From Selenomonadaceae bacterium (lineage in GTDB: Bacteria > Vulcanimicrobiota > Xenobia > Xenobiales > JADMJV01), in contig JBBCJA010000018.1 of assembly GCA_037189585.1 (NCBI GenBank), forward strand, positions 887-64,886: DNA of 64,000 nt. Reading direction: 5' to 3'. Both the position numbers and the translations under genes were made by a program. The notes below the pieces were generated by a model. It ran no database searches. It worked only from the letters and a program-made list of their open reading frames with translations, and had not been told where the DNA came from. Positions 1-64,000 of the stretch are shown piece after piece. Position 1 is the first letter of the stretch, and every line of letters begins with the position of its first letter.

Positions 1-183
1 ATGTCATCGATTTGTAGAAATGGGTAGGTTTCATCGTCTGAATCACATCACGGATTTGAGTCCGGTCGAACCCCAATTCGGAAGCTGTTCGCAGGGCTGC
101 CTTGTCAAAAAGAGGTTTTCTACAGTAAAGAAAGCGGCTTTGAAAGCTTCCAAATCATAGGTCGGTCTGTATTTGTCAGCCAT
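1..183 (-). pseudogene. mqsR: MqsR-family type II toxin gene, cut by the window edge and apparently frameshifted
   Basis: The reverse-strand ATG at 183-181 gives MADKYRPTYDLEAFKAAFFTVENLFL. A different frame then continues KAALRTASELGFDRTQIRDVIQTMKPTHFYKSMT to position 1. Both halves fit the MqsR pattern (ELG...VI...FYKS.T). The frame switch falls at a T5 homopolymer (A-run 107-111 on +). The region is visibly AT-richer than its surroundings. Confidence 0.5.
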
Positions 184-192
184 ACAACACCA

Positions 193-207
193 ACACCTTT
201 ATGGTGT
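193..207. promoter_or_regulatory. Inverted repeat ACACC-N5-GGTGT upstream of the mqsR-like gene (possible operator)
   Basis: acacctttatggtgt is read directly and lies 10-24 nt upstream of the reverse-strand ATG. MqsA-type antitoxins bind short promoter palindromes, but the cognate antitoxin gene would lie outside the window. Confidence 0.25.
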
Positions 208-268
208 ATTTTAGCACCTTATTAGCGGCTCCGATAGAGGAGCGTGACCTTACCCTGCTGCTTCATCG

Positions 269-2014
269 CTAACGTTCGATCCAGGAGACGACGCGGATGC
301 GGTCTTCGATGGGGAGAAATTGTGAGAGGTCGACGGGAACATCTCCGGAAGTACCTTGAGTGGAATCAGCCGCTGCTTTACTCAACTCGGCTGTGAGCTG
401 ACTCCGAAGTTGGATCTTAAGCTCCTCGACGCCCGCGCTGTCGTAGGCCATGGCGGCTCCCCCCCATCCCGCCGCCGGAATTGATGCGTCGTACTTGAGA
501 GCGTTCATTGCCTCACCCAAGCTATCAAGATACACCTCGACATCGGCCTGGTCATCAAGAGTCTGAGTCGGCATGCTAAAAGACATAACACCCTGAACCA
601 CCGAGATATCGACCGGAAATCCTCCGTTAGTAGGCTCAAGATCGATATAGAAAGCGCGGGCCACTTTCAAATCTTGCATTGTGGATGGGTCTTCTGTGGT
701 AGTCCTCATCTCGACTGAGAGCTGTGAAGCTCCAACTTCCACCATACGCGGACCACTTACTGGCAGTAATCGCACCTCAATTCCCCCATTGGTGACCCCA
801 CCTCCCCCTGTCTCTTCCGCTATGACAGGCTCATAAAAAACATTGACGTGGTCAAGCTCGACTCCGGTGGAGGCGTGGCCGGTCAGAAGCGAGCCCACCA
901 GCGTGAGATCAGCGGCTCGTAGGCCCTCTTCGGCGTAAAATAGACCGCGTAAGTAAGAGCGTTCGGTACCGTGCCCCGAGAGAGTCACCCGTCCTCCCGA
1001 GATGACAGCCAATTCCGTCATCCCTTCCAGATTCGTCGCTCCGCCGATGGAGATGTCGCCGGTGGCCACGATGACTCCGCTCCCGCTGACACCTCGAGGC
1101 AAGCGTAGCTCTCCCTCCACGAAGAGGTGGGCATTGGAAAGGGTGAGGGGTTGGGAGAAGGTGACCACACCCTGACCGCGAGCCGAACCGGTCAGCTCCG
1201 CCTCGGACCCCGTGACGGGGAAGTGCTCGCGACCGGAGGTTCGTGGGTCGTAGTCGGTGGGACGCAAGGTCGGAAGGTCGACTTTGCTGGAACCGGCACG
1301 AATCTCTCCGCGAATTTGGACTCCGTCGGCTTTCACCACCTGTCCCGGGGTTTCCACGTCTCCTAAGATCGTACTTCCAGAGGCCAGCATCACAGCCTGA
1401 GCATCCGTTCCGTTGGCCAAAAGGTCGGCGGGTAGAAGGTCCTCCTCTCGAGTCGGAGGCGGCCAGACACCATGCGGTAGTGCGGCAATCAAAACACCGT
1501 TGCGAGTCTCCACTCGACCTCCCGAGGCGATGGCCCAGGGAAAAGGAGGCAGGCGCAAGACAGCCTCCACCCGCCGCTCCACTCCGGCCGAGCGACCCAC
1601 CCCCACCAGGTGAACGGTGGAGGAAGGAACCAAAACATCGTCAGCGCCGTGGGTGTCCTCGGTCCGATTGAGGTTGTTGGTGGAATAAGGCAGCCCCTCA
1701 CGCTGTGCCGTCCCCTGATGAAAGGTCAAAAGTCCGAGCGAATGCGAAGTTTCCAGTCGAATCCCCTCATCGACCAGGCGTGCCTCTCCAAACTCCTTGG
1801 CCTGAAGTATCTGGGAGATCGCCTGCGAAACAACCGAACGGGCCGCGTTGGAAGCGGCCAGCCCGTGCTCTTGCCGACTGGAAAGTTGGAGGTGAGTGAC
1901 GCTCAGGCTGGCTAAGGTGAAAGCCAGAACGGCTAGCACACTCACCGCTAGCAAGGCTCCCCCTAAAGAGAGCCCATGCCGATCCGACTCAGAACTCTTT
2001 CCGACGAACTTCAT
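269..2014 (-). CDS. GspK/PilX-like large minor-pseudopilin-family protein (orphan paralogue of 47210..49090)
   Basis: 581-aa ORF with a basic N-terminus, a single hydrophobic helix (GLSLGGALLAVSVLAVLAFTLASLSV) and then a PilX_N/GspK-like helix. The central block AHLFVEGELRL..GVIVATGDISIGG..AVISGGRVTLSG and the C-terminal LPIEDRIRVVSW motif align by eye with the 626-aa protein at 47210..49090. Confidence 0.6.
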   Translation of the reverse strand: MKFVGKSSESDRHGLSLGGALLAVSVLAVLAFTLASLSVTHLQLSSRQEHGLAASNAARSVVSQAISQILQAKEFGEARLVDEGIRLETSHSLGLLTFHQGTAQREGLPYSTNNLNRTEDTHGADDVLVPSSTVHLVGVGRSAGVERRVEAVLRLPPFPWAIASGGRVETRNGVLIAALPHGVWPPPTREEDLLPADLLANGTDAQAVMLASGSTILGDVETPGQVVKADGVQIRGEIRAGSSKVDLPTLRPTDYDPRTSGREHFPVTGSEAELTGSARGQGVVTFSQPLTLSNAHLFVEGELRLPRGVSGSGVIVATGDISIGGATNLEGMTELAVISGGRVTLSGHGTERSYLRGLFYAEEGLRAADLTLVGSLLTGHASTGVELDHVNVFYEPVIAEETGGGGVTNGGIEVRLLPVSGPRMVEVGASQLSVEMRTTTEDPSTMQDLKVARAFYIDLEPTNGGFPVDISVVQGVMSFSMPTQTLDDQADVEVYLDSLGEAMNALKYDASIPAAGWGGAAMAYDSAGVEELKIQLRSQLTAELSKAAADSTQGTSGDVPVDLSQFLPIEDRIRVVSWIER

Positions 2015-2087
2015 TTGACATCAAATCTTTCTCCGCTCCAGCCCGCACGGCCTTCACTTCCCTACGTGAAAGCGAAGGCCGTTACGG

Positions 2088-2768
2088 CTAGAAGGCGTTA
2101 CGGTTAGGGTCGAAAGGCTCGTTGTCGGGATGAAGGAGAGAGGGAAAGTCAGGATAGGGCCAGTTCGGAGGAGACCCTGGCTCCTGCTTCGGAGGCAAGC
2201 CCGGGATAGAGACCGGCCAGCCTCCTGGCTTCCCGATGGGGAATCCCGTCTTCGGCAAACCTTCAAGAGCGTGCTGGATCATCGTCCCGACCAGGTCCTG
2301 GCGCCCAAACAAGCCGTCGTCTTTAGGGTCGGCTCCGGCGGTGTTGATCTCGCTGATCACCTTAGGATTGGCCAACAAAAATTCGATGGCGCGGCGGAGC
2401 TCCTTCGGGCAGTTCTGATCCTGCAAGGCCAACTTTAGGTCGTCGACACTGAAGATCTTCTTCTTCGTTTTGCTACCCTTGATGTTGTCGAGATAGTCGA
2501 AATTGTCCAGCAGAACCCGCGCGGCCTTGGCCGGAGTCATCATATTTTCCAGAGCTTCCTTGATTTGCTCGTTCGGCGGAATGAAAGCTCCGATGTCCTC
2601 ACCGAGCTTGCCGGCGAAGGCGCGGTACTCCGCCAACGGGCCGGTGTCGCGCTGTGCAGGTCGAGAATTCTCGGATGGTCTCTCGGCGGGAGCCAAGTCC
2701 GCGGCGCGACCACGACTAGGTCCGTTGAGAGAGGTGGTTGCTAAAGAAAGGTGGGGTTTAATATTCAT
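2088..2768 (-). CDS. Hypothetical protein (226 aa from internal ATG), no signal peptide, Pro-rich C-terminus
   Basis: Long ORF. The ATG at 2768 is preceded by GGAGGA with 5-nt spacing on the reverse strand, so the track start at 2816 is less likely. No recognisable domain. Confidence 0.65.
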   Translation of the reverse strand: MNIKPHLSLATTSLNGPSRGRAADLAPAERPSENSRPAQRDTGPLAEYRAFAGKLGEDIGAFIPPNEQIKEALENMMTPAKAARVLLDNFDYLDNIKGSKTKKKIFSVDDLKLALQDQNCPKELRRAIEFLLANPKVISEINTAGADPKDDGLFGRQDLVGTMIQHALEGLPKTGFPIGKPGGWPVSIPGLPPKQEPGSPPNWPYPDFPSLLHPDNEPFDPNRNAF

Positions 2769-2902
2769 TTCTATCCTCCGTGTGAGTGAGCGTTCTTTCT
2801 GGTTTGAGATTAGCAACCCAGACGACGATGACCCGACGATGGATCGTGAGCGATGTTAAACTCTTCCGAGGAAGCGGGAGGCCCAGTCCCGAAATTCCAG
2901 TC

Positions 2903-3571
2903 ATGGAGAAACCGTTTGAGCCGGGCCTCTGGAGACCGCTCTATCGCGCCGATGATGGACTCTTCGATGGAGAATTTTTGGACGCGGCGGCTCGCTTCGT
3001 TCGAGAACATCCGCTCCTCGCGGGCACGACTCTCAACTCCCGATTCTCGGGCACTCAAGGGTTCTCTATCGCCATGACCCGCAGCGGATTTCCTCGCCTG
3101 GAAAAGGGCTTCCCTTTCTTTCATCAATACCTGGAAAAAGTGAGCCCCGACCGCTGCAACGCTTTTTTCATCAATCCATTAGTGATCGCGGAAGGGAGCT
3201 ACGTGGGTCCGCACATCGATCGCAGCCTATCCTCCTGGACACGACCCGAGCTCCCTCCCTATCCCGTCAAGGTTTCCGTCCTCTATCTCGACGTGCCCGA
3301 CGATCTTCAAGGAGGTACCCTTCTACTGCACCCTCCCTTGTGGACCCTGGCCTCAAAACCGACCATCACGCCGAAAACCGGACGACTGTTCGAATTCCGA
3401 GGCAACCTTCGCCATGAGGTCGCCGAAGTTAAGCAGGCCAAGACCCCGCGCATCTCACTGGTGATGGAAAATTACGAACTGTCGCCGGAGCTTCTACGAA
3501 AGATTCCCGATTTCTATGTACGCAGCACGCGCACGTTCAACTCTTTCATGGAAGAAGCACTGACCGTGTAA
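2903..3571 (+). CDS. Putative 2OG-Fe(II) oxygenase-like protein
   Basis: HID (GPHIDRS) plus a distal His (NLRHEV) in a predicted beta-rich C-terminal half resembles the HxD...H facial triad of prolyl-4-hydroxylase-type oxygenases. The start is uncertain (ATG 2903 chosen; 2786 and 2828 are possible). Confidence 0.45.
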   Translation: MEKPFEPGLWRPLYRADDGLFDGEFLDAAARFVREHPLLAGTTLNSRFSGTQGFSIAMTRSGFPRLEKGFPFFHQYLEKVSPDRCNAFFINPLVIAEGSYVGPHIDRSLSSWTRPELPPYPVKVSVLYLDVPDDLQGGTLLLHPPLWTLASKPTITPKTGRLFEFRGNLRHEVAEVKQAKTPRISLVMENYELSPELLRKIPDFYVRSTRTFNSFMEEALTV

Positions 3572-3640
3572 CACAAAGTTCACTTTTCGCTGCCCTGAAA
3601 AAGGCACAATAATTTCAGTACTTTTTCAGGAGATGTGTTC

Positions 3641-5413
3641 GTGACCATTCAGCCCAGCATCCAGGCCACCCGCGCCGTTGCCCCCAACACCGTTCGAGAA
3701 AAAGCCGATAACTGCGGCTGCCCTCATAGCGCGGAGTCCGTGGCCTCGCCCAGCGAAAGCTTTGTCCCCTCGGCCCAGAGCGCCAAGGCCGCTCCCGCTA
3801 GTGACGTCGTGGTCTCGAGCGCTTCGGAGAAAACAGCCGAGCTCCAAGCCCCTCAAGATGGTGAGAAAACCGTTCAGGTTTCGGTCTATCAGCAGGACCC
3901 CTTCGTGGCCAAGCCTATCTTGCTTGAAGTTCCTCAAAACGAAATCGGCTCGAACCTCTCCAGCCCTCGCGTGGTCACCAAGGACAACCGCCCCCTGGCC
4001 AAGCCCGATGCCAACGGCAACTACATTTTGGCGGACCTTTCCGACGGAATCGCCCAAACCAACGCCCACGTGATCACCAACGAGACTCTTCAACTGTTCG
4101 AAGGCTACAAGGGTGGAGAGATCAACTGGGCTTCCGGCAAACAGCTTTCCGTCACCCCTCACAAACAGGAAGGTCGTAACGCCTACTACTCCCGCTGGGG
4201 CGGAACCAACTACTTCTACAGCGAGTCGAAGGGTCTGGGCCACACCATGAAGACGGCCAATTCAACGGACGTGGTCTCTCACGAGACCGGACACGCTCTG
4301 CTCGACGGAATCCGTCCAGGCTTTTTCTCCACCCACGACGACGAGACCGGCGCTTTCCACGAAGCCTTCGGTGATTGCGCGGCGATCTTGTTCGGCCTGA
4401 CCCAGAAGGCCAATCGCGACAAGTTCATCGAGCAGACCGGAGGCGACACCACCAAGCACAACGTCTTCTCCTCGCTTGCCGAAGAGTTCGGCGCGGCCCG
4501 TGTGTTAGACAACGACGACCCATCAGATGACCACAAGACCTGGCTTCGCACCACGCAGACCAGCTTCACCTATGTTCCTCCGTCCAAGCTTCCCGACGGA
4601 CGTGGTAGCGAGACCGAGCTCGGTCGCGAGGTGCACTCTTTCTCGCGCCTCTTCTCCTCGGCTTTCTACGACTCGGTCGTGGCGGTCTACAACCAGGCCC
4701 TCGGCGAAGGCAAGTCGATCGACGAGGCTCTGGTCACGGCCGAGCAGATCAACGGGCCGGCCCTGCTTCGCGCCATCGAGTCCGGCTCGCCCAACCGCGC
4801 GACCTTCAAAGCTATCGCGCTGGGAATGGTCGCGGCCGACAAGGCCAACGGCGGGAAATACGCCGACGGAATGGCTCAAGCGTTCATCAACCGCAAGATC
4901 ATCACCGCCGCCGACATCAAGGCTGCCGAGGAAGAAGCCGCTCAACTGCCCGACGTACGCCTGCCCGAAGGACTGAGCAAGGCCAACGCGGTCAACTTCC
5001 TGGAGGCCAATGCCGAAGCGCTGGGTCTATCGGCCGACATCCCCTTCGTTCCTGAGAACGTTTCCAGAAACGGCAAAGGCGAGACCTTCGTCTCCTTCCG
5101 CTACAGCCAGGAAGTGCCCGTGACTGTGGCCGGCTTGGAGGGCAAAGTCACCGATGTCCAAGGTGGATTGAACCTGACCTTCGACGCCAACGGGAAACTG
5201 ATCGGACGCGCCTTCGATCAGATCACCGGCGACACGGTAGAGCGCGAGATGCAGGGAATCGCCAACATGCAAGCTCGCAACGCCATCGTGGACAAAGAGG
5301 CCGTGGGTCTGTTCAAGAACGGCGGCAACGAGAACCTGTTCAAGTCGGCCATCGAGGGGAACAAGATCGTTCGCCTCCCGATCTCCGGCTGCGACCACGA
5401 GCACCACCACTAA
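3641..5413 (+). CDS. Thermolysin-like (gluzincin) zinc metalloprotease, no obvious signal peptide
   Basis: HETGH (HExxH) is followed about 20 aa later by GAFHEAFGD, the thermolysin-type third-ligand Glu motif. The GTG at 3641 lies 8 nt after AGGAG (3628-3632). The C-terminus ends CDHEHHH. A terminator follows. Confidence 0.8.
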   Translation: MTIQPSIQATRAVAPNTVREKADNCGCPHSAESVASPSESFVPSAQSAKAAPASDVVVSSASEKTAELQAPQDGEKTVQVSVYQQDPFVAKPILLEVPQNEIGSNLSSPRVVTKDNRPLAKPDANGNYILADLSDGIAQTNAHVITNETLQLFEGYKGGEINWASGKQLSVTPHKQEGRNAYYSRWGGTNYFYSESKGLGHTMKTANSTDVVSHETGHALLDGIRPGFFSTHDDETGAFHEAFGDCAAILFGLTQKANRDKFIEQTGGDTTKHNVFSSLAEEFGAARVLDNDDPSDDHKTWLRTTQTSFTYVPPSKLPDGRGSETELGREVHSFSRLFSSAFYDSVVAVYNQALGEGKSIDEALVTAEQINGPALLRAIESGSPNRATFKAIALGMVAADKANGGKYADGMAQAFINRKIITAADIKAAEEEAAQLPDVRLPEGLSKANAVNFLEANAEALGLSADIPFVPENVSRNGKGETFVSFRYSQEVPVTVAGLEGKVTDVQGGLNLTFDANGKLIGRAFDQITGDTVEREMQGIANMQARNAIVDKEAVGLFKNGGNENLFKSAIEGNKIVRLPISGCDHEHHH

Positions 5414-5440
5414 AAGTCACACTCTTTGAGTGCTCGCGAA

Positions 5441-5467
5441 GGCCTCCCGAATCGGGAGGCTTTTTTC
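5441..5467 (+). terminator. Rho-independent terminator of the metalloprotease gene
   Basis: gcctccc (5442-5448) pairs with gggaggc (5454-5460) around a 5-nt loop, followed by T6 (5461-5466). Confidence 0.8.
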
Positions 5468-5480
5468 ATGCCCGAAGGGC

Positions 5481-5510
5481 TTGCAAAACATGATTTCGAT
5501 GTGCTAACTT
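5481..5510 (+). promoter_or_regulatory. Sigma70-like promoter for the tRNA gene
   Basis: TTGCAA (5481-5486), an 18-nt spacer, then TAACTT (5505-5510). The predicted start near 5517 coincides with the 5' arm of the leader-trailer helix. Confidence 0.45.
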
Positions 5511-5536
5511 TAGCACTCGTAAGCAGTCTTCCCGGC

Positions 5537-5611
5537 CGGGGTATAGCTCAGCTTGGTTAGAGTGCTTGCTTAGGGAGCAAGAGGTCCCCAGTTCGAATCT
5601 GGGTACTCCGA
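5537..5611 (+). tRNA. tRNA-Pro, anticodon read as AGG in the standard fold
   Basis: A 75-nt cloverleaf folded by hand. Acceptor cggggta/tactccg has one G.U pair, with C1-G72 and A73 (Pro identity). D arm is gctc-agcttggtta-gagt. Anticodon stem is cttgc/gcaag with loop ttaggga (U33, G37). The variable loop is 5 nt. T arm is cccag-ttcgaat-ctggg. No CCA is encoded. Confidence 0.85.
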
Positions 5612-5639
5612 TTCTTTTAGGCGAAAACTGCTTACGAAG

Positions 5640-5665
5640 GGAGACGGTGATTCGTCTCCTTTTTC
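5640..5665 (+). terminator. Rho-independent terminator after tRNA-Pro
   Basis: ggagacg (5640-5646) pairs with cgtctcc (5653-5659) around a 6-nt loop, followed by T5 (5660-5664). Confidence 0.75.
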
Positions 5666-5685
5666 ATTTAGGAAGGGGAGGCGAC

Positions 5686-6141
5686 ATGGAAAAAGTCACC
5701 AACATCGAGCAGTATCTCAACCTATTGGTCTACGTGATCCGAGCCGACGGTATCGTCGATGACCAGGAGATTGGACAGCTTCAGGTCCTCCTCCGCTCTC
5801 GCTGCCCCGAGCCCCTCTCCGATGAAGAGCTTCAACAGATCGCGATGCGACTGACCGCCGAGGGTTCGATCAAGGCGACCGACGATGAACTGGTCAAGGC
5901 AGGCTACGGAATCGATGACCACACCCTCATGCTTTTGGTCCGTGACGCCTATTCATTGGCCGCTTCCGATGGTGAGGTGGACGGCTCGGAGATCCAGACC
6001 CTACGCCGCTTCCTACGGCTGCATGGGGTCCCGGTCGAAAGATTCGCCAACATCGATCTGTGGGCGCGCAATCCAGAGGCCGACCTGGAGATCGGGGTCG
6101 CCCTTCTCAGTCCGGCGAAACCCGCCAATCCAACGCCGTGA
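5686..6141 (+). CDS. TerB-like (tellurite-resistance TerB/DjlA-N family) protein
   Basis: Two TerB-type repeats are present (LLVYVIRADGIVDDQEIGQL and AYSLAASDGEVDGSEIQTLRRFL). ATG 5686 was chosen because the track ORF start at 5566 runs through the tRNA gene. Confidence 0.55.
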   Translation: MEKVTNIEQYLNLLVYVIRADGIVDDQEIGQLQVLLRSRCPEPLSDEELQQIAMRLTAEGSIKATDDELVKAGYGIDDHTLMLLVRDAYSLAASDGEVDGSEIQTLRRFLRLHGVPVERFANIDLWARNPEADLEIGVALLSPAKPANPTP

Positions 6142-6142
6142 A

Positions 6143-6850
6143 CTATCGATCGCTTTGGCGTAAGGTTGAAGCGGCACCCCAGAGTAGCCCCGAGAAAAGC
6201 CATCCTGACACCGCGGTCGCGAAGAAGCTAAAGGTCGCGTCCAGGTAGCGGGAGGCCGCGAGCTCGGCTAGAGGGTTGAGCAACGTCAAGACCACCGTCC
6301 AGGCGACCGTCTGCAGACTGGCCATTTCTAAAATGTCGGCCGTTGGCTTTGCCCAGTCCAGGCGAACTGAAGGGACGGACGAGGGGCAGTATCCAGTAGC
6401 GGTCAGTAGGGGGACCGCGGTCAAAAAAACTGCCTGTGGATGCCCCAGGGCCAGGGTGGCGAAACAAAGTGAAACAAGAACCGGGAGGGTGGGGTTTTCC
6501 GCTTCCCGCTCGCGCCAAAGGACACGCAGCAGCCCGAAAACAAGGCTCAGCCGCCAAAAATAAGCCAAAAGAAGCCCCAGGCTCGCCGAACCGACCGCTC
6601 CGAGAGCAAGCCTATCGAGCCATAGACCCCGAAGCGTGATAGAGACCCAGAATCCGCCCAGACAGACGGTCCAGATACCATGCCAGACCCGTGAAACTTT
6701 GAAACCTAGCGTTATTCTGCCCAGAAGAACCGCCAGCAAGAGCCCTCCCCAAATAGGGAGCTCGGCGGACGACCAGGCTGAAGGGGACAAAGAGGCCAAC
6801 GCCACGCTCAGTAGCAGGCCCGAGAAGAGACAAAGCGCGGGAGCCAACAA
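6143..6850 (-). CDS. Polytopic membrane protein, unknown function
   Basis: 235-aa ORF with at least 6 hydrophobic segments. Confidence 0.6.
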   Translation of the reverse strand: MLAPALCLFSGLLLSVALASLSPSAWSSAELPIWGGLLLAVLLGRITLGFKVSRVWHGIWTVCLGGFWVSITLRGLWLDRLALGAVGSASLGLLLAYFWRLSLVFGLLRVLWREREAENPTLPVLVSLCFATLALGHPQAVFLTAVPLLTATGYCPSSVPSVRLDWAKPTADILEMASLQTVAWTVVLTLLNPLAELAASRYLDATFSFFATAVSGWLFSGLLWGAASTLRQSDR

Positions 6851-6856
6851 ACGAGC

Positions 6857-7735
6857 TTATTGGGCCCGCATATCCCGAGTCAGCCAGGAGAGAACCTCAC
6901 CCATCCGCTGACTCCAGGAATACTCGTCGTGACGCGCTCCCAGGGGTTCGTGGTAGCGTAGGTTTCCGTCGAGTTTCCAACCCTTGGACAAGAGCGCCTC
7001 TCCGGTCTCGCGAGTGCGGTCCCTGACATCCTGAACGCCGTTTCCACCCTCGGGCCTGGCGCCCAACTGGCCACCGCGCAAGGGGCGTTGTCCGAAATTG
7101 TCGCTCGAACCCTCTTCCGTCCCCATGTCCAGCCAGATACGCGGTTTAGGTCCATCGCCTTGCGGTGTCTTGAGGATCTGCTCGGCCATCTGGCCGCTGG
7201 CCCACCAGACAGAGGGCGAAAGCGCGCCGACTGCGGCGAAGACTCCCGGATGAGCGATACCGGTGGCGAGCGACACCAGCCCTCCCATGGAACTTCCCAG
7301 CAGAACCCGCTGCTTTGGATTGACCGAGTAGGTGCTCTCCACTGAGGGAAGCACTTCGTCGAGAAGAAAATCTTCGTAAACCTGACCCTTTCCGCCACCG
7401 TACTCAGGGTCGGCGACGTGACTGTAATCGTCAAGGCGCGAAGAGGCGTTATCGATGGCTACTAAAATCGCCTCAGGCATCCGCCCTTGCCGGGTCATCT
7501 GAGCCACGGTCTCGTCGACCTGCCATTCTTGGCCGGCGAATCCCGTCCGTCTGTCGAACATATTCTGCCCGTCGTGCATGTAGACCACGGGATACGACTT
7601 ATGTTCGGGGTCGTAGTTGTCGGGAAGGCGCACGGTCACGCCGCGCCGTGTTCCCAGGTGTTCGGAGGCTATCTCATGCCGAACGAATCGCCCGGTCAAA
7701 GTGCCTCCTGTTAATGGAGATGAGGAGATAAACAC
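6857..7735 (-). CDS. Esterase family protein (esterase D / enterochelin-esterase-like alpha/beta hydrolase)
   Basis: The VVYMHDGQNMF block and nucleophile elbow GSSMGG are typical of the putative-esterase family. Confidence 0.7.
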   Translation of the reverse strand: MFISSSPLTGGTLTGRFVRHEIASEHLGTRRGVTVRLPDNYDPEHKSYPVVYMHDGQNMFDRRTGFAGQEWQVDETVAQMTRQGRMPEAILVAIDNASSRLDDYSHVADPEYGGGKGQVYEDFLLDEVLPSVESTYSVNPKQRVLLGSSMGGLVSLATGIAHPGVFAAVGALSPSVWWASGQMAEQILKTPQGDGPKPRIWLDMGTEEGSSDNFGQRPLRGGQLGARPEGGNGVQDVRDRTRETGEALLSKGWKLDGNLRYHEPLGARHDEYSWSQRMGEVLSWLTRDMRAQ

Positions 7736-7850
7736 AAATTCATTTAAACAAACTCACCGCGAAGAATTTTGAACGTTCTGTGACATAGCTCACAAACAAG
7801 AGGTTCATGGCTCACTGCGAAAGGTCCCATTCCAGCTCTATGATGGGCTC

Positions 7851-8270
7851 ATGAAAACCGCCGCCCACGTGATGAACACCAGCTACTCGATGCTACCAGT
7901 GATGGTACTTCAGATTCGTCAAAATCAATTCAGCCTGGGACACTTGCGAGGTTTTCTTCATGAGGCGACTCGAGAATTAGCCGACAGAGACCAACGGTTT
8001 CTTCAGACTCGAACTCGTTACTTTCTGCAGCTACGCTCTCGCCGAGAACGACGCGAAATCGATCCGTGCTTCGAGGCCGAGGAAGCGGCTCTCATTCATG
8101 GCCGCCTGGCCCTGGACGCTCTGAAAGGTTTCATCAAAACTCGAAGACGTACTTTTCTCAACGAAGCGCTCTACAGCTTTGAAGCCTCGGAGTGGCAGTT
8201 CGAGCAGTTGCTCCGACTACGCATGCGCCTGACTCCGAACCAGCAAGAGGACCTACAACGCGCGGCCTAG
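7851..8270 (+). CDS. Hypothetical protein
   Basis: 139-aa ORF, helical and Arg-rich, with no recognisable domain. Confidence 0.45.
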   Translation: MKTAAHVMNTSYSMLPVMVLQIRQNQFSLGHLRGFLHEATRELADRDQRFLQTRTRYFLQLRSRRERREIDPCFEAEEAALIHGRLALDALKGFIKTRRRTFLNEALYSFEASEWQFEQLLRLRMRLTPNQQEDLQRAA

Positions 8271-8653
8271 CTCTGCAATAGGTGCAGATGGAGATAGTGT
8301 TCCGTCACCTGGCGACTTCCAAGAAAAACCTGGAAACGATAGGCTCCCGGCTCGGGGAAAACCATCTGGTTGACGTCGGACTGAACGTGGACTGTCTGCT
8401 CTTGAACTTCTAAAGTGAAATAGAGCTCTGGGCTTTGATGCAGCATCATCGTGTTGGCCGGATTAAAAATCTTAATCCTTTGCACGTGAAACCCCAATCC
8501 TCCACCCCAGGTCGACAACACCGAGAACCGAGGATATGTTATTGGAAAACTCTTGGCATAAAGATCGGTGAATAGCCCATAAAGGTTCAACTTCCCATCG
8601 GGAGCCGGAACAATGGAGTCACAGTAGAGGAAACTCTTGAGGATCGGTTCCAA
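8267..8653 (-). CDS. Hypothetical small beta-rich protein, downstream partner of the GHKL ATPase
   Basis: 128-aa ORF lying 3 nt downstream of the GHKL gene on the same strand. Confidence 0.6.
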   Translation of the reverse strand: MEPILKSFLYCDSIVPAPDGKLNLYGLFTDLYAKSFPITYPRFSVLSTWGGGLGFHVQRIKIFNPANTMMLHQSPELYFTLEVQEQTVHVQSDVNQMVFPEPGAYRFQVFLGSRQVTEHYLHLHLLQS

Positions 8654-8656
8654 AGA

Positions 8657-10264
8657 TTACCCTTCCATCTCTAGTGCGGCTTCCAACAGACGCGTTTCGG
8701 TTTCCGCGTCCAGTCCGTCGTCGATGGTGATAGCCTTGGTCATCAGATAGGCGGCCAGGACCGGGCGCTGTTGGTACAACTGAAAATGAGGTTCGACGAA
8801 CGGGTGAGTGACATTGACCAGCAGCACCTTCCCCTTAGCGAAACCCAACAAGAAACTCTTCCAATTTCTAGGCTTCTCCTGTTGCTCGGCAATAAAAACC
8901 AGCTCATCTTGCTGAACCTGCTCGAGATACAGCTTGTCGGCCAGGCCGCTGGAATGGCGGCCGAAGTCAGCCGGAACGATACCGCGGTAAGGACTTTTCA
9001 GATGGCGCATCAGGCGAGCCGTTTCCGCCAACAGACGCTGTTTATGGTCGGGCAGCTTCGCCAATACCTCGGGAGCGGCCCAAACCTGCTCTACCGGAAG
9101 GGCGGGTTTACCCTCGCCGATTCTAGCGAGCAAGCGCTCCAGTCCCGGCTCCTCCTCAGGGCCTTTCCATAAAAGGACGGGAACACCCAGTTCTTCGGAA
9201 ACTCGTTTGGTCAAAACATTGGAGGCCGAGCCGTAGAGGAACAGTTTGTGCTTTTTGACGGCTTTGCGTAAGGCGCGAATGCTCGCTCGTCCACCATCGA
9301 CGGTGGGCACCAGCGGCATATTCTCGTACTCCGATGGAAGCTTTCGTCCAAAACGAGATCCCAGGTAGCCGAACAACTGATAGTCGTGACTGTTGGCTGC
9401 TTTCTCGAAGAGCTGTTTACGAAAAGGTCCGTTGACGATCTCGGCCAAAAGAGCCATCGCCTTGTCGTAGTTCTTATCGGTCAGGACGTTGTCGCGGGTC
9501 AGGGTATGCTCGAGGTAGCGGCTACTGACTTTAAAGGCGACCCCCGGGAGATACTCCTTTTCCCCTTCACGCAGCGTCAAGCCTCGATTATAGAAACCGA
9601 AGAACGGCTCGGCGGCATCCGATGGCGCCACAACGATCTCGGTCTCACTCCCTTTGTGAACGAACTCGTAAGGATGGCTCAGGCGAAACTCTTGATTGAT
9701 CGACTCGCCATCGACCGTGATCTCTGATTCGACGTGTTTACACCAGTACTGAATCGTCTCGACGGAACGCTTCTTGGCCCTCTCGAACTCGGCTTGACTG
9801 ACCACCTTGACGATCTGGACTTGAGTTCCCTCGACGGGTGTCGACAAAATGATACGATCGAACTTGCGATCCTCGCGGAAGATCAAGCGCCAGTACTCGC
9901 CGTCTTTGCCCGTGTCGACGATAACGGCGTTGGGGTCGAGGGCGAAGACGGAGACGAAACCGATTCCAAACTTACCGACCTTGGTCAAGTCGTTCTCTTT
10001 CGAGGACGAAAACAGTTGAGTCAGCTTGGTATCAATAACACGGCGGGTCATCCCCTCTCCGGTGTCATCGACATGAATGATCATGATCCCCTGCCCGGGA
10101 GTTTCGGAGGGCTTGAACTCGAACCAGATATCAATAGTGGACGAGCCCGCGTCCATGCTATTTTGAATCAGCTCACGCAGACAAGCGTAAGGGTCGGTGA
10201 ACTGATTGACAAGATTTTCAAGGGTGTCGCCGGCTTCGATGGCGACCTGGGTATCCGAGGCCAA
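8657..10264 (-). CDS. GHKL (Hsp90/MORC/sacsin-like) ATPase domain protein
   Basis: N-box ELIQNSMDA, G1 box DDTGEGMT and G2 box GKFGIGFVS occur in the first 130 aa, followed by about 400 aa of unknown C-terminal region. Confidence 0.75.
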   Translation of the reverse strand: MASDTQVAIEAGDTLENLVNQFTDPYACLRELIQNSMDAGSSTIDIWFEFKPSETPGQGIMIIHVDDTGEGMTRRVIDTKLTQLFSSSKENDLTKVGKFGIGFVSVFALDPNAVIVDTGKDGEYWRLIFREDRKFDRIILSTPVEGTQVQIVKVVSQAEFERAKKRSVETIQYWCKHVESEITVDGESINQEFRLSHPYEFVHKGSETEIVVAPSDAAEPFFGFYNRGLTLREGEKEYLPGVAFKVSSRYLEHTLTRDNVLTDKNYDKAMALLAEIVNGPFRKQLFEKAANSHDYQLFGYLGSRFGRKLPSEYENMPLVPTVDGGRASIRALRKAVKKHKLFLYGSASNVLTKRVSEELGVPVLLWKGPEEEPGLERLLARIGEGKPALPVEQVWAAPEVLAKLPDHKQRLLAETARLMRHLKSPYRGIVPADFGRHSSGLADKLYLEQVQQDELVFIAEQQEKPRNWKSFLLGFAKGKVLLVNVTHPFVEPHFQLYQQRPVLAAYLMTKAITIDDGLDAETETRLLEAALEMEG

Positions 10265-10416
10265 CGCTCTTTCTCACCTTTCTTTGGCTGGCAGCTTTCT
10301 GGATGACTCCCTCGGTTGCCTTCCAAGGACCGAGAGAGTCCAAAGACGGCCTCAGATCCTCGTGAAAAAGAGGGAACGGGCTCGAGTGCAGACGACTCAT
10401 GGGCACAGAGCCAAAT

Positions 10417-10446
10417 AAAAAAGCCAGCTCTGGGGCTAGCTTTTTT
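10417..10446 (-). terminator. Terminator-like hairpin downstream of 10470..10865
   Basis: aaaaaagc (10417-10424) is the exact reverse complement of gctttttt (10439-10446) and flanks a GC-rich loop. It lies 24 nt past the stop codon. Confidence 0.5.
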
Positions 10447-10469
10447 ATTTCTACTGAAAGGAGCTGGAC

Positions 10470-10865
10470 TTACCGGTTATGATAAACCAAGCGGTAAGTG
10501 CCCGGCGGCTCGATCTTGACGAAGAGCCCTGGACGCAGGGAGGTGACAGGAATTCGGTTAGTGTAGCCTAAGTCAGCGACGCGAATACCGCCGGCGTTAC
10601 GCTGTTCAAGCATCGCCAACTGGCCTTCCAGCGACAGCGTCACGCGGTCTTTGAGCCAGGGGCTCTTGAGGCCTTCGATGACGTTGGGCTTGGCCGTGTC
10701 CTGGACCGGCATCGCCGGCGTGATGCCGACACTTTGGGTCAGTGCCTTACGCTGCGCGGCCAAGGCCTGATGGGGGTCGTAACCGCTCAGACTGGATCCG
10801 GAATAGGGATCACGGCTCTTCTTTGCTCGGATCTCCTCAATTTTGTCGCGATAATTATCGGCCAC
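10470..10865 (-). CDS. Hypothetical protein
   Basis: 131-aa ORF with no recognisable domain. Confidence 0.55.
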   Translation of the reverse strand: MADNYRDKIEEIRAKKSRDPYSGSSLSGYDPHQALAAQRKALTQSVGITPAMPVQDTAKPNVIEGLKSPWLKDRVTLSLEGQLAMLEQRNAGGIRVADLGYTNRIPVTSLRPGLFVKIEPPGTYRLVYHNR

Positions 10866-10903
10866 GCGGAACTCCTCGATAAACTTTGGGACGCCTCATC
10901 TTA

Positions 10904-12100
10904 TCACGAACCCGGGTCCTTTGTCACGGCCCAAATGCGCCCTTTTCCGTCGTCGGAAACAAGGATCGTGCCATCGGCAAGCTCGCACACGTCGACCGGT
11001 CGACCATGCACCGGGTGATTTCCGTTCTCTTCACCCAAAAATCCCCAGAGGAAGGGCTTCACAGGATAGGAGGGATCTTTGAGATCGACCGTGACAACCT
11101 GATAACCGACGGGCGAGCTTCTATTCCATGATCCGTGTTGAGCCACCAACAGTTTCCCCTCGAGAATCCCCTGCCAAAGAGGATTTCTGGGGAAATGACA
11201 GCCGAGAGGCGCGACGTGAGCCTGAAACTTGACTAAGGGAAGCCGATAATCTCTCTTGGGAGCCTTCGAGCCGTACTCGGGGTCGGGTTGATTGTCGCCC
11301 CAGAAATAAGGAAATCCGAAATGTGTTCCCGTCTCTTTTTTGGCTAGCCGATTGAGTTCGCAAGGGGGAATGTCGTCGCCCATCATATCCCGTCCGTTGT
11401 CGGTGAAGTAGAGGTCCCCGCTGGTGGGATGCCAGTCGTAACCGACGGAGTTACGAACTCCGTGAGCCTCCACGCGGAAATCCGTTCCGTCGGGCAAAAA
11501 GCTACACACGCTGGCGAAACGCTCGTCGTCGGTCCGTTCGCAGACGTTGCAGGGCGCCCCGATGGAGATGTAGAGCCGTCCGTCGGGACCCGCCTTAAGA
11601 TAACGCCAGCCATGATGCTTTTCCGGAGGGAGATTCTCCAGCACGACCTCTCCTTGAATCCCCTTGGCGAAACCCTTGGACTTGCTATACCTGACCACTC
11701 GGAGAAGCTCCGCCACGTAGAGATCGTCTCCCAGGAAAGCTACCCCGTTGGAGCCGTTGAGTCCGTCCTGAAAGACCTCGACCTTGCTCGCCTTTTGGCC
11801 CTCGATCGTCACCTTGTGGACCTGTCCCTCGCGGGTTCCGACGAAGAGTAATTTTCCGTCGGGAGACATTGCCAGAGAGCGGGCGTTCGGGACATCGGCC
11901 CATTTCGAAACCCTGAAGCCCTCGGCCACAAAGGGGACGAAACCGTCGGAGGAAGGCGAAGCCGGGGAAGCGGCGGTCTGACTTCCAGACGATCCCGCAG
12001 GCGCCGAGCCGGCCCTATCGGGACAAGCGGTGAGCGCAAGAGTCAGGGACAGAAGCATCACCGAGGTCAATTGACGGCGCTTAGGCGCGAAAACAGCCAT
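10904..12100 (-). CDS. PQQ-dependent sugar (glucose/sorbosone) dehydrogenase-like beta-propeller lipoprotein
   Basis: Blocks HHGWRYLKAGPDGRLYISIGAPCN, NSVGYDWHP..GDLYFTDNGRD and GTHFGFPYFWG are typical of soluble PQQ sugar dehydrogenases. ATG 12100 gives a lipobox (LTLALTAC) and avoids overlapping the divergent gene. Confidence 0.75.
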   Translation of the reverse strand: MAVFAPKRRQLTSVMLLSLTLALTACPDRAGSAPAGSSGSQTAASPASPSSDGFVPFVAEGFRVSKWADVPNARSLAMSPDGKLLFVGTREGQVHKVTIEGQKASKVEVFQDGLNGSNGVAFLGDDLYVAELLRVVRYSKSKGFAKGIQGEVVLENLPPEKHHGWRYLKAGPDGRLYISIGAPCNVCERTDDERFASVCSFLPDGTDFRVEAHGVRNSVGYDWHPTSGDLYFTDNGRDMMGDDIPPCELNRLAKKETGTHFGFPYFWGDNQPDPEYGSKAPKRDYRLPLVKFQAHVAPLGCHFPRNPLWQGILEGKLLVAQHGSWNRSSPVGYQVVTVDLKDPSYPVKPFLWGFLGEENGNHPVHGRPVDVCELADGTILVSDDGKGRIWAVTKDPGS

Positions 12101-12161
12101 ACCCACACTCTTAGCCGCCTCCGACGATAGGACCTTCGCTGCGGTGGTGAAAGCCCCCGTC

Positions 12162-13337
12162 ATGGCAGTAGCGTCACGGTTTGGATGGATACCGTTCTTT
12201 CTGGCTCCGATAGCCATTCTGGCTCGAGGCTACCGGGAGGCCCGAAATAGCATGAGCCTCTCTCTTTTCGAGCCGTTCCCTCGGGGCCGGCTGCCCGGGT
12301 TGTCGATCGTGGTGGCCGCCCGCGACGAAGCCGAGGGGATCCAGGACGCGCTCTCCTCTCTGTTGGCCCAAGACTATCCTCAACTGGAGATCATCTTCGT
12401 CGACGACCGGTCTAGCGACGGCACTTCGGAGATCGCTGACCGACTCCAAAAAGAGCATCCTCAGGGGGACCGGTTGACGGTCGTCCACAACCGAGAGCTC
12501 CCCGATGGCTGGCTGGGCAAAGTGCACGCCCTTCACTTGGGAGTCAAGGCCAGTCGGAATCCCCTCGTTCTCTTGACCGACGCGGATGTAAACTACGCCC
12601 CCCTAGCTCTGCGACGAGCGGTCACGGCGCAACAGGTCCTGGGAGCCGACCATTTGCCGGTAGCGCCCCGTTTTCAGGTGAGCGGCTTCTGGGAGCCCAT
12701 TCTGGTGTCGTACTTCTTCGTGCTTTTCACGGCGCGTTTTCAGCCCTCGACGGTGCATCGCAGAAAAGATCGATTCGTGGGGGTCGGAGCCTTCAATCTG
12801 CTGACCCGGAAATGCTTGGAGCGACTGGAGTTCTTAGAGCCTTTGAAGCTGCAGGTGGTCGACGACCTGCACCTGGGCCGAATGGTCAAGGCCCGGGGAC
12901 TTCGGCAGTTCGCTTTGCTTGGCCAGGACGAGATCTCCGTCCAGTGGTTCACGGGTCTTGCCGGTGTGGTTAAAGGCCTCGAGAAGAACGCTTATGCCGG
13001 ATTAAACTACAGCCTGCTCACGGCGCTTGCCGCAGCCATGGTCTCCACGGCCCCTTTCTGGACCATCCCTCTCTTGGCCTACAAATTCGGATGGGGCCAC
13101 GCCCTGGCCTGGTATCTTTTCCAGATCGGTGTGGGATTTCTGGCCGCTCTGGGGACCGGCGTCGGGACCTGGACCGGGGCGGCCTTTCCCCTGGCCGGTC
13201 TGGTCCTGGGCTACACCATGCTTCGTTCGGCCTTCCTGGCCGAACGACGCCGTGCTATCATCTGGCGTGGCACAAGCTATCCGTTGACCCAGCTCCGCCA
13301 AGCCCATCACGATTTCGTGGAGCGAGAGAAGCTTTAG
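12162..13337 (+). CDS. Family 2 glycosyltransferase, membrane-bound
   Basis: SIVVAARDE..DYPQLEIIFVDDRSSDGT and LTDADV (DxD) are present, with multiple C-terminal TM segments. The start could be ATG 12162 or GTG 12144. Confidence 0.75.
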   Translation: MAVASRFGWIPFFLAPIAILARGYREARNSMSLSLFEPFPRGRLPGLSIVVAARDEAEGIQDALSSLLAQDYPQLEIIFVDDRSSDGTSEIADRLQKEHPQGDRLTVVHNRELPDGWLGKVHALHLGVKASRNPLVLLTDADVNYAPLALRRAVTAQQVLGADHLPVAPRFQVSGFWEPILVSYFFVLFTARFQPSTVHRRKDRFVGVGAFNLLTRKCLERLEFLEPLKLQVVDDLHLGRMVKARGLRQFALLGQDEISVQWFTGLAGVVKGLEKNAYAGLNYSLLTALAAAMVSTAPFWTIPLLAYKFGWGHALAWYLFQIGVGFLAALGTGVGTWTGAAFPLAGLVLGYTMLRSAFLAERRRAIIWRGTSYPLTQLRQAHHDFVEREKL

Positions 13338-14455
13338 CTTTTCGACTTAGCCTCGGCGCGTCTTAGTTCCCAGGGCAAGAGCGCGTGACTGGGGGACAAG
13401 CCCATCGCCTTACGGTAGTCGGCCAGCGCCGACTTGAGATTGTCGGACTGCCCTTCCCTATCGTACATCCGCTCCAGCGTATTGCCCCGAAAGCGAAGAA
13501 GCTCCACGTCGTCGGGATGCCGGGTTAGAGCCTGGTCGAGAATCGTCTTAGCCTTGATCAGGTCACCCGAACGGTAGAGGGCGGCTCCATACTCTCGAGC
13601 CACTTCCGCGTTGTTCGAGTCGTAGACGGAACTGTAGCCCGCCACCGCGTCGTCCACTCGTCCGTCAGCTAAGGCCAGACGAGCCTTGGCCAGAGGGTCC
13701 TCGACCGAAACCGGAGGCTGAGTGACGGCAGGCGTCTGTCCTGTGGCGGGGTCCGAAGTCAAGGGCGGCGCCGTGGTGTTGGAGCTATTAGGAAGCGGGG
13801 CAATGTTGGTCCAATCTCCATTATTAAGCTGGGCGAGCCGCTGCAACTCTACCTGGGCCGGCTGACTACCGACTGCGGCCGCTTTGGTGAATTCATCCTT
13901 GGCTAGCGCCGTCTCTCCCCGAAACAGGCTGATGACCCCTGCCTTATACCAGGTCTCGGCCGGCTGATACTTCCGCTGGGCCAGTTCCAGATAGTCATTG
14001 TAGGCTCCGAACAGGTCCTTTTCCAATTCCTTGAGACGACCGCGCAGAAACTGGGCCCTCAAAGCTGTCTCGGTATCGCGGCTGGTGATGATGATGTTGT
14101 CCACGATCTGCCGCGTCATCACCGTGTTCTGAGCTTTAAAGAACAACTCGGCCAGATCGATACGGTAGTTAGCGGGACGCCGGGCCACCTCGGCTGCGAA
14201 GTCGCCCATCATGGCGAAGCGGAAAGCGTCGTCCACGTGGTTGTACTCGATACCCCAGCGGACCCGCTTGTCCACGTTGGTAAAAAACTCGTCGTTGAGC
14301 AGGCGGCGGTTAGTCTCCAGATGCCGTCGCCATTCGGTGGGAGGAACGGCGAACATTTCGTTCAGCATCTCCCCCGAAGTCGAGGCGGCCCATGCCGTCG
14401 TCCACAAAGTCATGCCCAACAGCGCCGCGGCGCTCCAACGTTTCCAACCTTTCAT
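13334..14455 (-). CDS. Secreted TPR-repeat protein
   Basis: Signal peptide (AALLGMTLWTTAWA) and repeated helical A/Y/G-spaced TPR-like units in both halves. Confidence 0.55.
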   Translation of the reverse strand: MKGWKRWSAAALLGMTLWTTAWAASTSGEMLNEMFAVPPTEWRRHLETNRRLLNDEFFTNVDKRVRWGIEYNHVDDAFRFAMMGDFAAEVARRPANYRIDLAELFFKAQNTVMTRQIVDNIIITSRDTETALRAQFLRGRLKELEKDLFGAYNDYLELAQRKYQPAETWYKAGVISLFRGETALAKDEFTKAAAVGSQPAQVELQRLAQLNNGDWTNIAPLPNSSNTTAPPLTSDPATGQTPAVTQPPVSVEDPLAKARLALADGRVDDAVAGYSSVYDSNNAEVAREYGAALYRSGDLIKAKTILDQALTRHPDDVELLRFRGNTLERMYDREGQSDNLKSALADYRKAMGLSPSHALLPWELRRAEAKSKS

Positions 14456-14532
14456 GGTCCAACCTCCGTGGCGGGGCCTCTTCTCAAAGAGACTCGCTCG
14501 CCCTTCTTTAACCCAAAGTGTGCCGTCAAACC

Positions 14533-15507
14533 CTAATCGGCCGCGGAGGTTTCGGCTCCCAAGACCGTATTTAACACGTCGAGAGCGAAACGGTCCGCGG
14601 TGAACCAGTCATGATGCCCGTCCTCCACCACCGGGGGGCAGCCGTTGTTCACTCCCCGTTCGGCCAGAGCCTGAACCAGTTGCTGGTTACGGTAGTAGTT
14701 GGAGTCCCCCGGCTCAGCCCATTCGGGCCCGCTGGCTAAAAAAAACCTTGTCCGGTGAAGTTGACCCACAGGCAGATTCTGAGCCAACCAGACGGGCGAA
14801 TGAGCCTTAATTCTAGCCGGGTCGGCCGGTCGACCGAAGATCGGGTCGAAGAGAGGATGGCGCAAAATCGAGTCGTTGGGGCGAATCGGATGGTAGGGGA
14901 AAGAGCCGTCATAAGAGGCCACCACGGAAAAGAGGCCCGGGTTTCGTAGCGCCAGTTGGCACGCGTTAAACCCCCCAAGGGAGAACCCGATAGCGATTCG
15001 ACGAGGATTCAGTAGACCTAAAGATTCCTCAATCTTAGGAAGAAACTCCCAGCGGTAGCTAGTCTCGAAAGCTCCGATCCCGCCTCCTAGAAAGAGTCCC
15101 TTGTTCGCCAGCGAAGGCTCTTTCCAATCGACGGCAAGGGTCAATCCCTGTCGATCATCGCCTCCAAAATCGGGAAAAAGCAGCAAACAGGGAGGCAAAA
15201 GACCGGCCGCGACCCTCTCTTCCAACAGATCGACGAAAGATAGAGGTCGCTCGAGGATATGTTTTGTCCGCGAGCCGTCCTCTTCGGGGTGAAACCATTC
15301 ACTAAAGTGCCCCCGGAACAGCGATATCACCACCGGGCTGAGACGGGGCAGAGCCGGTCCACACGTCTGGTAGAGTCCCACAAACCGCCGTAGACCAAGA
15401 GCAGGCGAGAAAAAAGAGACACGCAAAATCTCGCCACGCGGTATGGAGGACAGATCCGCCATCCGCAGCACCTTCGTCCCCCGAACCAGCGCCTTCCACC
15501 CGGACAC
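14533..15507 (-). CDS. Alpha/beta hydrolase (putative esterase family)
   Basis: Nucleophile elbow GFSLGG and a C-terminal DGHHDW block. Confidence 0.55.
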   Translation of the reverse strand: MSGWKALVRGTKVLRMADLSSIPRGEILRVSFFSPALGLRRFVGLYQTCGPALPRLSPVVISLFRGHFSEWFHPEEDGSRTKHILERPLSFVDLLEERVAAGLLPPCLLLFPDFGGDDRQGLTLAVDWKEPSLANKGLFLGGGIGAFETSYRWEFLPKIEESLGLLNPRRIAIGFSLGGFNACQLALRNPGLFSVVASYDGSFPYHPIRPNDSILRHPLFDPIFGRPADPARIKAHSPVWLAQNLPVGQLHRTRFFLASGPEWAEPGDSNYYRNQQLVQALAERGVNNGCPPVVEDGHHDWFTADRFALDVLNTVLGAETSAAD

Positions 15508-15740
15508 AAAGAGGCGGTTTGTGGCCGAGCTCTTTAAACCCTACTTCGAGGATTCGGTCGAGAACTTTCGTATAAGAGTACTCTGGGCAAAGCGAAGAAA
15601 AAAAACTCTTCAGAATTGACGGCGATCACCGTCGAGCTTGCTGCTATTGAAGCCGATCTTCGCACCTCCACTGTCAGCTTTTGTCGCGCGCGACTGCGTC
15701 AAGTCTTGGAACGACTCCGCCAACTCAGCGAGGCCTCTAA

Positions 15741-16088
15741 ATGAAACGTTGGTTCGCCATTGCCCTGGCCTTAACGCTGCTCTCTTGTGCCAAGGGACAT
15801 CCCATGGCTGGACAATGGAAAGGGGTCGACGCCGAGGGTCAAGAGGTCGTGCTCTTTCTCTCGCGTGACGGCAAATTTGAAGCTGTGGCTAAAGGGGAAA
15901 GACTGAAAGGCACCTGGGCTGTCGACGATAAAGTGGAACCGAACCGTATCGATCTCGACTTCGAGGGGAAAAAAATCAGTTCCATCGCGAAAGTCCAGGA
16001 AGACAATCTGATGATCGAGCCGGTCGGCCCCGACGGTAAGCTACCCACCGTCTTCAGCAACAAGGCCACCTACTACAAGAGGCAGTAA
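15741..16088 (+). CDS. Small lipoprotein (lipocalin-like; tentatively TIGR03067-like)
   Basis: Lipobox LLSCAKG. The G.W.G...G....L.....F...G.W..D....P..ID pattern resembles that family. Confidence 0.6.
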   Translation: MKRWFAIALALTLLSCAKGHPMAGQWKGVDAEGQEVVLFLSRDGKFEAVAKGERLKGTWAVDDKVEPNRIDLDFEGKKISSIAKVQEDNLMIEPVGPDGKLPTVFSNKATYYKRQ

Positions 16089-17002
16089 TGAAAAAGACCA
16101 CATCTCTGTTTTTGATACTTTGTCTCGCCGGCACCGCGGCCCTGGCCACGCCGAACTGGAATAAGCTCCGAGTCGACGCCGAACCAGGTGTGGGAGTTGC
16201 CGGACTCAAGCTCAACGAAGCGATTCCCAAAGAGTGGCCGGCGGAGCTAGGAGCTCCCGACCTGTCCTACCGCTACCATGACACAGGCGAGGGATTCCGA
16301 CGTTACTACTGGGGTAAAACCGAGGCTGGTCAGCTAAGTAAAGGGATAGAGGTTCGCACCATCGGGAGAACCTTGGAATCGAGCACCGTGGTGGACATTC
16401 TGGTTCGTGGGATTCGCGCCACTGTTTCAGAAGAAGAGCTCTTTCTCGGTCTACCGGTCGAGCGCCTGGGAAAACGCTCCAAAAGCGTCCAGCGTGATGG
16501 AATGACCACCTATATTCTGCCTGGCCTCATTTTAGAAGCCCAGGACGGAAAACTGTCGGCCCTTCGGGTCAGTTCCCCCGCGGGGACGCGATGGCGATTC
16601 ACCAAGTGGACAGTCCGACCCGGTCAGGAAGTTGGCCCGATCAAACTGGACCGACCGCTGGACGAGACCCTTTTCGCCGACATCGGAGAGCCCCACAAAA
16701 AAAGCAAGACGGAGATGGTCTGGTCCTCCCCCGACGGGACCCAACGCTTGGAGATAGAACTCGACGAACGCTCCTCTGTGGTCAAAAGGATTCGTGGAAT
16801 CGGTCTACCCTGGCGTACCGAGGGCGGTGTCTCGTTGGGAGACTCCACGGCGACCTACCAAGCCAAACATCCTCAGGCGAAAGCCGATATGGGGCGCGAA
16901 TACGGAGACACGGTGGCCAAGCTACCAGGTCTTCGCGCCAACTTTGTCAATGGACGGCTGCGTAGCTTCGATCTCTATCCGATCCCCCAAACAGGGATCT
17001 AG
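16088..17002 (+). CDS. Secreted hypothetical protein
   Basis: 304-aa ORF with a signal peptide (LILCLAGTAALA). Its start overlaps the stop of the upstream lipoprotein gene. Confidence 0.65.
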   Translation: MKKTTSLFLILCLAGTAALATPNWNKLRVDAEPGVGVAGLKLNEAIPKEWPAELGAPDLSYRYHDTGEGFRRYYWGKTEAGQLSKGIEVRTIGRTLESSTVVDILVRGIRATVSEEELFLGLPVERLGKRSKSVQRDGMTTYILPGLILEAQDGKLSALRVSSPAGTRWRFTKWTVRPGQEVGPIKLDRPLDETLFADIGEPHKKSKTEMVWSSPDGTQRLEIELDERSSVVKRIRGIGLPWRTEGGVSLGDSTATYQAKHPQAKADMGREYGDTVAKLPGLRANFVNGRLRSFDLYPIPQTGI

Positions 17003-18255
17003 GGTGTGTTTTTGAGCCGTGAGGTGATGTAGCCCGCCGCGGGCATCCGACTCAAGTTTTCCAGGACGGTCTGGCGCAACTCGGTCCCGACGTCACGGAT
17101 CTCTTCCAAGACGCGGGCGAACCGGTCATCTCTTAAGATCTTGAGAGTACTCAGGTCTTTCCCCAGGTCGCGCGCATCGATCAGCGCGACCAGTCCGGGA
17201 CAGTTGAGAGACTGATCGACGGAGTCGATAACGACTCCGTCCTCCACGAAGTAGATCCTGGCTTTAGGGTCTAGCTGCATTCGTATGGCGTAAGCTCGTT
17301 CGAGTCCGGTTCCCGGAGCAAGCTCGCCTCGATTGGAAACAGTGGCGTGATTCTCCACGGAAACGCGAAAGCCGGACGTCGAGCGAGCCGGAATCAGCCG
17401 CTCCACCAGGTGGTGCTTCGGCACCGCGGCGCTTGCGACCAGGTCCTCCTGGCTGAACATGCTAGTGAAAAGCGAAACCTTACTTTTTCCGGGGTCGGGG
17501 TCTCCACTGATATCGTAACCGGGATACCGGGGCTGGCCGAATCTGCGGTCGCTCACAGACTTACCGTCGAGACAGACATCGCAAGTGGAAAACTGGCAAA
17601 AGTCGTGCACCACCAGGTTCTCACGATCATACGATCCGGGTCGGCGGAAAAAGAGGTCAAAGATGTCGGTATTGAGAGCGAACCAGCCGGAGGACAATCG
17701 CTCTTCCACGCTACGGTTGAGGACCAACTGAAACGCGGTGCCTTGAATTTCCGTCGAGCGCCGTCCCCGATCCCGCCAACCACCCGCGGCCAGGTCGTAG
17801 TCGCGTCTTTCCCCATCCTGAACCAGCGCGATCTGGATCTGACGCGGCCTGGTCTTCAGGCTGCCCTGCAGTCCGGCGGCCAGGTGACGAAGACAAGGAT
17901 CGGAATGATTAGCATCCACCAACAGGTGGCCGAGAAGGTCGTCGATACTGGTAAATCCCGCCGGAACGGTATCGGAGTTGACCGCCACGCTGTGGACCCC
18001 AGCTTTGATGTCAACCCGGCCGGCCCCCGACAGGTGTAGCGCCTGAACGACTTTGAGAATCCAGTGATAGCTGGAGGGGAGCTGAAACTCCGCCAGTTTC
18101 TCGATGGCCTTCTTAGGGTCCAGGGTGAAAGCTCCGGTCGAGTCGACCTCGCCCGCCTCCCGATAACGGCCCAGCAGATCTTCCATGCCCAAAATGGCGT
18201 CACTCACCAGGGGTTCTTTGCCTCCAAACGGCCATCCCCTCCACGCATCTGGCAT
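16999..18255 (-). CDS. Hypothetical protein, divergent from the FHA-cyclase gene
   Basis: 418-aa ORF. The N-terminal FTLDPKKAIEKLAEFQLPSSYHWILKVVQALHLSGAGRVDI block looks like a degenerate GHKL N-box region (weak). Confidence 0.6.
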   Translation of the reverse strand: MPDAWRGWPFGGKEPLVSDAILGMEDLLGRYREAGEVDSTGAFTLDPKKAIEKLAEFQLPSSYHWILKVVQALHLSGAGRVDIKAGVHSVAVNSDTVPAGFTSIDDLLGHLLVDANHSDPCLRHLAAGLQGSLKTRPRQIQIALVQDGERRDYDLAAGGWRDRGRRSTEIQGTAFQLVLNRSVEERLSSGWFALNTDIFDLFFRRPGSYDRENLVVHDFCQFSTCDVCLDGKSVSDRRFGQPRYPGYDISGDPDPGKSKVSLFTSMFSQEDLVASAAVPKHHLVERLIPARSTSGFRVSVENHATVSNRGELAPGTGLERAYAIRMQLDPKARIYFVEDGVVIDSVDQSLNCPGLVALIDARDLGKDLSTLKILRDDRFARVLEEIRDVGTELRQTVLENLSRMPAAGYITSRLKNTP

Positions 18256-18273
18256 TGAGAGGTCTCCTTACTC

Positions 18274-24964: not shown

Positions 24965-27511
24965 ATGACATCGACCTCCCCCTTTGGCGAGATCCTCGCC
25001 CCGGCCGGCGACCAGGCCTCTTTGGAAGCAGCTCTGGCCGCTGGTGCCGATGCCGTCTACTTTGGCTTAGACGAGGGTTTCAACGCCCGGGCGCGCGCCT
25101 CCAACTTTCGTATGGAGCGCCTGCCCGAGGTGGTGGCGATGATCCATCGCGCGGGGGCGCGCGCCTATCTAGCCTTGAACACGCTGGTCTTCGAGGAAGA
25201 GCTACCCAAGCTCGAGCCCATTCTGCGCGGTGTGGCCAAGGCCGGGGTGGAGGCCTTGATCGTGCAAGATCCCGCCTTGTGCCTCTTAGCCAAAGCTATC
25301 TGCCCCGAGCTCGAGCTTCACGCCAGCACCCAGATGACCGTCTCCAGCCCCGAGGGAGCAGCCTTCGCCGAGGAGCTCGGAGTCACGCGGGTGGTCGTGC
25401 CGCGCGAACTCTCGATCAACGAGATCCGCACCTTTCGGCAGGGCACCGAGCTGGAACTCGAGACCTTCATCATGGGCGCGCTCTGCGTCTCCTGGAGCGG
25501 TCAGTGCCTCTCCAGCGAAGCCTGGGGCGGACGCTCGGCCAACCGGGGTAAGTGCGCCCAAGCCTGTCGCCTACCCTATGAACTGGTGGTCGACGGAGAG
25601 ATTCGCCCTCTAGGAGATGTCAGTTACCTCCTGAGTCCCCAGGACCTGGCCGGCTTTCGCGCCGTCGAGGACCTGCTTGAGATTGGGGTCCACACCCTCA
25701 AGATCGAGGGGCGACAGAAAGGTCCCGACTACGTCCACCACGCGGTCAGCTCTATGCGACGCTGGGTCGACTCGGTCAAGGAGCATCGTCAGGACCCCAA
25801 GCGCCTGTCCGAGGACCTGCGCGATCTGACCATCGTCTATTCGCGCGGCTTCGGAGACGGATTCTTAGCCGGAAGCGATCACCAGACCTTAGTCGACGGA
25901 CGCACCCCTCGCCACCGCGGACTGTTCCTGGGCACCGTGGTCGACGTGGTCAAGAACAAGGTCATCGTGGACCCCACGCCCCTTCCCGTGCCCCAATCTC
26001 CCGGCACGGTCTCCTCTCCCCTCCCTCCTCTAGGCGGTGTCGGCGAGGCGGCTTCCGGCGTGCCTCCGGCTCCCTTAAAGCCCGAGGCCGGGATGGGCGT
26101 GGTCTTTTCCCAGGGCGATGAGCAAGAGCACGAGCAAGGTGGACCGATCTTTCGCGTCGACCAAAGCCTGGGCGACTGGGCTCTCACCTTCGGGCGTCCA
26201 GGACCGGACCTGCGCAAAGTGCGCAAAGGCGCCCGAGTCTATGTGACCAGCGACCCCAAGCTTGTGGTTAAAAGAATGGAGACGCCTCACTGCCGCATCC
26301 CCCTGCGCCTGGAGGTTCAAGGCAAGGAAGGCGAGCTACTCACCGTACGGGCCAACGCTCAAGGCTTCGAGGCCGAATCGGAAAGCGCGGTCGCTCTGCA
26401 GCCATCGCAAAATCGCGAATTGACCCGCGAGATCTTGACCGAAAACTTAGGGGCCCTGGGCGGAACCCCGTTTCACCTGGTTGAGATAGAGCTCGATCTT
26501 CAACCCGGTCTTTTTCTCCCTTTAGCCAACCTGCGCGAAATCCGGCGCGACATCGTGGAGCAGCTCGAGCCCTGGATCCTCGAGGGAAGCGGGCGTCGGG
26601 TGCGTAGCGCCGGCCAGCTGGAGAGCCTACGCCGGCCGACCGAACCCCGACCCTCCGACACCAAGCCCACCCTGGTCGCCTTGTGTCGCACGATGGAGCA
26701 GCTGGAGGCGGCGATCTCAAGCGGCCTGGAAGAGGTCGAGCTCGACTGGATGGAGCTCGTCGCGTTAAACGCCGCCGTCGATCGAGCGCGCGAAGCCGGT
26801 TTAAAGGTCGGACTTGCCACCGTCCGTATTCAAAAGCCGGGCGAGCAGGTTTACGACAGGCGTCTGGAGCGTTTGAAGCCCGACTCGGTCCTGCTGCGGC
26901 ACTGGGGCGGGGTCATGCACTTTCGAGAGCTCCAAGACCGGCCAGTTCTGCATGGCGACTTTTCCCTCAACGTCACCAACTCTTTGACCGCCAACCACCT
27001 ACTACGCATGGGCTTGGAAACCGTCACCGCCTCCCACGACCTGGACAAGAACCAGTTGATGGCGCTCTTGAAAGCCGTCGACCCCGCGCGAGTGGCAGTG
27101 ACCGTGCATCATCACATTCCCACTTTTCACACCGAGCACTGCGTCTACTCTCATCTGTTGAGCCAGGGACGCGACTTCCGCAGCTGCGGCCGTCCCTGCG
27201 AAGCCCACCAGGTCTCGCTCAAAGACCGGGTCGGGCTAGAGCACCCGGTGATCGTAGACGTGGGATGTCGCAACACAGTCTTCAACGCTCTAGCTCAGAG
27301 CGGCGCGTTTCTGATGTCCGATCTGGTCCAACTGGGAGTGCGCAGGTTCCGCCTCGAGTTCGTGCGAGAAAGCCGAGAGGAAACACAACGCGTGCTGCGA
27401 GGGTACGGCGAGCTTCTGCGCGGGCAGATCTCGATCGCCGAACTGATCTCTCGCCTTCAGGTGATCGAACAGTTCGGCGTGACCCGAGGAACCATGCAGC
27501 TCTTGGGTTAA
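24965..27511 (+). CDS. U32 peptidase-family protein, long two-module form (848 aa)
   Basis: The PROSITE-type U32 signature ETFIMGALCVSWSGQCLSS is present, and a second U32-like half sits near the C-terminus. ATG 24965 was chosen because the track start at 24668 overlaps the ThiF gene in another frame. Confidence 0.8.
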   Translation: MTSTSPFGEILAPAGDQASLEAALAAGADAVYFGLDEGFNARARASNFRMERLPEVVAMIHRAGARAYLALNTLVFEEELPKLEPILRGVAKAGVEALIVQDPALCLLAKAICPELELHASTQMTVSSPEGAAFAEELGVTRVVVPRELSINEIRTFRQGTELELETFIMGALCVSWSGQCLSSEAWGGRSANRGKCAQACRLPYELVVDGEIRPLGDVSYLLSPQDLAGFRAVEDLLEIGVHTLKIEGRQKGPDYVHHAVSSMRRWVDSVKEHRQDPKRLSEDLRDLTIVYSRGFGDGFLAGSDHQTLVDGRTPRHRGLFLGTVVDVVKNKVIVDPTPLPVPQSPGTVSSPLPPLGGVGEAASGVPPAPLKPEAGMGVVFSQGDEQEHEQGGPIFRVDQSLGDWALTFGRPGPDLRKVRKGARVYVTSDPKLVVKRMETPHCRIPLRLEVQGKEGELLTVRANAQGFEAESESAVALQPSQNRELTREILTENLGALGGTPFHLVEIELDLQPGLFLPLANLREIRRDIVEQLEPWILEGSGRRVRSAGQLESLRRPTEPRPSDTKPTLVALCRTMEQLEAAISSGLEEVELDWMELVALNAAVDRAREAGLKVGLATVRIQKPGEQVYDRRLERLKPDSVLLRHWGGVMHFRELQDRPVLHGDFSLNVTNSLTANHLLRMGLETVTASHDLDKNQLMALLKAVDPARVAVTVHHHIPTFHTEHCVYSHLLSQGRDFRSCGRPCEAHQVSLKDRVGLEHPVIVDVGCRNTVFNALAQSGAFLMSDLVQLGVRRFRLEFVRESREETQRVLRGYGELLRGQISIAELISRLQVIEQFGVTRGTMQLLG

Positions 27512-27526
27512 AGTCCACTGGGCGCA

Positions 27527-29797
27527 CTAGGGCTGTTCGATCAAACCCATCTCTCCATTGTATTGCGGGTAGTCCGCCGGAACACCGACCTTCACGTGAT
27601 TGGGGCCGGAGCAGAAGACTTCGTAGATCTCGTAGTCGCCGTTGTCACTCTTTCGCAGTTTGTAGGTCGAAGAGTAGGTGTCTTTCTCGGCGGCGGGGCA
27701 CTCAGGAATGGTCCTGAGGTAGTTTGGAGTCAGCTGGGTCATCGACTTGGGATAGGCTCCCGACCAATCGGTGGAATACATCTCCAAGGCCGTTCCGATA
27801 TTCTTCTGGTTCGACTTACAGGCCGTCAGTTGGCCCTGAGCCCTGGCCTTGGCGAAGTTGGGGACCATGATAGCCGCGCCAAAGCCCAACATCGGACCCG
27901 AACCGATCCCGTAGCATCGGTATTCCAGCCCATCCTGGCGGACGGCAAGCCCGGAAGCGCCTCGCAGACCGAGCTCTCGCAGCTTGTCCATCCCCGCCAA
28001 CAGAGCTGGCGCCCCCGGGTCATCTTTGGGGACAGCTTTTGTAATTGCCTCGAGCAGGGGGGTCAGGTCTAAAAAGTCAGCCTGAACCAAACTATCACCA
28101 CCCCACTCCAAGATCTTCCTCATCTCCGGCTGATCGGCTACCGAACCTTTGGAGACATCCGCCAAGGCTTTGCCTTGCGGACCATAATTGAAGAGCAGTC
28201 GAGCGGGAGCGTCGGTCTTCATCTTCAGGTCAGCCATAGGGATATCATAGACCTTCTCCTCTCCAGCCTTGGGCTCGGCTCCAGCATCCGGCAGGCCTTT
28301 GGCCAACAAGTTGTGGGCCAGGCCGATATCCTTGACCGGGGCGGCTACCACGAAAGAAGGCTGTGGTTCCGGCTCTTCATCATCTTCTGAAGAGCCTCTA
28401 GGAGGAGCCTGCAGACCTTCAGCCGAGGTGTAGGCTGGCAAGTTCTCCGCCCCGTGGTGTTGACCGATACAGGCTACCGAATAGCTGTCGGCGGTGTGCT
28501 GATAAGAGGTGGAATAGGTGTCGGAGCCAGCGCTCGGACAAAGAGGAATCGTCTTGAGATAGTTGGGGGTCAAGAGACCGACGTTGGTTGGATAGGCTCC
28601 CGACCAGTCGGTGGAATACATCTCCAAGGCTGTCCCCAGATTCTTGAGATTGGACTCACAGGCTGTCAACTGGCCCCGCGTGCGCGCCTTGCCGAAATTC
28701 GAAGTGACAACAGGACTGGTCTGCTCGATAAAGTCGCTCCCAACGGCGATCTCGCCGTCAAAGGCCGTCCATGGATTGCCGACAGCCATTAGACCCACCG
28801 AAGCCATAGCGGCCTGCTGTCGGGTCTCTGGACTCAGGGTCATGATGGCCACGACGGTGTTGAAGAACCACTCGGCATCGATGGCCTGACAGAAACTCAG
28901 CTCCTTGCCGATCCCTTCCAAGGTGGCTTTACTAACTCCACCCTTGACCAGAAGCTTCTGAGCGAGCTGGCTGTCATCTTGAGTCACCTTCAAAAATCCA
29001 TAGCTCTCCCGATCCTTGAAGTTGTAATTTCCGACCATGTAGCCCAGACAAGCCAGGCCTTTGAAGGTTCCCTCATCGGTTCCGGGCGGTTTCTGGACCT
29101 GAGCCGTCTTCACCAAGCTTGGGATATCCAGGTAGAAAGCGGCCAGAGAGCTGTCTCCGCCGACCTTACCTTTAGCTTCCACAAAGGTCTGAACTTTGTC
29201 CAGGCCCTCAGCTTGCGAGGCGGATTTGATAGCTAGCGCCGCGGCCTCGGAAGAATCTCCGAGATAGAGCCAGGACGAATCATGCCCGTAGTACTGACCC
29301 ATCGCATTAACGCGGAACGTCACATTCTCGATGGTCTCGGTTTTCTCGGACTTCGGCGCTTGGGAAGCGAGATACTTCTCCAGCCCGTCGGCGTCGCGTA
29401 GCCCGATCAAGCCGAGCATAGCCGGCTTTGGAGTATCAATTCCAGCGAAAGCCGCCCGACCGTCGAAGAACTTGACCAGATCGGCCAACGGGATACCGAG
29501 ATCTTTCTGAATATCCGCGGAAAGCTCTTCCCGCTTATCAGTCGGAACCTTAGCCAGCACATCCTTGATGTCGCTCTCGATGGCTTTCGGGTCCAACTGT
29601 CCCGACAGCTTGACCATCATGGCGAAGCGCGACTCCGCCGGAAGGTGTTTGGCCAGGTCGAAAGCCGAACCGCCAAGTCCAGCCAGGCCGGCTCCGCCCT
29701 TCTTAAAGAACCAGTAGCCTCCCCCCAGCACACCTAAAACAACTATGACGATGAGCGCCCATACCGCGGCGGCACCTCGACTCTGACAACGGGACAT
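27527..29797 (-). CDS. Membrane-anchored protein with two internal pseudopilin-like globular domains
   Basis: ATG 29797 follows GGAGGG. An N-terminal TM helix is present. Two copies of ...PNF.KAR..GQLTAC.SN.KN.GTALEMYSTDWSGAYP...LTPNYL.TIP.CP occur (aa 385-480 and 665-774). This matches the region just after the N-terminal helix of GspG-type pseudopilins, but no prepilin leader is present. Confidence 0.7.
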   Translation of the reverse strand: MSRCQSRGAAAVWALIVIVVLGVLGGGYWFFKKGGAGLAGLGGSAFDLAKHLPAESRFAMMVKLSGQLDPKAIESDIKDVLAKVPTDKREELSADIQKDLGIPLADLVKFFDGRAAFAGIDTPKPAMLGLIGLRDADGLEKYLASQAPKSEKTETIENVTFRVNAMGQYYGHDSSWLYLGDSSEAAALAIKSASQAEGLDKVQTFVEAKGKVGGDSSLAAFYLDIPSLVKTAQVQKPPGTDEGTFKGLACLGYMVGNYNFKDRESYGFLKVTQDDSQLAQKLLVKGGVSKATLEGIGKELSFCQAIDAEWFFNTVVAIMTLSPETRQQAAMASVGLMAVGNPWTAFDGEIAVGSDFIEQTSPVVTSNFGKARTRGQLTACESNLKNLGTALEMYSTDWSGAYPTNVGLLTPNYLKTIPLCPSAGSDTYSTSYQHTADSYSVACIGQHHGAENLPAYTSAEGLQAPPRGSSEDDEEPEPQPSFVVAAPVKDIGLAHNLLAKGLPDAGAEPKAGEEKVYDIPMADLKMKTDAPARLLFNYGPQGKALADVSKGSVADQPEMRKILEWGGDSLVQADFLDLTPLLEAITKAVPKDDPGAPALLAGMDKLRELGLRGASGLAVRQDGLEYRCYGIGSGPMLGFGAAIMVPNFAKARAQGQLTACKSNQKNIGTALEMYSTDWSGAYPKSMTQLTPNYLRTIPECPAAEKDTYSSTYKLRKSDNGDYEIYEVFCSGPNHVKVGVPADYPQYNGEMGLIEQP

Positions 29798-29926
29798 CGC
29801 TTCCCCCTCCATGCTAAATATGTTCTCTTGTATCACAAACCCAAGAAGCAAGATACCTATAGTAAAAAAATTAACGAAGCTTCCCTCACCAGGGAGAGCT
29901 TCCAGCGCGTCAAATCTTCTCTGACT

Positions 29927-31000
29927 GTGTCACGCAAGAAACGGCGTAAAAGAGCTCACCGAGCGCCCGTGGGAGAAGTTCCAGGGACGCTTGTCCCGGC
30001 TCCCTTCTCGACCCCGACGGAAGTTCGGATGATTCGTTACAAGTGTACCGCCTTTCGCGAGGAGACCCTGGAGCCGGTCCGCCCCTCCGAACTGGTCACG
30101 GGAGACGACATCCTCTGGGTCGATGTCGACGGGTTGGCCGACGCCGAGGCCGTGGCCAAAATTGGAGAGAGATTCACCATCCATCATCTGGCCATGGAGG
30201 ATGTGCTCTACAGCCACCAGTCCAAAGCCGATGACTTCGGAAACCACTTGCAGATCTGCTTTCCCACGCTGGCTGAAGGCGAAGCCGCCACCGAGCCCAT
30301 CTCGATGTTCGTGGGACCTCATTTTGTCCTGACCTTCCAAGCCGGTATCCCGGGCGATCCCTTCGAGCCGGTTCGAACCCGTCTCAGAGAGTCGCGTGGC
30401 CAGATCCGAGAGCGCGGTAGCGACTATCTGGCCTATGCGTTGCTCGACGCCACCATCGATGCCTACTTTCCTCTAGTGGACTCCTGGTCGGACCAACTGT
30501 TGGAACTCGAGGGAGCGGTGATGGAGCAGCCAACCCCCGAACTCTGGGGCGAAATCTGCGGACTGCGCGCGAGGGTGTTGTCTCTACGCCGCACTTTAAG
30601 GCACTTCCGCGAGGCCATCGCCATCCTGGTCCGCTACGAGGGACCTTTAATTCAGCCGGATAACCGACCCTTCTATAGCGACCTTCACGACCATCTGATG
30701 GAGCTTGTCGATGCGCTCGACGGGTTACGAGAGACCTCGGGAGAGCTGATGGGAACCTTTCACGCTCGCCAATCCCAACGCACCAACGACATTATGCAGG
30801 TGCTTACCATCATCTCCACCATCTTTATCCCGCTCTCCTTCATCGCCGGTGTCTACGGAATGAACTTCGATCGGAATTCTCCTTACAACATGCCCGAGCT
30901 AGGCTGGACCTACGGATATCCCTTCGCTCTCGGCCTGATGGGGATGCTCGGCCTGACCTTTCTCGTCTACTTTTGGCGCAAGGGGTGGATAGGACGGTAA
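29927..31000 (+). CDS. corA: CorA family magnesium/cobalt transporter
   Basis: GVYGMNF motif and two C-terminal TM helices, with an N-terminal basic KKRRKR..PGTL stretch typical of CorA. The start is uncertain (GTG 29927 chosen; track TTG 29828). Confidence 0.8.
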   Translation: MSRKKRRKRAHRAPVGEVPGTLVPAPFSTPTEVRMIRYKCTAFREETLEPVRPSELVTGDDILWVDVDGLADAEAVAKIGERFTIHHLAMEDVLYSHQSKADDFGNHLQICFPTLAEGEAATEPISMFVGPHFVLTFQAGIPGDPFEPVRTRLRESRGQIRERGSDYLAYALLDATIDAYFPLVDSWSDQLLELEGAVMEQPTPELWGEICGLRARVLSLRRTLRHFREAIAILVRYEGPLIQPDNRPFYSDLHDHLMELVDALDGLRETSGELMGTFHARQSQRTNDIMQVLTIISTIFIPLSFIAGVYGMNFDRNSPYNMPELGWTYGYPFALGLMGMLGLTFLVYFWRKGWIGR

Positions 31001-31073
31001 TCGCCACCTGGATGCGCCTTCGGTCGAAGGACTCCATTACCCTTAGTGGGCTAGAGTCACTGAAAAGCAGGAG

Positions 31074-31298
31074 ATGGAGAGTATGGAAAAGTTAAGCGAC
31101 GGCGCTATCGTGGAATGGTCTTGGGGAACCGGGGCCGAGATGGGTAAAGTACAACAGGGATTCACCGAGAAGGTCTCGCGCAACATCGACGGAGAGACGG
31201 TGACCCTGGAGGCGACTCCGGACGACCCTGTCTACCTGGTCGAGAAGCTAGATGGTAGTCAAGTGCTCAAAGTTCATTCCGAAATTCGGGTCGTGTGA
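31074..31298 (+). CDS. DUF2945 (HVA1 tudor-like) small protein
   Basis: The G..VEWSWG.G...G.V pattern followed by DDPVYLV fits that family. Confidence 0.5.
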   Translation: MESMEKLSDGAIVEWSWGTGAEMGKVQQGFTEKVSRNIDGETVTLEATPDDPVYLVEKLDGSQVLKVHSEIRVV

Positions 31299-31378
31299 CG
31301 AATCAAGGCTATTGGTATACCCCCTAAGGATACGCCGGTTCACTTCTCCAGGAAGACGCTTGGTGGAATACTTCGTGC

Positions 31379-33244
31379 ATGGCAACCCCCACAAAAACCA
31401 AGGCGAAATCCAAAAAAACCAGGACCTCAAAATCTTCCAACGGAACAGCTTCCCAAGGCCGGGCGAAAGCGAAAGCCAAGCCCAAAACAAAATCTCTCAC
31501 GACCCAGGCGGCGAGCGAGCCGAATTTACCCGGAATGGGGTCTTTAGTTCATCCTGAAGGGGTGGGCTTCCGTGTCTGGGGGGCCAACGCCGAGCGGGTC
31601 GAGGTGATGGGAGACTTCGACGAATGGCGGGGACAGGACCTCATCCATGAAGGAAACGGCTACTGGTATGGCTTCATCCCCGAGGCGAAAGTCGGTCAGC
31701 AGTATCTCTACCGGCTAAGTCACGGCGAGAGTCAGGTCACCCGCATCGATCCCTATGCTCGCAACCTGACCAACTCGGTCGGCAACGGGATCATCTATGA
31801 CCCCGAAGCTTTCGACTGGGAAGGCGATCAACGCCTACAGATGGACCGTCGCGATCTGGTCATCTACGAGATGCATCTGGGCACCTTCGCCGGCTCCTTC
31901 GCCGAGGCGGCCGAGCGGCTTCGCTACTTGGAGGCGTTAGGGGTCAATGCTATCGAGTTGATGCCGGTGACGGAATTTCCCGGCGACCTTTCCTGGGGCT
32001 ACAACCCCGCCCACCTTTTCGCCGTGGAGATGAGCTACGGCGGTCCCGACGGGCTCAAGCTTTTCGTCAAAGAGGCCCATCGCCGCGGCATAGCGGTGAT
32101 TCTCGACGTGGTTTACAACCATCTTGGGCCCGACGACCTCGATCTGTGGAACTGGGACGGCTCCGATCCGGAAGGTAGAGGCCCCTATTTCTATCCCGAC
32201 GATCGCGCCGAGACCCCCTGGGGGCACACGCGCCCGAACTATGAAAAGCCCGAGGTACGCCAATTCCTGCGCGACAACGCGCTGATGTGGCTCAACGAGT
32301 ATCATCTGGATGGACTGCGGTGCGACGCCACCGTCTACATCCGCCGTAGCCGAGCCGAGCATGAAGGCGGCTGCGACCTGCCCGAGGGGTGGAGCCTGAT
32401 GCAGTGGATCAACTCCGAGTTGCAGGCCATGGAGCCTCGTCCCATCACCATCGCCGAGGACCTGCAGAACAACGACTGGCTGACCAAACCGGTGGAGCAA
32501 GGAGGGAGCGGATACGACGCGCAGTGGGACCATCGTCTGGCCGGCCCTTTGCGGGAGATGCTGACCGACCCGAGCGACGACGCTCGTAGCGCCACTCGCC
32601 TGGCCCAGGTGCTGGAACAGTGCTACAACGGAGACGCTTACCAGTCGGTCATCTTCACCGAAAGTCACGATGAAGTGGCCAACGGAAAAGCCCGAGTTCC
32701 ACAAGAGATCGATCCCGACAACCCCACCAGCTTTTGGGCCCGCGCGCGTTCGTCCTTGGGCGCCTTCGTGGTGTTGACAGCACCGGGTATTCCGATGATT
32801 TTCCAGGGTCAGGAGCGTTTCGAGGACGGATGGTTCCGGGACGACCGGCCTTTAGATTGGTCTCCCAAAGGACGAGACCGTGACATTCTCCATCTTTATC
32901 ACGAGCTGATCCTTCTGCGCACCGGACGAGAACCCGGTGCCCCGGGGCTCAATCGCCACGGACTCGAGATCGTGGGACTGCATGAAGAGCAGGGCTGGCT
33001 GGCCTACCGTCGCTTCGACTATCACTCGGGCCATCCCGGAAGCCTGGTTCTCGTCTCGCTCAAGTGCACGTCCGTGGAAGTGGCTCTGGAGGGTCTGACT
33101 GACGGCCTTCTAGTCCCCCGCTTCTCCTCGGGCTCGGCCCTGCGCGAGGAAGACGTCCCCGAACCGGAACCGGTTCAGGTGGAGAACGGAGCTTTTCGAG
33201 CGCCTCTTCCCGGCTACTCGGTCTCTGTCTACTCCTGGGAATAA
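31379..33244 (+). CDS. GH13 alpha-amylase-family glucan enzyme with CBM48-like N-domain and a Lys-rich N-terminal tail
   Basis: GH13 regions I-IV are present: DVVYNHLG, LDGLRCDAT, ITIAEDL and FTESHDE. The CBM48-like block is GVGFRVWGANAERVEVMGDFDEW. Confidence 0.8.
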   Translation: MATPTKTKAKSKKTRTSKSSNGTASQGRAKAKAKPKTKSLTTQAASEPNLPGMGSLVHPEGVGFRVWGANAERVEVMGDFDEWRGQDLIHEGNGYWYGFIPEAKVGQQYLYRLSHGESQVTRIDPYARNLTNSVGNGIIYDPEAFDWEGDQRLQMDRRDLVIYEMHLGTFAGSFAEAAERLRYLEALGVNAIELMPVTEFPGDLSWGYNPAHLFAVEMSYGGPDGLKLFVKEAHRRGIAVILDVVYNHLGPDDLDLWNWDGSDPEGRGPYFYPDDRAETPWGHTRPNYEKPEVRQFLRDNALMWLNEYHLDGLRCDATVYIRRSRAEHEGGCDLPEGWSLMQWINSELQAMEPRPITIAEDLQNNDWLTKPVEQGGSGYDAQWDHRLAGPLREMLTDPSDDARSATRLAQVLEQCYNGDAYQSVIFTESHDEVANGKARVPQEIDPDNPTSFWARARSSLGAFVVLTAPGIPMIFQGQERFEDGWFRDDRPLDWSPKGRDRDILHLYHELILLRTGREPGAPGLNRHGLEIVGLHEEQGWLAYRRFDYHSGHPGSLVLVSLKCTSVEVALEGLTDGLLVPRFSSGSALREEDVPEPEPVQVENGAFRAPLPGYSVSVYSWE

Positions 33245-33264
33245 GTGGGACCACTACGGCTCCA

Positions 33265-33352
33265 GGATCAGAAAATTTTGGATTCCTGTCCAAAGTTCTG
33301 GGATCGGCAAGCCATTTTAGGATCAAAAATTCGGGATTCCTGTCCAAATTCT
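33265..33352. repeat. Two imperfect direct repeats of about 34 bp sharing the core GGATTCCTGTCCAAA
   Basis: 33265-33299 and 33320-33352. The 15-nt core is identical at 33280-33294 and 33334-33348. Each repeat starts with GGATCA plus an A/T-rich stretch. Confidence 0.7.
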
Positions 33353-33395
33353 AAAAAAGCGAGCCCTCGTCCTTAGGGTCGAGGGCTCGCCTTTT
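33353..33395. terminator. Bidirectional rho-independent terminator between the GH13 gene and lon
   Basis: An 11-bp stem, gcgagccctcg (33359-33369)/cgagggctcgc (33380-33390), is flanked by A6 on the left and TTTT on the right. Confidence 0.8.
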
Positions 33396-33418
33396 AGGGT
33401 CTCAGGCTCCGCTCCGTC

Positions 33419-35803
33419 TTAAGTCGCCGCTTTCTCGGGCTTGAGCACCTTGGCCTCGCGCGCCACTGCCCCCAAGCGCTTGGAGACGTCCGGTAGCGCC
33501 ACCGCCAGGACCTGCTCGATGTGCTCGGCCAGCACGAACTCCATCTCATCGCGGGCCGACTGCGGCAGCTTCCTCAAGTCCTTCTCGTTGAGGGCCGGCA
33601 GGATGACCTTGGTCACACCTTGTCGACGCGCGGCCAGGACCTTCTCCTTGATACCGCCCACCGGCAAGACCAGTCCGGCCAGGGTTACCTCACCCGTCAT
33701 CGCCACGTCGTGGCGTACCGGAATATTGGTGTAGGCCGAGGCCAAAGCCGTAACCATCGTCACACCCGCCGAGGGCCCATCTTTAGGAATGGCGCCCGCC
33801 GGGACGTGCACGTGCAGTCCTCCCTCGGAGACGGTCTCTTTGGAGAGTCCGAACTCCTCGGCTCGGTTGAGGATGATGGACTGGGCGGCCTTGACCGACT
33901 CGCTCATCACCTCTCCCAACTGACCGGTCACGGTCAAACCTTTGCCCGAGGGGATACGAAGCGCCTCCACGTAGAGCACGTCTCCGCCCACCGGGGTCCA
34001 AGCTAGACCCGTGGCCACTCCCACCGCGTCGTGGTCGCGCGCCTTGTCCTTAACGATGCGGTCCGGCCCCAGAAGCTCTTGAACCAGCTCCTCATCGACC
34101 GTCACCGGTCCTTGCTCTCCCTTCTCCAGGTAGCGAAGGGCTAGTTTCCGGCTCAGTTTGCCCAGAGCCCGCTCCAACGAGCGCACCCCGGCTTCCCGAG
34201 TGTAGGAACGAATCAGCTCAGACAAAGCCTCATCCGTGACCGTGACCAGCTCCTCCTTAAGGCCCGCTTGTTCCAACTGACGTGGAGCCAGATAGCGACG
34301 AGCGATGGAGAACTTCTCCTCCTCGGAGTAGCCGGAGAGACGGATGATCTCCATACGGTCCAACAGCGGAGCGGGGATTCCGTCGGTCGTATTGGCCGTT
34401 AAGATAAACATCGTCTTGGAGAGGTCAAACGGCAGGTCCAGATAGTTGTCCCGGAACTTGTCGTTTTGAGCCGGGTCGACCACTTCCAAGAGAGCCGCGG
34501 CCGGGTCTCCTCGGAAGCCTCGCCCCAACTTGTCCACCTCGTCAAGCATCAGTACGGGGTTCTTGGTTCCCGCTCTTCTCAAGGCCGTGATCAGACGCCC
34601 GGGAAGGGCGCCCACGTAGGTGCGGCGGTGTCCGCGAAGCTCGGCTTCGTCGGAGAGTCCGCCCAGGGCTACCCGCTCGAACTTGCGTCCGATGGCACGC
34701 GCGATGGACTGGCCCAGGCTGGTCTTACCCACACCGGGCGGACCGACGAAGAGCAGAATGGGAGACTTGGCTTCGGCGTTGAGACGCATCACCGCCAGGT
34801 GCTCCAAGATCCTCTCTTTGATCTCCTCGAGACCATGGTGGTCCTCGTCAAGAACCTGGCGCGCCTCGGGCAGCTCGAACTCGTCCGGCGTGGTAGAGTT
34901 CCAAGGAAGGTCCAGCGCCAGCTCCACGTAGCCACGGGTGATCTGGTAGTCAGGAGAGGAGGGGTTCGCCCGCTCGAGACGGTCGATCTCTTTCTTGAGC
35001 TCTTTACGAACCTCGTCGGTGAGCTCCAACTCCTCGAGCCGCTTACGGAACTGCTCGACCTCCTCGGCCTCTCCGCCCTCTTCTCCTAGCTCTTCTCGGA
35101 TCGAGCGAAGTTGGCGTCGCAGGATGTGTTCGCGTTGCTCCTGGTCCAGCTTTTCCTTGGTGTTGGAGCTGATCTCCTGACGGAGCTCGGCTACCTCGAG
35201 CTCGTAGCGCAAGAGCTCGAGCGCGGTCGACAGCACTGCGGCGCGAGATGACGCCTCTAACACGCGCTGGCTCTTCTCGATGGTAAGGCCTGCGGCCGGA
35301 GCCAGGAAGTAAGCCAGCTGCAAAGGCTCGGAAAGGTGAGTGGTCAGAGGCATCAGATTCTGCCCGTGAGGGCCAGCCAGTTGCAAGAACTTCTGGGCTA
35401 CTCCCTGCAATTCACGATGGAGCGCCTCGACTTCCGTGCCTTCGTCGGTCATCGGAGGCAGAACTTCAACTTCAGCGTGTCGATACTTGCCGTTGTCAGT
35501 GGTTCTGGTATCCATGGCTAAAAGCTTAGCTCGACCGATACCGGTCATCAGAACCTCCATCCGGCGGCCCTGCTGATAAATCTTCTGTATACGCACCAGG
35601 GTGCCCACCCGGTACAGTTGGTCGATGCTGGGATTCTCCAGCACGGGGTCTTTCTGCGTGACGACGAAGAGTGTGCTCTCCTCGGACTCGGTCGCCACGC
35701 GAACAGCTTCTTGGGAGGTGTCCCTGGCTACCGTGATCGGCATCATCGCGTAGGGAAACATCACGGCGTTTCGCAGGGTCACCATAGGATAGGTGGCGTT
35801 CAA
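33419..35803 (-). CDS. lon: ATP-dependent Lon protease
   Basis: Walker A GPPGVGKTS and the protease motif PKDGPSAGVTM are present, with a Lon N-terminal domain and a coiled-coil insert. Confidence 0.95.
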   Translation of the reverse strand: MNATYPMVTLRNAVMFPYAMMPITVARDTSQEAVRVATESEESTLFVVTQKDPVLENPSIDQLYRVGTLVRIQKIYQQGRRMEVLMTGIGRAKLLAMDTRTTDNGKYRHAEVEVLPPMTDEGTEVEALHRELQGVAQKFLQLAGPHGQNLMPLTTHLSEPLQLAYFLAPAAGLTIEKSQRVLEASSRAAVLSTALELLRYELEVAELRQEISSNTKEKLDQEQREHILRRQLRSIREELGEEGGEAEEVEQFRKRLEELELTDEVRKELKKEIDRLERANPSSPDYQITRGYVELALDLPWNSTTPDEFELPEARQVLDEDHHGLEEIKERILEHLAVMRLNAEAKSPILLFVGPPGVGKTSLGQSIARAIGRKFERVALGGLSDEAELRGHRRTYVGALPGRLITALRRAGTKNPVLMLDEVDKLGRGFRGDPAAALLEVVDPAQNDKFRDNYLDLPFDLSKTMFILTANTTDGIPAPLLDRMEIIRLSGYSEEEKFSIARRYLAPRQLEQAGLKEELVTVTDEALSELIRSYTREAGVRSLERALGKLSRKLALRYLEKGEQGPVTVDEELVQELLGPDRIVKDKARDHDAVGVATGLAWTPVGGDVLYVEALRIPSGKGLTVTGQLGEVMSESVKAAQSIILNRAEEFGLSKETVSEGGLHVHVPAGAIPKDGPSAGVTMVTALASAYTNIPVRHDVAMTGEVTLAGLVLPVGGIKEKVLAARRQGVTKVILPALNEKDLRKLPQSARDEMEFVLAEHIEQVLAVALPDVSKRLGAVAREAKVLKPEKAAT

Positions 35804-36046
35804 ATTCTTAAGACCTCTTTCTATGGCCCTTTGGGGATCGGTCCCTGGGCCTTGATGGCAAGAATAAATGACCGACCGGTTTGGATGCAGTGGCAGGGCG
35901 TTAGATTTCTGTTAGCGGCGGCGTGTTCAGAAAAGACATGAGATTGTACAAGTCGCGGCCACAGGTCAGCGCCGCGCATGCTTTCCCTGATACGCTTTTG
36001 CAACAGGTCGTAACAGCGGCCTTAGTTAGAGTTAGGAGAGCTACTG

Positions 36047-36361
36047 ATGGGGACCTTTGAGAAAATTACGAATCGAATTTTTCCTCCAACTCCTCCTCCC
36101 CAATTCGTCGAAACTCATCTGCAGTTCCGCCGAAACGATAGCTCAAATTTCAAACTCGAGGCCGACACTCTAGAGAAGTATCACACTCACTCCAGGAAGG
36201 AAGAGGATGTCCGTCACATGGCCCGTGTCGTTGATAGCTATCAACACGTCATTTCCCTTGACGGAGATACCAGCGATCTTGATCCACGTGCCGGTCATGT
36301 CGTCTCCGCGGCGACTAATGAAGAATACCACTCGATACCGGCCAGATCGGAGACTAACTAG
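36047..36361 (+). CDS. Hypothetical protein
   Basis: 104-aa ORF with no recognisable domain. Confidence 0.4.
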   Translation: MGTFEKITNRIFPPTPPPQFVETHLQFRRNDSSNFKLEADTLEKYHTHSRKEEDVRHMARVVDSYQHVISLDGDTSDLDPRAGHVVSAATNEEYHSIPARSETN

Positions 36362-37403
36362 GCCTGGAGGCCGAAGTCGCGGAGCGCCACTCTCCGGGAG
36401 ATGAGCCTTCCCACTTGTGAAAGGCTCGAGAAAAGGAGTTGGGATCCTCATAGCCCACGAGGTAGGCGACCTCGTGGATGTCCAGCGGAGAGTGAAGGAG
36501 GTAGTGGTGGGCCAACTCACGGCGCGCCTCCTCGAGAAGATGACGGTAGGTGTGGCCTTCCTCGATGAGGCGGCGCTGCAGCGTGCGAGGGCTGGTTCGC
36601 AGCTCCTGAGCCACGTCCTCGAGTTGAGGGCGCCGACCCGCGGCGAGGGTCTTGATCGCGGCTTTGACTTGACTTCCCAAAGAGCTGTCTTCCCACTGTT
36701 GGGACAGCTCTTTTTCGAGTTGAGGCGCCACCATCTCCAGCAAGTCGGGATTGTAGCTTAAGAAGGGGCGGTCCAAATCCTCGCTCAAGAAGACCATCAC
36801 GTTTCTATCCCTATCAAAACGGACCGGACAGCCGAAGTGCCTCTCGTAGGTCTCTCCATAAGCTTCGGACCGAGCGAGGTCGAGTCGGAGGGGACGAACA
36901 TCCCTGCCGGTTCCCCGACGTACGATCGTCAATAACCAGGAAAAACAGACGTCGACTTGGGTGGGCGGCGCCTCTTCGTCGACAAGAAGCCAGAGGAAGT
37001 CCACGAAGCTTTCATCACCGTGCTGCTCAACCCTGATCTCCTGAGGTCCGGTGAGGCGCTTGAAGCGCGAGATACGCTCTAGCGCATCTCGAAAGGAGTG
37101 AGAGTAGAGCGCCGTGATCGACACGGGGTCGTAGCGCTCGACCCGCTGCTCGCTGCCGAGTTTCAAACCGATGGTGGGGTCGCCACTGACGTCGCGAACC
37201 GCGTTGAAGAAGGCGAATCTCTCCTCGGTGGTCATCCAGATCTTGCCCTGGTCGAGAAAGCCGGCTGGAAGTCCGGCCCGACGTAAGACCGCGGCAGTCG
37301 AGACCTTCAAGTCGCGAAGTTGAGCCGCGAGGATGCTAGGCATCCGAAAGCGGGTGGCCTTGAACTGCTCACGCGAGCCTTGAAGGTCTGTCTTCTTGCC
37401 CAT
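36354..37403 (-). CDS. AraC family transcriptional regulator
   Basis: C-terminal double HTH (SPRTLQRRLIEEGHTYRHLLEEAR...EVAYLVGYEDPNSFSRAFHKW). ATG 37403 chosen. Confidence 0.8.
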   Translation of the reverse strand: MGKKTDLQGSREQFKATRFRMPSILAAQLRDLKVSTAAVLRRAGLPAGFLDQGKIWMTTEERFAFFNAVRDVSGDPTIGLKLGSEQRVERYDPVSITALYSHSFRDALERISRFKRLTGPQEIRVEQHGDESFVDFLWLLVDEEAPPTQVDVCFSWLLTIVRRGTGRDVRPLRLDLARSEAYGETYERHFGCPVRFDRDRNVMVFLSEDLDRPFLSYNPDLLEMVAPQLEKELSQQWEDSSLGSQVKAAIKTLAAGRRPQLEDVAQELRTSPRTLQRRLIEEGHTYRHLLEEARRELAHHYLLHSPLDIHEVAYLVGYEDPNSFSRAFHKWEGSSPGEWRSATSASRPS

Positions 37404-37653
37404 GTCACTACTCCTTTGACCATCCTGGAGAAGATCATCTCCACCAAGTCGCACTGATTCTACCCCACCTAAGTCTAGAGGCTACTCACGCCATCTAGTC
37501 TTTCGGAAAGCGCCAACGGTCTAGCTCTTCACGCCAAATCCTTGACGTATCCCGCTAGAACATTGGCGCTCTCGGAATTCCATCCTGAAGGATACCGCGC
37601 TTAGAATCGAGCCATGTCCAGGAACTCTTCTCGAAGACATCGGAAGGAGAACA

Positions 37654-38538
37654 ATGTCGCTTGCCAACAACGGAGAACTCTCAATGAACCGACGAAGATT
37701 CATCGCGGTGGGAATCGACCTGGGCGCGACCCTGGGTTCGCTTATCGTAGCCAAAGGCTCCGATGCTCAGATTCTCTCGAAAGGCAAGGACGACAAGACT
37801 GTGGAGAAAGCTCGAATTTTTATAACCGGCTCAGCTGACGGGCTAGGCTACGCCGCGGCCGAGACACTGCTTACCGCGGGACATGAGGTCGTCATCCACG
37901 TCCGGTCTAGCGCGCGCCTGTCTGCCGTGAAAGACCTGGTGGGTCAAGGTGCTGTCGCGACAATCGGAGACCTTTCCAAGCTCGACCAGATACGCGATCT
38001 CGCGAGGCAGGTCAACGAGCTCGGTCGGATGGACGCGGTGATCCACAACGCGGGCATTCTCTCCGGCCCGCGACTGCTCGTCGTCAACGTCGTGGCTCCG
38101 TATCTACTCACAGCGCTGCTCCAGCGCCCTCAACGGCTGATCTATCTGAGCAGCAGCATGCACACGGGAGGTCAGGCAAGTCTAACCGGCATGGATTGGT
38201 CTGGTCGTTCCTCCACCGGCTCTTATTCGGACAGTAAGCTGTTCGTCACGACTCTGGCGGCGGCGGTCGCCCGGCTTTGGCCGGACGTTTTGAGCAACGC
38301 GGTCGATCCGGGTTGGGTTCCCACCAAGATGGGAGGAGCCAATGCGCCGGACGATCTGCGGCTAGGACATCTGACGCAAGAATGGCTTGCCACCAGCAAC
38401 GACCCAGAGGCGCTGACCAGCGGGGGATACTGGTATCACCAAAAACTCCGGAAGCCGCACTCTTCTGTTCATGACACAAAATTCCAGGATCAGCTGCTGG
38501 CCGAGCTCGCCCGTGTCACGGACACTCCACTGAGGTAA
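37654..38538 (+). CDS. SDR-family oxidoreductase with a twin-arginine-like N-terminus
   Basis: ITGSADGLGYAAA (TGxxxGxG variant) and YSDSK (YxxxK) are present. The N-terminus is NRRRFIAVGIDLGATLGS. AAGGAG lies just upstream of the ATG. Confidence 0.75.
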   Translation: MSLANNGELSMNRRRFIAVGIDLGATLGSLIVAKGSDAQILSKGKDDKTVEKARIFITGSADGLGYAAAETLLTAGHEVVIHVRSSARLSAVKDLVGQGAVATIGDLSKLDQIRDLARQVNELGRMDAVIHNAGILSGPRLLVVNVVAPYLLTALLQRPQRLIYLSSSMHTGGQASLTGMDWSGRSSTGSYSDSKLFVTTLAAAVARLWPDVLSNAVDPGWVPTKMGGANAPDDLRLGHLTQEWLATSNDPEALTSGGYWYHQKLRKPHSSVHDTKFQDQLLAELARVTDTPLR

Positions 38539-38589
38539 CCTATCCAGCGTCACTCGACTTTAATTAGGCGCCTTACTAAATATCAACTC

Positions 38590-39112
38590 ATGAGCATGCT
38601 TGCGCGGAAACATCTTGCCTTGCTGGAGGGAGCCGAGCGTCGGACCTTTGCCGATACCGATAATATACGCGCATGTTTCGAGATACTGGCACTTGCTGGC
38701 GCGATTGACAGAGATTGCGCTGTTCGACTTGCTCCCTTCCATCTTTCAGAGGGCAAGTTCGTGCTCTTAATTTTCTTCTGCACGAGCAACCTGACGGTCT
38801 GTCAACTCACGAATTGAAAGGGCGGGTGTGACGCGCGCCACGATTACCGGGCTACTCGATGGCCTTGAGCGCGATGGCTTCGTCGCGCGACGCACCAGTC
38901 TAGACGGTCGACGGAGAATCACGGTCGTTCTGACCGAGCATGGGCGGAAGACTACGCACGAGCTTCTTGACAGCCACAACACGTGGATAGCCTCTCTTTT
39001 CGGGGAATTTACCACCAACGATCTCCAAACACTCCATGCACTCCTTCGACGCATCTGGAAAAATCTCGACGCTGGTGAGAAACCAGAAGAGAGACAAGAG
39101 CCCCGGTCATGA
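38590..39112 (+). pseudogene. MarR-family regulator gene split by a frameshift
   Basis: The N-terminal 75 codons (..LSEGKFVLLIFF..LTVCQLTN-stop at 38815-38817) continue in another frame (open from 38795) as SRIERAGVTRATITGLLDGLERDGFV... This is the MarR wHTH split in the middle of the recognition region. Confidence 0.55.
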
Positions 39113-39648
39113 GCGGTGGCGCCGTCCAGAGAATTCCGGCAGATCGACTTGCGCGAATCAATGCTGGGGAAGAAGCCGCCACGCTGGCCGAATGCCTTGC
39201 TGTCGATTTTGCAGAGCTCTTGAGTCATGTCTTGCCGGAAATAGGGAACGATGCCCTAGCCGAGATGAGACAAGCTGCATCAGTCGGCATCTCCCGACGT
39301 ATGCCCCTTGCCGCTCGCTTAATCACGGATCGACTCGGGTTTTCCGCTCAAGAACAACTTGCAGAACACTCGTCGGACACGGCGCGCGGCTGGGCCTGCT
39401 TTATGCTCGGCGCCGGCGAAGGAATGGACCTCCCCCAGCGGCTTGCGGCGATCAGGCCCTATGCCGATGCTCGACATTTCGGTGTACGCGAATGGGCATG
39501 GATGGCGGTTCGTCCCCACCTTGCGGCCGAACTTGAACTCGCGATCCCTTTGCTAGTCGGCGACTGGACATCTGACCCATCCGAGCGTATCCGCCGCTTT
39601 GCCTCGGAAGCTCTCCGGCCACGCGGTGTCTGGAGACAACAACGATGA
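39109..39648 (+). CDS. DNA-alkylation-repair (AlkD/HEAT-like) family protein, probably C-terminally truncated
   Basis: ADARHFGVREWAWMAVRPHL and RRFASEALRPRGVW blocks fit that family. The ORF stops 4 codons after RGVW, where homologues continue. The stop overlaps the next ATG. Confidence 0.45.
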   Translation: MSGGAVQRIPADRLARINAGEEAATLAECLAVDFAELLSHVLPEIGNDALAEMRQAASVGISRRMPLAARLITDRLGFSAQEQLAEHSSDTARGWACFMLGAGEGMDLPQRLAAIRPYADARHFGVREWAWMAVRPHLAAELELAIPLLVGDWTSDPSERIRRFASEALRPRGVWRQQR

Positions 39649-40150
39649 AGGCAAACCCACTGACTTACGAAGGTAAAGTAGCCCTTGTCACCGGAGCGGC
39701 TTCCGGTATGGGGCTGGCCACAGCCCAAGCTTTCGCGGAAGCTGGAGCCGCAGTCGTTCTCGCCGACTACCGAGTGGAGCTCGTCGAGCAGGAGGCCGAG
39801 AAGCTGCGGGCTTCCGGCGCGCAAGCTTTGGCGCTCGCCTGTGACGTGAGCGACGAGGCGTAGGTTGCCGCCATGATGGAACGGACGGTGGCCGAGTTTG
39901 GCCGCCTGGATGCCGCTTTCAATAACGCGGGCGTCATGGCCAAGCTGGCCCCCACCGCGGAGAGCACCCTCGAAGAATGGAACCGCGTTATCAACATCAA
40001 CCTGCGCGGCGTTTGGGCCTGCCTGAAACACGAGATCCTCCAGATGCAGAAGCAAGGAAGCGGCGCGATAGTCAACAACGCCTCGGTCGGCGCTCTGACC
40101 GGCACCGGGTATTCCTTCCTACATTGCCTCGAAACACGGCGTGATCGGGT
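39645..40150 (+). pseudogene. SDR oxidoreductase pseudogene (in-frame TAG, then frameshift and truncation)
   Basis: After VALVTGAASGMGLATA.. comes DVSDEA-TAG(39861-39863)-VAAMMERTVAEFGRLD in the same frame. Near 40113 the frame slips so that the YxxxK block SYIASKHGVIGL lies in another frame. SDR similarity ends near 40150. Confidence 0.65.
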
Positions 40151-40252
40151 TGATCCCGAGGACTCTTCGGAAGATAGGCTCTGCTACTTTGGAGGAAATT
40201 CTGACAAACGGAGAAATGTCTATCCAATGTATAGACAGAAGTATAGCTCTCT

Positions 40253-40495
40253 ATGAGAGCCAGGGTTACCAAGTGGGGAAATAGCCTGGGCTTGCGACTC
40301 CCCAAAGCTCTCTCCCAGCAACTTGGCATTGAGGAAGACGGATACGTGGAGATGGAGGTCTTCCAAGGGCAGTTAGTGATCCGGCCCTCCTCTCCCCCTC
40401 CGCTTTCTCTGGAAGAACTGGTCGGCCGCATTACCCCTGAGAATCGGCACGAAGAGATGGATTGGGGCGGGGCCGTGGGAGCCGAATTTTGGTAG
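40253..40495 (+). CDS. mazE: MazE/AbrB-fold type II antitoxin
   Basis: RVTKWGNSLGLRLPKAL is a SpoVT/AbrB swapped-hairpin motif. The protein is 80 aa with an acidic C-terminus. Confidence 0.8.
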   Translation: MRARVTKWGNSLGLRLPKALSQQLGIEEDGYVEMEVFQGQLVIRPSSPPPLSLEELVGRITPENRHEEMDWGGAVGAEFW

Positions 40496-40827
40496 CAGGC
40501 TATGTTCCCCAACGGGGAGATCTTGTTTGGATAGACTTTGACCCACAAAAAGGGCGTGAGCAGAGAGGGCGGCGCCCGGCCCTGGTTCTTTCTCCTCAAG
40601 AGTACAACCTCAAGAGTGCCCTGGCCTGGTTCTGCCCCGTCACCTCGAAGGTCAAGGGATATCCATTCGAGGTCCCCCTACCCGAAGGACAAAAGATCCA
40701 GGGAGTGATTCTGACTGACCAGGTCCGCAGCCTAGACTACAAAGGGCGGCGGGCTGAGTTTATCGCACGTGTAGACAACGAGATTTGCCAAGCCGCCCTG
40801 GCTCGTGCCAGAACACTTTTGAGTTAG
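40489..40827 (+). CDS. mazF: MazF/PemK-family endoribonuclease toxin
   Basis: YVPQRGDLVWIDFDPQKGREQRGRRPALVLSP...KGYPFEV...VILTDQVRSLD aligns along its length with E. coli MazF. TTG 40489 overlaps the mazE stop (the track start is 40462). Confidence 0.8.
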   Translation: MVAGYVPQRGDLVWIDFDPQKGREQRGRRPALVLSPQEYNLKSALAWFCPVTSKVKGYPFEVPLPEGQKIQGVILTDQVRSLDYKGRRAEFIARVDNEICQAALARARTLLS

Positions 40828-40838
40828 TTTGTCTGGCA

Positions 40839-42383
40839 TCAGCGTCCATCCCATCGCCGCAGAGGGGTCCAATCGGGCGGTGGCTGAAGCTGGGCGTTAC
40901 TGCCCACGATCACGTCCTGACTGACCTGCCAGTACTTCTGGACGTGGTGGGAAAGGTTATGAACGGCTCCCGTGTTGGGATTGATGAAGTCGTCCCGCTC
41001 GTTGATGCCATTGACCGTGTGGTGCTGCATCGTGTTGAAGGTGTTGCTCTGATTCTGCCAGCCGCTCATCTGCATGTCTCCCATCGCCATGTTGTTCTGA
41101 TGGATCTGAGTGTTGGACTGGCCCACCATGGCGATGTCGTTCATCCGCTGCTGATGCAGTGAGTTATTGAGATTAGCCCACTGGTTGTTGAGCTGACTCT
41201 GCTGAAACATCTGGTTTCCGAACATCGCTGAGGAGCGAGCCTGCTCGTTTTGTTTCCAAGCGGGATTGCTCTCCACACTTTGGGCTACACCTAGAAAGAC
41301 CGCCTCAAACTTCGGCATAAGAACAGCCGGCGCCTGATACCAGTAGGTATGGCCGCCCATCCAGCGGCCGGTGTTTCCCAGTGGAAAGCCACCCAGCTTG
41401 AGTACCCGAATGATGTCTCCCGGGAGCCAGATACGGACTTCAGCCTGGTCGGGCTTACCTTGGTCGGTGTAGCTTAACATGCGACAGCCCGGCATACTCT
41501 GCTGCCAGCGCGGCCACAACACATGCTCCACCGCCGGACGCAAACCATGAAAGGGACAGATGGTCTCCCCCATCGCTTGGGCCATCCCATGACCCGCGTT
41601 CGAGACCAGGCGGCCCAGCATACCGAAGAGCCCTTCATCCGGAGCCGCCTGACGCGGCAGCTCTCCCTGAATAAAGGTCTGATACTCAGGCTCGAGAGCC
41701 AAAAAGATATGCCCCGAAGACTCAGCGAAAACGCGGGCCATCGGCTGGCGCATCCCGGTCATGCTCGGCGGCGGTACCAGGCGTGACTGGCATTGCCATC
41801 CCAGCGGAAGGTCCAAGACGAAGGCGCCTTCCTGAGGTTCACACCAGCGCTGCCTTGGGATCGGCGCGATGGGATTGAGAGAGGCGAGCATCTTTCCGAA
41901 CTGGGTCTCCAGTTCGCCTTGAAAGTTGGGGCGGCTCCGCCCTACCGCCAGTGTCCCCCCTTGCGGTGTTAAGTGCACGGAGATCACCCCTCGCCACTCC
42001 GGCCCTTCGAAAGCAGCTCTGAGATAGCTGTCGCTACTCCCCTCGAGAATCTCGCCTTGATGTCCAGGCAAGGTCGCAAGATACAACTCCGCGTGCTGAG
42101 CGGCGTTTATCATGGTCTGGGCCGGGAGAAGAACGAGCTCGAGTTGGGCTAAGAGCTCGGGGCCCTGAAAGGTTACCCCGGCTCCTTCTGAAGCAACCGC
42201 CTCCCATCCGTCCGGGGAAACGGTCGCGAACCCACGCCAGGCATTCTGGTAAAGCTGATATCCCGGCTCGATGTCCGGCGCTTTCAAAATCGTGGCGGTA
42301 CTCGGCGCACCGCATCGCTGGCAAGCGGTCTGCTCCCGAAGAACCTCCCCATCGCAATGCTGACAAAAAGACTTCAAAATCAT
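40839..42383 (-). CDS. Zinc-ribbon protein with a Q/N/M/H-rich low-complexity region
   Basis: The N-terminus is CQHCDGE..CQRCG. Residues 384-455 are dominated by Q, N, M and H. Confidence 0.65.
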   Translation of the reverse strand: MILKSFCQHCDGEVLREQTACQRCGAPSTATILKAPDIEPGYQLYQNAWRGFATVSPDGWEAVASEGAGVTFQGPELLAQLELVLLPAQTMINAAQHAELYLATLPGHQGEILEGSSDSYLRAAFEGPEWRGVISVHLTPQGGTLAVGRSRPNFQGELETQFGKMLASLNPIAPIPRQRWCEPQEGAFVLDLPLGWQCQSRLVPPPSMTGMRQPMARVFAESSGHIFLALEPEYQTFIQGELPRQAAPDEGLFGMLGRLVSNAGHGMAQAMGETICPFHGLRPAVEHVLWPRWQQSMPGCRMLSYTDQGKPDQAEVRIWLPGDIIRVLKLGGFPLGNTGRWMGGHTYWYQAPAVLMPKFEAVFLGVAQSVESNPAWKQNEQARSSAMFGNQMFQQSQLNNQWANLNNSLHQQRMNDIAMVGQSNTQIHQNNMAMGDMQMSGWQNQSNTFNTMQHHTVNGINERDDFINPNTGAVHNLSHHVQKYWQVSQDVIVGSNAQLQPPPDWTPLRRWDGR

Positions 42384-42568
42384 ACAGTATCACCTTACCT
42401 TACAATTCTATCTCTTTCGGTGACGTCGGTCACGTGAGAAGGTGCAAGTCAATGGACGGACAGCCGTTAGCTCCGGTCCGACTCATGAGGCCGGTGACTC
42501 CGATAGGTCCTGTAGAGATTCGAGACCTCTTGGAATGAAGATTACCTGACACGGGCGAACGGGCCGGC

Positions 42569-43393
42569 ATGAAACGCGCGGCGCTGGTCTATGATTTTGA
42601 CGGAACCTTAGCACGGGGGAACATTCAGGAGCATTCTTTCATCCCCGGACTCGGCATCGAGATCGAGGATTTTTGGCAGCGCTCGAACGGGGCGGCCCGC
42701 GAGCACGACGCCGATCAGATTCTCACCTATATGTATGAGATGATGGTTCAGGCCAAGTCTCGTGGGCTGAAGCTGACCCGAGACTCTCTCTTAGAGCACG
42801 GTCGTACCGTGCCATTTTTCGACGGGGTGGAGAGTTGGTTCGGCCGGGTGAACGCCTATGCTCAGAGTCAGGGGCTTGCCCTGGAGCACTACGTCATCAG
42901 CTCGGGCATCCGCGAGATGATCCTCGGTTGCTCCGTCGCTCAGGAGTTCCGGCAGGTTTTCGCCTCGAGCTTTCTCTACAATGAAGAGGGAGAGGCGGTA
43001 TGGCCGGCCTTGAGTATCAACTACACTACCAAGACCCAATATCTGTTCCGCATCAACAAAGGTATCGACAACTGCTGGGACAACGAGGCCATCAACCGCT
43101 GGGTTCCTCCCGGAGACCGCCGTCTGCCCTTTGAGAACATGGTGTTTTTAGGCGACGGTGAAACGGATATCCCCTCGATGAAGATGGTACGTCATCAAGG
43201 CGGTTACGCCGTGGCCGTGTTCGACCCCGAGAAATGGGATAGGCTGCAGTCGCGCATTACCGGCCTGATCGCCGAAGACCGCACCAACTTCGTCGCCCCT
43301 GCTGACTATTCCGAGGGCAGTCAGCTGGAAGTCACCGTGCGCGGCCTCCTGGGGCGAATCGCCGGACCAAAAGAGTGTACGACATCTTTATGA
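42569..43393 (+). CDS. HAD-superfamily hydrolase
   Basis: Motif I VYDFDGTLA and motif IV FLGDGETDIPSMK. Confidence 0.75.
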   Translation: MKRAALVYDFDGTLARGNIQEHSFIPGLGIEIEDFWQRSNGAAREHDADQILTYMYEMMVQAKSRGLKLTRDSLLEHGRTVPFFDGVESWFGRVNAYAQSQGLALEHYVISSGIREMILGCSVAQEFRQVFASSFLYNEEGEAVWPALSINYTTKTQYLFRINKGIDNCWDNEAINRWVPPGDRRLPFENMVFLGDGETDIPSMKMVRHQGGYAVAVFDPEKWDRLQSRITGLIAEDRTNFVAPADYSEGSQLEVTVRGLLGRIAGPKECTTSL

Positions 43394-43514
43394 AAGGGAA
43401 TCACGAATAGCCTTTGGGTCTCTCACCGCCTTGGCGGCTTTTCTTCTTTCTTGCTCGACCGCTGAAAGGAGCTTGAAGGCGGAACCGCCAGCCTTGGAAG
43501 CGAAGCGGCGGGGC

Positions 43515-44849
43515 ATGACTAGAGCTCGTCGGGGTATGCTGGTGGCCGGGGTGCTGTTGGCTCTTCTTTTCCTGGGCGGCTGGCTGGCTGACCGGGCTTG
43601 GAACAGGCAGGCCGAGGAGGATGTTCGACGGAGGCTGCTCGATTCGCTGAGCAACGACCAGAGAAGAAAACTGCTCAATGTATCTAAAGACGAACTTCTA
43701 CGTCAGGTCTCTGGAATCGAACAAGAGCTCCAGTGGCTTCAGTCCACTCCATGGGGAGCCGAGGTATGGGAGCAAGGTCGTCTCTTGGGACAGACACCGA
43801 TGCCCCGACCCAAGGGCGACACGACCTTAGAACTTCGCACTCCGTGGCGAAGGGCGACGGTTGGTCCTGGGGAATTGCAGGCGACCCTCTCCCCAAATCT
43901 CCTCACCCTGAGCTTACGCCTGGCTGGGCTGCTGGGGTTGGCTCTCATCGGGCTATCCTTTCGCTCTCGTCCCGAGCCTATCGAAGCCGTCGAAACCGTC
44001 GAGGCAATCGAGGAACGAAAGCCCGTTGCCGAGTCGGATCGCTTTGGAGACTTCGAGAGACTAGAGCTCTGCGGCGAAGGAAGCATGGGTACTGTCTACC
44101 GCGCCCGTTCGAGCAAAGCCGACAATCGTTCGGTCTACGCGCTGAAGATTCTCCATCCCCAATGGAGCCAGGCAGAGGAATTTCGCCAACGCTTCGAGCG
44201 AGAGTACCACATCTGCCGGCAGCTCGATAGCGACCGAGTGGTGCGGGTTCACGCCCACGGCGAAAAGGACGGTCGACTTTGGATGGTCATGGATTTCGTC
44301 GAAGGCCCTACCTTGACCGAGTGGTTGGCTTCAACCCCTCGTCAGGAGTGTGAGATTCTAGAGATAGCCGTGGCTATCTGCGACGGACTCTCCTACGCCC
44401 ACGGCCTGGGTATCGTGCATCGCGATCTTAAGCCCGACAACATCCTTGTCAGCGGCGAGAGGTCGCCCGTGATCACCGACTTTGGACTGGCTCGCAGCCG
44501 CCACTACGCTACCATCACCCAGGCCCATACCGTGCTCGGAACCCCCGCCTATATCGCCCCTGAGCAAGTCGAAGGGTCCACCATCAACGGCCAAGCCGAT
44601 CTCTATTCTCTGGGCTGCATACTTTACGAAGCACTCGCCGGGAGACCACCGTTCCAAGGCGAGGCTATGCAAGTGGTGTTAGCTCAGCTCACCAAGCAGC
44701 CAGAGCCTCTCTCCGAGTACGTCAAGGTTTCTCCGGCCTGCGAGGCTTTAGTTCATCGCCTTTTGGCCAAAGACAAGTCGAGCCGCTACGCCTCCGCCGA
44801 AGAGGTGCGCCAAGATCTGCTGGCCGCCAATAAGGGCGCGATCGCTTGA
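43515..44849 (+). CDS. Hanks-type Ser/Thr protein kinase with an N-terminal TM region
   Basis: [17 protein letters not shown] and GTPAYIAPE are present. ATG 43515 chosen (track TTG 43431). Confidence 0.85.
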
Positions 44850-46129
44850 AGTCTCGCCAGTCGTTGATCAGGCTCCGCCCTCAGTAGCTTCTCCACTAAT
44901 TCCGCGAAAGCCGGTGGACAGTCGAGGCGCACTTGGGCCAACGGCCGATACCGCTCCTGAGCTTGCGCGGCTAAAATTTGTAGCCCTTCGCACTCGGCAT
45001 ATGGTCCAGCTCCACAAGCCCAGGCGTACAAAGTACATCCCAAGGCGTAGTAGTCCGAAGCGGCCACAGCGCTGCCTTGAAGCTGCTCAGGCGCCATAAA
45101 GCCCAAAGTTCCCGAATGGCCGCTAGTCTCTCCCTGCTCCGACAGCCGCCCAGCGACCCCGAAGTCGAGAAGATGGGCCTTCCCTCTTGCATCAATGATC
45201 ACGTTGGCAGGCTTAAGATCGCGATGCACGATACCCTTGTCGTGGGCGTAATCGAGCGCCGTGGCCAGTTGCTCCGCCCAAACCTCGAGCTGTGCGAACG
45301 ACGGCCTAACGATCTCCTCACTTCTTCTTCCTTCCACCAGTTCCGTGACGAGCCAGACAAAATCTGTGCTCTCGCCCCAGTCCAAAAGATGAACGATGTG
45401 CGGGTGGGAGAGAGTTCTCCAGACCTCCACTTCGTCGCGGAAGCGGTGACGCGCCTCTGGGTCATCGGTCCAATCGGAGCGCAATACCTTCATCGCCAGT
45501 GGCTCTCCCCCATCCAAGCGGCGCACACGGTAGACGCGGCTCATACCTCCCCGCCCAAGCTCTCCCTTGATTCTATAGCCGAACAGCTCCACTCCCGGGT
45601 GCAACTCTTTTCGAGCTAGCGACTCGCTCAGACGTCGCTGTCGGCGTAGAACCGGGCGAACCCTAAAGAACCCAAACCCGGCAAGGATGAGCACAACGGA
45701 AAGGAGCGGAGCGAAGTCGCGCGCCGCGTAGCACAGAGGCGACAGAACCCACCACCTGGAACGCATCTCCACCATCCGTTCACCCCGAGCGAGCTCCTCA
45801 GGGGAAAGATGAACCGTCTCTTCATGGTATCCTGGCAAGGAGAGAATTAAGGTAAAGTCCGCCCTCTCCTCAAGGCCGATAGGGAGAGGGCCTGGAGTGT
45901 ACCCAATGGGGTTTCTGTGGAATCCGCTCACGCTCATGGAGTAGGTATCGACTCTAGCGCCGCTCGGGCGGCTCCGGAGATAGATGGCCCCGAGAGCTTC
46001 TCTTTTGGGCCAAGAAAGCCAAATTTGCCCCAAGAGCAGAATGCAACTTATCGCGGCTATCCCATAAGTTTGACGACGCAACTTCTCCACTCCGGCTAGT
46101 GCAGCATTCGGCCAACACCTCCCTGCCAT
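44786..46129 (-). CDS. Ser/Thr protein kinase with an N-terminal PEGA-like domain and TM helix
   Basis: [17 protein letters not shown] and [10 protein letters not shown] are present. The PEGA-like block is SRPSGARVD...GYTPGPLPI...[13 protein letters not shown]. Confidence 0.85.
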
Positions 46130-46197
46130 CCGTGTGTTGAAGTCTTCAGTCGTGAAGTATTCTTCCCACCGGTGCGATCTGTTAAAATACCGCTGTC

Positions 46198-46602
46198 GTG
46201 AGGAAAAGGAGCAAATATGGATTCTCCTTAGCGGAGTTGATGCTCGCTTTTGTCGTGCTTTCCGTTCTCTCGGTCGTGCTTATCGGAGTCGTTCCCTCCA
46301 CGATTATCGGTCTCAAGGGGGCAAGCCAAAGGGCCAATGCGGCACTGCTGGCTCAAACCCAACTCGAGGAGCTTCGCCGCACCGGATTTAGCTCCGTCAC
46401 CCCGACTCTCGAACCGTATCCCACAGCCGTGATGGAGCGGACCGACTATACCTACCGAGTCGAGGTGGAAGAGGCCCGACTGAGCAGCGGAGAGGCCATG
46501 AGTCCTGATGTCGCCAAGCTAGCCAGCGTGGTGGTTGAGTGGCGGAGTAAGAGCGGACCCCAGACTTATACCGCCAGCGCGGTGATGTTCAAGCGGATAT
46601 GA
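46198..46602 (+). CDS. Minor pseudopilin, GspI-like size (prepilin-type N-terminus)
   Basis: Leader MRKRSKYG followed by [23 protein letters not shown] (Gly-1, Glu+5). Confidence 0.8.
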
Positions 46603-47213
46603 GCCGTCAAAGTGGAGTAAGCTTAGTGGAGGTCATGATCGCCGGCGGCCTCCTTTTACTCGTCACCGCGATGATGGTCGCTCTGCTCCTACCCTCCTTT
46701 TCTCTCTTCCGCAAACAGGGAGGGCAGTCGGATGCCTATCGCGTGTGTCTGCAAACCATCGAAAAATTTCGCCTGGAGATGCTCAACACTCAACTGGAAT
46801 GCCTTACTATCACCCCGGATCTGCAAGCCATCGCCTGGCAGGAGACTCTGGCGGATCCTCCTTTCTCCGTGACCAGTGGAGAGCCGCTCATGAATGACAT
46901 CTTCACAGTTTTGCACTACCGTGATCGACGAGTGCTAATAACGCGCAGCGAACCGAGTGGGACCGGAACCTCCACTATCCCCTCGCGACTGGGCCTTGAT
47001 GAGGTGATGGAATTGCGTGCTCGTCAAACGAGGACCCTGGCCCGCGATATCACCGCTTTTGAAGTTCGCGACAACGACCCGGACTCGCCCCTCACAACGC
47101 CTCCCATTCGTATGTCTTTGACCTGCACTATCGATACCAAGGGAAGAGCCAGCAACGACGAAGAGTCCTTTAAGATGAACGTAACCGTCACGCCGAGGAG
47201 CCAACGCTGGTGA
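46599..47213 (+). CDS. Minor pseudopilin, GspJ-like size
   Basis: Leader MSRQSG followed by VSLVEVMIAGGLLLLVTAMMVALLL (Glu+5). A 4-nt start/stop overlap occurs on both sides. Confidence 0.75.
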   Translation: MSRQSGVSLVEVMIAGGLLLLVTAMMVALLLPSFSLFRKQGGQSDAYRVCLQTIEKFRLEMLNTQLECLTITPDLQAIAWQETLADPPFSVTSGEPLMNDIFTVLHYRDRRVLITRSEPSGTGTSTIPSRLGLDEVMELRARQTRTLARDITAFEVRDNDPDSPLTTPPIRMSLTCTIDTKGRASNDEESFKMNVTVTPRSQRW

Positions 47214-49090
47214 GAATTTCAATTCGTGGAGCTGTCTCCCTACTCTCCGTACTCTGCCTGGTGGGGATCGTGATGATTCTCGCTTCGGCCATGGTCGGAG
47301 TGTTCTCGATGAATCTGAACATGACCCAAAAGTCGTTCAACGGCTCCATCGCCGAATCCGAAGCCGAAGCTGGGATAGCCGAAGCGCTTTACCGTATCAC
47401 CGACGCCAATGACAACAATATCGACAACAGTCAACAGCCGCCCGCGGTAAAGTACGGCCGCTCCAGCGAGACGATTCGAGGCACCATCACCCCGAAACTC
47501 AGTCCAGAGGAAGCTTACCACGTCGTAACTTTTGCCGAGGGGACCGGATTCCCACATTCCACCAATAACACCTATCTCGATCGCGATACCGGCTCTTTGG
47601 GACGGGCCGTGCCTGACGGGATGTTTCACATCGTCTCCACCGGCTACTGCCGTGGTCAATATCGCACCATCGAGGCCTTGATCTCCAAACCTCCCTTTCC
47701 TTTTGGTCTGGCCACCTCCGGAAAGTTGGTGTCGCCCGATCCTTTCGTCGTCAAAGGGGTCTCCTCGATATCCGACCTACTCGACGACAAGGAAGATCGC
47801 CCTGGACATATTCTTTGTAACTCCCCAGAAGGCGTAACGATCGGACAGAGCGATCCGCCTCGACCAACCTACATCAGTGGTTTCGTGAAATCGGTCGGAC
47901 CGATCTCCATCGAGCAGCCCGCCCAAGTTTTAGGAGGGTTGCGCCCAGGAGCCGATGCCTCCACTCTTGCCACTATCGATGTCAAGAAGTTCAGGAATGA
48001 AGGTCAGCCCGGAGTTGTGACGATCAACGATCCGAACTTCGTCAGAGATCAGACCATGGACATCATGTACTTTTACTCTGGCAACCTGCTCACCTACGAG
48101 CGTTCGGTCAAGCTCAACAAGGCCTTTCTTTATGTCGAGGGCGACCTCTTGATCAAGGGTCCGGTCACTGGTGAAGGCCTGATCGTGGTGGACGGAAACG
48201 TCACCTTCGGCTCAGGCACAGCCCTAGATGGCGCCAACAAGATGGCGGTACTCGCCTCCGGCGACATCACGATTCGGGGGGCCAACAACTATTTCACCGG
48301 CCTCATTTACTGCGGAGGAGACTTTACAGCCTCCAACGTGACGGTGGTAGGGAATACCGTGGTCAACTCCCCCGATCCTGAGAAAGGTAAAGCGAACCTG
48401 GAGAATGTGACGATGATCAGCAACACCGAAACAGCGGACATGACGATCACCATCACTTCAAGTAGTCACGCCGAGGGGCAGGATAACGCCCCCGATGCTG
48501 TCATTCCGCTCGGTATCACCTCAGACACCTTCGGGTTACCCACGGACTGGGATTACTCCAATGGTGGCGGTGGTGGGCTTGGTGGCTGGATCGACCCAAA
48601 AAATCCCCAAAGCATGTACGTGGAAATTTTGATGGATCTCTGGCAGGCCTCTCTTGACCCCTCTTCCCAATTCCCCGTCCTGGGAATGAAACCGTCTGGA
48701 AAAGGTGTCGACGGTATCTGGGATCAAGCGACCGCTCTCTACGAGCTCGCGAGCCAAAATCGAAGTGTCAGTGACCAGATCAACCAGTTGGAATCGAGCA
48801 AAGAATCCGCGCAGGGAAACCATGAACTCTTGGCCCAAATTGAAGCTCAAATTCAAGCACTCGAAGCATCACAAGCCGAGGCCAAGATCGTCTTTCAAAC
48901 CGCGGCGGCGGCTCTCGTCAATTCTATTTACAACCACATGAAAGCCCACGCCGACGGCGATGGAACGTACGACGACGGCACTGTGGACATGGACATCGTC
49001 ATCAAGCAGAGATTCAACCTCAACGAGTATCTTCCCGAGAGCGAACGGGTCAAGATCGCCTATTGGCGGGTTCATCACCGCCGCTTCTAG
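47210..49090 (+). CDS. GspK/PilX-like large minor-pseudopilin-family protein (626 aa)
   Basis: Hydrophobic N-terminal helix, then SIAESEAEAGIAEALYRI (PilX_N/GspK-like). The central repetitive beta-rich block is paralogous to 269..2014. A C-terminal coiled coil is followed by the LPESERVKIAYW motif. Confidence 0.65.
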   Translation: MRISIRGAVSLLSVLCLVGIVMILASAMVGVFSMNLNMTQKSFNGSIAESEAEAGIAEALYRITDANDNNIDNSQQPPAVKYGRSSETIRGTITPKLSPEEAYHVVTFAEGTGFPHSTNNTYLDRDTGSLGRAVPDGMFHIVSTGYCRGQYRTIEALISKPPFPFGLATSGKLVSPDPFVVKGVSSISDLLDDKEDRPGHILCNSPEGVTIGQSDPPRPTYISGFVKSVGPISIEQPAQVLGGLRPGADASTLATIDVKKFRNEGQPGVVTINDPNFVRDQTMDIMYFYSGNLLTYERSVKLNKAFLYVEGDLLIKGPVTGEGLIVVDGNVTFGSGTALDGANKMAVLASGDITIRGANNYFTGLIYCGGDFTASNVTVVGNTVVNSPDPEKGKANLENVTMISNTETADMTITITSSSHAEGQDNAPDAVIPLGITSDTFGLPTDWDYSNGGGGGLGGWIDPKNPQSMYVEILMDLWQASLDPSSQFPVLGMKPSGKGVDGIWDQATALYELASQNRSVSDQINQLESSKESAQGNHELLAQIEAQIQALEASQAEAKIVFQTAAAALVNSIYNHMKAHADGDGTYDDGTVDMDIVIKQRFNLNEYLPESERVKIAYWRVHHRRF

Positions 49091-49103
49091 GGCCCCACGA
49101 CTG

Positions 49104-49133
49104 TCACTCGAAATAAGTGTTGAAAACTGTACA
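49104..49133 (-). pseudogene. Fragment: stop codon plus last 9 codons of a homologue of gene 50642..51040
   Basis: 26 of 30 nt are identical to 50642-50671. It encodes CTVFNTYFE-stop versus YTVFNTYFE-stop, and three of the four changes are synonymous. Confidence 0.5.
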
Positions 49134-49146
49134 GCGTGCTCTCGGG

Positions 49147-49289
49147 ACCGGCTGCAGTCGCGCATCACCGGTCTGATAGCCGAAGACCGCACCAACTTCG
49201 TCGCCCCCGCCGACTACTCCGAGGGAGTCAGCTGGGGGTAACCGTGCGCGGTCTCCTCGGACGGATCGCCGGACGAAAAGTACGTCATC
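49147..49289 (+). pseudogene. Fragment: 3' end of a HAD hydrolase gene homologous to 43238-43393
   Basis: It encodes DRLQSRITGLIAEDRTNFVAPADYSEG, identical to the intact gene, with mostly third-position differences. A 1-nt deletion then shifts the frame. There is no 5' part. Confidence 0.75.
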
Positions 49290-49312
49290 CGTGAATTGCC
49301 TGTCCTCGACGG

Positions 49313-50584
49313 CTAGTTACCAGAGGGCTCCGCTGCGAGCTTCTCAGGTCGGTCCACCCGCCCCATCATGAGTACCGCGCCGCTGCCGCTATGTCGTAGG
49401 AGAAAGGCGAAAGGCCGCTCGAAGGTCAAAACCTTTGGTGGGGGTTTGACAGCCGACCCTCTCCGGCTCACGACCACGGCTGTGGCAGCGGCGGCTTCCG
49501 TACCCTCTTCATCCACTTTCACGTATGTCTTGTGATAGATGTTGAGCTCAAGTCGCTCGGGACTATCCAGGATCAGCATGCGGGTCAGATCGGGGTTCTT
49601 CACGACCTGCGCTAGACCGATTTCTCGCCAGGCCTCGGTCAGCTCGAAGGTGGGCACCTCGAATTCGAAGCGTGGTAGTCTCAGGGTGACCTCCTCCGCG
49701 GATTCGCTCGGCTCGAGGTAGAAAGAGGAGAGCGCCTTGTCGGGCTCTATTCCCTGGTCCGGCAATAAAAAGACCATCTCGAAGCCCTCCTGATAGGGCA
49801 AGGTCACCCCGGTCGCCCCCCGCAGGCGGAAGCTGGCGACCCCTGGGCGTGTCATCATCGGGGTTTGTAGTGTCTCTCCCGAGGAAGTCGTGAAGGTTCC
49901 CGGTCGAGTGTGTTCTTTCTCGAACTTACTCCGCCAGCTCCCCTTGAAGTGCAGGGCGGAGACCAGCACGCTGACGGTATCGCGACCGAGCGTGGGTAGA
50001 AAATCTTTGATCAGACCGGCGGTACGCTCGGCCACCCAGTCGTTGATGACTTGTGTCGCCCTCTTCGGGTCAGTGGAGAAAGGTAGAACTTGAACAGGAT
50101 CGGTCAGTAACGGCTTGATCTTGACGGAGTAACTCTCGACAAGCTTGACCGACTGATCCAGATAAATTTTCTGGGCCAAAGCCAGAGATTCGGTCTCGTC
50201 CAAACCGCCGGCTAGCTTCGTCAGCTCCCCGAGGACCTCTCCTTTCAGCCCGGTGGCCGCGGCGATCTCCTCTTTGGTTCTCCCTTCAGCTCCCTCTTGC
50301 ATCAGACCTAACAGAAGGTAAGAGCCCAGCGGACTGACAGCCAGGTTTCCGGGCTTCTTCCCGGCCACCGCTTCGTACAAGTTCTTGTTGAAGTTAGCCA
50401 ACCCAACACTAACCTCTTTAGAGATAACGAGCTCGGGGACTGCGGAGGGTGGAGGTGCCACCAGCTTCTGAACGGGTGATGGAGAGGCTGTCTGCTGTGG
50501 CCCCGGTGGGAGCGAGGAAGGTTGGCAAGCGGAAATAAGGAGGCCTCCGAAGATGCCCAAAGCCAAGAGTTTGAGTGAGTTCAT
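49313..50584 (-). CDS. Serpin (serine protease inhibitor) lipoprotein
   Basis: Reactive-centre-loop hinge EEGTEAAAATAVVV, serpin blocks FKGSWRSKF and FERPFAFLL, and lipobox LLISAC. Confidence 0.85.
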   Translation of the reverse strand: MNSLKLLALGIFGGLLISACQPSSLPPGPQQTASPSPVQKLVAPPPSAVPELVISKEVSVGLANFNKNLYEAVAGKKPGNLAVSPLGSYLLLGLMQEGAEGRTKEEIAAATGLKGEVLGELTKLAGGLDETESLALAQKIYLDQSVKLVESYSVKIKPLLTDPVQVLPFSTDPKRATQVINDWVAERTAGLIKDFLPTLGRDTVSVLVSALHFKGSWRSKFEKEHTRPGTFTTSSGETLQTPMMTRPGVASFRLRGATGVTLPYQEGFEMVFLLPDQGIEPDKALSSFYLEPSESAEEVTLRLPRFEFEVPTFELTEAWREIGLAQVVKNPDLTRMLILDSPERLELNIYHKTYVKVDEEGTEAAAATAVVVSRRGSAVKPPPKVLTFERPFAFLLRHSGSGAVLMMGRVDRPEKLAAEPSGN

Positions 50585-50641
50585 AGCTGTCCTAGTCGTG
50601 CGGAGGGCTCTCTTATTCCAGGAAGTCCGCTCGGGAGGAAA

Positions 50642-51040
50642 TCACTCGAAGTAGGTGTTGAAAACGGTATAGGATTTGAGTAGCTTCTCCGCCATCGCGT
50701 TACGCCTAGTTGCATCCTTCTCGCTAGCCATGGTGTTGACCATCTCCATGTACGGGACCAGCCAGTTGTGCAGCTGATCGTGCGCCGGACCCGTCATGGT
50801 GCAGTTGGAGACAAGTTTTTGTAGATTGGACTGAAGCTCCCGATGGAGCAGTTGTTTCTGGGAGTTTGAGGCGGAAGGGTATTCGCGAAGGTCTTTTTCC
50901 ATAGCACGCAGGTAGACCATCATCTTAGGCTCCACTTTCCAACGCTCACCGGCATTGAGATCGAGCTTCGTTTCTGAATCAGCCCAGGTGGGAGCTGAGG
51001 AAAGTAAGAGTAGGGCTAGAACGAGGAGTAGTTTGGGCAT
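50642..51040 (-). CDS. Secreted hypothetical helical protein
   Basis: 132-aa ORF with a signal peptide (LLLLSSAPTWA). Confidence 0.6.
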   Translation of the reverse strand: MPKLLLVLALLLLSSAPTWADSETKLDLNAGERWKVEPKMMVYLRAMEKDLREYPSASNSQKQLLHRELQSNLQKLVSNCTMTGPAHDQLHNWLVPYMEMVNTMASEKDATRRNAMAEKLLKSYTVFNTYFE

Positions 51041-51176
51041 GAAAAATATGTTCCTTTCCGATTCGTTAAGTCGATTTTGCTGGTGGTCGCAACGATAGTC
51101 ACTTCACTTACCTCTCCAAGCATAGACTGGAAGAGATGAGGACGACTTGATCAGAGTCATGCTCGGAGAGCATCTT

Positions 51177-51941
51177 CTAAAAGAGAGAGGCGTCAAGCTC
51201 CTCGAAACTTGTCATGACTTCAAACCCGAGTCCGCGATAGCAACGGATGGCAACCTCGTTGGCCGCCCGAACGTTTAGTCCGATATGATCGACATCCTGG
51301 AGGAGGCGACGACATAGCGTTCCTACCACGCGATTTGCCAAGCCGCGTCCGCGAAAGTCAGGATGGGTTGCTATGTTTCCCAAAGCGGCCACTTTGTAGC
51401 GTGGAGACCAGACGTGAACGCCAGCCACGCATGCTAGTCGTCCATCCATGCGCAGCCCCAGGTAGCGTTCCGTCACCAGCATGATGGGGTCGAACCAGTT
51501 CCCGGGATAGCTCTGGTCATAGAAGGCCACAAGCTCAGTCTCAGTGTCTTGAGTAAGGGTCTCGACAGCCGGGTCCTCCTCGGGCAACTTCTCCGGCCGC
51601 TCTAAAGCCATGCGTAGGGTCGTCATCCGGCCGCTGACCTGATAGTGCTGCTCAAGGACTGTTACCAATCCCGGCGCGATCTGAGCATGGAAGTGCCTGG
51701 GCAACAAAGATGCCGCCTGAGCCAATAGTTCACGCGCACCGGCCGTTTCCCTCATAGCCAAAAGGGCCGGTGGAGAAGCGGCATAGAGCAACATCACCGC
51801 CTCGAGGTCGTCAGAAGAGTACCAAGAGGTACGAGGCCAATAGAGGGCGTCCAAGTCACCCAACTCGTAAAGGTGAAGAAGAGGGTCTCTAGCCAGGCTC
51901 CGTTCGATAAGATCGCGATCGTGGAGAATAAGCACCCCCAC
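51177..51941 (-). CDS. GNAT family N-acetyltransferase
   Basis: C-terminal acetyl-CoA-binding block FRGRGLANRVVGTLCRRLL ... AIRCYRGLGFEV. Confidence 0.7.
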   Translation of the reverse strand: MGVLILHDRDLIERSLARDPLLHLYELGDLDALYWPRTSWYSSDDLEAVMLLYAASPPALLAMRETAGARELLAQAASLLPRHFHAQIAPGLVTVLEQHYQVSGRMTTLRMALERPEKLPEEDPAVETLTQDTETELVAFYDQSYPGNWFDPIMLVTERYLGLRMDGRLACVAGVHVWSPRYKVAALGNIATHPDFRGRGLANRVVGTLCRRLLQDVDHIGLNVRAANEVAIRCYRGLGFEVMTSFEELDASLF

Positions 51942-52005
51942 GCCTTCAGGCCCAACGCGGTCTTACCCTTGAAAAGGGCTCGATACTAAGCTCTTCTGAG
52001 CCTTC

Positions 52006-54606
52006 CTAGAACCGGTCAGGCACTTCTAGTCGAACTCTCAAAAATGAAGATCGAAGTGACGTGGTGGGGACATCGACAAAGAGAAATTTCTCTCCACCAG
52101 GAGCCGCGTCCCAAAGCCTACTATCCGTGGGTGAGGCGTGAGGGAGCTGGAGTAGCCGCGTGGGGCTCTCGGAATAATCCGGCTTGAGGACCCAAAGGGC
52201 TCCATCACGTTCAAACAAGAGCCTACCGTCCTGTAAAAAGACAGGGTGCCGACCCGGCCCGACACGCCGAAGTTCTCCTTCCGGCAGTCCGCGAAGGTAG
52301 ACCTCTTCCAAGCCGCTTTCGTTAGAAACAAAAGCCAGGATCTTCTCATCCGTGGAAACGTAAGGATGGCGTTCATCAAAAGGCGAGCTAACAACGGCTC
52401 GAGGCTCCTCGCCCGGTTTGACGACGTACAGGTCATGGTCACCGGCCTCGGTCTCTTGTTCAAACCAGATCCCCGAAGGCGTCCAACATTTCACGAACTG
52501 ACGCCGGGAACTCGTGGTGATTCGAGTCATCCGACCAGGTTTATCGAGGTCGAGAACGTAGATGTTGAAAGGTCCCTCTTGATCGGAGCTCACCGCCATA
52601 GTCGTGCCCTCGGGGGCGAAGGCAAAGCTTACGGTATTACCGCGATGAGTCACTCGGCGATCGAGGCGAGTCGAAAGCTCTCGGAACCATAGGGCGCGTA
52701 CATCGTCGTCAAAGCGGCGATAGCAAAGCACTTTGCCGTTCGGCGACAGGCGTGGCTCGACTCCATCAAACAACTCATCGGAGAGTGTCTCGCCCTGAGC
52801 GTCAATCCAAAGAACATGTCCCTCTCCCGTCTCCTCCGGCTCAAGATAGGCAAGCGTCCCCTGAGCCGCGCTGAAACCCGCCGCTCCTTTCTCGACGTCA
52901 CACCAGATTCGGGGAAGAATGACCCGATCGTTTTGCAGCAGCGCACCATCCCGAACCGCAAAGGTTCCTGTATCGGTAGGCCAACCCGAGTAGGCCTGGG
53001 TGGCGACCACACTGCGCTGACCGGTGGAGAGTTCGAGTCGCTCCACTCGACCAGAGGCATAGGTTCCACCGGAGCGCCGAGAAAAGTACAGCCCGTCTTC
53101 ATCGGCTCTGGGCCAACCCAGGACCGAATCTCCCGACTTGGGGTCGGGTGTCAGGAGCTTCTGAACCTTTCCTCCTCCTCCGCTAGCGACGCTGCTAATC
53201 CCACCCGAGGTTGTGGCAAAAACGATCCTCTCATCAACTGTCCAAGTGCCCCCCAGAAACTGATCGATGCGCAGGTCGTCGACGACTCTAGTCACCGGCC
53301 CCCCCTCCAAGGAGACCCAGACCAGACCCTTGCGGCCCAAAAATCCGAGACGGTCTCCCTGAGGAGAAAAGAAGGGGAAAGCTCCGTTCTCACTTCCGAC
53401 GATCAATCGACCCTCGGCCTGGTCGAACGGTTGAAAGAAAAGTTGGCGCCCCTTCTCGGTGAGAACGGGAACGACCACAGCCCGGCCATCCGGACGAAGT
53501 GCCGGTAGCGGATGTTCCACAGCCAAACTGATCCCTGGAGGGAGTGAAACGGAAAGATAAAGCGGTGTGGGAGAAGGTGAGAAAAGTGCCCTGCTTGGCG
53601 CGCTCTCCTGCCCTAGCAGAAAACCTACGCCGACGGCAATTCCAACTAGACCGAGTATGGCGCTGGTCAACCCGAGACGGAAGGGAGAGCTCCCTTTCAC
53701 CTCGGGGCGTGGGTGAGCGCTCGTCTGTCTGAGAGAGCTAGAGCTCGGCTGCTTGAGCGAGACGACTTCAGCCCCGGAGGTCGACACGAGCCTTTCTCCA
53801 ACCTCAGCCATGCTTTGCGGACGATCCTCCGGAGCTTTCCGTAGGCAATCTTTCAGTAAAGCCAAGAGTGAGCCCTGGTCGGGCACCAGGCTCCAGTCCG
53901 GCTCGTTGGTGAGTATGGCGTTGAGAGTCGCCGCGAGATTGTCCTTGGGGAAGGCCAATCGTCCCGTCACGGCCTCGTACAGACAACAACCCAAAGACCA
54001 GATCTCGGTCCGAACATCAGCGGACACCGCCCTGATCTGTTCCGGAGCAAGATAGGGAGCGGTCCCAACCAGGGTGCCTTCTCGCGTCGAGAACTCCGCC
54101 GCGCCGGTCAAGGTACCTTGCAGCTCCTTAGCCAACCCGAAGTCGAGTAGCTTCACCCGGTCGCGCGCCCCAATCATGATATTTCCAGGCTTGAGATCGC
54201 GATGAAGAATCTGACTTTGATGAGCTGTCTCCAGCGCCTCGGCCGCCTGGGCGAAGATCCGGCGAGCGCGGTCGAGGGGAATGGGCCCGGACTCAAGAAG
54301 CTTCTCCAAGGTCTGTCCCTCGACAAGCTCAAGAATCAGACATAGGGTACCCTGGTCGTCCTCCAGGTCGTAGATAGCGCCTATCCCGGGGTGATTGACC
54401 GCCGCGAGCAGCCGAGCCTCACGTTGAAAACGCGCGACTTTCTCCGGCTCGCTTGTCATCGACTCGGGCAAGACCTTGACAGCGACATGGCGCTCGAGGC
54501 GGGTGTCGATGGCTCGATAAACGGCCCCCATTCCACCTTCACCGATCTTCCCAAGGATGCGATACGGTCCGATCTCTTTGTCGGAAGCTAGACTCAACGA
54601 CGCCAA
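52006..54606 (-). CDS. Ser/Thr protein kinase fused to a TolB-like (PD40/WD40-like) beta-propeller region
   Basis: HRDLKPGNIMI, DFGLAK and GTAPYLAPEQ are present. A TM helix is followed by about 500 aa of propeller-like repeats. Confidence 0.85.
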   Translation of the reverse strand: MASLSLASDKEIGPYRILGKIGEGGMGAVYRAIDTRLERHVAVKVLPESMTSEPEKVARFQREARLLAAVNHPGIGAIYDLEDDQGTLCLILELVEGQTLEKLLESGPIPLDRARRIFAQAAEALETAHQSQILHRDLKPGNIMIGARDRVKLLDFGLAKELQGTLTGAAEFSTREGTLVGTAPYLAPEQIRAVSADVRTEIWSLGCCLYEAVTGRLAFPKDNLAATLNAILTNEPDWSLVPDQGSLLALLKDCLRKAPEDRPQSMAEVGERLVSTSGAEVVSLKQPSSSSLRQTSAHPRPEVKGSSPFRLGLTSAILGLVGIAVGVGFLLGQESAPSRALFSPSPTPLYLSVSLPPGISLAVEHPLPALRPDGRAVVVPVLTEKGRQLFFQPFDQAEGRLIVGSENGAFPFFSPQGDRLGFLGRKGLVWVSLEGGPVTRVVDDLRIDQFLGGTWTVDERIVFATTSGGISSVASGGGGKVQKLLTPDPKSGDSVLGWPRADEDGLYFSRRSGGTYASGRVERLELSTGQRSVVATQAYSGWPTDTGTFAVRDGALLQNDRVILPRIWCDVEKGAAGFSAAQGTLAYLEPEETGEGHVLWIDAQGETLSDELFDGVEPRLSPNGKVLCYRRFDDDVRALWFRELSTRLDRRVTHRGNTVSFAFAPEGTTMAVSSDQEGPFNIYVLDLDKPGRMTRITTSSRRQFVKCWTPSGIWFEQETEAGDHDLYVVKPGEEPRAVVSSPFDERHPYVSTDEKILAFVSNESGLEEVYLRGLPEGELRRVGPGRHPVFLQDGRLLFERDGALWVLKPDYSESPTRLLQLPHASPTDSRLWDAAPGGEKFLFVDVPTTSLRSSFLRVRLEVPDRF

Positions 54607-54784
54607 GTCCCTATAGCGACCTTGCTCTCCACAATCCCCATCCAGAGAAATTGCTCGAGGAGTGAGGTTGTTCCTTGCCAGGAGGAGGCGCCCTTTCAGG
54701 TCACTTTATCATACTACGGGAACTGAGTATGGCGGGTCAGGAACGAAGAACATCAAGCCTGAGCCTGACGGAGACTAGGCGATA

Positions 54785-54818
54785 AGTAAGGAGCCCGACA
54801 TTTGCCGGGCTCCTTACT
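54785..54818 (-). terminator. 13-bp hairpin downstream of the pseudopilin operon (no clear U-tract)
   Basis: agtaaggagcccg (54785-54797) pairs with cgggctccttact (54806-54818). It lies 15 nt past the stop at 54833. Confidence 0.45.
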
Positions 54819-54832
54819 CTCGAGCGAGGTCG

Positions 54833-55585
54833 CTAATGGAAGGCGGCCAAACGGAAGGTGATGCTGTAGGTGTGCGGTTTGCCGCGCTCGTTCTGCAGCA
54901 GCTTGATCTCGGCTTCCAGCATTCGGGTGTTGTCCGAGGCGGCTCCCTTTCTTGGATTAACCGTGGTCAAGGATTCCGCCCCGCCGGAACCGCCCGCTCG
55001 ACGGACGAACTGGACACGAAACCCGCCGAACTCATCGGTGGCAAGAGTTCCTTCAGGACCGGCGTTAGGGACGCTCACATTGGGGAGCAGGATGTCGCGC
55101 ATCATCACTCTTTGTTTGGCGGGCTCCACCATCGAAGGAAGGGTGGACGAGACACCGGGCAAGAGGTCTTTCTTCACGATCTCTTTCTCCCAGCGAACCA
55201 GGGATCCGGTCAAGGCATCGTCACCACGACTGACGGTGTAGAGCACATGCTTGTCCCATTGGGGCGCGCCCCACCGATTGATCAGAGGCTTTCCCCGAAG
55301 TTCCGGGTCGTAAGCCCGATTGGAGACCAAGGACATACCCGGAGCTTCGGTCGATCTTTCCGCGTTGGGAAAGACCTCTATGCTGGCAAGCGCCGACTCG
55401 TTCACATCGCGCTTGATCCACTCCACGGCCTTCTCCGTCTCTCCACTAACCAGATAGCTAGAGGCGGTCGCCCTCTGCCCACCCCAGATCAGGTTGGAGA
55501 TCGACCAGAGGAGGACGCCGGCCAGGACCGCCAGGGCGAAGTAAACGACCAGCTCCATGATTGTCATACCGCGTTGGTTTCTCAT
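54833..55585 (-). CDS. Minor pseudopilin, GspJ-like size
   Basis: Leader MRNQRG followed by MTIMELVVYFALAVLAGVLL (Glu+5). ATG 55585 lies 5 nt after GGAGG. Confidence 0.8.
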   Translation of the reverse strand: MRNQRGMTIMELVVYFALAVLAGVLLWSISNLIWGGQRATASSYLVSGETEKAVEWIKRDVNESALASIEVFPNAERSTEAPGMSLVSNRAYDPELRGKPLINRWGAPQWDKHVLYTVSRGDDALTGSLVRWEKEIVKKDLLPGVSSTLPSMVEPAKQRVMMRDILLPNVSVPNAGPEGTLATDEFGGFRVQFVRRAGGSGGAESLTTVNPRKGAASDNTRMLEAEIKLLQNERGKPHTYSITFRLAAFH

Positions 55586-55587
55586 CA

Positions 55588-56031
55588 CTACCTCCATACC
55601 GGAACTCGAACTTCGAGCTTCTTGTTGTCGCTGGTCAGGGTCTGATCGGTCTGGGTGTCTCCCACCCCTTCACGCCAAGTGATGGTCACGGTCACGACAT
55701 CGGAGTTACCCGTCGCCGTTCCCACAAAGCTCCCGTTCTCGTAACTAACCGTCTTCTCGAAAGCCATCTCTTGCTGGCGGTTTCCTACCCAAACAGTGAC
55801 CGGAGCTTCGTCTTTTAACGACCATCGCTGGGGTGCGGGGTTACCGTAGGTATGAGCCTCGATGTCGTCCATCATCCCCTGGGCCATCATGATGGCGACA
55901 CTTCGATTGCGACTGGCCACCGCGACCTGGTTGCTGTTGGAGAAGATGGTCAGGAAGGCCACCAGGACGACCAGAGAGACTGCCAGAGAGACGATGATCT
56001 CCATCAGAGAGAATCCACGTTGACGTTTCAT
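55588..56031 (-). CDS. Minor pseudopilin, GspI-like size
   Basis: Leader MKRQRG followed by FSLMEIIVSLAVSLVVLVAF (Glu+5). The ATG overlaps the upstream stop (ATGA). Confidence 0.8.
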   Translation of the reverse strand: MKRQRGFSLMEIIVSLAVSLVVLVAFLTIFSNSNQVAVASRNRSVAIMMAQGMMDDIEAHTYGNPAPQRWSLKDEAPVTVWVGNRQQEMAFEKTVSYENGSFVGTATGNSDVVTVTITWREGVGDTQTDQTLTSDNKKLEVRVPVWR

Positions 56032-58970
56032 AGCTCCCAACCTCCCGCGGTCATATGGTGGGTCACCGGCGGAGGTCCGACCTGAACCGCCAGTCCGCTG
56101 TCGTGGGCCGCTCCGTAGGCCTCGAAAGCCGCCCGCTCAAGCGCCGTCGCGCCTGGCACTTCCTTGGGCAAGTAGAGGGACGCCTGGTTGAAGTAGGGAT
56201 AGTAGAGGAAGTTACCCACGTTGATGCTGCCGTTGCGAGCCAGTAGGGTTCCGATAGTGAGATCCGCCTGGCTGCTGATGCTCTCCTCAGCCACCAACAT
56301 TCCGCTGACCTGACGAGCCTCCGCTCCGATTTTGATATTCCGCCCGTGGATCAACAGGCCAGCGTACTCCTTGAGATACTTATCGGCATCAAGGACGTTG
56401 GTGTTGGCCAGAAGGTCGCCCAGCAAGTTACGTCCGTGGTTACCTAGCCTTGTTTGGAATCCGCTAACGAAATCCTGATAAAAGTCATCCACCGCGTCCT
56501 CATCGCGCTTGACTTCATCCACGATGGCGTTGGCTACATCCATAATAGGTCCGAACCCACCCGGGGCCAGAATTCGAGCCGCCTCTTCGGTCAACTTGGA
56601 GACACACTGTTTGAGAGCCCAGGCTACCGTGTGCTGGCTGGTCATCCTCTCCAGAAAACCGCGGACTTCGTTCTCCAGGTTCTCGGGGTCCAGCTCGCTC
56701 GACGTCAGCAAGGTTCGAGCCGCTCCGGCCGACCGCAAGGCCGCCCCTAAGTCGAGGTTGTGCGCCATCGGTACGACTCCGTTGCCGAAAGGCCACCAGT
56801 CGCTCTGGGGGTAAAGGTTCTCACCCAGGGTGGCGTTGAGTCCGGCCGTGTAGGCGAAAGTCTTGGCGCGGAAGGCGAAGACCCAGAGGTTCTCCTTGGG
56901 AGATGGGGCCGGAGCGATGGCCACTACCGGCGGAAAGGGTATCGTCACCAGCTGGAAAGTGGTGGCATAGCGGGCGTAATACGGGTTGCGCAGGTGGAAC
57001 GGTCCAGCCAATTTCGAGAGTAGTGGAGCCGCCTGCTCGACTAGATTGCGCACTGTGTTGGCGCCCTCGGCGGTACCGGGAAGGTCCAGCGCAGCGATCA
57101 GGTCGGCGATGGTGTGGGCCGCGTAGGTTCCGTGAGGAATGGTGACGTCGCCGTCGACCAACAGAGCCGAGCTGATGGGATGGATCTCCCCGGGTTCGCC
57201 GGCCACCATAATGGAGCCGAATTGCGGGCTTCCTTGGCACTCGAAGTCGCCTCTGACGATCAACGTCGCGCCCTCTTCGAAGAAAACCCTGCCGCTAGGG
57301 GCGAAGGCGTCCGAGATGGAGACCGTCGCCACTGGAGAAGCCAGTTTAAGATTCCCGTTGACGATCATCACCGTCCCCCGCTGCAGCCAGAGGTCTCCCT
57401 GAATCTCCATACTGCCGTCGTAGCGCAGCGTTCGGGAGGCGGGCACGGTCCAGGTGCTGCGAGAGACAAACTTATCTCCCGTCCACTCGAAGCCGGGCAC
57501 CTCGTCGGCCGGACCGTAGTGAACCACACGGACATCGGTGCTGACGGCAGCTGCGATATCCTTGAGATCTCCGCCTCTGCAGATAGAGGTGACGAGTTCC
57601 GCCATCTTCCCCATCGTCTTAGAGTAGTTCCATCCCCATTGGCCGTCGCGGCCTTCCGGATCTTCCTCTCGGGTCTCGGGAAGAGGAGAAGAGCCCGACC
57701 CGATCCTACCTTCGGCGATACCGGCGGCTTCTTCAGCCGAATCTTCCAGAAAATCCTCGATCTGCTCGAAGGCGCGCCGGGCGTCGGCCAGTTCGTCGTT
57801 GGCATCGTCTAAGGCGTCCCGGTTATGATCGTTGGGATTGGCGGTATAGGCGGCTTGAGCCGCATCCTTGGCGGCCTGGGCCTCCTCAAGCTTTCGCCGA
57901 GCTTCTTCCAACAGGCGAGCCGCGTCCTCTTGCTCTCTGGCTATCTCGCTCAGGCGGCCCAGGTCAGGATCGTGTTGGCGAGAAAATCCGAGGTCGGGCT
58001 GAAACGGAACGTGCAGCCAGACTTCCCAAACCAGCCCGGGAACGACCATACTGGCACCCGGTATGATGGGAGTGGGAAACTTCCAGGCCTGGCGCAGGCT
58101 GAGCACGCTCTCTGGATTGAAGTCGCCACCAAACATAATGTTGAGCATGTCGGCGAGACCCATCCGCTCACTGATGAGGGAAGTCTTGTTGCCGCTGGCC
58201 GTGCTCCCGGCAAGCGTGGATCCGGCCGCGGCCAAACCTTCTAGTAGCTCGTTCTCGTATGCCGGCAGGGGAAGATTACCGTTGAAACCCAAACCGGCTC
58301 CGGCTTCGATGGTAATGCTACCGGCCCGGGAGTGAGCTTCTCCGTAGGCGAGATCCTCGATGGTGATATCGCCCTGAGCGCCTAGCAGCGCCGGCACTCC
58401 CGAGTAAGCCTCGCTAGAGGCGGTCTCCTCATCGTGCTCGGGGTTCTGCCAGCCCGCGACCTCGCCCAACTTGATATTCCCCTTTGGAGCGTAGGCGGCG
58501 TAGCCTGGAATCTCGCTTTCCACCATCCGGTAGCCGCCCTTACGAACACCGGCCTTCAGGCCGCCAAGTCCGGTCGCCGTAACCTCTAAGTAGCGATGAG
58601 CGTGAGCCAGATTATCCGTCTTGAGATCAGGTAGTCCACTCCACTTTCCGCCGGTCTGTTCGAACAGCTTCTTGGCATATTGGGGTTCGATCTTGTTGGC
58701 GTTGTCGTCACCGGTGACATCCTCGATCTGGGTTCCTAATCCCAACCCCCAGGGCACACTTTGACCCAACAGTCTTTCTCGTACCGCGAAGTTACGGGAT
58801 TCTCGAAATCTCAACTCGGCCTCGGAATGAAGCAACGCCCCTCGCGATGTGGTCTGTTGATGGTGCAAGGCGATGACGACGACCATGAAAACGGCGATGA
58901 TACCCAGGACCATCGCCAATGTACTGCCCCTGCGTCGTCGCCGCTGGCGACTTAGTGAATTGGTGGACAT
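56028..58970 (-). CDS. Giant GspK/PilX-like minor-pseudopilin-family protein (about 980 aa)
   Basis: RRRRRGSTLAMVLGIIAVFMVVVIAL is followed by a PilX_N-like helix. An acidic coiled coil is present (EQEDAARLLEEARRKLEEAQAAKDAAQ...). Its beta-rich blocks (VMIVNGNLKLAS, ATLIVRGDFECQG) resemble those of the other two K-like proteins. Confidence 0.6.
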   Translation of the reverse strand: MSTNSLSRQRRRRRGSTLAMVLGIIAVFMVVVIALHHQQTTSRGALLHSEAELRFRESRNFAVRERLLGQSVPWGLGLGTQIEDVTGDDNANKIEPQYAKKLFEQTGGKWSGLPDLKTDNLAHAHRYLEVTATGLGGLKAGVRKGGYRMVESEIPGYAAYAPKGNIKLGEVAGWQNPEHDEETASSEAYSGVPALLGAQGDITIEDLAYGEAHSRAGSITIEAGAGLGFNGNLPLPAYENELLEGLAAAGSTLAGSTASGNKTSLISERMGLADMLNIMFGGDFNPESVLSLRQAWKFPTPIIPGASMVVPGLVWEVWLHVPFQPDLGFSRQHDPDLGRLSEIAREQEDAARLLEEARRKLEEAQAAKDAAQAAYTANPNDHNRDALDDANDELADARRAFEQIEDFLEDSAEEAAGIAEGRIGSGSSPLPETREEDPEGRDGQWGWNYSKTMGKMAELVTSICRGGDLKDIAAAVSTDVRVVHYGPADEVPGFEWTGDKFVSRSTWTVPASRTLRYDGSMEIQGDLWLQRGTVMIVNGNLKLASPVATVSISDAFAPSGRVFFEEGATLIVRGDFECQGSPQFGSIMVAGEPGEIHPISSALLVDGDVTIPHGTYAAHTIADLIAALDLPGTAEGANTVRNLVEQAAPLLSKLAGPFHLRNPYYARYATTFQLVTIPFPPVVAIAPAPSPKENLWVFAFRAKTFAYTAGLNATLGENLYPQSDWWPFGNGVVPMAHNLDLGAALRSAGAARTLLTSSELDPENLENEVRGFLERMTSQHTVAWALKQCVSKLTEEAARILAPGGFGPIMDVANAIVDEVKRDEDAVDDFYQDFVSGFQTRLGNHGRNLLGDLLANTNVLDADKYLKEYAGLLIHGRNIKIGAEARQVSGMLVAEESISSQADLTIGTLLARNGSINVGNFLYYPYFNQASLYLPKEVPGATALERAAFEAYGAAHDSGLAVQVGPPPVTHHMTAGGWEL

Positions 58971-59347
58971 AGCGGCTATTCTCATAACTTGAGCCTCCTT
59001 CGATCTGATCCGTCCAGGCCAGACAGAGGACCACTCTAATCTCTTTTCGTGGTCCCCAATCCCGACCCACGTTAACAGCGTAAAACTGTGCCAGATCTAG
59101 CTCCGTGAAATCACCCACCTTGTATGGGGAAGCACATCGTGTTCCGGGCCACAAATGGGTGGGATGGACCAGGTGGGATAGGAAATAGGGCAGAACTTGA
59201 AAAAGCTAAATACGAAGCGATGAAGGGCTCCGCCTTGGGGATAGGGATGGGATGCTCTGGTATAAACACCTTTCCCGACCCCTCTAGTACGAAATTCCTA
59301 AAGGCGATCAAGAGTCCCACGCGACGAAGTAAAACTTGGAGGATACC

Positions 59348-59716
59348 ATGAAACCCATTGAATGCGATTTCTGCGCGCTCGCTCCCTCCGAGGTGACGGT
59401 AACTCGGAAGGACCGTCAAGGAGCCGTCCGCGCCTGCCTTCGTCTCTGTCGTCGCTGTGTCGATCTGCAACAATACATCACGCTCGTGCAAGACAAGGTC
59501 TTAAACGAGAAAGCGCCGTGCCTGGTCTGCGGACGCCCCGCTTCTGTCGAGACCGTGAGCCGGGGTCCGAATGACAAACTTCTCGGCCGCGCCATGCTGT
59601 GCTCTTCCTGCACCAACCCTCCTCCCCCCAACCTTCCGGCGATGCTCCGCATTAGCAACCTCTGGACCCCTGGGGTCCTAGAGCTACCCCAACCGGCTCA
59701 ACGCGTCAGGCCATAA
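59348..59716 (+). CDS. Cys-rich (zinc-ribbon-like) hypothetical protein
   Basis: CDFC...CRRC and CLVC...CSSC pairs are present. ATG 59348 lies 5 nt after GGAGG. Confidence 0.5.
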   Translation: MKPIECDFCALAPSEVTVTRKDRQGAVRACLRLCRRCVDLQQYITLVQDKVLNEKAPCLVCGRPASVETVSRGPNDKLLGRAMLCSSCTNPPPPNLPAMLRISNLWTPGVLELPQPAQRVRP

Positions 59717-59727
59717 GCCGTGGTCGC

Positions 59728-62421
59728 CTACAGGCTGTCCTCGCAGGCCGCCTTTCCGTGGGTCTGAGCCAGGTCTTCCAAGCAGCGGGCGACTAGCGCT
59801 GTCCATCCCGTCTGATGACAGGAACCCAGGCCTTTTCCGCTTTCGGCATGAAAGTACTCGTGAAACAAGAGCCCTTCGTTCCAGAGCGGTCTAGGGTGCC
59901 GTGAGGAGGCGTCGGGGTCCGAGGGGATCTGTCCGTCGCCGCGGACTTGAAACAGAGAAACGAGCCGTGCCTCAAGATCGCGCGCGGCTTCCAGTAGGGT
60001 GACCCAGCGACCGCTCCGCGTGGGCAGCTCCACCTTAAATTCGTCACCATAGAAGGCGTAATAACGCTTCAGGGCGTCGATCAGAAGATAGCTGGTGGGG
60101 AACCAGATGGGACCCCTCCAGTTGGAGTTTCCTCCGAACATTCCACTACGAGACTCTCCCGGCTCGTAGGAGACTTCAAACCGCTGGCCGGCGTATTGGA
60201 TGGAGAAGGGGTGTTCCTCGTGGTACTTAGAGAGGCTGCGAATGCCGTAGGGCGAGAGAAACTCATCCTCGTCAAACAGACGTTCCAGCAACGACTTCAA
60301 CCGGCTCTCCGGCACCAGCGATAGAAGCATCTTACCGCCGTCGGAGCTATGCTGTAGATGGCGCGCCAGTTCCGGCTGTTCATTGAGGAACCAGCGAAAT
60401 CGTGCGTGAAATCCCTCCATTTTCTCCAACTGCTCTCTATCTAGAATCTCGACGGCGATCAGCGGAAGAAGTCCCACCAGAGAGCGAATACGGATTGGGA
60501 TGTGGGGAACATCCTCGTTGTTCGGTATGACGAAGTCGTAATAAAAGCGGTCCTCGGCATGCCACAAACCTTTGCCGCAATCGGAGTTGACCGAGTTGGC
60601 GATGGCCACGAAGTGTTCGAAGAACTTGGAGGCAATGTCCTGATAAGGCTCGCTCTTGACCGCGAGCTCGAAAGCCATCTGCAGCATACGAAGCCCGAAG
60701 AAACCCATCCAGGCGGTGGCATCCGACTGATTCAGCTCGCCCAACGACTTGGGGAAGCGGCTCCGGTCGAAGGCTCCGATGTTGTCGAGTCCCATGAAGC
60801 CTCCGGTGAAGACGTTGTCTCCGTCGGCGTCGGTGCGGTTGACCCACCAGGTGAAGTTGAGAAGCAGCTTGTGAAAGGCGCGCTCCAAGAAATTCCGGTC
60901 CCAACCTCCGGTGGCCCGATAGACCCGTAAGCAGGCCCAGGCATGCACCGGCGGATTGACGTCGGAGAAGTTGAATTCATAAGCCGGAAGCTGCCCGTTC
61001 GGATGCATGTACCACTCGCGCAGCATCAAGAGAAGCTGCTCCTTGGCAAAGGACGGATCTAGAGCCGCCATCGGGTAAGCGTGAAAAGCCAGGTCCCAGG
61101 CTGCGTACCATGGATACTCCCAGGTGTCCGGCATCAAGATCACATCGCGGTTGTACAGGTTTCCACGCCAGTCGAGATTGCGAGCGCGCTCCTCCGGCTT
61201 GGGCGGTGGCAGCTGAGTGGGATCGCCCTCGAACCAGTCTTTCACCGAGTAGAAGTAGAAGGTCTTCGACCAGAGCAGCCCGGCATAGGCCTGTCGCCAA
61301 ATCCTGCCATCCTCTGGAGTTAAGCCTGGGTTCAGGCTGTCGTAATACTCGTCGGCTTCCTTCCGTCTCTTCTTCAATGTGTTGTCGAAACCGTGGAAAG
61401 GATTTTTGCTCAGCTCCTCGGGAGTGGTCAGCAGGAAATCGAAAGTCCGAGACTCTCCACCGACGAGTTCCATTCGATACAAAACACCCGCCTTGGTCCC
61501 TTCGCGGCGAGGATTGACGGCGTCTCGATGACGGTTCACGACATAGCGATGAAAGGCGTTCTTGACGTAAGGGGTCTCGTTGGCGACTCCCCATAGCAGT
61601 TTTTGGTCGGTCTCGTTGTCGGTGAAAAGAATCTCCCCGCTCGACTCGCGCCAGGCGAAAACGAGCTTCCCCAGCTCATCGTGTTGAAGGCCCAGACGAT
61701 TTTGCCCCAGCTCCTCAAGCTCGGGTCTGGGGCTGTAATCCTCCCCCTGGCGCCCCCACTTCCACACGTTGCGATACCAGATCTGAGCCAACAAGCAGAG
61801 CTCCGCGGCATGCTCACCGCGATTGGACACGACGTAACGGATCAACGTCGTGTCGGGACCGCCTTTGGCATAGATGACGTCGAGGTCAAAGAAAGCGTTG
61901 TCGTCCAGCACACCGGTGTCGAGCAGCTCGAACTCATCGTCATCTCGGTCGCGCTCCCGATTGACTCGCCGCAACTCCTGATAAGGGAAGGCGGCCTGAG
62001 GATAACGATAGCGGCCCCGGCAGTAAGAGTGGGTCGGGGTCGCGTCGAGGTAGTAGTAGAGCTCCTTGACATCCTCCCCATGGTTTCCCTCGGGACCGGT
62101 CAGTCCGAAGAGTTTCTCCTTAAGATGGTCGTCCCGACCGTTCCATAAAGCGGGAGAGACGGCGATACGACACTGGCGGTCGCACCAACCGAGCAGTCCG
62201 TCCTCGCCCCAGCGATAGACGCGACTTCGCGAGGTTTCGTAGTCAAAGGAGGTCCAGCTCTGGCCTCCTCGAGAATAGTCCTCGCGAACTGTGGCCCATT
62301 GGCGGGCCGGAAGGTACGTACCCCAGCGCTTCCAATTTTTCGCGCGTCTCTCATCTTCGGCCAGACGTCTACCCTCGGCCGTGTCCTTCGGTTCTTTCTT
62401 TCTGACCACACCTTTTGCCAT
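59728..62421 (-). CDS. GH63/MGH1-like (alpha/alpha)6 glycoside hydrolase (glucosidase family)
   Basis: About 897 aa. The N-terminal WKRWGTYLPARQWATVREDYS...WGEDGLLGWCD block and C-terminal six-hairpin-like region resemble the family annotated as glucosidase/mannosylglycerate hydrolase-like. ATG 62421 chosen because the track start overlaps the neighbouring terminator. Confidence 0.55.
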   Translation of the reverse strand: MAKGVVRKKEPKDTAEGRRLAEDERRAKNWKRWGTYLPARQWATVREDYSRGGQSWTSFDYETSRSRVYRWGEDGLLGWCDRQCRIAVSPALWNGRDDHLKEKLFGLTGPEGNHGEDVKELYYYLDATPTHSYCRGRYRYPQAAFPYQELRRVNRERDRDDDEFELLDTGVLDDNAFFDLDVIYAKGGPDTTLIRYVVSNRGEHAAELCLLAQIWYRNVWKWGRQGEDYSPRPELEELGQNRLGLQHDELGKLVFAWRESSGEILFTDNETDQKLLWGVANETPYVKNAFHRYVVNRHRDAVNPRREGTKAGVLYRMELVGGESRTFDFLLTTPEELSKNPFHGFDNTLKKRRKEADEYYDSLNPGLTPEDGRIWRQAYAGLLWSKTFYFYSVKDWFEGDPTQLPPPKPEERARNLDWRGNLYNRDVILMPDTWEYPWYAAWDLAFHAYPMAALDPSFAKEQLLLMLREWYMHPNGQLPAYEFNFSDVNPPVHAWACLRVYRATGGWDRNFLERAFHKLLLNFTWWVNRTDADGDNVFTGGFMGLDNIGAFDRSRFPKSLGELNQSDATAWMGFFGLRMLQMAFELAVKSEPYQDIASKFFEHFVAIANSVNSDCGKGLWHAEDRFYYDFVIPNNEDVPHIPIRIRSLVGLLPLIAVEILDREQLEKMEGFHARFRWFLNEQPELARHLQHSSDGGKMLLSLVPESRLKSLLERLFDEDEFLSPYGIRSLSKYHEEHPFSIQYAGQRFEVSYEPGESRSGMFGGNSNWRGPIWFPTSYLLIDALKRYYAFYGDEFKVELPTRSGRWVTLLEAARDLEARLVSLFQVRGDGQIPSDPDASSRHPRPLWNEGLLFHEYFHAESGKGLGSCHQTGWTALVARCLEDLAQTHGKAACEDSL

Positions 62422-62532
62422 GGTGGCGCCTTCTTGGAAAATATCCGAATCCTTCATGCCAAGAAGCCCGTCAAGATCAGAAAATTCTGGCTTCATGTCC
62501 AAACGAAAGAGAGAAGAAAGTCGGCGCACCCA

Positions 62533-64000: not shown

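Follow-up and report, generated by a model that had tools for sequence, protein, structure and literature searches.

Remnants of duplicated genes in a strain-variable, probably two-module interval between a HAD-hydrolase gene and a GNAT gene

Genes and gene remnants of the interval

Between an intact gene for a HAD-family hydrolase (HAD_1) and a gene for a GNAT acetyltransferase, the window, i.e. the whole 64-kb stretch of DNA analysed here, carries two Ser/Thr protein kinase genes followed by a pseudopilin-like operon, a serpin gene and a gene for a 132-aa protein, interspersed with fragments of genes (Table 1). The HAD assignment rests on a weak domain match (E 3e-5, 25 bits, under the Pfam gathering score of 27), and the HAD_1 protein is 98% identical to P0001.

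Table 1. Features of the interval (positions in the window; a dot marks a feature without strand)
Feature	Position	Strand	Basis
HAD_1, intact HAD-family hydrolase, 274 aa	42569..43393	+	Pfam HAD PF12710, weak match
HAD_1 3' segment, repeated at 49144-49289	43236..43381	+	Pairwise alignment
DUF6929/DUF6910 lipoprotein gene, 5' remnant	43390..43489	+	Alignment to L060; tblastn with the L057 DUF6929 protein
Ser/Thr protein kinase 1	43515..44849	+	Pfam Pkinase, E 8e-52; start from the L073 gene call
Ser/Thr protein kinase 2	44786..46129	-	Pfam Pkinase, E 2.5e-49
Pseudopilin-like protein with prepilin N-methylation motif	46198..46602	+	Pfam N_methyl, E 1.9e-5
Second pseudopilin-like protein, 204 aa	46599..47213	+	Weak N_methyl match, E 0.0064, below gathering score; operon position
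626-aa protein, final gene of the block	47210..49090	+	No family match
132aa_1 remnant, stop codon and last 9 codons	49104..49134	-	Match to 50642-50672
9-nt filler CGTGCTCTC at secondary deletion joint	49135..49143	.	Matches neither parent gene
HAD_2 remnant, codons ~223 to stop, 1-nt deletion after 49225	49144..49289	+	Alignment to HAD_1
Serpin	49313..50584	-	Pfam Serpin, E 5.6e-71
132aa_2, intact 132-aa gene, apparent signal peptide	50642..51040	-	ORF; no family match
GNAT acetyltransferase, conserved right-hand neighbour	51177..51941	-	Pfam; faces HAD directly in L076

The composition check of 43.4-49.1 kb that an earlier note on this DNA had proposed gave no foreign signal in base composition, GC skew or GC3. 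The same note had remarked on the lack of an integrase, and indeed neither integrase nor transposase domains were found in the proteins scanned with Pfam across 36-52 kb; nor does a tRNA gene lie near the locus, the sole one being situated at 5537-5611. The hallmarks of a site-specific island (integrase, att repeats and a tRNA target) are absent, and the repeats described below are gene fragments rather than att sites. Within the kinase/pseudopilin block, the 626-aa protein diverges strongly between lineages in its C-terminal third. A second pseudopilin-like operon at 54.8-59 kb was considered as a paralogous source of the block and rejected, as the block proteins did not match the proteins of that operon, the only cross-match being a short N-terminal motif between a 147-aa and a 250-aa protein.

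The 3' end of HAD_1 recurs behind the block, as had been seen near 49147-49289 in the earlier note; the copy (HAD_2) begins at 49144 and is ~88% identical to its intact parent, with one base missing after 49225, which breaks the frame (90% over 82 nt for 43236-43317 against 49144-49225, and 84% over 58 nt for 43316-43373 against 49223-49280). When the frame is repaired, HAD_2 reads DRLQSRITGLIAEDRTNFVAPADYSEG SQLGVTVRGLLGRIAGRKVRHP and stops at 49289. The differences from HAD_1 are, as first described, of the third-position type: all eight in the first 27 codons are synonymous, and so are 13 of the 15 substitutions over 44 codons, a bias with a binomial probability of ~1e-5 (for at least 13 of 15) on the assumption that ~30% of random substitutions are synonymous. 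Since this divergence is almost entirely synonymous, HAD_2 must have diverged as a functional gene and have lost its 5' part only afterwards. Over the same 132 nt, HAD_2 is 88% identical to HAD_1 of the window and 87% identical to HAD_1 of a related lineage (lineage A, see below), the HAD orthologues of the window and lineage A share 90%, and other lineages are near 75%. Mostly synonymous change followed by a 1-nt deletion and a 5' truncation is the signature of a pseudogene, and the HAD and 132-aa fragments are true pseudogene remnants.

The fragment of the 132-aa gene, originally placed at 49104-49133 with 26 of 30 nt identical, proved to be one nucleotide longer: 49104-49134 agrees with 50642-50672 at 27 of 31 positions, beginning exactly at the stop codon, and three of the four changes are synonymous, the remaining one turning Tyr into Cys. 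Homologues of the 132-aa gene are rare, with only four found in the protein database. Could the fragments be a product of chance similarity, or of a chimeric assembly in which strain variants of a metagenome were merged? The source does look like a metagenome-assembled contig, and related populations are strain-variable at this very place, their contigs breaking at a 30-mer. Yet a chance of ~6e-13 per position for at least 27 matches in 31 translates into only ~7e-8 expected over both window strands, the junction needs sequence that is common to neither parent gene, and copies differing by 12% (HAD) and at 4 of 31 nt (132-aa) would neither collapse nor be bridged in a k-mer graph. Moreover, a Logan contig from a separate assembly (SRR27999909_49216; L069/L070) shows the same arrangement, junction included, with 100% identity over 20-21 kb, and two further lineages, known from other samples, carry homologous remnants. 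An artefact or a coincidence is thus scarcely credible.

A further remnant lies between HAD_1 and the block. It represents the 5' end of a DUF6929 lipoprotein gene, a family assigned via Pfam on the intact gene in L057, and it comprises a signal peptide with an LLSC lipobox, a 4-nt deletion that breaks the frame, and nothing beyond about codon 25-33. Its homology is solid up to 43462 and probable up to 43489, i.e. the first 70-100 nt have been kept, and residues 4-41 of the L057 DUF6929 protein match it with 63% identity in tblastn. This 5' end shows 93-94% identity, equal to that of the upstream flank, and in the closest relatives an intact DUF6929 gene stands directly behind HAD. Because the beginning of DUF6929 survives just behind HAD_1, the left edge of the block lies in DUF6929 and not in HAD.

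The same interval in related lineages

The lineage A flank is 94% identical at the nucleotide level to window 39645-43459. There, HAD is followed by an intact 343-aa DUF6929 gene and then by the 3' end of a 132-aa-like gene, the two stop codons overlapping by 13 nt, with no kinase/pseudopilin block. Lineage A contigs from four samples all end at one common 30-mer, with which a serpin-bearing contig of the same study, L072, both starts and ends. Between the serpin gene and the second 30-mer, L072 carries a piece of HAD that matches window 43189-43222 and is joined onto sequence homologous to the window from 49285 on, as well as a 47-aa ORF with a 132aa-like C-terminus. A segment of this ORF, TAALHLGGSHRPWL, matches the end of a gene (here called X) situated upstream of the L071 132-aa gene, L071 being a further relative, and all nine differences between this X' segment and L071 gene X are synonymous. 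A stretch of ~100 nt in L072 had no nucleotide match in the window and is explained in part by protein-level matches to L071 gene X and to HAD. Lineage A contains, then, a 132aa_1 joined in frame with part of X, and a HAD_2 without its last 55 codons; the X'-to-HAD_2' joint probably fell at about 1467-1493 of L072, the original joint being eroded. When each edge may be used just once, a single linear path results, HAD_1-DUF6929-132aa_1'-X'-HAD_2'-serpin-132aa_2, an order rebuilt from short de Bruijn contigs broken at the 30-nt repeat (L072 and L057-L060, which stem from different samples within one study).

Lineage B, known from a single 5.9-kb contig (L073), is 93.4% identical to the window across the block and has a DUF6929 C-terminus (NPEEPATLFQLERPVEFRPSK and stop) preceding kinase 1. 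After the final block gene it retains at least 166 nt of 132aa_1, 80% identical to 50642-50807 and interrupted by a premature TGA stop at a Cys codon. The 132aa_1 remnant accordingly measures 31 nt in the window, ~80-90 nt in lineage A and at least 166 nt in lineage B, and the retained HAD_2 piece runs from aa 223 to the end in the window and covers ~aa 207-219 in lineage A. Since lineages A and B are cut at other points and keep longer pieces of 132aa_1, the joint 49134|49144 is a later, lineage-specific deletion and not, as the earlier note had it, the point at which a circular donor was closed.

In the outgroup L076, HAD faces GNAT across 75 nt with nothing in between, and further on the contig is colinear with window 59.7-64 kb; the right flank, from GNAT to a glycoside hydrolase gene, is syntenic with L076, whereas the left flank of HAD_1 (a 514-aa gene and MazEF) is not. 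L071 (78% identical in nucleotides) has the order X, 132-aa gene, serpin, from which it follows that the neighbours of the 132-aa gene have been shuffled among relatives; the serpin gene adjoins the 132-aa gene in L072 as well. Gene content thus varies between conserved flanks across L076, A, B, L071 and the window: the frame genes enclose nothing in L076, DUF6929, serpin and 132aa in A, a DUF6929 remnant plus the block in B, and the state of Table 1 in the window. That HAD and the 132-aa gene frame different contents in relatives had been anticipated and is what is seen. An 'empty' HAD-serpin-132aa arrangement, expected on the same occasion, was not found, the only empty state being that of L076, nor was a site that differs from the window only by the insert found among the relatives examined. 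None of these relatives contains an intact HAD_2 or an intact 132aa_1, and a second HAD...132aa locus is visible neither in them nor in the 64-kb window.

Wider searches added little to this set. With the HAD protein as query, a scan covering one genome for each species yielded no close relative (best full-length match 59% identical). An 81% identical (aa) HAD fragment in L053 sits on a 5-kb contig with uninformative context, and L063-L068, in which HAD reaches 83-87% aa identity, show no synteny around HAD and no homologue of the serpin, 132-aa, kinase or pseudopilin genes. Metagenome DNA-pattern scans gave no match with the 3' end of the 132-aa gene and, with the HAD 3' motif, one 79% relative in an uninformative context.

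Probable accretion and trimming of two modules

How did fragments of two genes come to stand side by side behind the block? The literal Campbell-type answer is that a circle from a diverged relative, composed of the 3' part of HAD, the kinases, the pseudopilin operon and the last nine codons of the 132-aa gene, entered the resident HAD gene by one crossover. Direct HAD 3' repeats do bracket the block, the 132-aa fragment does abut the truncated HAD fragment, the divergence is synonymous and no integrase is present. This part of the earlier proposal stands; other parts do not. DUF6929 sequence (43390-43462, possibly to 43489) at resident-level identity separates HAD_1 from the block, so that the edge of the block does not lie in HAD; lineage A, though block-less, has kept remnants of both genes at this position; and A and B retain more of 132aa_1, with A also retaining a HAD_2 piece that is missing from the window. 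On this evidence, the literal model is very improbable.

The interval from HAD to GNAT is better read as a strain-variable, two-module interval that was built up by accretion and is at present in the course of being trimmed, a reading to which we assign a probability of about 0.62. The window lineage (W), A and B would descend from a common ancestor in which two modules, with the same two frame genes, lay next to each other: the first with HAD_1, DUF6929, possibly the kinase/pseudopilin block, 132aa_1 facing back and the 3' end of X; the second with HAD_2 (at least its last 80 codons), the serpin gene and 132aa_2 facing back, and GNAT. The full-length ancestral copies are extrapolated from the complementary remnants. 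Being redundant, the inner copies (132aa_1, X' and HAD_2) would then have been trimmed by separate deletions in each lineage. One deletion in W would have left the 31 nt of 132aa_1, the 9-nt filler and 146 nt of HAD_2, and another would have taken out DUF6929 between about codon 25-33 and a point just beyond its stop. Lineage A would have arrived at an intact DUF6929 gene with no block, the in-frame 132aa_1-X fusion and the HAD_2 lacking its last 55 codons, and lineage B at a block set between a DUF6929 3' remnant and the longer 132aa_1 remnant with its premature stop. The locus is a case of ordinary genome plasticity, and the fragments are not a direct footprint of the arrival of the block.

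As to the origin of the two modules, we infer as most likely an integrase-independent, additive recombination that would have set the HAD...132aa allele of a related strain beside the resident one, anchored by homology in HAD and joined illegitimately (X' to HAD) at the other end; homology-facilitated illegitimate recombination and single-crossover integration of a circularised fragment are candidate routes. The kinase/pseudopilin block may have come in with this module or have entered later, and in A it may have been lost. Just left of the 132aa_1 stop, A and W share a 14-nt similarity (p ~0.017), and the similarity of A and B is non-significant (14-30 nt compared). The A-W similarity at most hints that lineage A lost the block, and if it did, the block could belong to the original incoming module, as the earlier note supposed. 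The history may accordingly have begun with an older single-crossover or one-sided integration of HAD 3' part-DUF6929-(block)-132aa-X', with A losing the block afterwards. Given the lack of synteny with L076 on the left side of HAD_1, it could also be that a larger rearrangement, and not a small insertion, brought the modules together.

The case in which the fragments are remnants of local paralogues, named in the earlier note as one that would speak against an inserted cassette, comes close to this picture. The duplicated frame was larger than first proposed and included DUF6929, a full 132-aa gene and part of X. It is worth asking, then, whether a tandem duplication of HAD-DUF6929-(block)-serpin-132aa within the genome would suffice, with reciprocal loss of serpin from copy 1 and of DUF6929 from copy 2 and decay of the inner HAD and 132-aa genes. 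The frame genes have the same order and orientation in both modules, mobility genes are absent, and the divergence of HAD_1 from HAD_2 (88% identity) slightly exceeds that between the orthologues of W and A over the same 132 nt (90%), but not by more. But both inner junctions are as tight as those of native convergent pairs (the 13-nt stop overlap, and 23 nt between the stops of HAD_2 and serpin), so that near-exact reciprocal deletions would be needed. In addition, the outer neighbours differ (X upstream of 132aa_1, GNAT upstream of 132aa_2), the two 132-aa copies are only 80% identical and hence as diverged as the L071 orthologue (79.5%), and the synonymous bias demands that both HAD copies were functional for a long time. 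As the modules differ in both cargo and outer neighbours, a simple duplication in place is disfavoured, and we regard it as unlikely.

Similarly doubtful is a fusion of two dispersed paralogous loci, HAD_1-DUF6929-132aa_1-X and HAD_2-serpin-132aa_2-GNAT, by a deletion or rearrangement ending in X and HAD_2. Such an event would fit the contrast between the left and right flanks of the interval in their synteny with the outgroup, a deletion leaves truncated genes on either side of its joint, and purifying selection on both HAD copies is what functional paralogues would be expected to show; against it, no second locus is visible in the window or in the relatives examined, and the HAD...132aa frame would still have to have been duplicated or acquired beforehand with its order and orientation unchanged. 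A bolder extension of the accretion reading would make HAD and the lineage-specific 132-aa gene recurrent homologous anchors for an integrase-free exchange of cassettes, whose alleles are added side by side and then pruned. DUF6929, the kinase/pseudopilin block and serpin would be the alleles captured by one-sided homologous recombination, and gene conversion would keep the 30-40 nt ends of the lineage A 132-aa genes nearly identical, as handles for recombination. We hold this to be a long shot; if true, the locus would document how, in nature and in an uncultured lineage, alleles were captured additively again and again.

Relation to known systems

The preferred two-module reading bears similarities to several known processes without coinciding with any of them. 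Homology-facilitated illegitimate recombination (HFIR) is the one-sided homologous integration of foreign DNA in transformation or conjugation (PMC3240628). The likeness would consist in the lack of an integrase, a single homologous anchor (here the 3' part of HAD), a putative illegitimate joint of unrelated sequences at the other end (X' to HAD_2') and foreign genes added beside a partly duplicated anchor. In contrast to the present locus, where the event is old, its original joint eroded and neither a donor nor a recipient state seen among the relatives, HFIR is defined experimentally and usually brings in short inserts. Campbell-type integration shares with the inferred ancestral two-module topology the direct repeats round an insert and the novel joint, but the joint seen in the window is not a circle joint, and scars occur also in the block-less lineage.

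Flexible genomic islands, or integration hotspots, are positions between conserved core genes at which gene content varies from strain to strain. The interval resembles them in having four contents between the same frame genes, no mobility genes and a native-like base composition; it differs in that islands are usually swapped, without scars, by double crossover in both flanks, whereas here two alleles stand side by side and the inner copies are decaying. The decay itself, with frameshifts, a premature stop, in-frame fusions and nested lineage-specific deletions, is that of duplication and degeneration, except that the modules differ in cargo and outer neighbours.

Neither a novel mechanism nor a novel kind of genetic element emerges from this locus. 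It offers a well-resolved small example of a chromosome region that changes among close relatives without mobile-element genes, in which alleles of a variable locus came to lie side by side and redundant inner genes were then lost piecemeal, separately in each lineage. The present two-fragment junction should not be taken for the original recombination joint, and in related populations short-read assemblies will break at this locus. Finally, the ORF of kinase 1 extends back to a TTG at 43431 solely through sharing its frame with the DUF6929 remnant, and that start is an artefact of the leftover lipoprotein signal peptide.

Gene layout and repeated fragments

The kinase/pseudopilin block, consisting of two Ser/Thr kinase genes, two pseudopilin-like genes and a gene for a 626-aa protein, lies between an intact HAD gene (HAD_1) and a serpin gene, which is followed by an intact 132-aa gene (132aa_2) and a GNAT gene (see table). 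As the earlier note had observed, the 3' ends of both the HAD and the 132-aa gene recur between block and serpin, and this recurrence is real. The second HAD copy (HAD_2, 49144-49289) aligns in two parts, 43236-43317 with 49144-49225 at 90% identity and 43316-43373 with 49223-49280 at 84%, with a single base absent after 49225; the differences are synonymous at 8 of 8 sites in the first 27 codons and at 13 of 15 over 44 codons. The second copy of the 132-aa gene (132aa_1, 49104-49134) matches the stop and last nine codons of the intact one (50642-50672) at 27 of 31 positions, for which the chance expectation within the window is ~7e-8. Moreover, a Logan contig assembled independently from SRR27999909 (L069/L070) matches the window at 100% for 20-21 kb, junction included. 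The fragments are real and informative pseudogene remnants.

Genes of the window locus, from an ORF map and a Pfam scan
Gene	Position	Strand
HAD-family hydrolase	42569-43393	+
Ser/Thr kinase 1	43431/43515-44849	+
Ser/Thr kinase 2	44786-46129	-
Pseudopilin-like, N_methyl motif	46198-46602	+
Pseudopilin-like, weak N_methyl motif	46599-47213	+
626-aa protein, no family	47210-49090	+
Serpin	49313-50584	-
132-aa protein, no family	50642-51040	-
GNAT acetyltransferase	51177-51941	-

The kinase 1 ORF is readable from the TTG at 43431 only via an in-frame remnant of a DUF6929 lipoprotein signal peptide (LAAFLLSCST), and automated annotation could mistake its product for a lipoprotein kinase; the ATG at 43515, which matches the gene call in the sister lineage B described below, is the likely true start. 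A 48-nt inverted repeat (44394-44441 versus 45203-45250, 90% complementary) joins the convergent kinase genes at the catalytic-loop region (HRDLKP). The two proteins share just 31% identity overall, and the repeat may reflect either local gene conversion or strong motif conservation. The 626-aa gene, otherwise conserved, contains a hypervariable segment. Between the window and lineage B (L073 3825-5702), identity per 50-residue block is 80-100% as far as residue 450 and does not fall below 94% before residue 350; it drops to 28-48% in the C-terminal third (aa ~450-600, window 48560-49010) and is 90% over the final 30 residues.

Locus states in relatives and the edges of the block

Close relatives were found only in Logan and ENA assemblies, from which five locus states were recovered. 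The window lineage (W; window and L069/L070) has the layout just described. Lineage A (L057-L062 and L072; 94% nt identity over 39645-43459) is without the block, its HAD gene being followed by an intact 343-aa DUF6929/DUF6910 gene. Lineage B (L073-L075; 93.4% over 43490-48573) carries the block, preceded by the 3' remnant of DUF6929 and followed by a long remnant of the 132-aa gene. The lineage A samples include SRR29564162 and SRR29564168, and the lineage B contig belongs to SRR21722011 and related runs. L071 (78% nt) has the order gene X, 132-aa gene, serpin, and in the outgroup (L076/L077; HAD 82.5% nt, 92.7% aa) the HAD gene faces GNAT with 75 nt between them; the outgroup is colinear with window 59.7-64 kb past GNAT, and its left flank is unlike the window's. 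Gene X (L071 2-778) has a RecG-like N-terminal segment leading into a multi-pass membrane protein; in this relative it could be either a fusion or decayed sequence. A further HAD relative at 79% nt (L078 1768-2560, JGI metagenome contig JRYL01011938.1) matches in two tblastn pieces with a longest ORF of 216 aa, suggesting that the gene is disrupted there.

In lineage A, DUF6929 overlaps the HAD stop with its start and, by 13 nt, the 3' end of an opposite-strand 132-aa-like gene with its stop. Three contigs of this lineage end at a common 30-mer, TAGGTGTTGAAAACCGTATAAGACTTGAGT, and L059 ends 10 nt short of it; this 30-nt repeat of the 132-aa 3' end is the reason that contigs from short reads are interrupted here. 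The same 30-mer stands at both the start and the end of L072, a 1609-nt contig from the same study whose serpin is 94% identical (nt) to that of the window. Downstream of the serpin, L072 has sequence homologous to window 49285-49330, joined directly to a HAD piece (window 43189-43222, ~aa 207-219); farther up lies a HAD-like stretch that is more degenerate. A 47-aa ORF, also downstream of the serpin, ends in 25 132-aa-like residues (EKDAAYRDKMAAKLLKSYTVFNT), and the segment before these, TAALHLGGSHRPWL, corresponds to the gene X C-terminus (76% nt; 9 of 9 differences in the peptide synonymous), marking a remnant of that gene (X'). Only one linear path across the 30-mer node takes each edge once, and it runs HAD_1, DUF6929, 132aa_1', X', HAD_2', serpin, 132aa_2. 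The two lineage A copies of the 132-aa 3' end (seen at the ends of L057, L058 and L060 and at both ends of L072) share 30 identical nt and diverge at the base that follows, unlike the window's two copies, which differ at 4 of 31 positions; gene conversion between the lineage A copies is possible.

The lineage B contig starts with the DUF6929 C-terminus (NPEEPATLFQLERPVEFRPSK, then the stop), followed by the two kinases and the three-gene operon; since L073 does not resemble DUF6929 in its initial 28 nt, just ~70 nt of the DUF6929 3' end are retained. The contig ends in at least 166 nt of a 132-aa copy, which shares 80% identity with window 50642-50807 and 91.5% with the L072 remnant, and has TGA in place of a Cys codon.

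Are the scars, then, the footprint of a Campbell-type insertion of the 5.7-kb block into the HAD gene, as the earlier note had proposed? This specific proposal is not borne out, and three observations speak against it. First, homology between the window and lineage A passes the HAD stop, takes in the DUF6929 signal peptide with its LLSC lipobox and reaches 43462, probably 43489, and therefore the left edge of the block lies inside DUF6929, not inside HAD, whose intact 3' end shows resident-level identity. Second, the 132aa_1 and HAD_2 remnants are present in lineage A, which is without the block. Third, the truncations are lineage-specific: of 132aa_1, W retains 31 nt, A ~80-90 nt together with X', and B 166 nt or more; of HAD_2, W retains codons ~223 to the stop and A ~207-219. 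With scars in block-free A and differing truncation points, the joint 49134|49144, with its 9-nt filler, is a W-specific secondary deletion rather than the point at which a circular donor was closed. The window's DUF6929 remnant has its frame broken by a 4-nt deletion. Since W and B retain complementary DUF6929 ends, DUF6929 was intact and upstream of the block in their common ancestor, and ~0.95 kb of the gene then disappeared from the window.

The block itself does not stand out in GC, GC skew or GC3, and the Pfam scan gave no integrase, as the earlier note had stated; no tRNA gene lies near it, the sole one being 38 kb off. The block is present in W and B and absent from A; it may have been inserted after the two-module state described below, or may have arrived with module 1 and then been lost in A. 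Immediately left of the 132aa_1 stop, a 14-nt stretch of A (TTCAAGAGTCCCAC) is similar to its counterpart in W (TTCTAGGGCCCCAC; p ~0.017), a weak hint that A might have lost the block by deletion between TTC microhomologies; the corresponding A-B similarity is not significant.

A probable two-module ancestor

To account for the data, the ancestor must have carried two modules side by side, each framed by the same genes. Module 1 would have comprised HAD_1, DUF6929, possibly the block, 132aa_1 and X', and module 2 HAD_2 (from ~aa 195 or earlier), serpin, 132aa_2 and GNAT. Because its differences from HAD_1 are nearly all synonymous, HAD_2 evolved as a working gene before being disabled. Over the 132 nt that can be compared, HAD_2 shares 88% identity with HAD_1 of the window and 87% with that of lineage A, the W and A orthologues being 90% identical to each other and other lineages ~75%; 132aa_1 and 132aa_2 are 80% identical, and the L071 orthologue is similarly distant (79.5%).

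The cargo differs between the modules, the upstream neighbours of the two 132-aa copies differed (X versus GNAT), and the inner junctions are as tight as native convergent gene pairs (13-nt overlap, 23-nt spacer), all of which makes simple in-place tandem duplication with reciprocal losses less likely than juxtaposition of two different alleles. Fusion of two dispersed paralogous loci by deletion is another possibility, as HAD_1 and the outgroup show no synteny on the left side. We favour additive, integrase-free recombination, a step that we infer, in which HAD would have served as the homologous anchor and the illegitimate joint would lie at X'. It might have proceeded by HFIR, as defined in PMC3240628, or by single-crossover integration of a circularised fragment. 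The broader idea of additive, homology-anchored recombination at a locus framed by the HAD and 132-aa genes is a viable hypothesis. The phenomenon is ordinary genome plasticity at a variable locus of an uncultured bacterium.

Other variable stretches nearby

A second strain-variable spot corresponds to window 35953-39645 and L057 5726-7113. The 3.7 kb of the window include an AraC-type regulator, a short-chain dehydrogenase and a HEAT-like ORF; the corresponding 1.4 kb of lineage A contain a 108-aa gene and a HisKA_3 histidine kinase. Its right boundary is a split adh_short gene (39645-40256), beside a MazE/PemK toxin-antitoxin pair (40253-40827). A third variable stretch (window 52006-58985 versus L076 4206-7345) lies between GNAT and an MGH1-like glycoside hydrolase; the window carries an 866-aa kinase with PD40-like repeats and an operon of 985-, 147- and 250-aa genes, the 147-aa protein having an N_methyl motif, and in the outgroup their place is taken by two small ORFs plus a gene of the HCO3-transporter family.

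Follow-up and report, generated by a model that had tools for sequence, protein, structure and literature searches.

The window analysed here, 64,000 nt of contig JBBCJA010000018.1 (positions 887 to 64,886, forward strand), belongs to assembly GCA_037189585.1 of a Selenomonadaceae bacterium that GTDB places in Vulcanimicrobiota; Xenobia; Xenobiales; JADMJV01. It contains three tandem genes for two small prepilin-type proteins and a 626-aa protein, accompanied by two genes for membrane Ser/Thr kinases and enclosed by a direct repeat (Table 1). A second set of one large and two small subunits, and a solitary gene for a further large subunit, lie elsewhere in the window.

Table 1 Features of the window; slashes in signal sequences separate positions -1 and +1.
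Feature	Position	Strand	Evidence
Solitary K-like paralogue, 581 aa	269..2014	-	RHG/LSLGG, no Glu+5
Direct repeat (~139 nt), left copy	43236..43373	+	repeat search; sharp boundaries in pairwise alignment
Kinase A, membrane Ser/Thr kinase, 472 aa from first TTG	43431..44849	+	Pfam Pkinase 176.7 bits
Kinase B, membrane Ser/Thr kinase, 447 aa	44786..46129	-	Pfam Pkinase 168.5 bits
I-like minor prepilin, 134 aa	46198..46602	+	ORF; signal MRKRSKYG/FSLAELML (Gly-1, Phe+1, Glu+5)
J-like minor prepilin, 204 aa	46599..47213	+	ORF; signal MSRQSG/VSLVEVM (Gly-1, Glu+5)
Large K-like (ComZ-like) putative cap subunit, 626 aa	47210..49090	+	IRG/AVSLL, no Glu+5
K subunit aa 1-164: leader, long alpha1 helix (aa 11-64), pilin-like beta head (aa 88-159)	47210..47701	+	secondary structure
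K subunit aa 165-417: ice-binding-protein-type beta-solenoid	47702..48460	+	predicted structure
K subunit aa 467-580: long helical hairpin (coiled coil), hypervariable	48608..48949	+	helices 467-482, 501-533, 538-579, pLDDT ~90
K subunit aa 596-626: conserved last beta-strands, L-N-x-Y-L-P-E-S-E...W	48995..49087	+	strands 596-603, 615-622
Direct repeat, right copy	49144..49280	+	84-90% identical, 1-nt deletion; frame-broken remnant
Set 2 J-like prepilin, 254 aa (NQRG/MTIMEL)	54833..55597	-	N_methyl 17.0 bits, under cut-off; motif by eye
Set 2 I-like prepilin, 150 aa (KRQRG/FSLMEI)	55588..56040	-	N_methyl 29.8 bits
Set 2 large subunit, 985 aa	56028..58985	-	RRG/STLAM, no Glu+5; ComZ-like fold

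The trio junctions are 4-nt overlaps, ATGA and GTGA, which together with the ORF coordinates agree with the translational coupling proposed in a first-pass annotation of this DNA; the same annotation had described the two small proteins as prepilin-type, and the KYG/FSLAE and QSG/VSLVE signals are indeed present. In the public gene call the first trio gene starts at Met15 and encodes 120 aa, so that the prepilin signal is lost, and the longer GTG start is backed by F-S-[LM]-x-E kept in nine orthologues. None of the seven subunit proteins has a family-specific Pfam domain, and two reach the generic N_methyl model alone. Genes of this kind are overlooked by automated annotation for reasons such as the internal-Met start and the absent family-specific domains. 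A promoter and terminator scan was uninformative, its counts not exceeding those in shuffled sequence, and look-ups returned no database record for a 947-aa window protein or for P0101.

Kinase A has predicted transmembrane segments at residues 34-55 and 157-177 ahead of a Pkinase domain at 209-459 (451 aa with a start at 43494 in the public gene call), and kinase B, transcribed divergently from the trio across a 68-bp gap, has one at about 132-161 and a Pkinase domain at 185-429. A PEGA-domain sensor in their extracytoplasmic segments, an idea formed by eye, was rejected, as Pfam gives none at E up to 10. The left repeat copy forms the last ~46 codons of a HAD-like 274-aa gene (42569-43393) and the right copy lies 54 nt past the stop of the 626-aa gene; spaced 5,908 bp apart, the copies bracket exactly kinase A, kinase B and the I, J and K genes. 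This five-gene module occupies different contexts in three genomes. The direct repeat, the conserved kinase pair and the beta-solenoid/ComZ identity of the large subunit had all been overlooked in the earlier reading of the DNA.

Family relationships of the small subunits

Both small subunits carry the class III prepilin signal of the type IV pilin/pseudopilin superfamily. The 134-aa protein passes Pfam N_methyl (PF07963; 24.5 bits, cut-off 21.2) and scores 17.1 bits against TIGR02532 (cut-off 16.3), and the 204-aa protein falls under the N_methyl cut-off at 16.5 bits, its motif being recognised by eye. F9, S10 and E13 are invariant among orthologues of the 134-aa protein (the I family), as are L9 and E11 among those of the 204-aa protein (the J family), which also ends in an invariant T-P-R-x-x-x-W.

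Beyond the signal, the 134-aa protein has a near full-length, sub-threshold match to XpsI/GspI (E 5.7e-6, aa 8-118), and comparable matches to XpsI/GspI, ComGE and PilV recur in 6 to 9 of the 9 I-family members (XpsI in 8, ComGE in all 9). They do not amount to GspI membership: the protein scores 26.4 bits against XpsI (NF047828; cut-off 150), the gspI model (TIGR01707) is matched by one of the nine members (E 0.0073), and hhalign pairs the family with E. coli GspI over 87 columns at 46% probability. The J family matches ComGF, GspG/H and Verru_Chthon protein C weakly, GspJ and PilW models are absent among its NCBIfam matches, and hhalign aligns it with E. coli GspJ over the N-terminal 25 residues alone; the label 'J' thus denotes position and size only. 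Similarly, the 626-aa protein matches NCBIfam GspK weakly (aa 9-93, E 0.002), with 17.6 bits against a cut-off of 130 (NF037980), and its family aligns with E. coli GspK over 37 N-terminal residues alone. No trio protein reaches the curated GspI, GspJ, GspK, PilV, PilW or PilX models, and searches of PDB-chain sequences with the I, J and K family profiles return coiled-coil noise or the N-terminal pilin helix and nothing else.

The first-pass reading of a GspI/J/K-like trio is therefore retained for its logic, a pair of prepilins with Glu5 plus one large subunit without it, and dropped for the GspI, GspJ and GspK families proper: compared with these and with PilV/W/X, the 134-aa protein is similar over nearly its full length, below threshold, and the J and K subunits over the N-terminal helix alone. 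Measured against the GspI-GspJ-GspK tip complex (PDB 3ci0, 5vtm), the curated cut-offs are missed by a wide margin, and the trio stands outside any gspC-O operon, without GspG or GspH; an H-type (GspH/FimU) adapter is not present.

Verru_Chthon cassettes A-D (TIGR02596, TIGR02598-TIGR02600) are multi-copy sets of small prepilin-type proteins and one very large protein in Verrucomicrobia. Among NCBIfam models, protein B (TIGR02598) fits the I-like family best, matching 8 of 9 members (best E 5.5e-7; near full-length and sub-threshold, E 2.1e-6, for the 134-aa protein), and protein C (TIGR02599) is matched by 4 of 8 J-like members. The trio differs in phylum, its scores stay below the cut-offs (28 bits versus 51.4 for B, 13.9 versus 256.5 for C), and no large subunit matches protein D (TIGR02600).

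Architecture of the large subunit and its paralogues

The first-pass annotation had noted a beta-rich core and a coiled coil in the 626-aa protein; these correspond to a solenoid and a helical hairpin, attached in the structural model to a pilin head that superposes on GspK. The predicted solenoid is triangular and of the ice-binding-protein type. The element order (head, solenoid, hairpin, terminal strands at 596-622) fits the layout of ComZ and cyanobacterial PilX, where the last strand follows the inserted solenoid (PMC6561018; bioRxiv 10.64898/2026.02.12.705559), and by analogy the terminal strands of the 626-aa protein would rejoin the pilin head. It differs from GspK, the insertion of which is alpha-helical and not a solenoid (PMC6561018). 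ComZ (PDB 6qvi) is the best whole-architecture structural match, at a low Foldseek TM-score of 0.2 that indicates a different domain orientation, and no sequence homology to it is seen when PDB sequences are searched with the family profile at E up to 10. In the model, the large subunit thus has the ComZ/cyanobacterial-PilX architecture with a hypervariable helical hairpin added.

Conservation follows this architecture. Residues 1-164 include many invariant positions (column entropy 1.3-1.45; N-terminal consensus RG-x-S-L-M-S), and the C-terminal strands are similarly constrained (entropy 1.4), with L604, N605 and P609 nearly invariant. The hairpin has a column entropy of 2.8 versus 1.3-1.5 elsewhere, and a PDB sequence search with it gives coiled-coil noise alone.

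All three large subunits in the window combine a pilin leader and helix with the lack of Glu+5 characteristic of GspK/PilX-class caps. The 581-aa protein is, by sequence, a true paralogue of the 626-aa protein (BLASTP E 4e-29 over aa 6-382, plus a common C-terminal LP-E-x-R motif). The 985-aa protein shows no BLASTP similarity to either, aligns marginally with the 626-aa family in hhalign (45%, E 2e-4, first ~140 residues alone) and returns the same fold matches as the 626-aa protein. Describing the window as holding three paralogous sets was consequently an overstatement: the common core and C-terminal motif hold for the 626-aa/581-aa pair, and the 985-aa protein shares the fold and a marginal N-terminal signal. 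What stands is the coexistence in the window of several candidate tip cassettes with very different large subunits, without paralogy in sequence of the sets as such.

Set 2, previously placed at 54833..58970, exists on the minus strand with its true start at 58985; its order is opposite to that of set 1, with the large gene first and then I and J. Its 150-aa protein matches XpsI (E 2.3e-6), PilV (E 7.9e-5) and GspI (E 0.0037) in NCBIfam, and its gene is kept behind the large gene in two related loci, L016 and L017; the 254-aa protein is conserved in both (58% and 40%, respectively). Kinase 866 (52006-54606) was rejected as a set 2 partner, being conserved in neither locus. The 581-aa gene, described earlier as an orphan, is solitary in the window, with a non-pilin 242-aa gene upstream; that I and J partners lie past the window edge was rejected, the downstream ORF being MqsR-like and not a pilin. 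Its family, of 44 clusters, is not orphan elsewhere, since in L015 a 581-type gene is preceded by I- and J-like genes.

Conservation, kinases and filament machinery

At least 10 related loci, all in Vulcanimicrobiota/Eremiobacterota, have the trio in the same order and with similar sequences (29-76% identity). With order and sequence kept in 10 other loci, the grouping is far beyond chance. The superfamily sharing the head-plus-solenoid arrangement comprises about 1,900 clusters at 50% identity, all annotated 'hypothetical', an expansion of cap-type proteins in this phylum.

The kinases travel with the trio. Kinase B-type genes lie beside it in 10 of 12 independent loci, across three arrangements, with near full-length orthologues of kinase B in L001, L002, L005 and L008-L014; kinase A-type matches accompany kinase B in all 10 loci except L005, where the contig ends, and kinase A orthologues whose alignment includes the non-kinase N-terminal part adjoin the trio in L001, L002 and L008-L012. 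Ser/Thr kinases abound in the genome, which makes a certain amount of chance adjacency to be expected in any one genome. Next to the trio, the window has neither a phosphatase nor an FHA gene.

The first-pass annotation had found no major pilin, ATPase, platform protein, secretin or prepilin peptidase in the window, and the protein scan agrees: the proteins scanned include no T2SSE, T2SSF, prepilin peptidase, secretin or further prepilin-type match, and a motif and tblastn search of the window for ATPase, platform and prepilin peptidase genes is likewise negative. A link to such machinery is therefore drawn solely from orthology to other genomes. In L016, genes for T2SSF, T2SSF and T2SSE precede I, J and a large gene in an operon divergent from the set 2 orthologue; in L017, the order kinase, FHA-T2SSF, kinase, GAF-T2SSF, I, J is followed by a 581-type large gene on the opposite strand; and in L001 a 581-type large gene is followed by I, J, kinase and T2SSF. 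The 626-type cassette was not encountered in one operon with machinery, the nearest T2SSF being about 8 kb away (L001). The description 'stand-alone' accordingly fits the window, and in relatives the cassettes of set 2 and 581 type have ATPase and platform genes as neighbours.

A tip-complex interpretation and its alternatives

We favour, with a probability of roughly 0.7, the reading that the trio is a core minor-pilin complex that initiates assembly and forms the tip cap in a type IV filament machine of the PilB/GspE-plus-PilC/GspF class. By analogy with GspI-J-K and ComZ-PilA2, a prepilin peptidase encoded elsewhere would cleave the subunits, and the trio would then assemble within the membrane through its N-terminal helices. 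As the most distal member, the large subunit without Glu5 would leave no place for additions above it; the complex would prime a major pilin, encoded at another locus, to polymerise and would finally sit at the tip of the filament, where the rigid solenoid may act as a plug, with the solenoid and variable hairpin forming a ligand-contacting surface, that of an adhesin or receptor. Several cassettes per genome (626, 581 and 985 types) could yield filaments with alternative tips.

Most likely the trio is a variant of the core minor-pilin sets of ComZ/cyanobacterial PilX type and not a new kind of system. In cyanobacteria, alternative core minor-pilin sets with a solenoid PilX prime distinct filaments, and the Glu5-less PilX, with its ice-binding-like solenoid, has been proposed to be a tip plug or adhesin (bioRxiv 10.64898/2026.02.12.705559). 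The likeness to these sets, including the HpsA-D/PilX-EPS type, extends to several PilV/W/X-type sets per genome; one J-family member matches HpsC weakly, and a greatly enlarged PilX subfamily with extra domains parallels the 985-aa type. The present sets belong to another phylum, have no sequence relationship to the cyanobacterial ones detected so far and include far more paralogues, and neither kinase pairing nor a helical hairpin has been described for the cyanobacterial sets. A cap type hitherto associated with Thermus and cyanobacteria would thereby extend to an almost uncultured phylum, supporting the emerging view that one filament machine is specialised by exchange of its priming/tip complex.

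The other close comparison is with Thermus thermophilus, where the case has been made for ComZ as a tip pilin with the GspI-like PilA2 as its binding partner (alongside PilA1 and PilA3; PDB 6qvi; PMC6561018). If the likeness extended to function, the trio could be the tip of a competence pseudopilus, the 626-aa protein being a ComZ-equivalent DNA receptor of a short uptake filament and the 134-aa protein its PilA2/ComGE-like partner. ComZ is the best structural match, the ComGE model is matched throughout the I family and ComGF by up to 4 of 8 J-family members, and ComZ itself lacks an obvious basic patch yet binds DNA (PMC6561018). We nevertheless consider this improbable. Sequence homology to ComZ is not detectable, and the two Lys implicated in ComZ could not be placed on the 626-aa protein, which is net acidic (D+E 68 versus K+R 46) and carries, behind its solenoid, ~115 hypervariable hairpin residues that ComZ lacks. 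The locus differs as well: the order is I-J-K, without a PilA1/GspH-like gene or an adjacent major pilin, and the cassette is tied to two Ser/Thr kinases; comEA, comEC and dprA are absent nearby in the window and the loci. Finally, the ~1,900 clusters, the several divergent paralogues per genome and the hypervariable hairpin are unlike a single conserved DNA receptor.

A type II secretion role, with the cassettes as GspI/J/K equivalents whose large subunits select secreted substrates and with no surface pili, draws on XpsI being the best NCBIfam match of the I-like proteins among named systems, on the GspK-like head, on relatives' platform proteins scoring best on GspF and on the secreted hydrolase, serpin and protease genes in which the window is rich. 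For the ATPase of relatives, however, PilB (462 bits) is a marginally better match than GspE (441 bits), with all scores under the cut-offs, and GspC, GspL, GspM, a secretin and GspG/H were found beside none of the cassettes examined. A bulky solenoid with a long hairpin also appears ill-suited to a periplasmic piston, an argument made likewise for ComZ (PMC6561018), and the phylum's sole cultured member, a diderm, produces true type IV pili (PMC9758169). This, too, seems to us an improbable explanation.

Least probable, and by our estimate very much so, is that the trio forms no filament at all and consists of surface proteins anchored by the helix as signal anchor, an extracytoplasmic ligand-binding partner of the two kinases: the tight kinase linkage that resists rearrangement, the repeat enclosing the five genes as one unit, the lack of machinery in the 626-type operon and the unpartnered 581-aa paralogue would suit it, yet Gly-1/Glu+5 signals are kept in both small proteins across the family (we know of no role for Glu5 outside filament assembly), the Glu5-less large subunit fits cap logic, paralogous cassettes sit inside ATPase/platform operons and the fold agrees with known tip pilins.

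We infer both the tip function and a coupling to the kinases: most plausibly, the two membrane kinases would couple an extracytoplasmic or membrane signal to the use of this tip module by phosphorylation. Partners with FHA domains, for example the platform proteins fused to FHA in relatives, are possible targets; this step is the most tentative of the explanation. Threonine phosphorylation through PpkA-Fha1 controls type VI secretion. In Sulfolobus, Ser/Thr kinases and FHA proteins of the Arn network control the archaellum (PMC5300886, PMC5007285). Common to these systems and ours are Hanks-type kinases and FHA domains genetically tied to a surface nanomachine, here as kinases flanking cassettes and an FHA-platform fusion in L017; the Sulfolobus FHA protein differs in being a transcription-level regulator and not a platform fusion. 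A bolder version, which we think unlikely, is a modular kinase-gated 'sensory pilus', in which each module of a large exchangeable tip library in Xenobiia/Eremiobacterota, made up of I, J and a solenoid-plus-hairpin cap, moves with its own pair of membrane Hanks kinases, the kinases sensing engagement or the membrane pool of that tip complex and switching a shared machine via FHA-PilC phospho-threonine readers. If true, such a pilus would be undescribed in bacteria; in the literature searched, we found no earlier account of Eremiobacterota pilins or of a bacterial link between FHA/Hanks kinases and PilC. The kinase pairing, together with the FHA- and GAF-fused platform proteins of relatives, provides a lead on post-translational Hanks-type control of pilus assembly.

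The prepilin-like trio and the predicted fold of its large subunit

The first-pass annotation described three coupled open reading frames with 4-nt overlaps, and these are present as given, joined by ATGA and GTGA (see table). The two small products, claimed as Gly-1/Glu+5 prepilins of 134 and 204 aa, do carry class III signals (KYG/FSLAE and QSG/VSLVE, the slash marking cleavage), and they score 24.5 and 16.5 bits against Pfam N_methyl, over and under its threshold of 21.2, respectively. The 626-aa product features a pilin-like leader and helix (IRG/AVSLL) without Glu at +5. A public gene call places the start of gene 1 at Met15, by which the prepilin signal is lost; the longer 134-aa ORF is favoured because nine orthologues preserve F-S-[LM]-x-E in the matching frame. 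In some I-like orthologues (L001 8986-9396 and L008 5255-5662, both on related contigs), the -1 cleavage residue is Ala instead of Gly (R-A/F-S-L-A-E).

Membership in the GspI, GspJ or GspK families was not borne out, every curated test having failed. The I-like family produced weak, consistent matches to XpsI/GspI, ComGE, PilV and 'Verru_Chthon cassette protein B' (6 to 9 of 9 members), all of which stay under cut-offs, and its alignment to E. coli GspI spans 87 columns (46% probability). The J-like family resembles other pilins through its N-terminal helix only, so the 'J' label rests on size and position. At its very C-terminus, the J-family alignment containing the 204-aa protein displays an invariant T-P-R-x-x-x-W, and the K family likewise terminates in a conserved Trp-containing strand; the two could be matching interface elements. 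Neither an H-type adapter nor a major pilin is present in the window.

The AlphaFold2 model of the 626-aa protein (55 input sequences) is confident, with a pLDDT of 88 and a pTM of 0.74, and comprises a long N-terminal helix, a beta-sheet head, a beta-solenoid, a long helical hairpin and two terminal strands. Fold matches were obtained to ice-binding proteins (score 15-16, solenoid only), ComZ of Thermus thermophilus (6qvi; 14.8, 236 residues), Tapirins (10.2 and 8.6), the S. sanguinis minor pilin PilA (8.3), GspK (3ci0_K; 8.2) and XcpX (6.9). An independent Foldseek search of the whole PDB ranks ComZ first (E 2e-5). In ComZ, an ice-binding-like solenoid interrupts a GspK-like pilin domain ahead of its last strand, and such a protein has been argued to fit the filament tip only, bound to the GspI-like PilA2 (PMC6561018); the same combination of head and solenoid is seen in our model. 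Column entropy across the 626 family is 1.3-1.5 for the conserved head, solenoid and terminal strands and rises to 2.6-2.8 in the hypervariable hairpin and linker.

Locations of the genes, repeats and predicted structural elements
Feature	Location	Strand	Remarks
I-like gene	46198-46602	+	134 aa, GTG start
J-like gene	46599-47213	+	204 aa
Large K-like gene	47210-49090	+	626 aa, GTG start
Long N-terminal helix	aa 11-64 of 626		AlphaFold2 model
Beta-sheet head	aa 88-159 of 626		AlphaFold2 model
Beta-solenoid	about aa 165-417 of 626		AlphaFold2 model
Long helical hairpin	aa 467-580 of 626		AlphaFold2 model
Two terminal strands	aa 596-622 of 626		AlphaFold2 model
Kinase A	43431-44849	+	near full-length orthologues beside trio (tblastn)
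Kinase B	46129-44786	-	near full-length orthologues beside trio (tblastn)
Direct repeat, left copy	43236-43373		
Direct repeat, right copy	49144-49280		
Set 2 large gene	58985-56028	-	985 aa
Set 2 I-like gene	56040-55588	-	150 aa
Set 2 J-like gene	55597-54833	-	254 aa
K-like 581-aa gene	2014-269	-	paralogue of 626-aa protein
FHA-T2SSF platform (PilC-GspF class)	L017 2080-3558		492 aa, FHA at N-terminus
GAF-T2SSF platform (PilC-GspF class)	L017 5004-6620		538 aa, GAF at N-terminus

Paralogues of the large subunit and filament machinery in relatives

The 626-aa and 581-aa proteins align in BLASTP with an E-value of 4e-29 (25% identity, residues 6-382) and have in common the C-terminal L-P-x-E-[DE]-R-[IV] motif, as had been claimed for two of the paralogues; these two are true paralogues. 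The 985-aa protein, encoded first in the minus-strand set 2 (985, 150 and 254 aa, in that order), shows no BLASTP similarity to either, and profile-profile similarity between the 985 and 626 families (45% probability, E 2e-4) is restricted to the first ~140 residues. The first-pass count of three paralogous sets is therefore overstated at the sequence level. By fold, all three large proteins belong together.

The 581-aa gene is solitary in the window, with a 242-aa non-pilin protein upstream and a toxin-like ORF downstream, and its family occurs elsewhere within I-J-K trios (L015). The downstream ORF, truncated at the window edge (1-183, minus strand; …ELGFDRTQIRDVIQTMKPTHFYKSMT), is one that by eye we take to resemble an MqsR-type toxin, and it looks frameshifted at a T-run. 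In the BWSM_10 MAG, a second 626-type paralogue (L007 9965-11908) is broken into ORFs of 163 and 474 aa, lacks I-like, J-like and kinase genes in its vicinity, and is probably a pseudogene or an assembly frameshift.

Close members of the 626-aa family fall into 64 clusters, none of them annotated or bearing a Pfam domain; the names among them are Eremiobacterota or 'Armatimonadetes' MAGs only. Exhaustive searching by HMMER with the profile of this family retrieved 1,943 clusters (50% identity) at E up to 1e-3, 661 of them reaching E up to 1e-30. Among the 150 matches listed, most cover profile positions 4-415, which take in the helix, the head and the solenoid, and it follows that members diverge in their C-terminal parts. 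Sampled clusters are named Vulcanimicrobiota, Eremiobacteraeota or Candidatus Xenobiia, all 'hypothetical protein'; the NCBI locus tags of two of them lie 16 apart, and both list a longest contig of 372 kb. The GTDB scan placed the family in this phylum only, plus two contigs that are probably misbinned.

Of the window genes covered by domain scans and precomputed annotations, none was found to encode an ATPase, a platform protein, a prepilin peptidase or a secretin. The description of the cassettes as stand-alone holds in the window but not in relatives, where set-2-type and 581-type cassettes are physically joined to core machinery. One related contig, L016, bears a 64% orthologue of the 985-aa gene with a divergent operon (L016 1-9661, minus strand) in the order Ser/Thr kinase, 269-aa unknown, T2SSF, T2SSF (PilC/GspF-type platforms), T2SSE (a PilB/GspE-type ATPase), I-like, J-like and a large protein of >742 aa that is paralogous to set 2; within 10 kb, neither a major pilin nor PilMNO nor a secretin was seen there. 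A further contig, L017, reads large solenoid protein, kinase, FHA-T2SSF, kinase, GAF-T2SSF, I-like, J-like and then, on the opposite strand, a 587-aa gene of the 581/626 superfamily, and the whole array adjoins a set-2 orthologue. Each of its fused platform genes has a Ser/Thr kinase gene before it, minor-pilin cassettes adjoin, and no description of FHA- or GAF-fused T2SSF platform proteins was found in the literature searched. On L001, which holds a 76% trio orthologue, the stretch 4-10 kb upstream carries a large gene of 581 type, then I, J, kinase and T2SSF genes. The relatives' ATPase is of PilB/GspE class (462 and 441 bits) and their platforms are of GspF/PilC class, all under equivalog cut-offs, so the scores do not separate T4aP from T2SS. 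The sole cultured member of the Eremiobacterota is a diderm that makes type IV pili and uses them for phototaxis (PMC9758169).

The adjoining kinase pair and comparison with known systems

Directly upstream of the trio lie the membrane Ser/Thr kinases A and B, which the first-pass annotation leaves out and whose orthologues adjoin the trio in 10 of 12 independent related loci, in three arrangements. The window order is kept in L001, L002, L005 (where the contig stops before kinase A), L008, L009 and L010; J and I stand on one side, both kinases centrally and K on the other side in L011 and L012; and one or both kinases are downstream in L013 and L014. The two exceptions without kinase linkage, L006 and L007, are extra paralogues of one MAG. 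Because the linkage outlasts rearrangement, it argues for functional coupling, by a mechanism that we infer. Hydropathy analysis predicts two TM helices around ~100 extracytoplasmic residues before the kinase domain of kinase A and a single strong TM segment (132-161) in kinase B. A PEGA domain, suspected in the kinases, was without support in a Pfam search. The two kinase genes, which run in opposite directions, share a 48-nt inverted repeat, 90% complementary (44394-44441 and 45203-45250), at their catalytic-loop region (HRDLKPDN); paralogy of kinases A and B, or gene conversion between the two, could account for it. Elsewhere (18274-19590, plus strand), an adenylate/guanylate cyclase domain is joined to two FHA domains in a 438-aa protein; this protein and the Hanks kinases, of which the 64-kb window has at least three, point to heavy phospho-threonine signalling in this genome.

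Among known systems, ComZ/PilA2 of Thermus and the cyanobacterial core minor-pilin sets with a solenoid PilX come closest, with GspI-J-K more distant. In the cyanobacteria, each of two alternative sets primes its own filament, and a role as tip plug or adhesin has been proposed for the PilX solenoid (bioRxiv 10.64898/2026.02.12.705559). As these precedents exist, the first-pass idea that alternative tip modules differ in their large K-type subunit is reasonable. New in comparison with these systems are the phylum, the scale of expansion, the hypervariable hairpin of the large subunit, the kinase pair travelling with the cassette, and the FHA/GAF-fused platforms in relatives. We regard the tip location of the trio, its ligand and the kinase mechanism as putative.

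A direct repeat enclosing the five-gene module

Two copies of a ~139-nt direct repeat, 5,908 bp apart and 84-90% identical, with sharp boundaries and one 1-nt indel, enclose precisely the two kinase genes and the I-J-K trio. The 3' end of a HAD-like gene forms the left copy, and the right one is a frame-broken remnant. Both this bracketing repeat and the flanking genes, which are not alike between the window, L001 and L002, suggest that the five genes were inserted or relocated as a single block; no integrase was seen with the module. Convergent with the trio end is a 423-aa serpin (49313-50584, minus strand) with an N-terminal signal or lipoprotein-like sequence, which is not conserved beside the trio in L001 and L002. 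A disrupted SDR gene is suggested by two short adh_short fragments (72 and 127 aa; 39645-40827, plus strand), after which comes a MazE/PemK toxin-antitoxin pair (precomputed Pfam list, L003).

Follow-up and report, generated by a model that had tools for sequence, protein, structure and literature searches.

Within the 64-kb (64,000-nucleotide) stretch of DNA analysed here, called the window, K-like, I-like and J-like genes form a conserved operon (K-I-J) of an uncultured Vulcanimicrobiota (Eremiobacterota) bacterium (Table 1). The first-pass annotation had placed the three reading frames on the minus strand at these positions, with an ATGA overlap shared by the K stop and the I start (56031..56028) and a 2-nt gap between the I stop and the J start at 55585, and all of this was confirmed. 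Shine-Dalgarno motifs precede all three starts. The earlier estimate of about 980 aa for the K-like protein was right about its giant size; the exact length is now 985 aa, since ATG 58985 is the better start. Specifically, an AGGAGG precedes it by 8 nt, and orthologues without the second Met share the N-terminal 'MKI/MRI'.

Table 1. Genes and DNA elements of the operon and of related loci in the window
Feature	Coordinates	Strand	Basis or remark
K-like gene, 985 aa	56028..58985	-	Start at ATG 58985
I-like minor pseudopilin gene, 147 aa	55588..56031	-	Pfam N_methyl and prepilin motif
J-like pseudopilin gene, 250 aa	54833..55585	-	Prepilin-like motif, invariant Glu5
Terminator-like GC-rich hairpin	54780..54822	-	Begins 10 nt past J stop codon
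Conserved DNA block upstream of K-like gene	59060..59150	-	Aligned upstream regions of window, L013 and L012
Hanks Ser/Thr kinase (residues 15-265), transmembrane segment, PD40 beta-propeller region	52006..54606	-	Outside operon
Operon 1: I-like (134 aa), J-like (204 aa) and K-like (626 aa) minor pseudopilins	46198..49090	+	
Third K-like protein, 581 aa	269..2014	-	Paralogue of 626-aa protein, BLASTP E 4e-29
Hanks kinase with conserved N-terminal domain	44786..46129	-	Pkinase E 2.5e-49
Second Hanks kinase	43431..44849	+	Pkinase E 8e-52; convergent with 44786..46129, overlaps its 3' end

The K-I-J order, described at first as the reverse of I-J-K, is in fact its cyclic permutation. All 13 related loci keep it (L001-L013; L003 and L004 have the same arrangement), at 34-81% identity, and dN/dS values of 0.05-0.20 across the K, I and J genes indicate purifying selection on all three. 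The genes are thus real. The hairpin behind J has a fold energy of -35.9 kcal/mol (z -5.75; 0 of 200 shuffles were as stable). Similar hairpins stand right behind the J stop in six of eight relatives (L012, L013, L005, L009, L003 and L011), and several of them are followed by U-runs. A consensus terminator scan did not pick up the hairpin of the window because its U-tract is weak. The K-I-J transcription unit ends at this terminator-like element. At the other end, the conserved block is, judging by the alignment, a candidate promoter or operator.

Proteins of the operon and other K-like proteins

The I-like protein carries the prepilin motif RG↓FSLMEI and matches Pfam N_methyl with 29.8 bits (cut-off 21.2 bits). 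Weak matches to XpsI, PilV and GspI are each under their own cut-off, and orthologues are found in all 13 loci. In the J-like protein the prepilin-like motif is RG↓MTIMEL, with Glu5 invariant in 11 orthologues. Its N_methyl score of 17 bits is under the cut-off, and 6 of the 11 J orthologues match N_methyl; four of 11 weakly match the pseudopilin HpsC, and the family profile search gave no GspJ or PilW match for the J-like protein itself.

The 985-aa protein starts with a leader (residues 1-20) ending in RRRRRG, which is followed by a long helix (22-73). The model has a beta-rich region at 84-235, a beta-solenoid at about 483-625, a helical bundle at 746-860, a beta domain at 877-938 and conserved C-terminal strands at 966-980. 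The acidic coiled coil noticed earlier lies at residues 336-428 (26 D+E vs 12 K+R, pI 4.3) and is an antiparallel hairpin in the AlphaFold model (H340-382 and H386-425). The claim that the other K-like proteins lack such a feature does not hold for the 626-aa protein, in which a helical hairpin (501-533 and 538-579) is also modelled. Throughout the 985-aa family the N-terminus is conserved as 'RRG + hydrophobic helix' without Glu5, in GspK/PilX style, and the C-terminus as 'AVQVGPPPVT..T.GGW'. Profile searches did not place the 985-aa protein in the GspK, PilX, ComZ or HpsA families, and a Foldseek search of its model against the PDB returned no match at E<=0.001. The modelled fold resembles the tip pilin ComZ, and it is most likely that this is a giant K-like (ComZ/GspK/PilX-type) minor-pilin-like protein.

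Another reading would make the 985-aa protein a tip adhesin or cargo outside the pilins, like PilY1/PilC, MshQ or tapirins, and leave only the I-like and J-like proteins as pilins. A signal anchor would then hold it in place, or else a C-terminal strand given in trans to a true K-type pilin encoded elsewhere. The lack of Glu5 and of GspK or PilX sequence matches fits this, as do the two clear pilins of the operon and the highly conserved C-terminus, which is comparable to PilY1 and MshQ, the donors of a terminal strand. We nevertheless regard it as improbable. The conserved basic-Gly motif, about 20 hydrophobic residues and the long amphipathic helix are typical of GspK/PilX, and there is a weak N-terminal alignment with the 626-aa protein, itself a GspK match. 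The ComZ match spans 238 residues, against 181-196 in the matches to ice-binding-protein solenoids, and the domain search detected no PilC/PilY1 propeller. Moreover, a paralogous operon in L003 likewise consists of exactly I, J and the large type.

As to the notion of three K-like paralogues, the 626-aa and 581-aa proteins are paralogues, but the 985-aa protein has no detectable sequence paralogy to either. BLASTP comparisons with both gave E values of 0.06-1.6, an HMM of the 985-aa family found neither of them at E<=10, and hhalign against the 626-aa protein reached a probability of only 47%, over the N-terminal ~130 aa. The 268 positions downstream of the 581-aa gene (1..268) hold no pilin-like ORF, and the gene stands in the window without an I or J gene behind it. 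The presence of at least three K-type proteins in the genome suggests alternative tips, which by analogy with cyanobacteria might serve specialised filaments.

Kinases and the filament machinery

The kinase gene behind the operon begins 226 nt downstream of J on the same strand, and kinase 44786..46129 is divergent from operon 1 across 68 nt, both as initially described. The former protein matches Pkinase (E 9e-53) and PD40 (47 bits), and scores 59.9 bits with the TolB model, vs a cut-off of 343. The VAVK, HRD, DFG and APE motifs and a hydrophobic stretch at about residues 310-335 can be read from its sequence. Five loci of five keep the two kinases beside operon 1 as a pair, even where K-protein identity has fallen to 43%. 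The relatives concerned are L012, L014, L015 and L016, all with an orthologue of 44786..46129 at the same position (N-terminal domain E 6e-54 to 8e-21).

The suggestion that kinases recur next to such modules therefore stands for this pair and fails for the kinase-PD40 gene, which has no counterpart behind J in L013 (81% identity), L012 (75%, syntenic) or L005 (73%), the three closest relatives examined. This bears on the idea that the kinase-PD40 protein is a dedicated sensor or regulator of K-I-J, whose periplasmic propeller senses a cue and whose kinase phosphorylates parts that deploy the tip complex. In addition to strand and proximity, it can be said in favour of this idea that 19 of 19 kinases in the 341 kb sampled are <=1.4 kb from a type IV filament gene and that 100 kb farther off contain none (binomial p 0.0013, phylogeny ignored). 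Furthermore, K (581-type), I, J, kinase and T2SSF genes follow one another on one strand in L016, and L014 has a pseudopilin-PD40 fusion. We give the idea little credence, however. No homologue stands beside the module in L002, L008, L009 or L011 either, the propeller has no detectable similarity to the L014 fusion protein, and the strong hairpin right after J keeps its position in relatives that have no kinase there. Most likely the kinase-PD40 gene is a separately transcribed, lineage-specific neighbour.

Coupling between kinases and the filament machinery as a whole, on the other hand, is plausible at the level of the phylum, given the patterns seen across it. In L003, the paralogous I-J-K set, whose K member is a match to the 985-aa family (E 7e-38), ends an operon of a kinase, two T2SSF and T2SSE. 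The operons that K-I-J adjoins back to back in other lineages are ATPase/platform operons led by a kinase, and their products include Pkinase-T2SSE fusion proteins, for which no report was found in the literature searched. In this phylum, kinases probably control the ATPase and platform proteins and not the K-I-J operon directly. The associated ATPases bear the MshEN domain, which is found in MshE-type pilus assembly ATPases. We found no ATPase, platform, prepilin peptidase, secretin or major pilin gene in the window, so the cognate machine of this genome lies out of its view.

Discussion

From the observed gene structure, conservation, prepilin motifs, fold resemblance and synteny patterns, we consider it likely that K-I-J is a self-contained operon encoding a 'priming' or tip complex of minor pilins for a type IV filament machine, with the kinase-PD40 gene as a separate neighbour. 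The original label of a tip-like module is borne out by the G↓FSLME and G↓MTIME motifs of I and J, the GspK/PilX-style N-terminus and ComZ-like modelled fold of K, and the I-J-K set in the L003 machinery operon. The machine served would be a type IV pilus or type II secretion-like, and what the operon builds is most likely the tip or starter of a type IV pilus-like filament.

Our inferences on how the complex forms and works, on its place at the tip and on the strand completed in cis are as follows. The I-like and J-like prepilins would be cleaved at Gly-1 and paired via their N-terminal helices, as in GspI-J-K, PilV-W-X and ComZ-PilA2. The 985-aa protein would be anchored by its GspK/PilX-type helix without Glu5, start filament assembly on the platform and ATPase as the top subunit, and remain at the tip, where the solenoid, the acidic hairpin of about 85 residues and the further domains may act as cap or adhesin. 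Its conserved C-terminus probably completes the predicted N-terminal pilin-like sheet in cis, cf. GspK, ComZ and CpaL. In known systems an I-J dimer joins a K subunit that receives its last strand either in cis or in trans (PMC13533445).

Alternatively, K-I-J could prime a short periplasmic pseudopilus that secretes protein or polysaccharide, as in type II secretion or cyanobacterial Hps, and not a surface pilus. The best, though weak, family matches of I are XpsI and GspI, and the HpsC matches among J orthologues point the same way. The large gene comes first, reminiscent of the hps locus, where hpsA precedes the pseudopilin genes hpsB-D. The cyanobacterial PilX-EPS subfamily is reported to be homologous to HpsA (10.64898/2026.02.12.705559). 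We think this rather unlikely, although what speaks against it is not decisive: an exposed tip is the more readily imagined place for a ~100-kDa subunit that has a long coiled-coil hairpin, the associated ATPases have MshEN, and the sole cultured member of the phylum, a diderm, moves by type IV pili (PMC9758169).

Among known systems, the ComZ-PilA2 competence pilus tip of Thermus thermophilus (PDB 6QVI; PMC6561018) shares with K-I-J, taken as a priming module, a large pilin-like protein dominated by an ice-binding-protein-type beta-solenoid, the N-terminal hydrophobic helix with a GspK-like topology and adjacent small minor pilin genes. ComZ comes from a different phylum and has no detectable sequence similarity to the 985-aa protein, which is nearly twice as long and has the coiled-coil hairpin, the helical bundle and a second beta domain in addition. 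The GspK-GspI-GspJ pseudopilus tip (PDB 3CI0) and type IVa PilX-PilV-PilW also consist of two small Glu5 prepilins and a larger third protein without Glu5, encoded by translationally coupled genes. Here the order is K-I-J instead of I-J-K, no GspH- or FimU-like gene is present in the operon, all scores with curated families are far under the cut-offs, and the insert of GspK is alpha-helical, not a solenoid.

In cyanobacterial PilX-EPS/HpsA with HpsB-D and PilX-Com (10.64898/2026.02.12.705559; PMC4284469), likewise, the solenoid of the K-type subunits is inserted ahead of the C-terminal strand, extra domains greatly expand some of these subunits, and one genome holds several alternative priming sets; the preprint describes solenoid inserts and two such sets. 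Gene order and the weak HpsC matches are further likenesses to Hps. Differences are the missing HpsA-family match of the 985-aa protein, the absence of adjacent glycosyltransferase genes, and the coiled-coil hairpin, which is not described for HpsA or PilX.

As for the kinases, relatives of this genome resemble the Tad-like Kil system of Myxococcus, which has an FHA-fused ATPase and Ser/Thr kinase/FHA regulation of envelope machines (PMC8460266), and Pseudomonas type VI secretion, with PpkA/Fha1 regulation as cited in the same paper. In these relatives kinases lie within filament ATPase/platform operons, FHA and GAF are fused to the platform protein and a kinase domain to the ATPase; these fusions are not present in the window.

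If it is a large tip protein, the 985-aa protein, with its conserved extreme C-terminus and the short strands predicted there, also resembles CpaL/TadG, MshQ and PilY1/PilC, in which C-terminal beta-strand addition licenses filament assembly (PMC13533445). The PilY1 propeller and the LamG-type domains of MshQ were not detected in the 985-aa protein. Strand addition of this kind would give its conserved C-terminus a concrete, testable role. K-I-J most likely belongs to an already known kind, the ComZ / GspK / cyanobacterial PilX-HpsA-type priming module, and its putative cap protein, with 985 aa, is unusually large.

Organisation of the K-I-J operon

The three genes of the K-I-J module encode a large K-like protein followed by I-like and J-like pseudopilins (see the table). 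The first-pass annotation had described a second tip-like module led by a giant K-like protein of about 980 aa. This observation is largely right, while its start codon, its paralogy claim and its coiled-coil claim had to be corrected. We give the length of the K-like protein as 985 aa because the N-terminal 'MKI/MRI' is common to the orthologues and the second Met is not; AGGAGG lies 8 nt 5' of the corresponding ATG. Reading of the junctions confirmed the overlap and the gap reported before: the large gene ends and the I-like gene begins within one shared ATGA, with GGGAGG upstream, and the I-like and J-like genes are 2 nt apart, with GGAGG just upstream of the J-like start.

Features of the K-I-J module and of filament-machinery genes in related loci (L001, L007, L010)
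Feature	Position	Strand	Remark
985-aa K-like gene	58985..56028	-	ORF list
I-like ORF	56040..55588	-	ORF list; 150 aa, 147 aa from first ATG at 56031
J-like ORF	55597..54833	-	ORF list; 254 aa, 250 aa from ATG at 55585
Hanks kinase + MshEN + T2SSE (PilB/GspE-type), single protein	L010:3169-6249	-	back to back with K-I-J operon
Hanks kinase + MshEN + T2SSE (PilB/GspE-type), single protein	L007:155-2776	-	back to back with K-I-J operon
T2SSF platform protein with N-terminal FHA	L001:2080-3558	+	Hanks kinase gene before
T2SSF platform protein with N-terminal GAF	L001:5004-6620	+	Hanks kinase gene before; I-/J-like genes after

I-like and J-like orthologues follow the large gene on its 3' side, in the order K-I-J, in all 13 related loci retrieved. 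That the modules might be pseudogenised had been named beforehand as a ground for dropping the proposal. For the K-I-J genes this is ruled out by intact ORFs, the conserved operon and dN/dS values of 0.05-0.20 in all three genes (against relatives at 81% and 75% identity). A hairpin with a 16-bp core begins 10 nt past the J stop codon (-35.9 kcal/mol, z -5.75), and GC-rich hairpins occupy the equivalent site in six of eight relatives, several of them followed by U-runs. Together these hairpins make K-I-J look like an autonomous transcription unit. A scan for consensus terminators and promoters was uninformative for the boundary between the operon and the kinase gene that lies downstream.

Upstream of the large gene, a DNA block at 59060..59150 is conserved in two related loci (L013 and L012) and is a candidate promoter/operator. 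A sigma-54 promoter in this block was considered and rejected: the TGGCAC..TACG spacing is one off, and L013 does not keep the GG. A small, divergently oriented ORF (59336..59716, plus strand) encodes a Cys-rich product with CxxC motifs, and the stretch in which it lies also aligns with L013. Rfam models found two tRNAs only in the window and nothing near the K-I-J module.

The I-like and J-like pseudopilins

By a class III signal peptide we mean a basic leader ending in Gly, followed by a hydrophobic helix with Glu at +5. The I-like protein (147 aa) scores 29.8 bits against Pfam N_methyl (PF07963, cut-off 21.2) and has the motif RG↓FSLMEI, with the canonical G↓FSLMEI across its family. Its scores with curated families are below the cut-offs: 27.6 against 150 bits for XpsI (NF047828), 23.2 against 52.2 for PilV (TIGR02523) and 17.7 against 44.35 for GspI (TIGR01707), and these matches cover mostly the N-terminal helix. 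The size and position of the protein would fit the I type. In the J-like protein (250 aa) the motif is RG↓MTIMEL, and Glu5 is invariant in 11 orthologues. Its N_methyl score (17 bits) is below the cut-off, and six of the 11 orthologues match this model. No family model of GspJ or PilW matched the J-like protein of the window or its orthologues. Beyond the prepilin motif the signal consists of a weak HpsC pseudopilin match in four of the 11 orthologues, and a profile search of the PDB matched pilin N-termini and nothing else. Going by size, motif and position, 'I-like' and 'J-like' appear to be reasonable labels; family membership is not established for either protein.

The Verru_Chthon cassette models for proteins A to D (TIGR02596-TIGR02600) match nothing in the K-I-J module. 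Membership in such cassettes was rejected: the sole match, to protein B, has 28 bits (cut-off 51.4) and comes from the I-like protein (134 aa) of operon 1 (the I-J-K operon at 46198..49090, plus strand).

The 985-aa protein and its family

Close homologues of the 985-aa protein number 33 (940-1013 aa); all come from metagenomes and none is annotated. Each of the four genome matches is a MAG of the Vulcanimicrobiota (Eremiobacterota). When 1.84 billion cluster representatives were searched with a profile, 195 clusters matched, 140 with E < 1e-30, and about 100 of the 149 representatives listed are near full length. Sequence searches of Pfam, NCBIfam and PDB with the 985-aa protein gave nothing but coiled-coil noise, the GspK family (NF037980) does not match it, and Foldseek against PDB yielded no significant match. 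Eight diverse members of the family were likewise free of Pfam domains.

The N-terminus of the family is composed of basic residues, a Gly and about 20 hydrophobic residues without Glu5, followed by 'ALHHQQ..R..L.R.EAELRFRE'. GspK and PilX likewise have a Gly and a hydrophobic helix that lacks Glu5. The C-terminus is conserved as 'AVQVGPPPVT...T.GGW'. The AlphaFold model (28-sequence alignment, pLDDT 75, pTM 0.72) begins with a 52-residue helix and a beta-rich region, continues with an antiparallel coiled-coil hairpin at 340-425 and a run of short strands at 483-625, and ends with a low-confidence helical bundle, a second beta domain and two short strands, predicted at 966-969 and 977-980 in the strongly conserved C-terminus. 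A PilY1/PilC tip adhesin is recognised by a C-terminal beta-propeller domain and the absence of a pilin-like N-terminus. This identity was rejected: the 985-aa protein has no Pfam match at all and does have a pilin-like N-terminal helix. It is co-encoded with I- and J-type minor pilins in the K-I-J operon of 13 loci. The most suitable label for the protein is 'ComZ-like, K-type analogue', its homology being unproven.

Other K-like proteins in the window

The 626-aa K-like protein of operon 1 and a 581-aa K-like protein (269..2014, minus strand) are mutual paralogues (E 4e-29). Neither BLASTP nor the HMM of the 985-aa family detected a relation of the 985-aa protein to these two, and profile-profile comparison (hhalign) gave a weak N-terminal match over about 130 residues (47% probability, E 2e-4). 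Sequence paralogy of all three, as had been proposed, was rejected: outside this N-terminal match no alignment of the 985-aa protein with the others was obtained, and paralogy holds for the 626/581 pair alone. A joint K-like phylogeny is therefore not meaningful.

The 626-aa protein scores 17.6 bits against the GspK model (cut-off 130). Its structure model (pLDDT 87) combines a small sheet and a solenoid with an N-terminal helix, C-terminal strands and a coiled-coil hairpin formed by 501-533 and 538-579. This layout suggests that the operon 1 subunit is a bona fide K-type subunit by its predicted fold, and in the models the 985-aa and 626-aa proteins are made of the same kinds of structural parts. 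The same hairpin contradicts the earlier statement that the other paralogues lack the coiled coil.

There are no I and J genes 3' of the 581-aa K-like gene, only a toxin-like fragment at 1..268 (minus strand), apparently split across two reading frames and, as we presume, resembling an MqsR-type toxin. In the related locus L016 (57-5081, minus strand) a one-strand string encodes a 581-type K-like protein (564 aa), an I-like protein (117 aa), a 167-aa protein, a kinase (402 aa) and T2SSF. It is another K-first arrangement, with a kinase and a platform gene directly after.

The kinase gene downstream of J

The gene at 54606..52006, 226 nt downstream of J, matches Pkinase with 179.7 bits (cut-off 31.7, E 9e-53) and encodes PD40 repeats. 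The motifs VAVK, HRDLKPGN, DFG and APE and a hydrophobic segment can be read in its sequence, which qualifies the product as a Hanks-type Ser/Thr kinase. The C-terminal part had been called TolB-like. This was rejected, because TIGR02800 gives 59.9 bits, far below its cut-off of 343, and the region is a generic PD40 propeller; the protein is a predicted PD40-propeller sensor kinase, not TolB.

The position of this kinase gene beside K-I-J, on which phospho-regulation of the module had been proposed, is not conserved in relatives. Unrelated genes follow J in L013 (81% identity). In L012 (75%) synteny is kept on both sides and two small opposite-strand ORFs are found where the kinase gene would be. 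In L005 (73%) no kinase is encoded within 9 kb downstream, and the K-I-J flanks in L002, L008, L009 and L011 are without a kinase. Co-transcription with the operon was judged unlikely because of the hairpin after J. The non-conserved adjacency and the hairpin make a dedicated partnership of this kinase with K-I-J unlikely. Its propeller region has no detectable similarity to the pseudopilin-PD40 protein of L014.

Between the two pilin modules there are also a bacterial serpin gene (49313..50584, minus strand; Pfam E 6e-71) and a gene for a 132-aa protein (50642..51040, minus strand). Both of them and the kinase gene are missing from the otherwise syntenic L012, and the stretch between the modules is therefore variable.

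Kinases and filament machinery

Beside operon 1 the situation is different from that of the PD40 kinase. The kinase pair formed by 44786..46129, divergent from operon 1, and 43431..44849, convergent, is kept in L012, L014, L015 and L016. In five out of five loci examined the two genes are convergent, slightly overlapping and immediately upstream of the I-J-K operon with the 626-aa protein. The arrangement persists down to 43% K-protein identity, and in the divergent kinase (44786..46129) the N-terminal domain is conserved too. In L014 the pair adjoins a gene (3720-5984, minus strand) whose 754-aa product is a pseudopilin-propeller fusion: PD40 repeats are joined to a GspH domain and a prepilin motif.

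Genes for an ATPase, a platform protein, a peptidase, a secretin or a major pilin are missing from the window; the machinery is seen in relatives. K-I-J in L003/L004, which share one arrangement, is back to back with an operon encoding a kinase, a 269-aa protein, T2SSF, T2SSF, T2SSE, I, J and a large K; the I, J and K of this second operon are paralogues of those of the module (E 3e-24, 1e-12 and 7e-38). The divergent neighbour of K-I-J in L010 and L007 is a Pkinase-MshEN-T2SSE fusion protein, and L010 additionally encodes a PEGA-domain kinase. The fusion family has at least 66 clusters; few carry a source name, and those are labelled Vulcanimicrobiota. No paper on Pkinase-T2SSE fusions was found in the literature searched. 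The gene order in L001 is kinase, FHA-T2SSF, kinase, GAF-T2SSF, I, J.

In 341 kb sampled, all 19 kinase genes lie at most 1.4 kb from a filament gene, and none occurs in the 100 kb that are more than 5 kb away from filament genes (binomial p 0.0013, uncorrected for shared ancestry or locus choice). The first-pass proposal on kinases is half right: kinase coupling seems genuine for the ATPase and platform of the machinery and likewise for operon 1, and for the kinase downstream of K-I-J it seems incidental.

A wider proposal, which as a whole we consider rather improbable, is that Vulcanimicrobiota type IV filament machines are gated by Hanks-type kinases, which select the tip module. The kinase domain fused to the assembly ATPase and FHA/GAF fused to the platform protein would be part of this gating. 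Membrane sensor kinases with PEGA-like/PD40 outer domains would choose a 985-, 626- or 581-aa solenoid-tipped priming module. All three kinases of the window, the PD40 kinase included, would then be selectors, and the giant coiled-coil tip would act as an adhesin or as a head for effector delivery that is specific to the lineage. We prefer the narrower reading, with coupling at the machinery and operon 1 and an incidental PD40 kinase.

The product of 18274..19590 (plus strand) carries an adenylate/guanylate cyclase domain together with a pair of FHA domains and is another possible reader of Ser/Thr phosphorylation. The 774-aa protein of 27527..29851 (minus strand) has a DUF3352-like N-terminus and two internal GspG/DUF1559-like pilin segments ('GQLTAC.SN.KN.GTALEMYSTDWSGAYP'), an unusual duplicated pseudopilin-like arrangement. 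The product of 62584..63423 (minus strand) combines a long Gly/Met-rich low-complexity N-terminal half with a C-terminal CHAP amidase domain.

Significance and comparison with known systems

Minor-pilin priming complexes set both the kind of filament that a type IV machine assembles and what this filament adheres to. A concrete lead, that eukaryote-like kinases may control type IV filaments, comes from the operon 1 kinase pair, the kinase-led ATPase/platform operons and the Pkinase-T2SSE, FHA-T2SSF and GAF-T2SSF fusions. It is the more interesting part of our results, yet lies mostly outside the window. An experimental route is offered by Vulcanimicrobium alpinus, a cultured diderm relative whose motility depends on type IV pili (PMC9758169).

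In ComZ an ice-binding-protein-like solenoid interrupts a GspK-like pilin domain ahead of its last strand, and with PilA2 the protein has been proposed as a pilus cap (PMC6561018); the layout of the 985-aa model matters because of this design. According to a 2026 preprint (10.64898/2026.02.12.705559), all cyanobacterial PilX proteins have an ice-binding-protein-like solenoid insert, one expanded PilX subfamily shares homology with HpsA, and cyanobacteria make two kinds of filament by means of two alternative priming sets. A 2026 PNAS paper reports that K-type subunits require a final beta-strand, provided in cis in GspK and CpaL/TadG and in trans by PilY1/PilC, as also predicted for MshQ (PMC13533445). 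This requirement offers a role for the conserved C-terminus of the 985-aa protein.

The first-pass view of K-I-J as a tip or priming module appears to be right; the heterotrimer, the C-terminal sheet completion in cis and the filament identity remain putative. The operon extends the ComZ and cyanobacterial PilX-HpsA design, a GspK-like pilin with a beta-solenoid, into a barely studied phylum, and it defines an unannotated family of about 200 sequence clusters in which this design is enlarged by a long acidic coiled-coil hairpin and by other domains. The K-I-J module thus follows the ComZ / GspK / PilX-HpsA design and differs from it in its phylum, its new sequence family, its extra domains and the large gene placed first.
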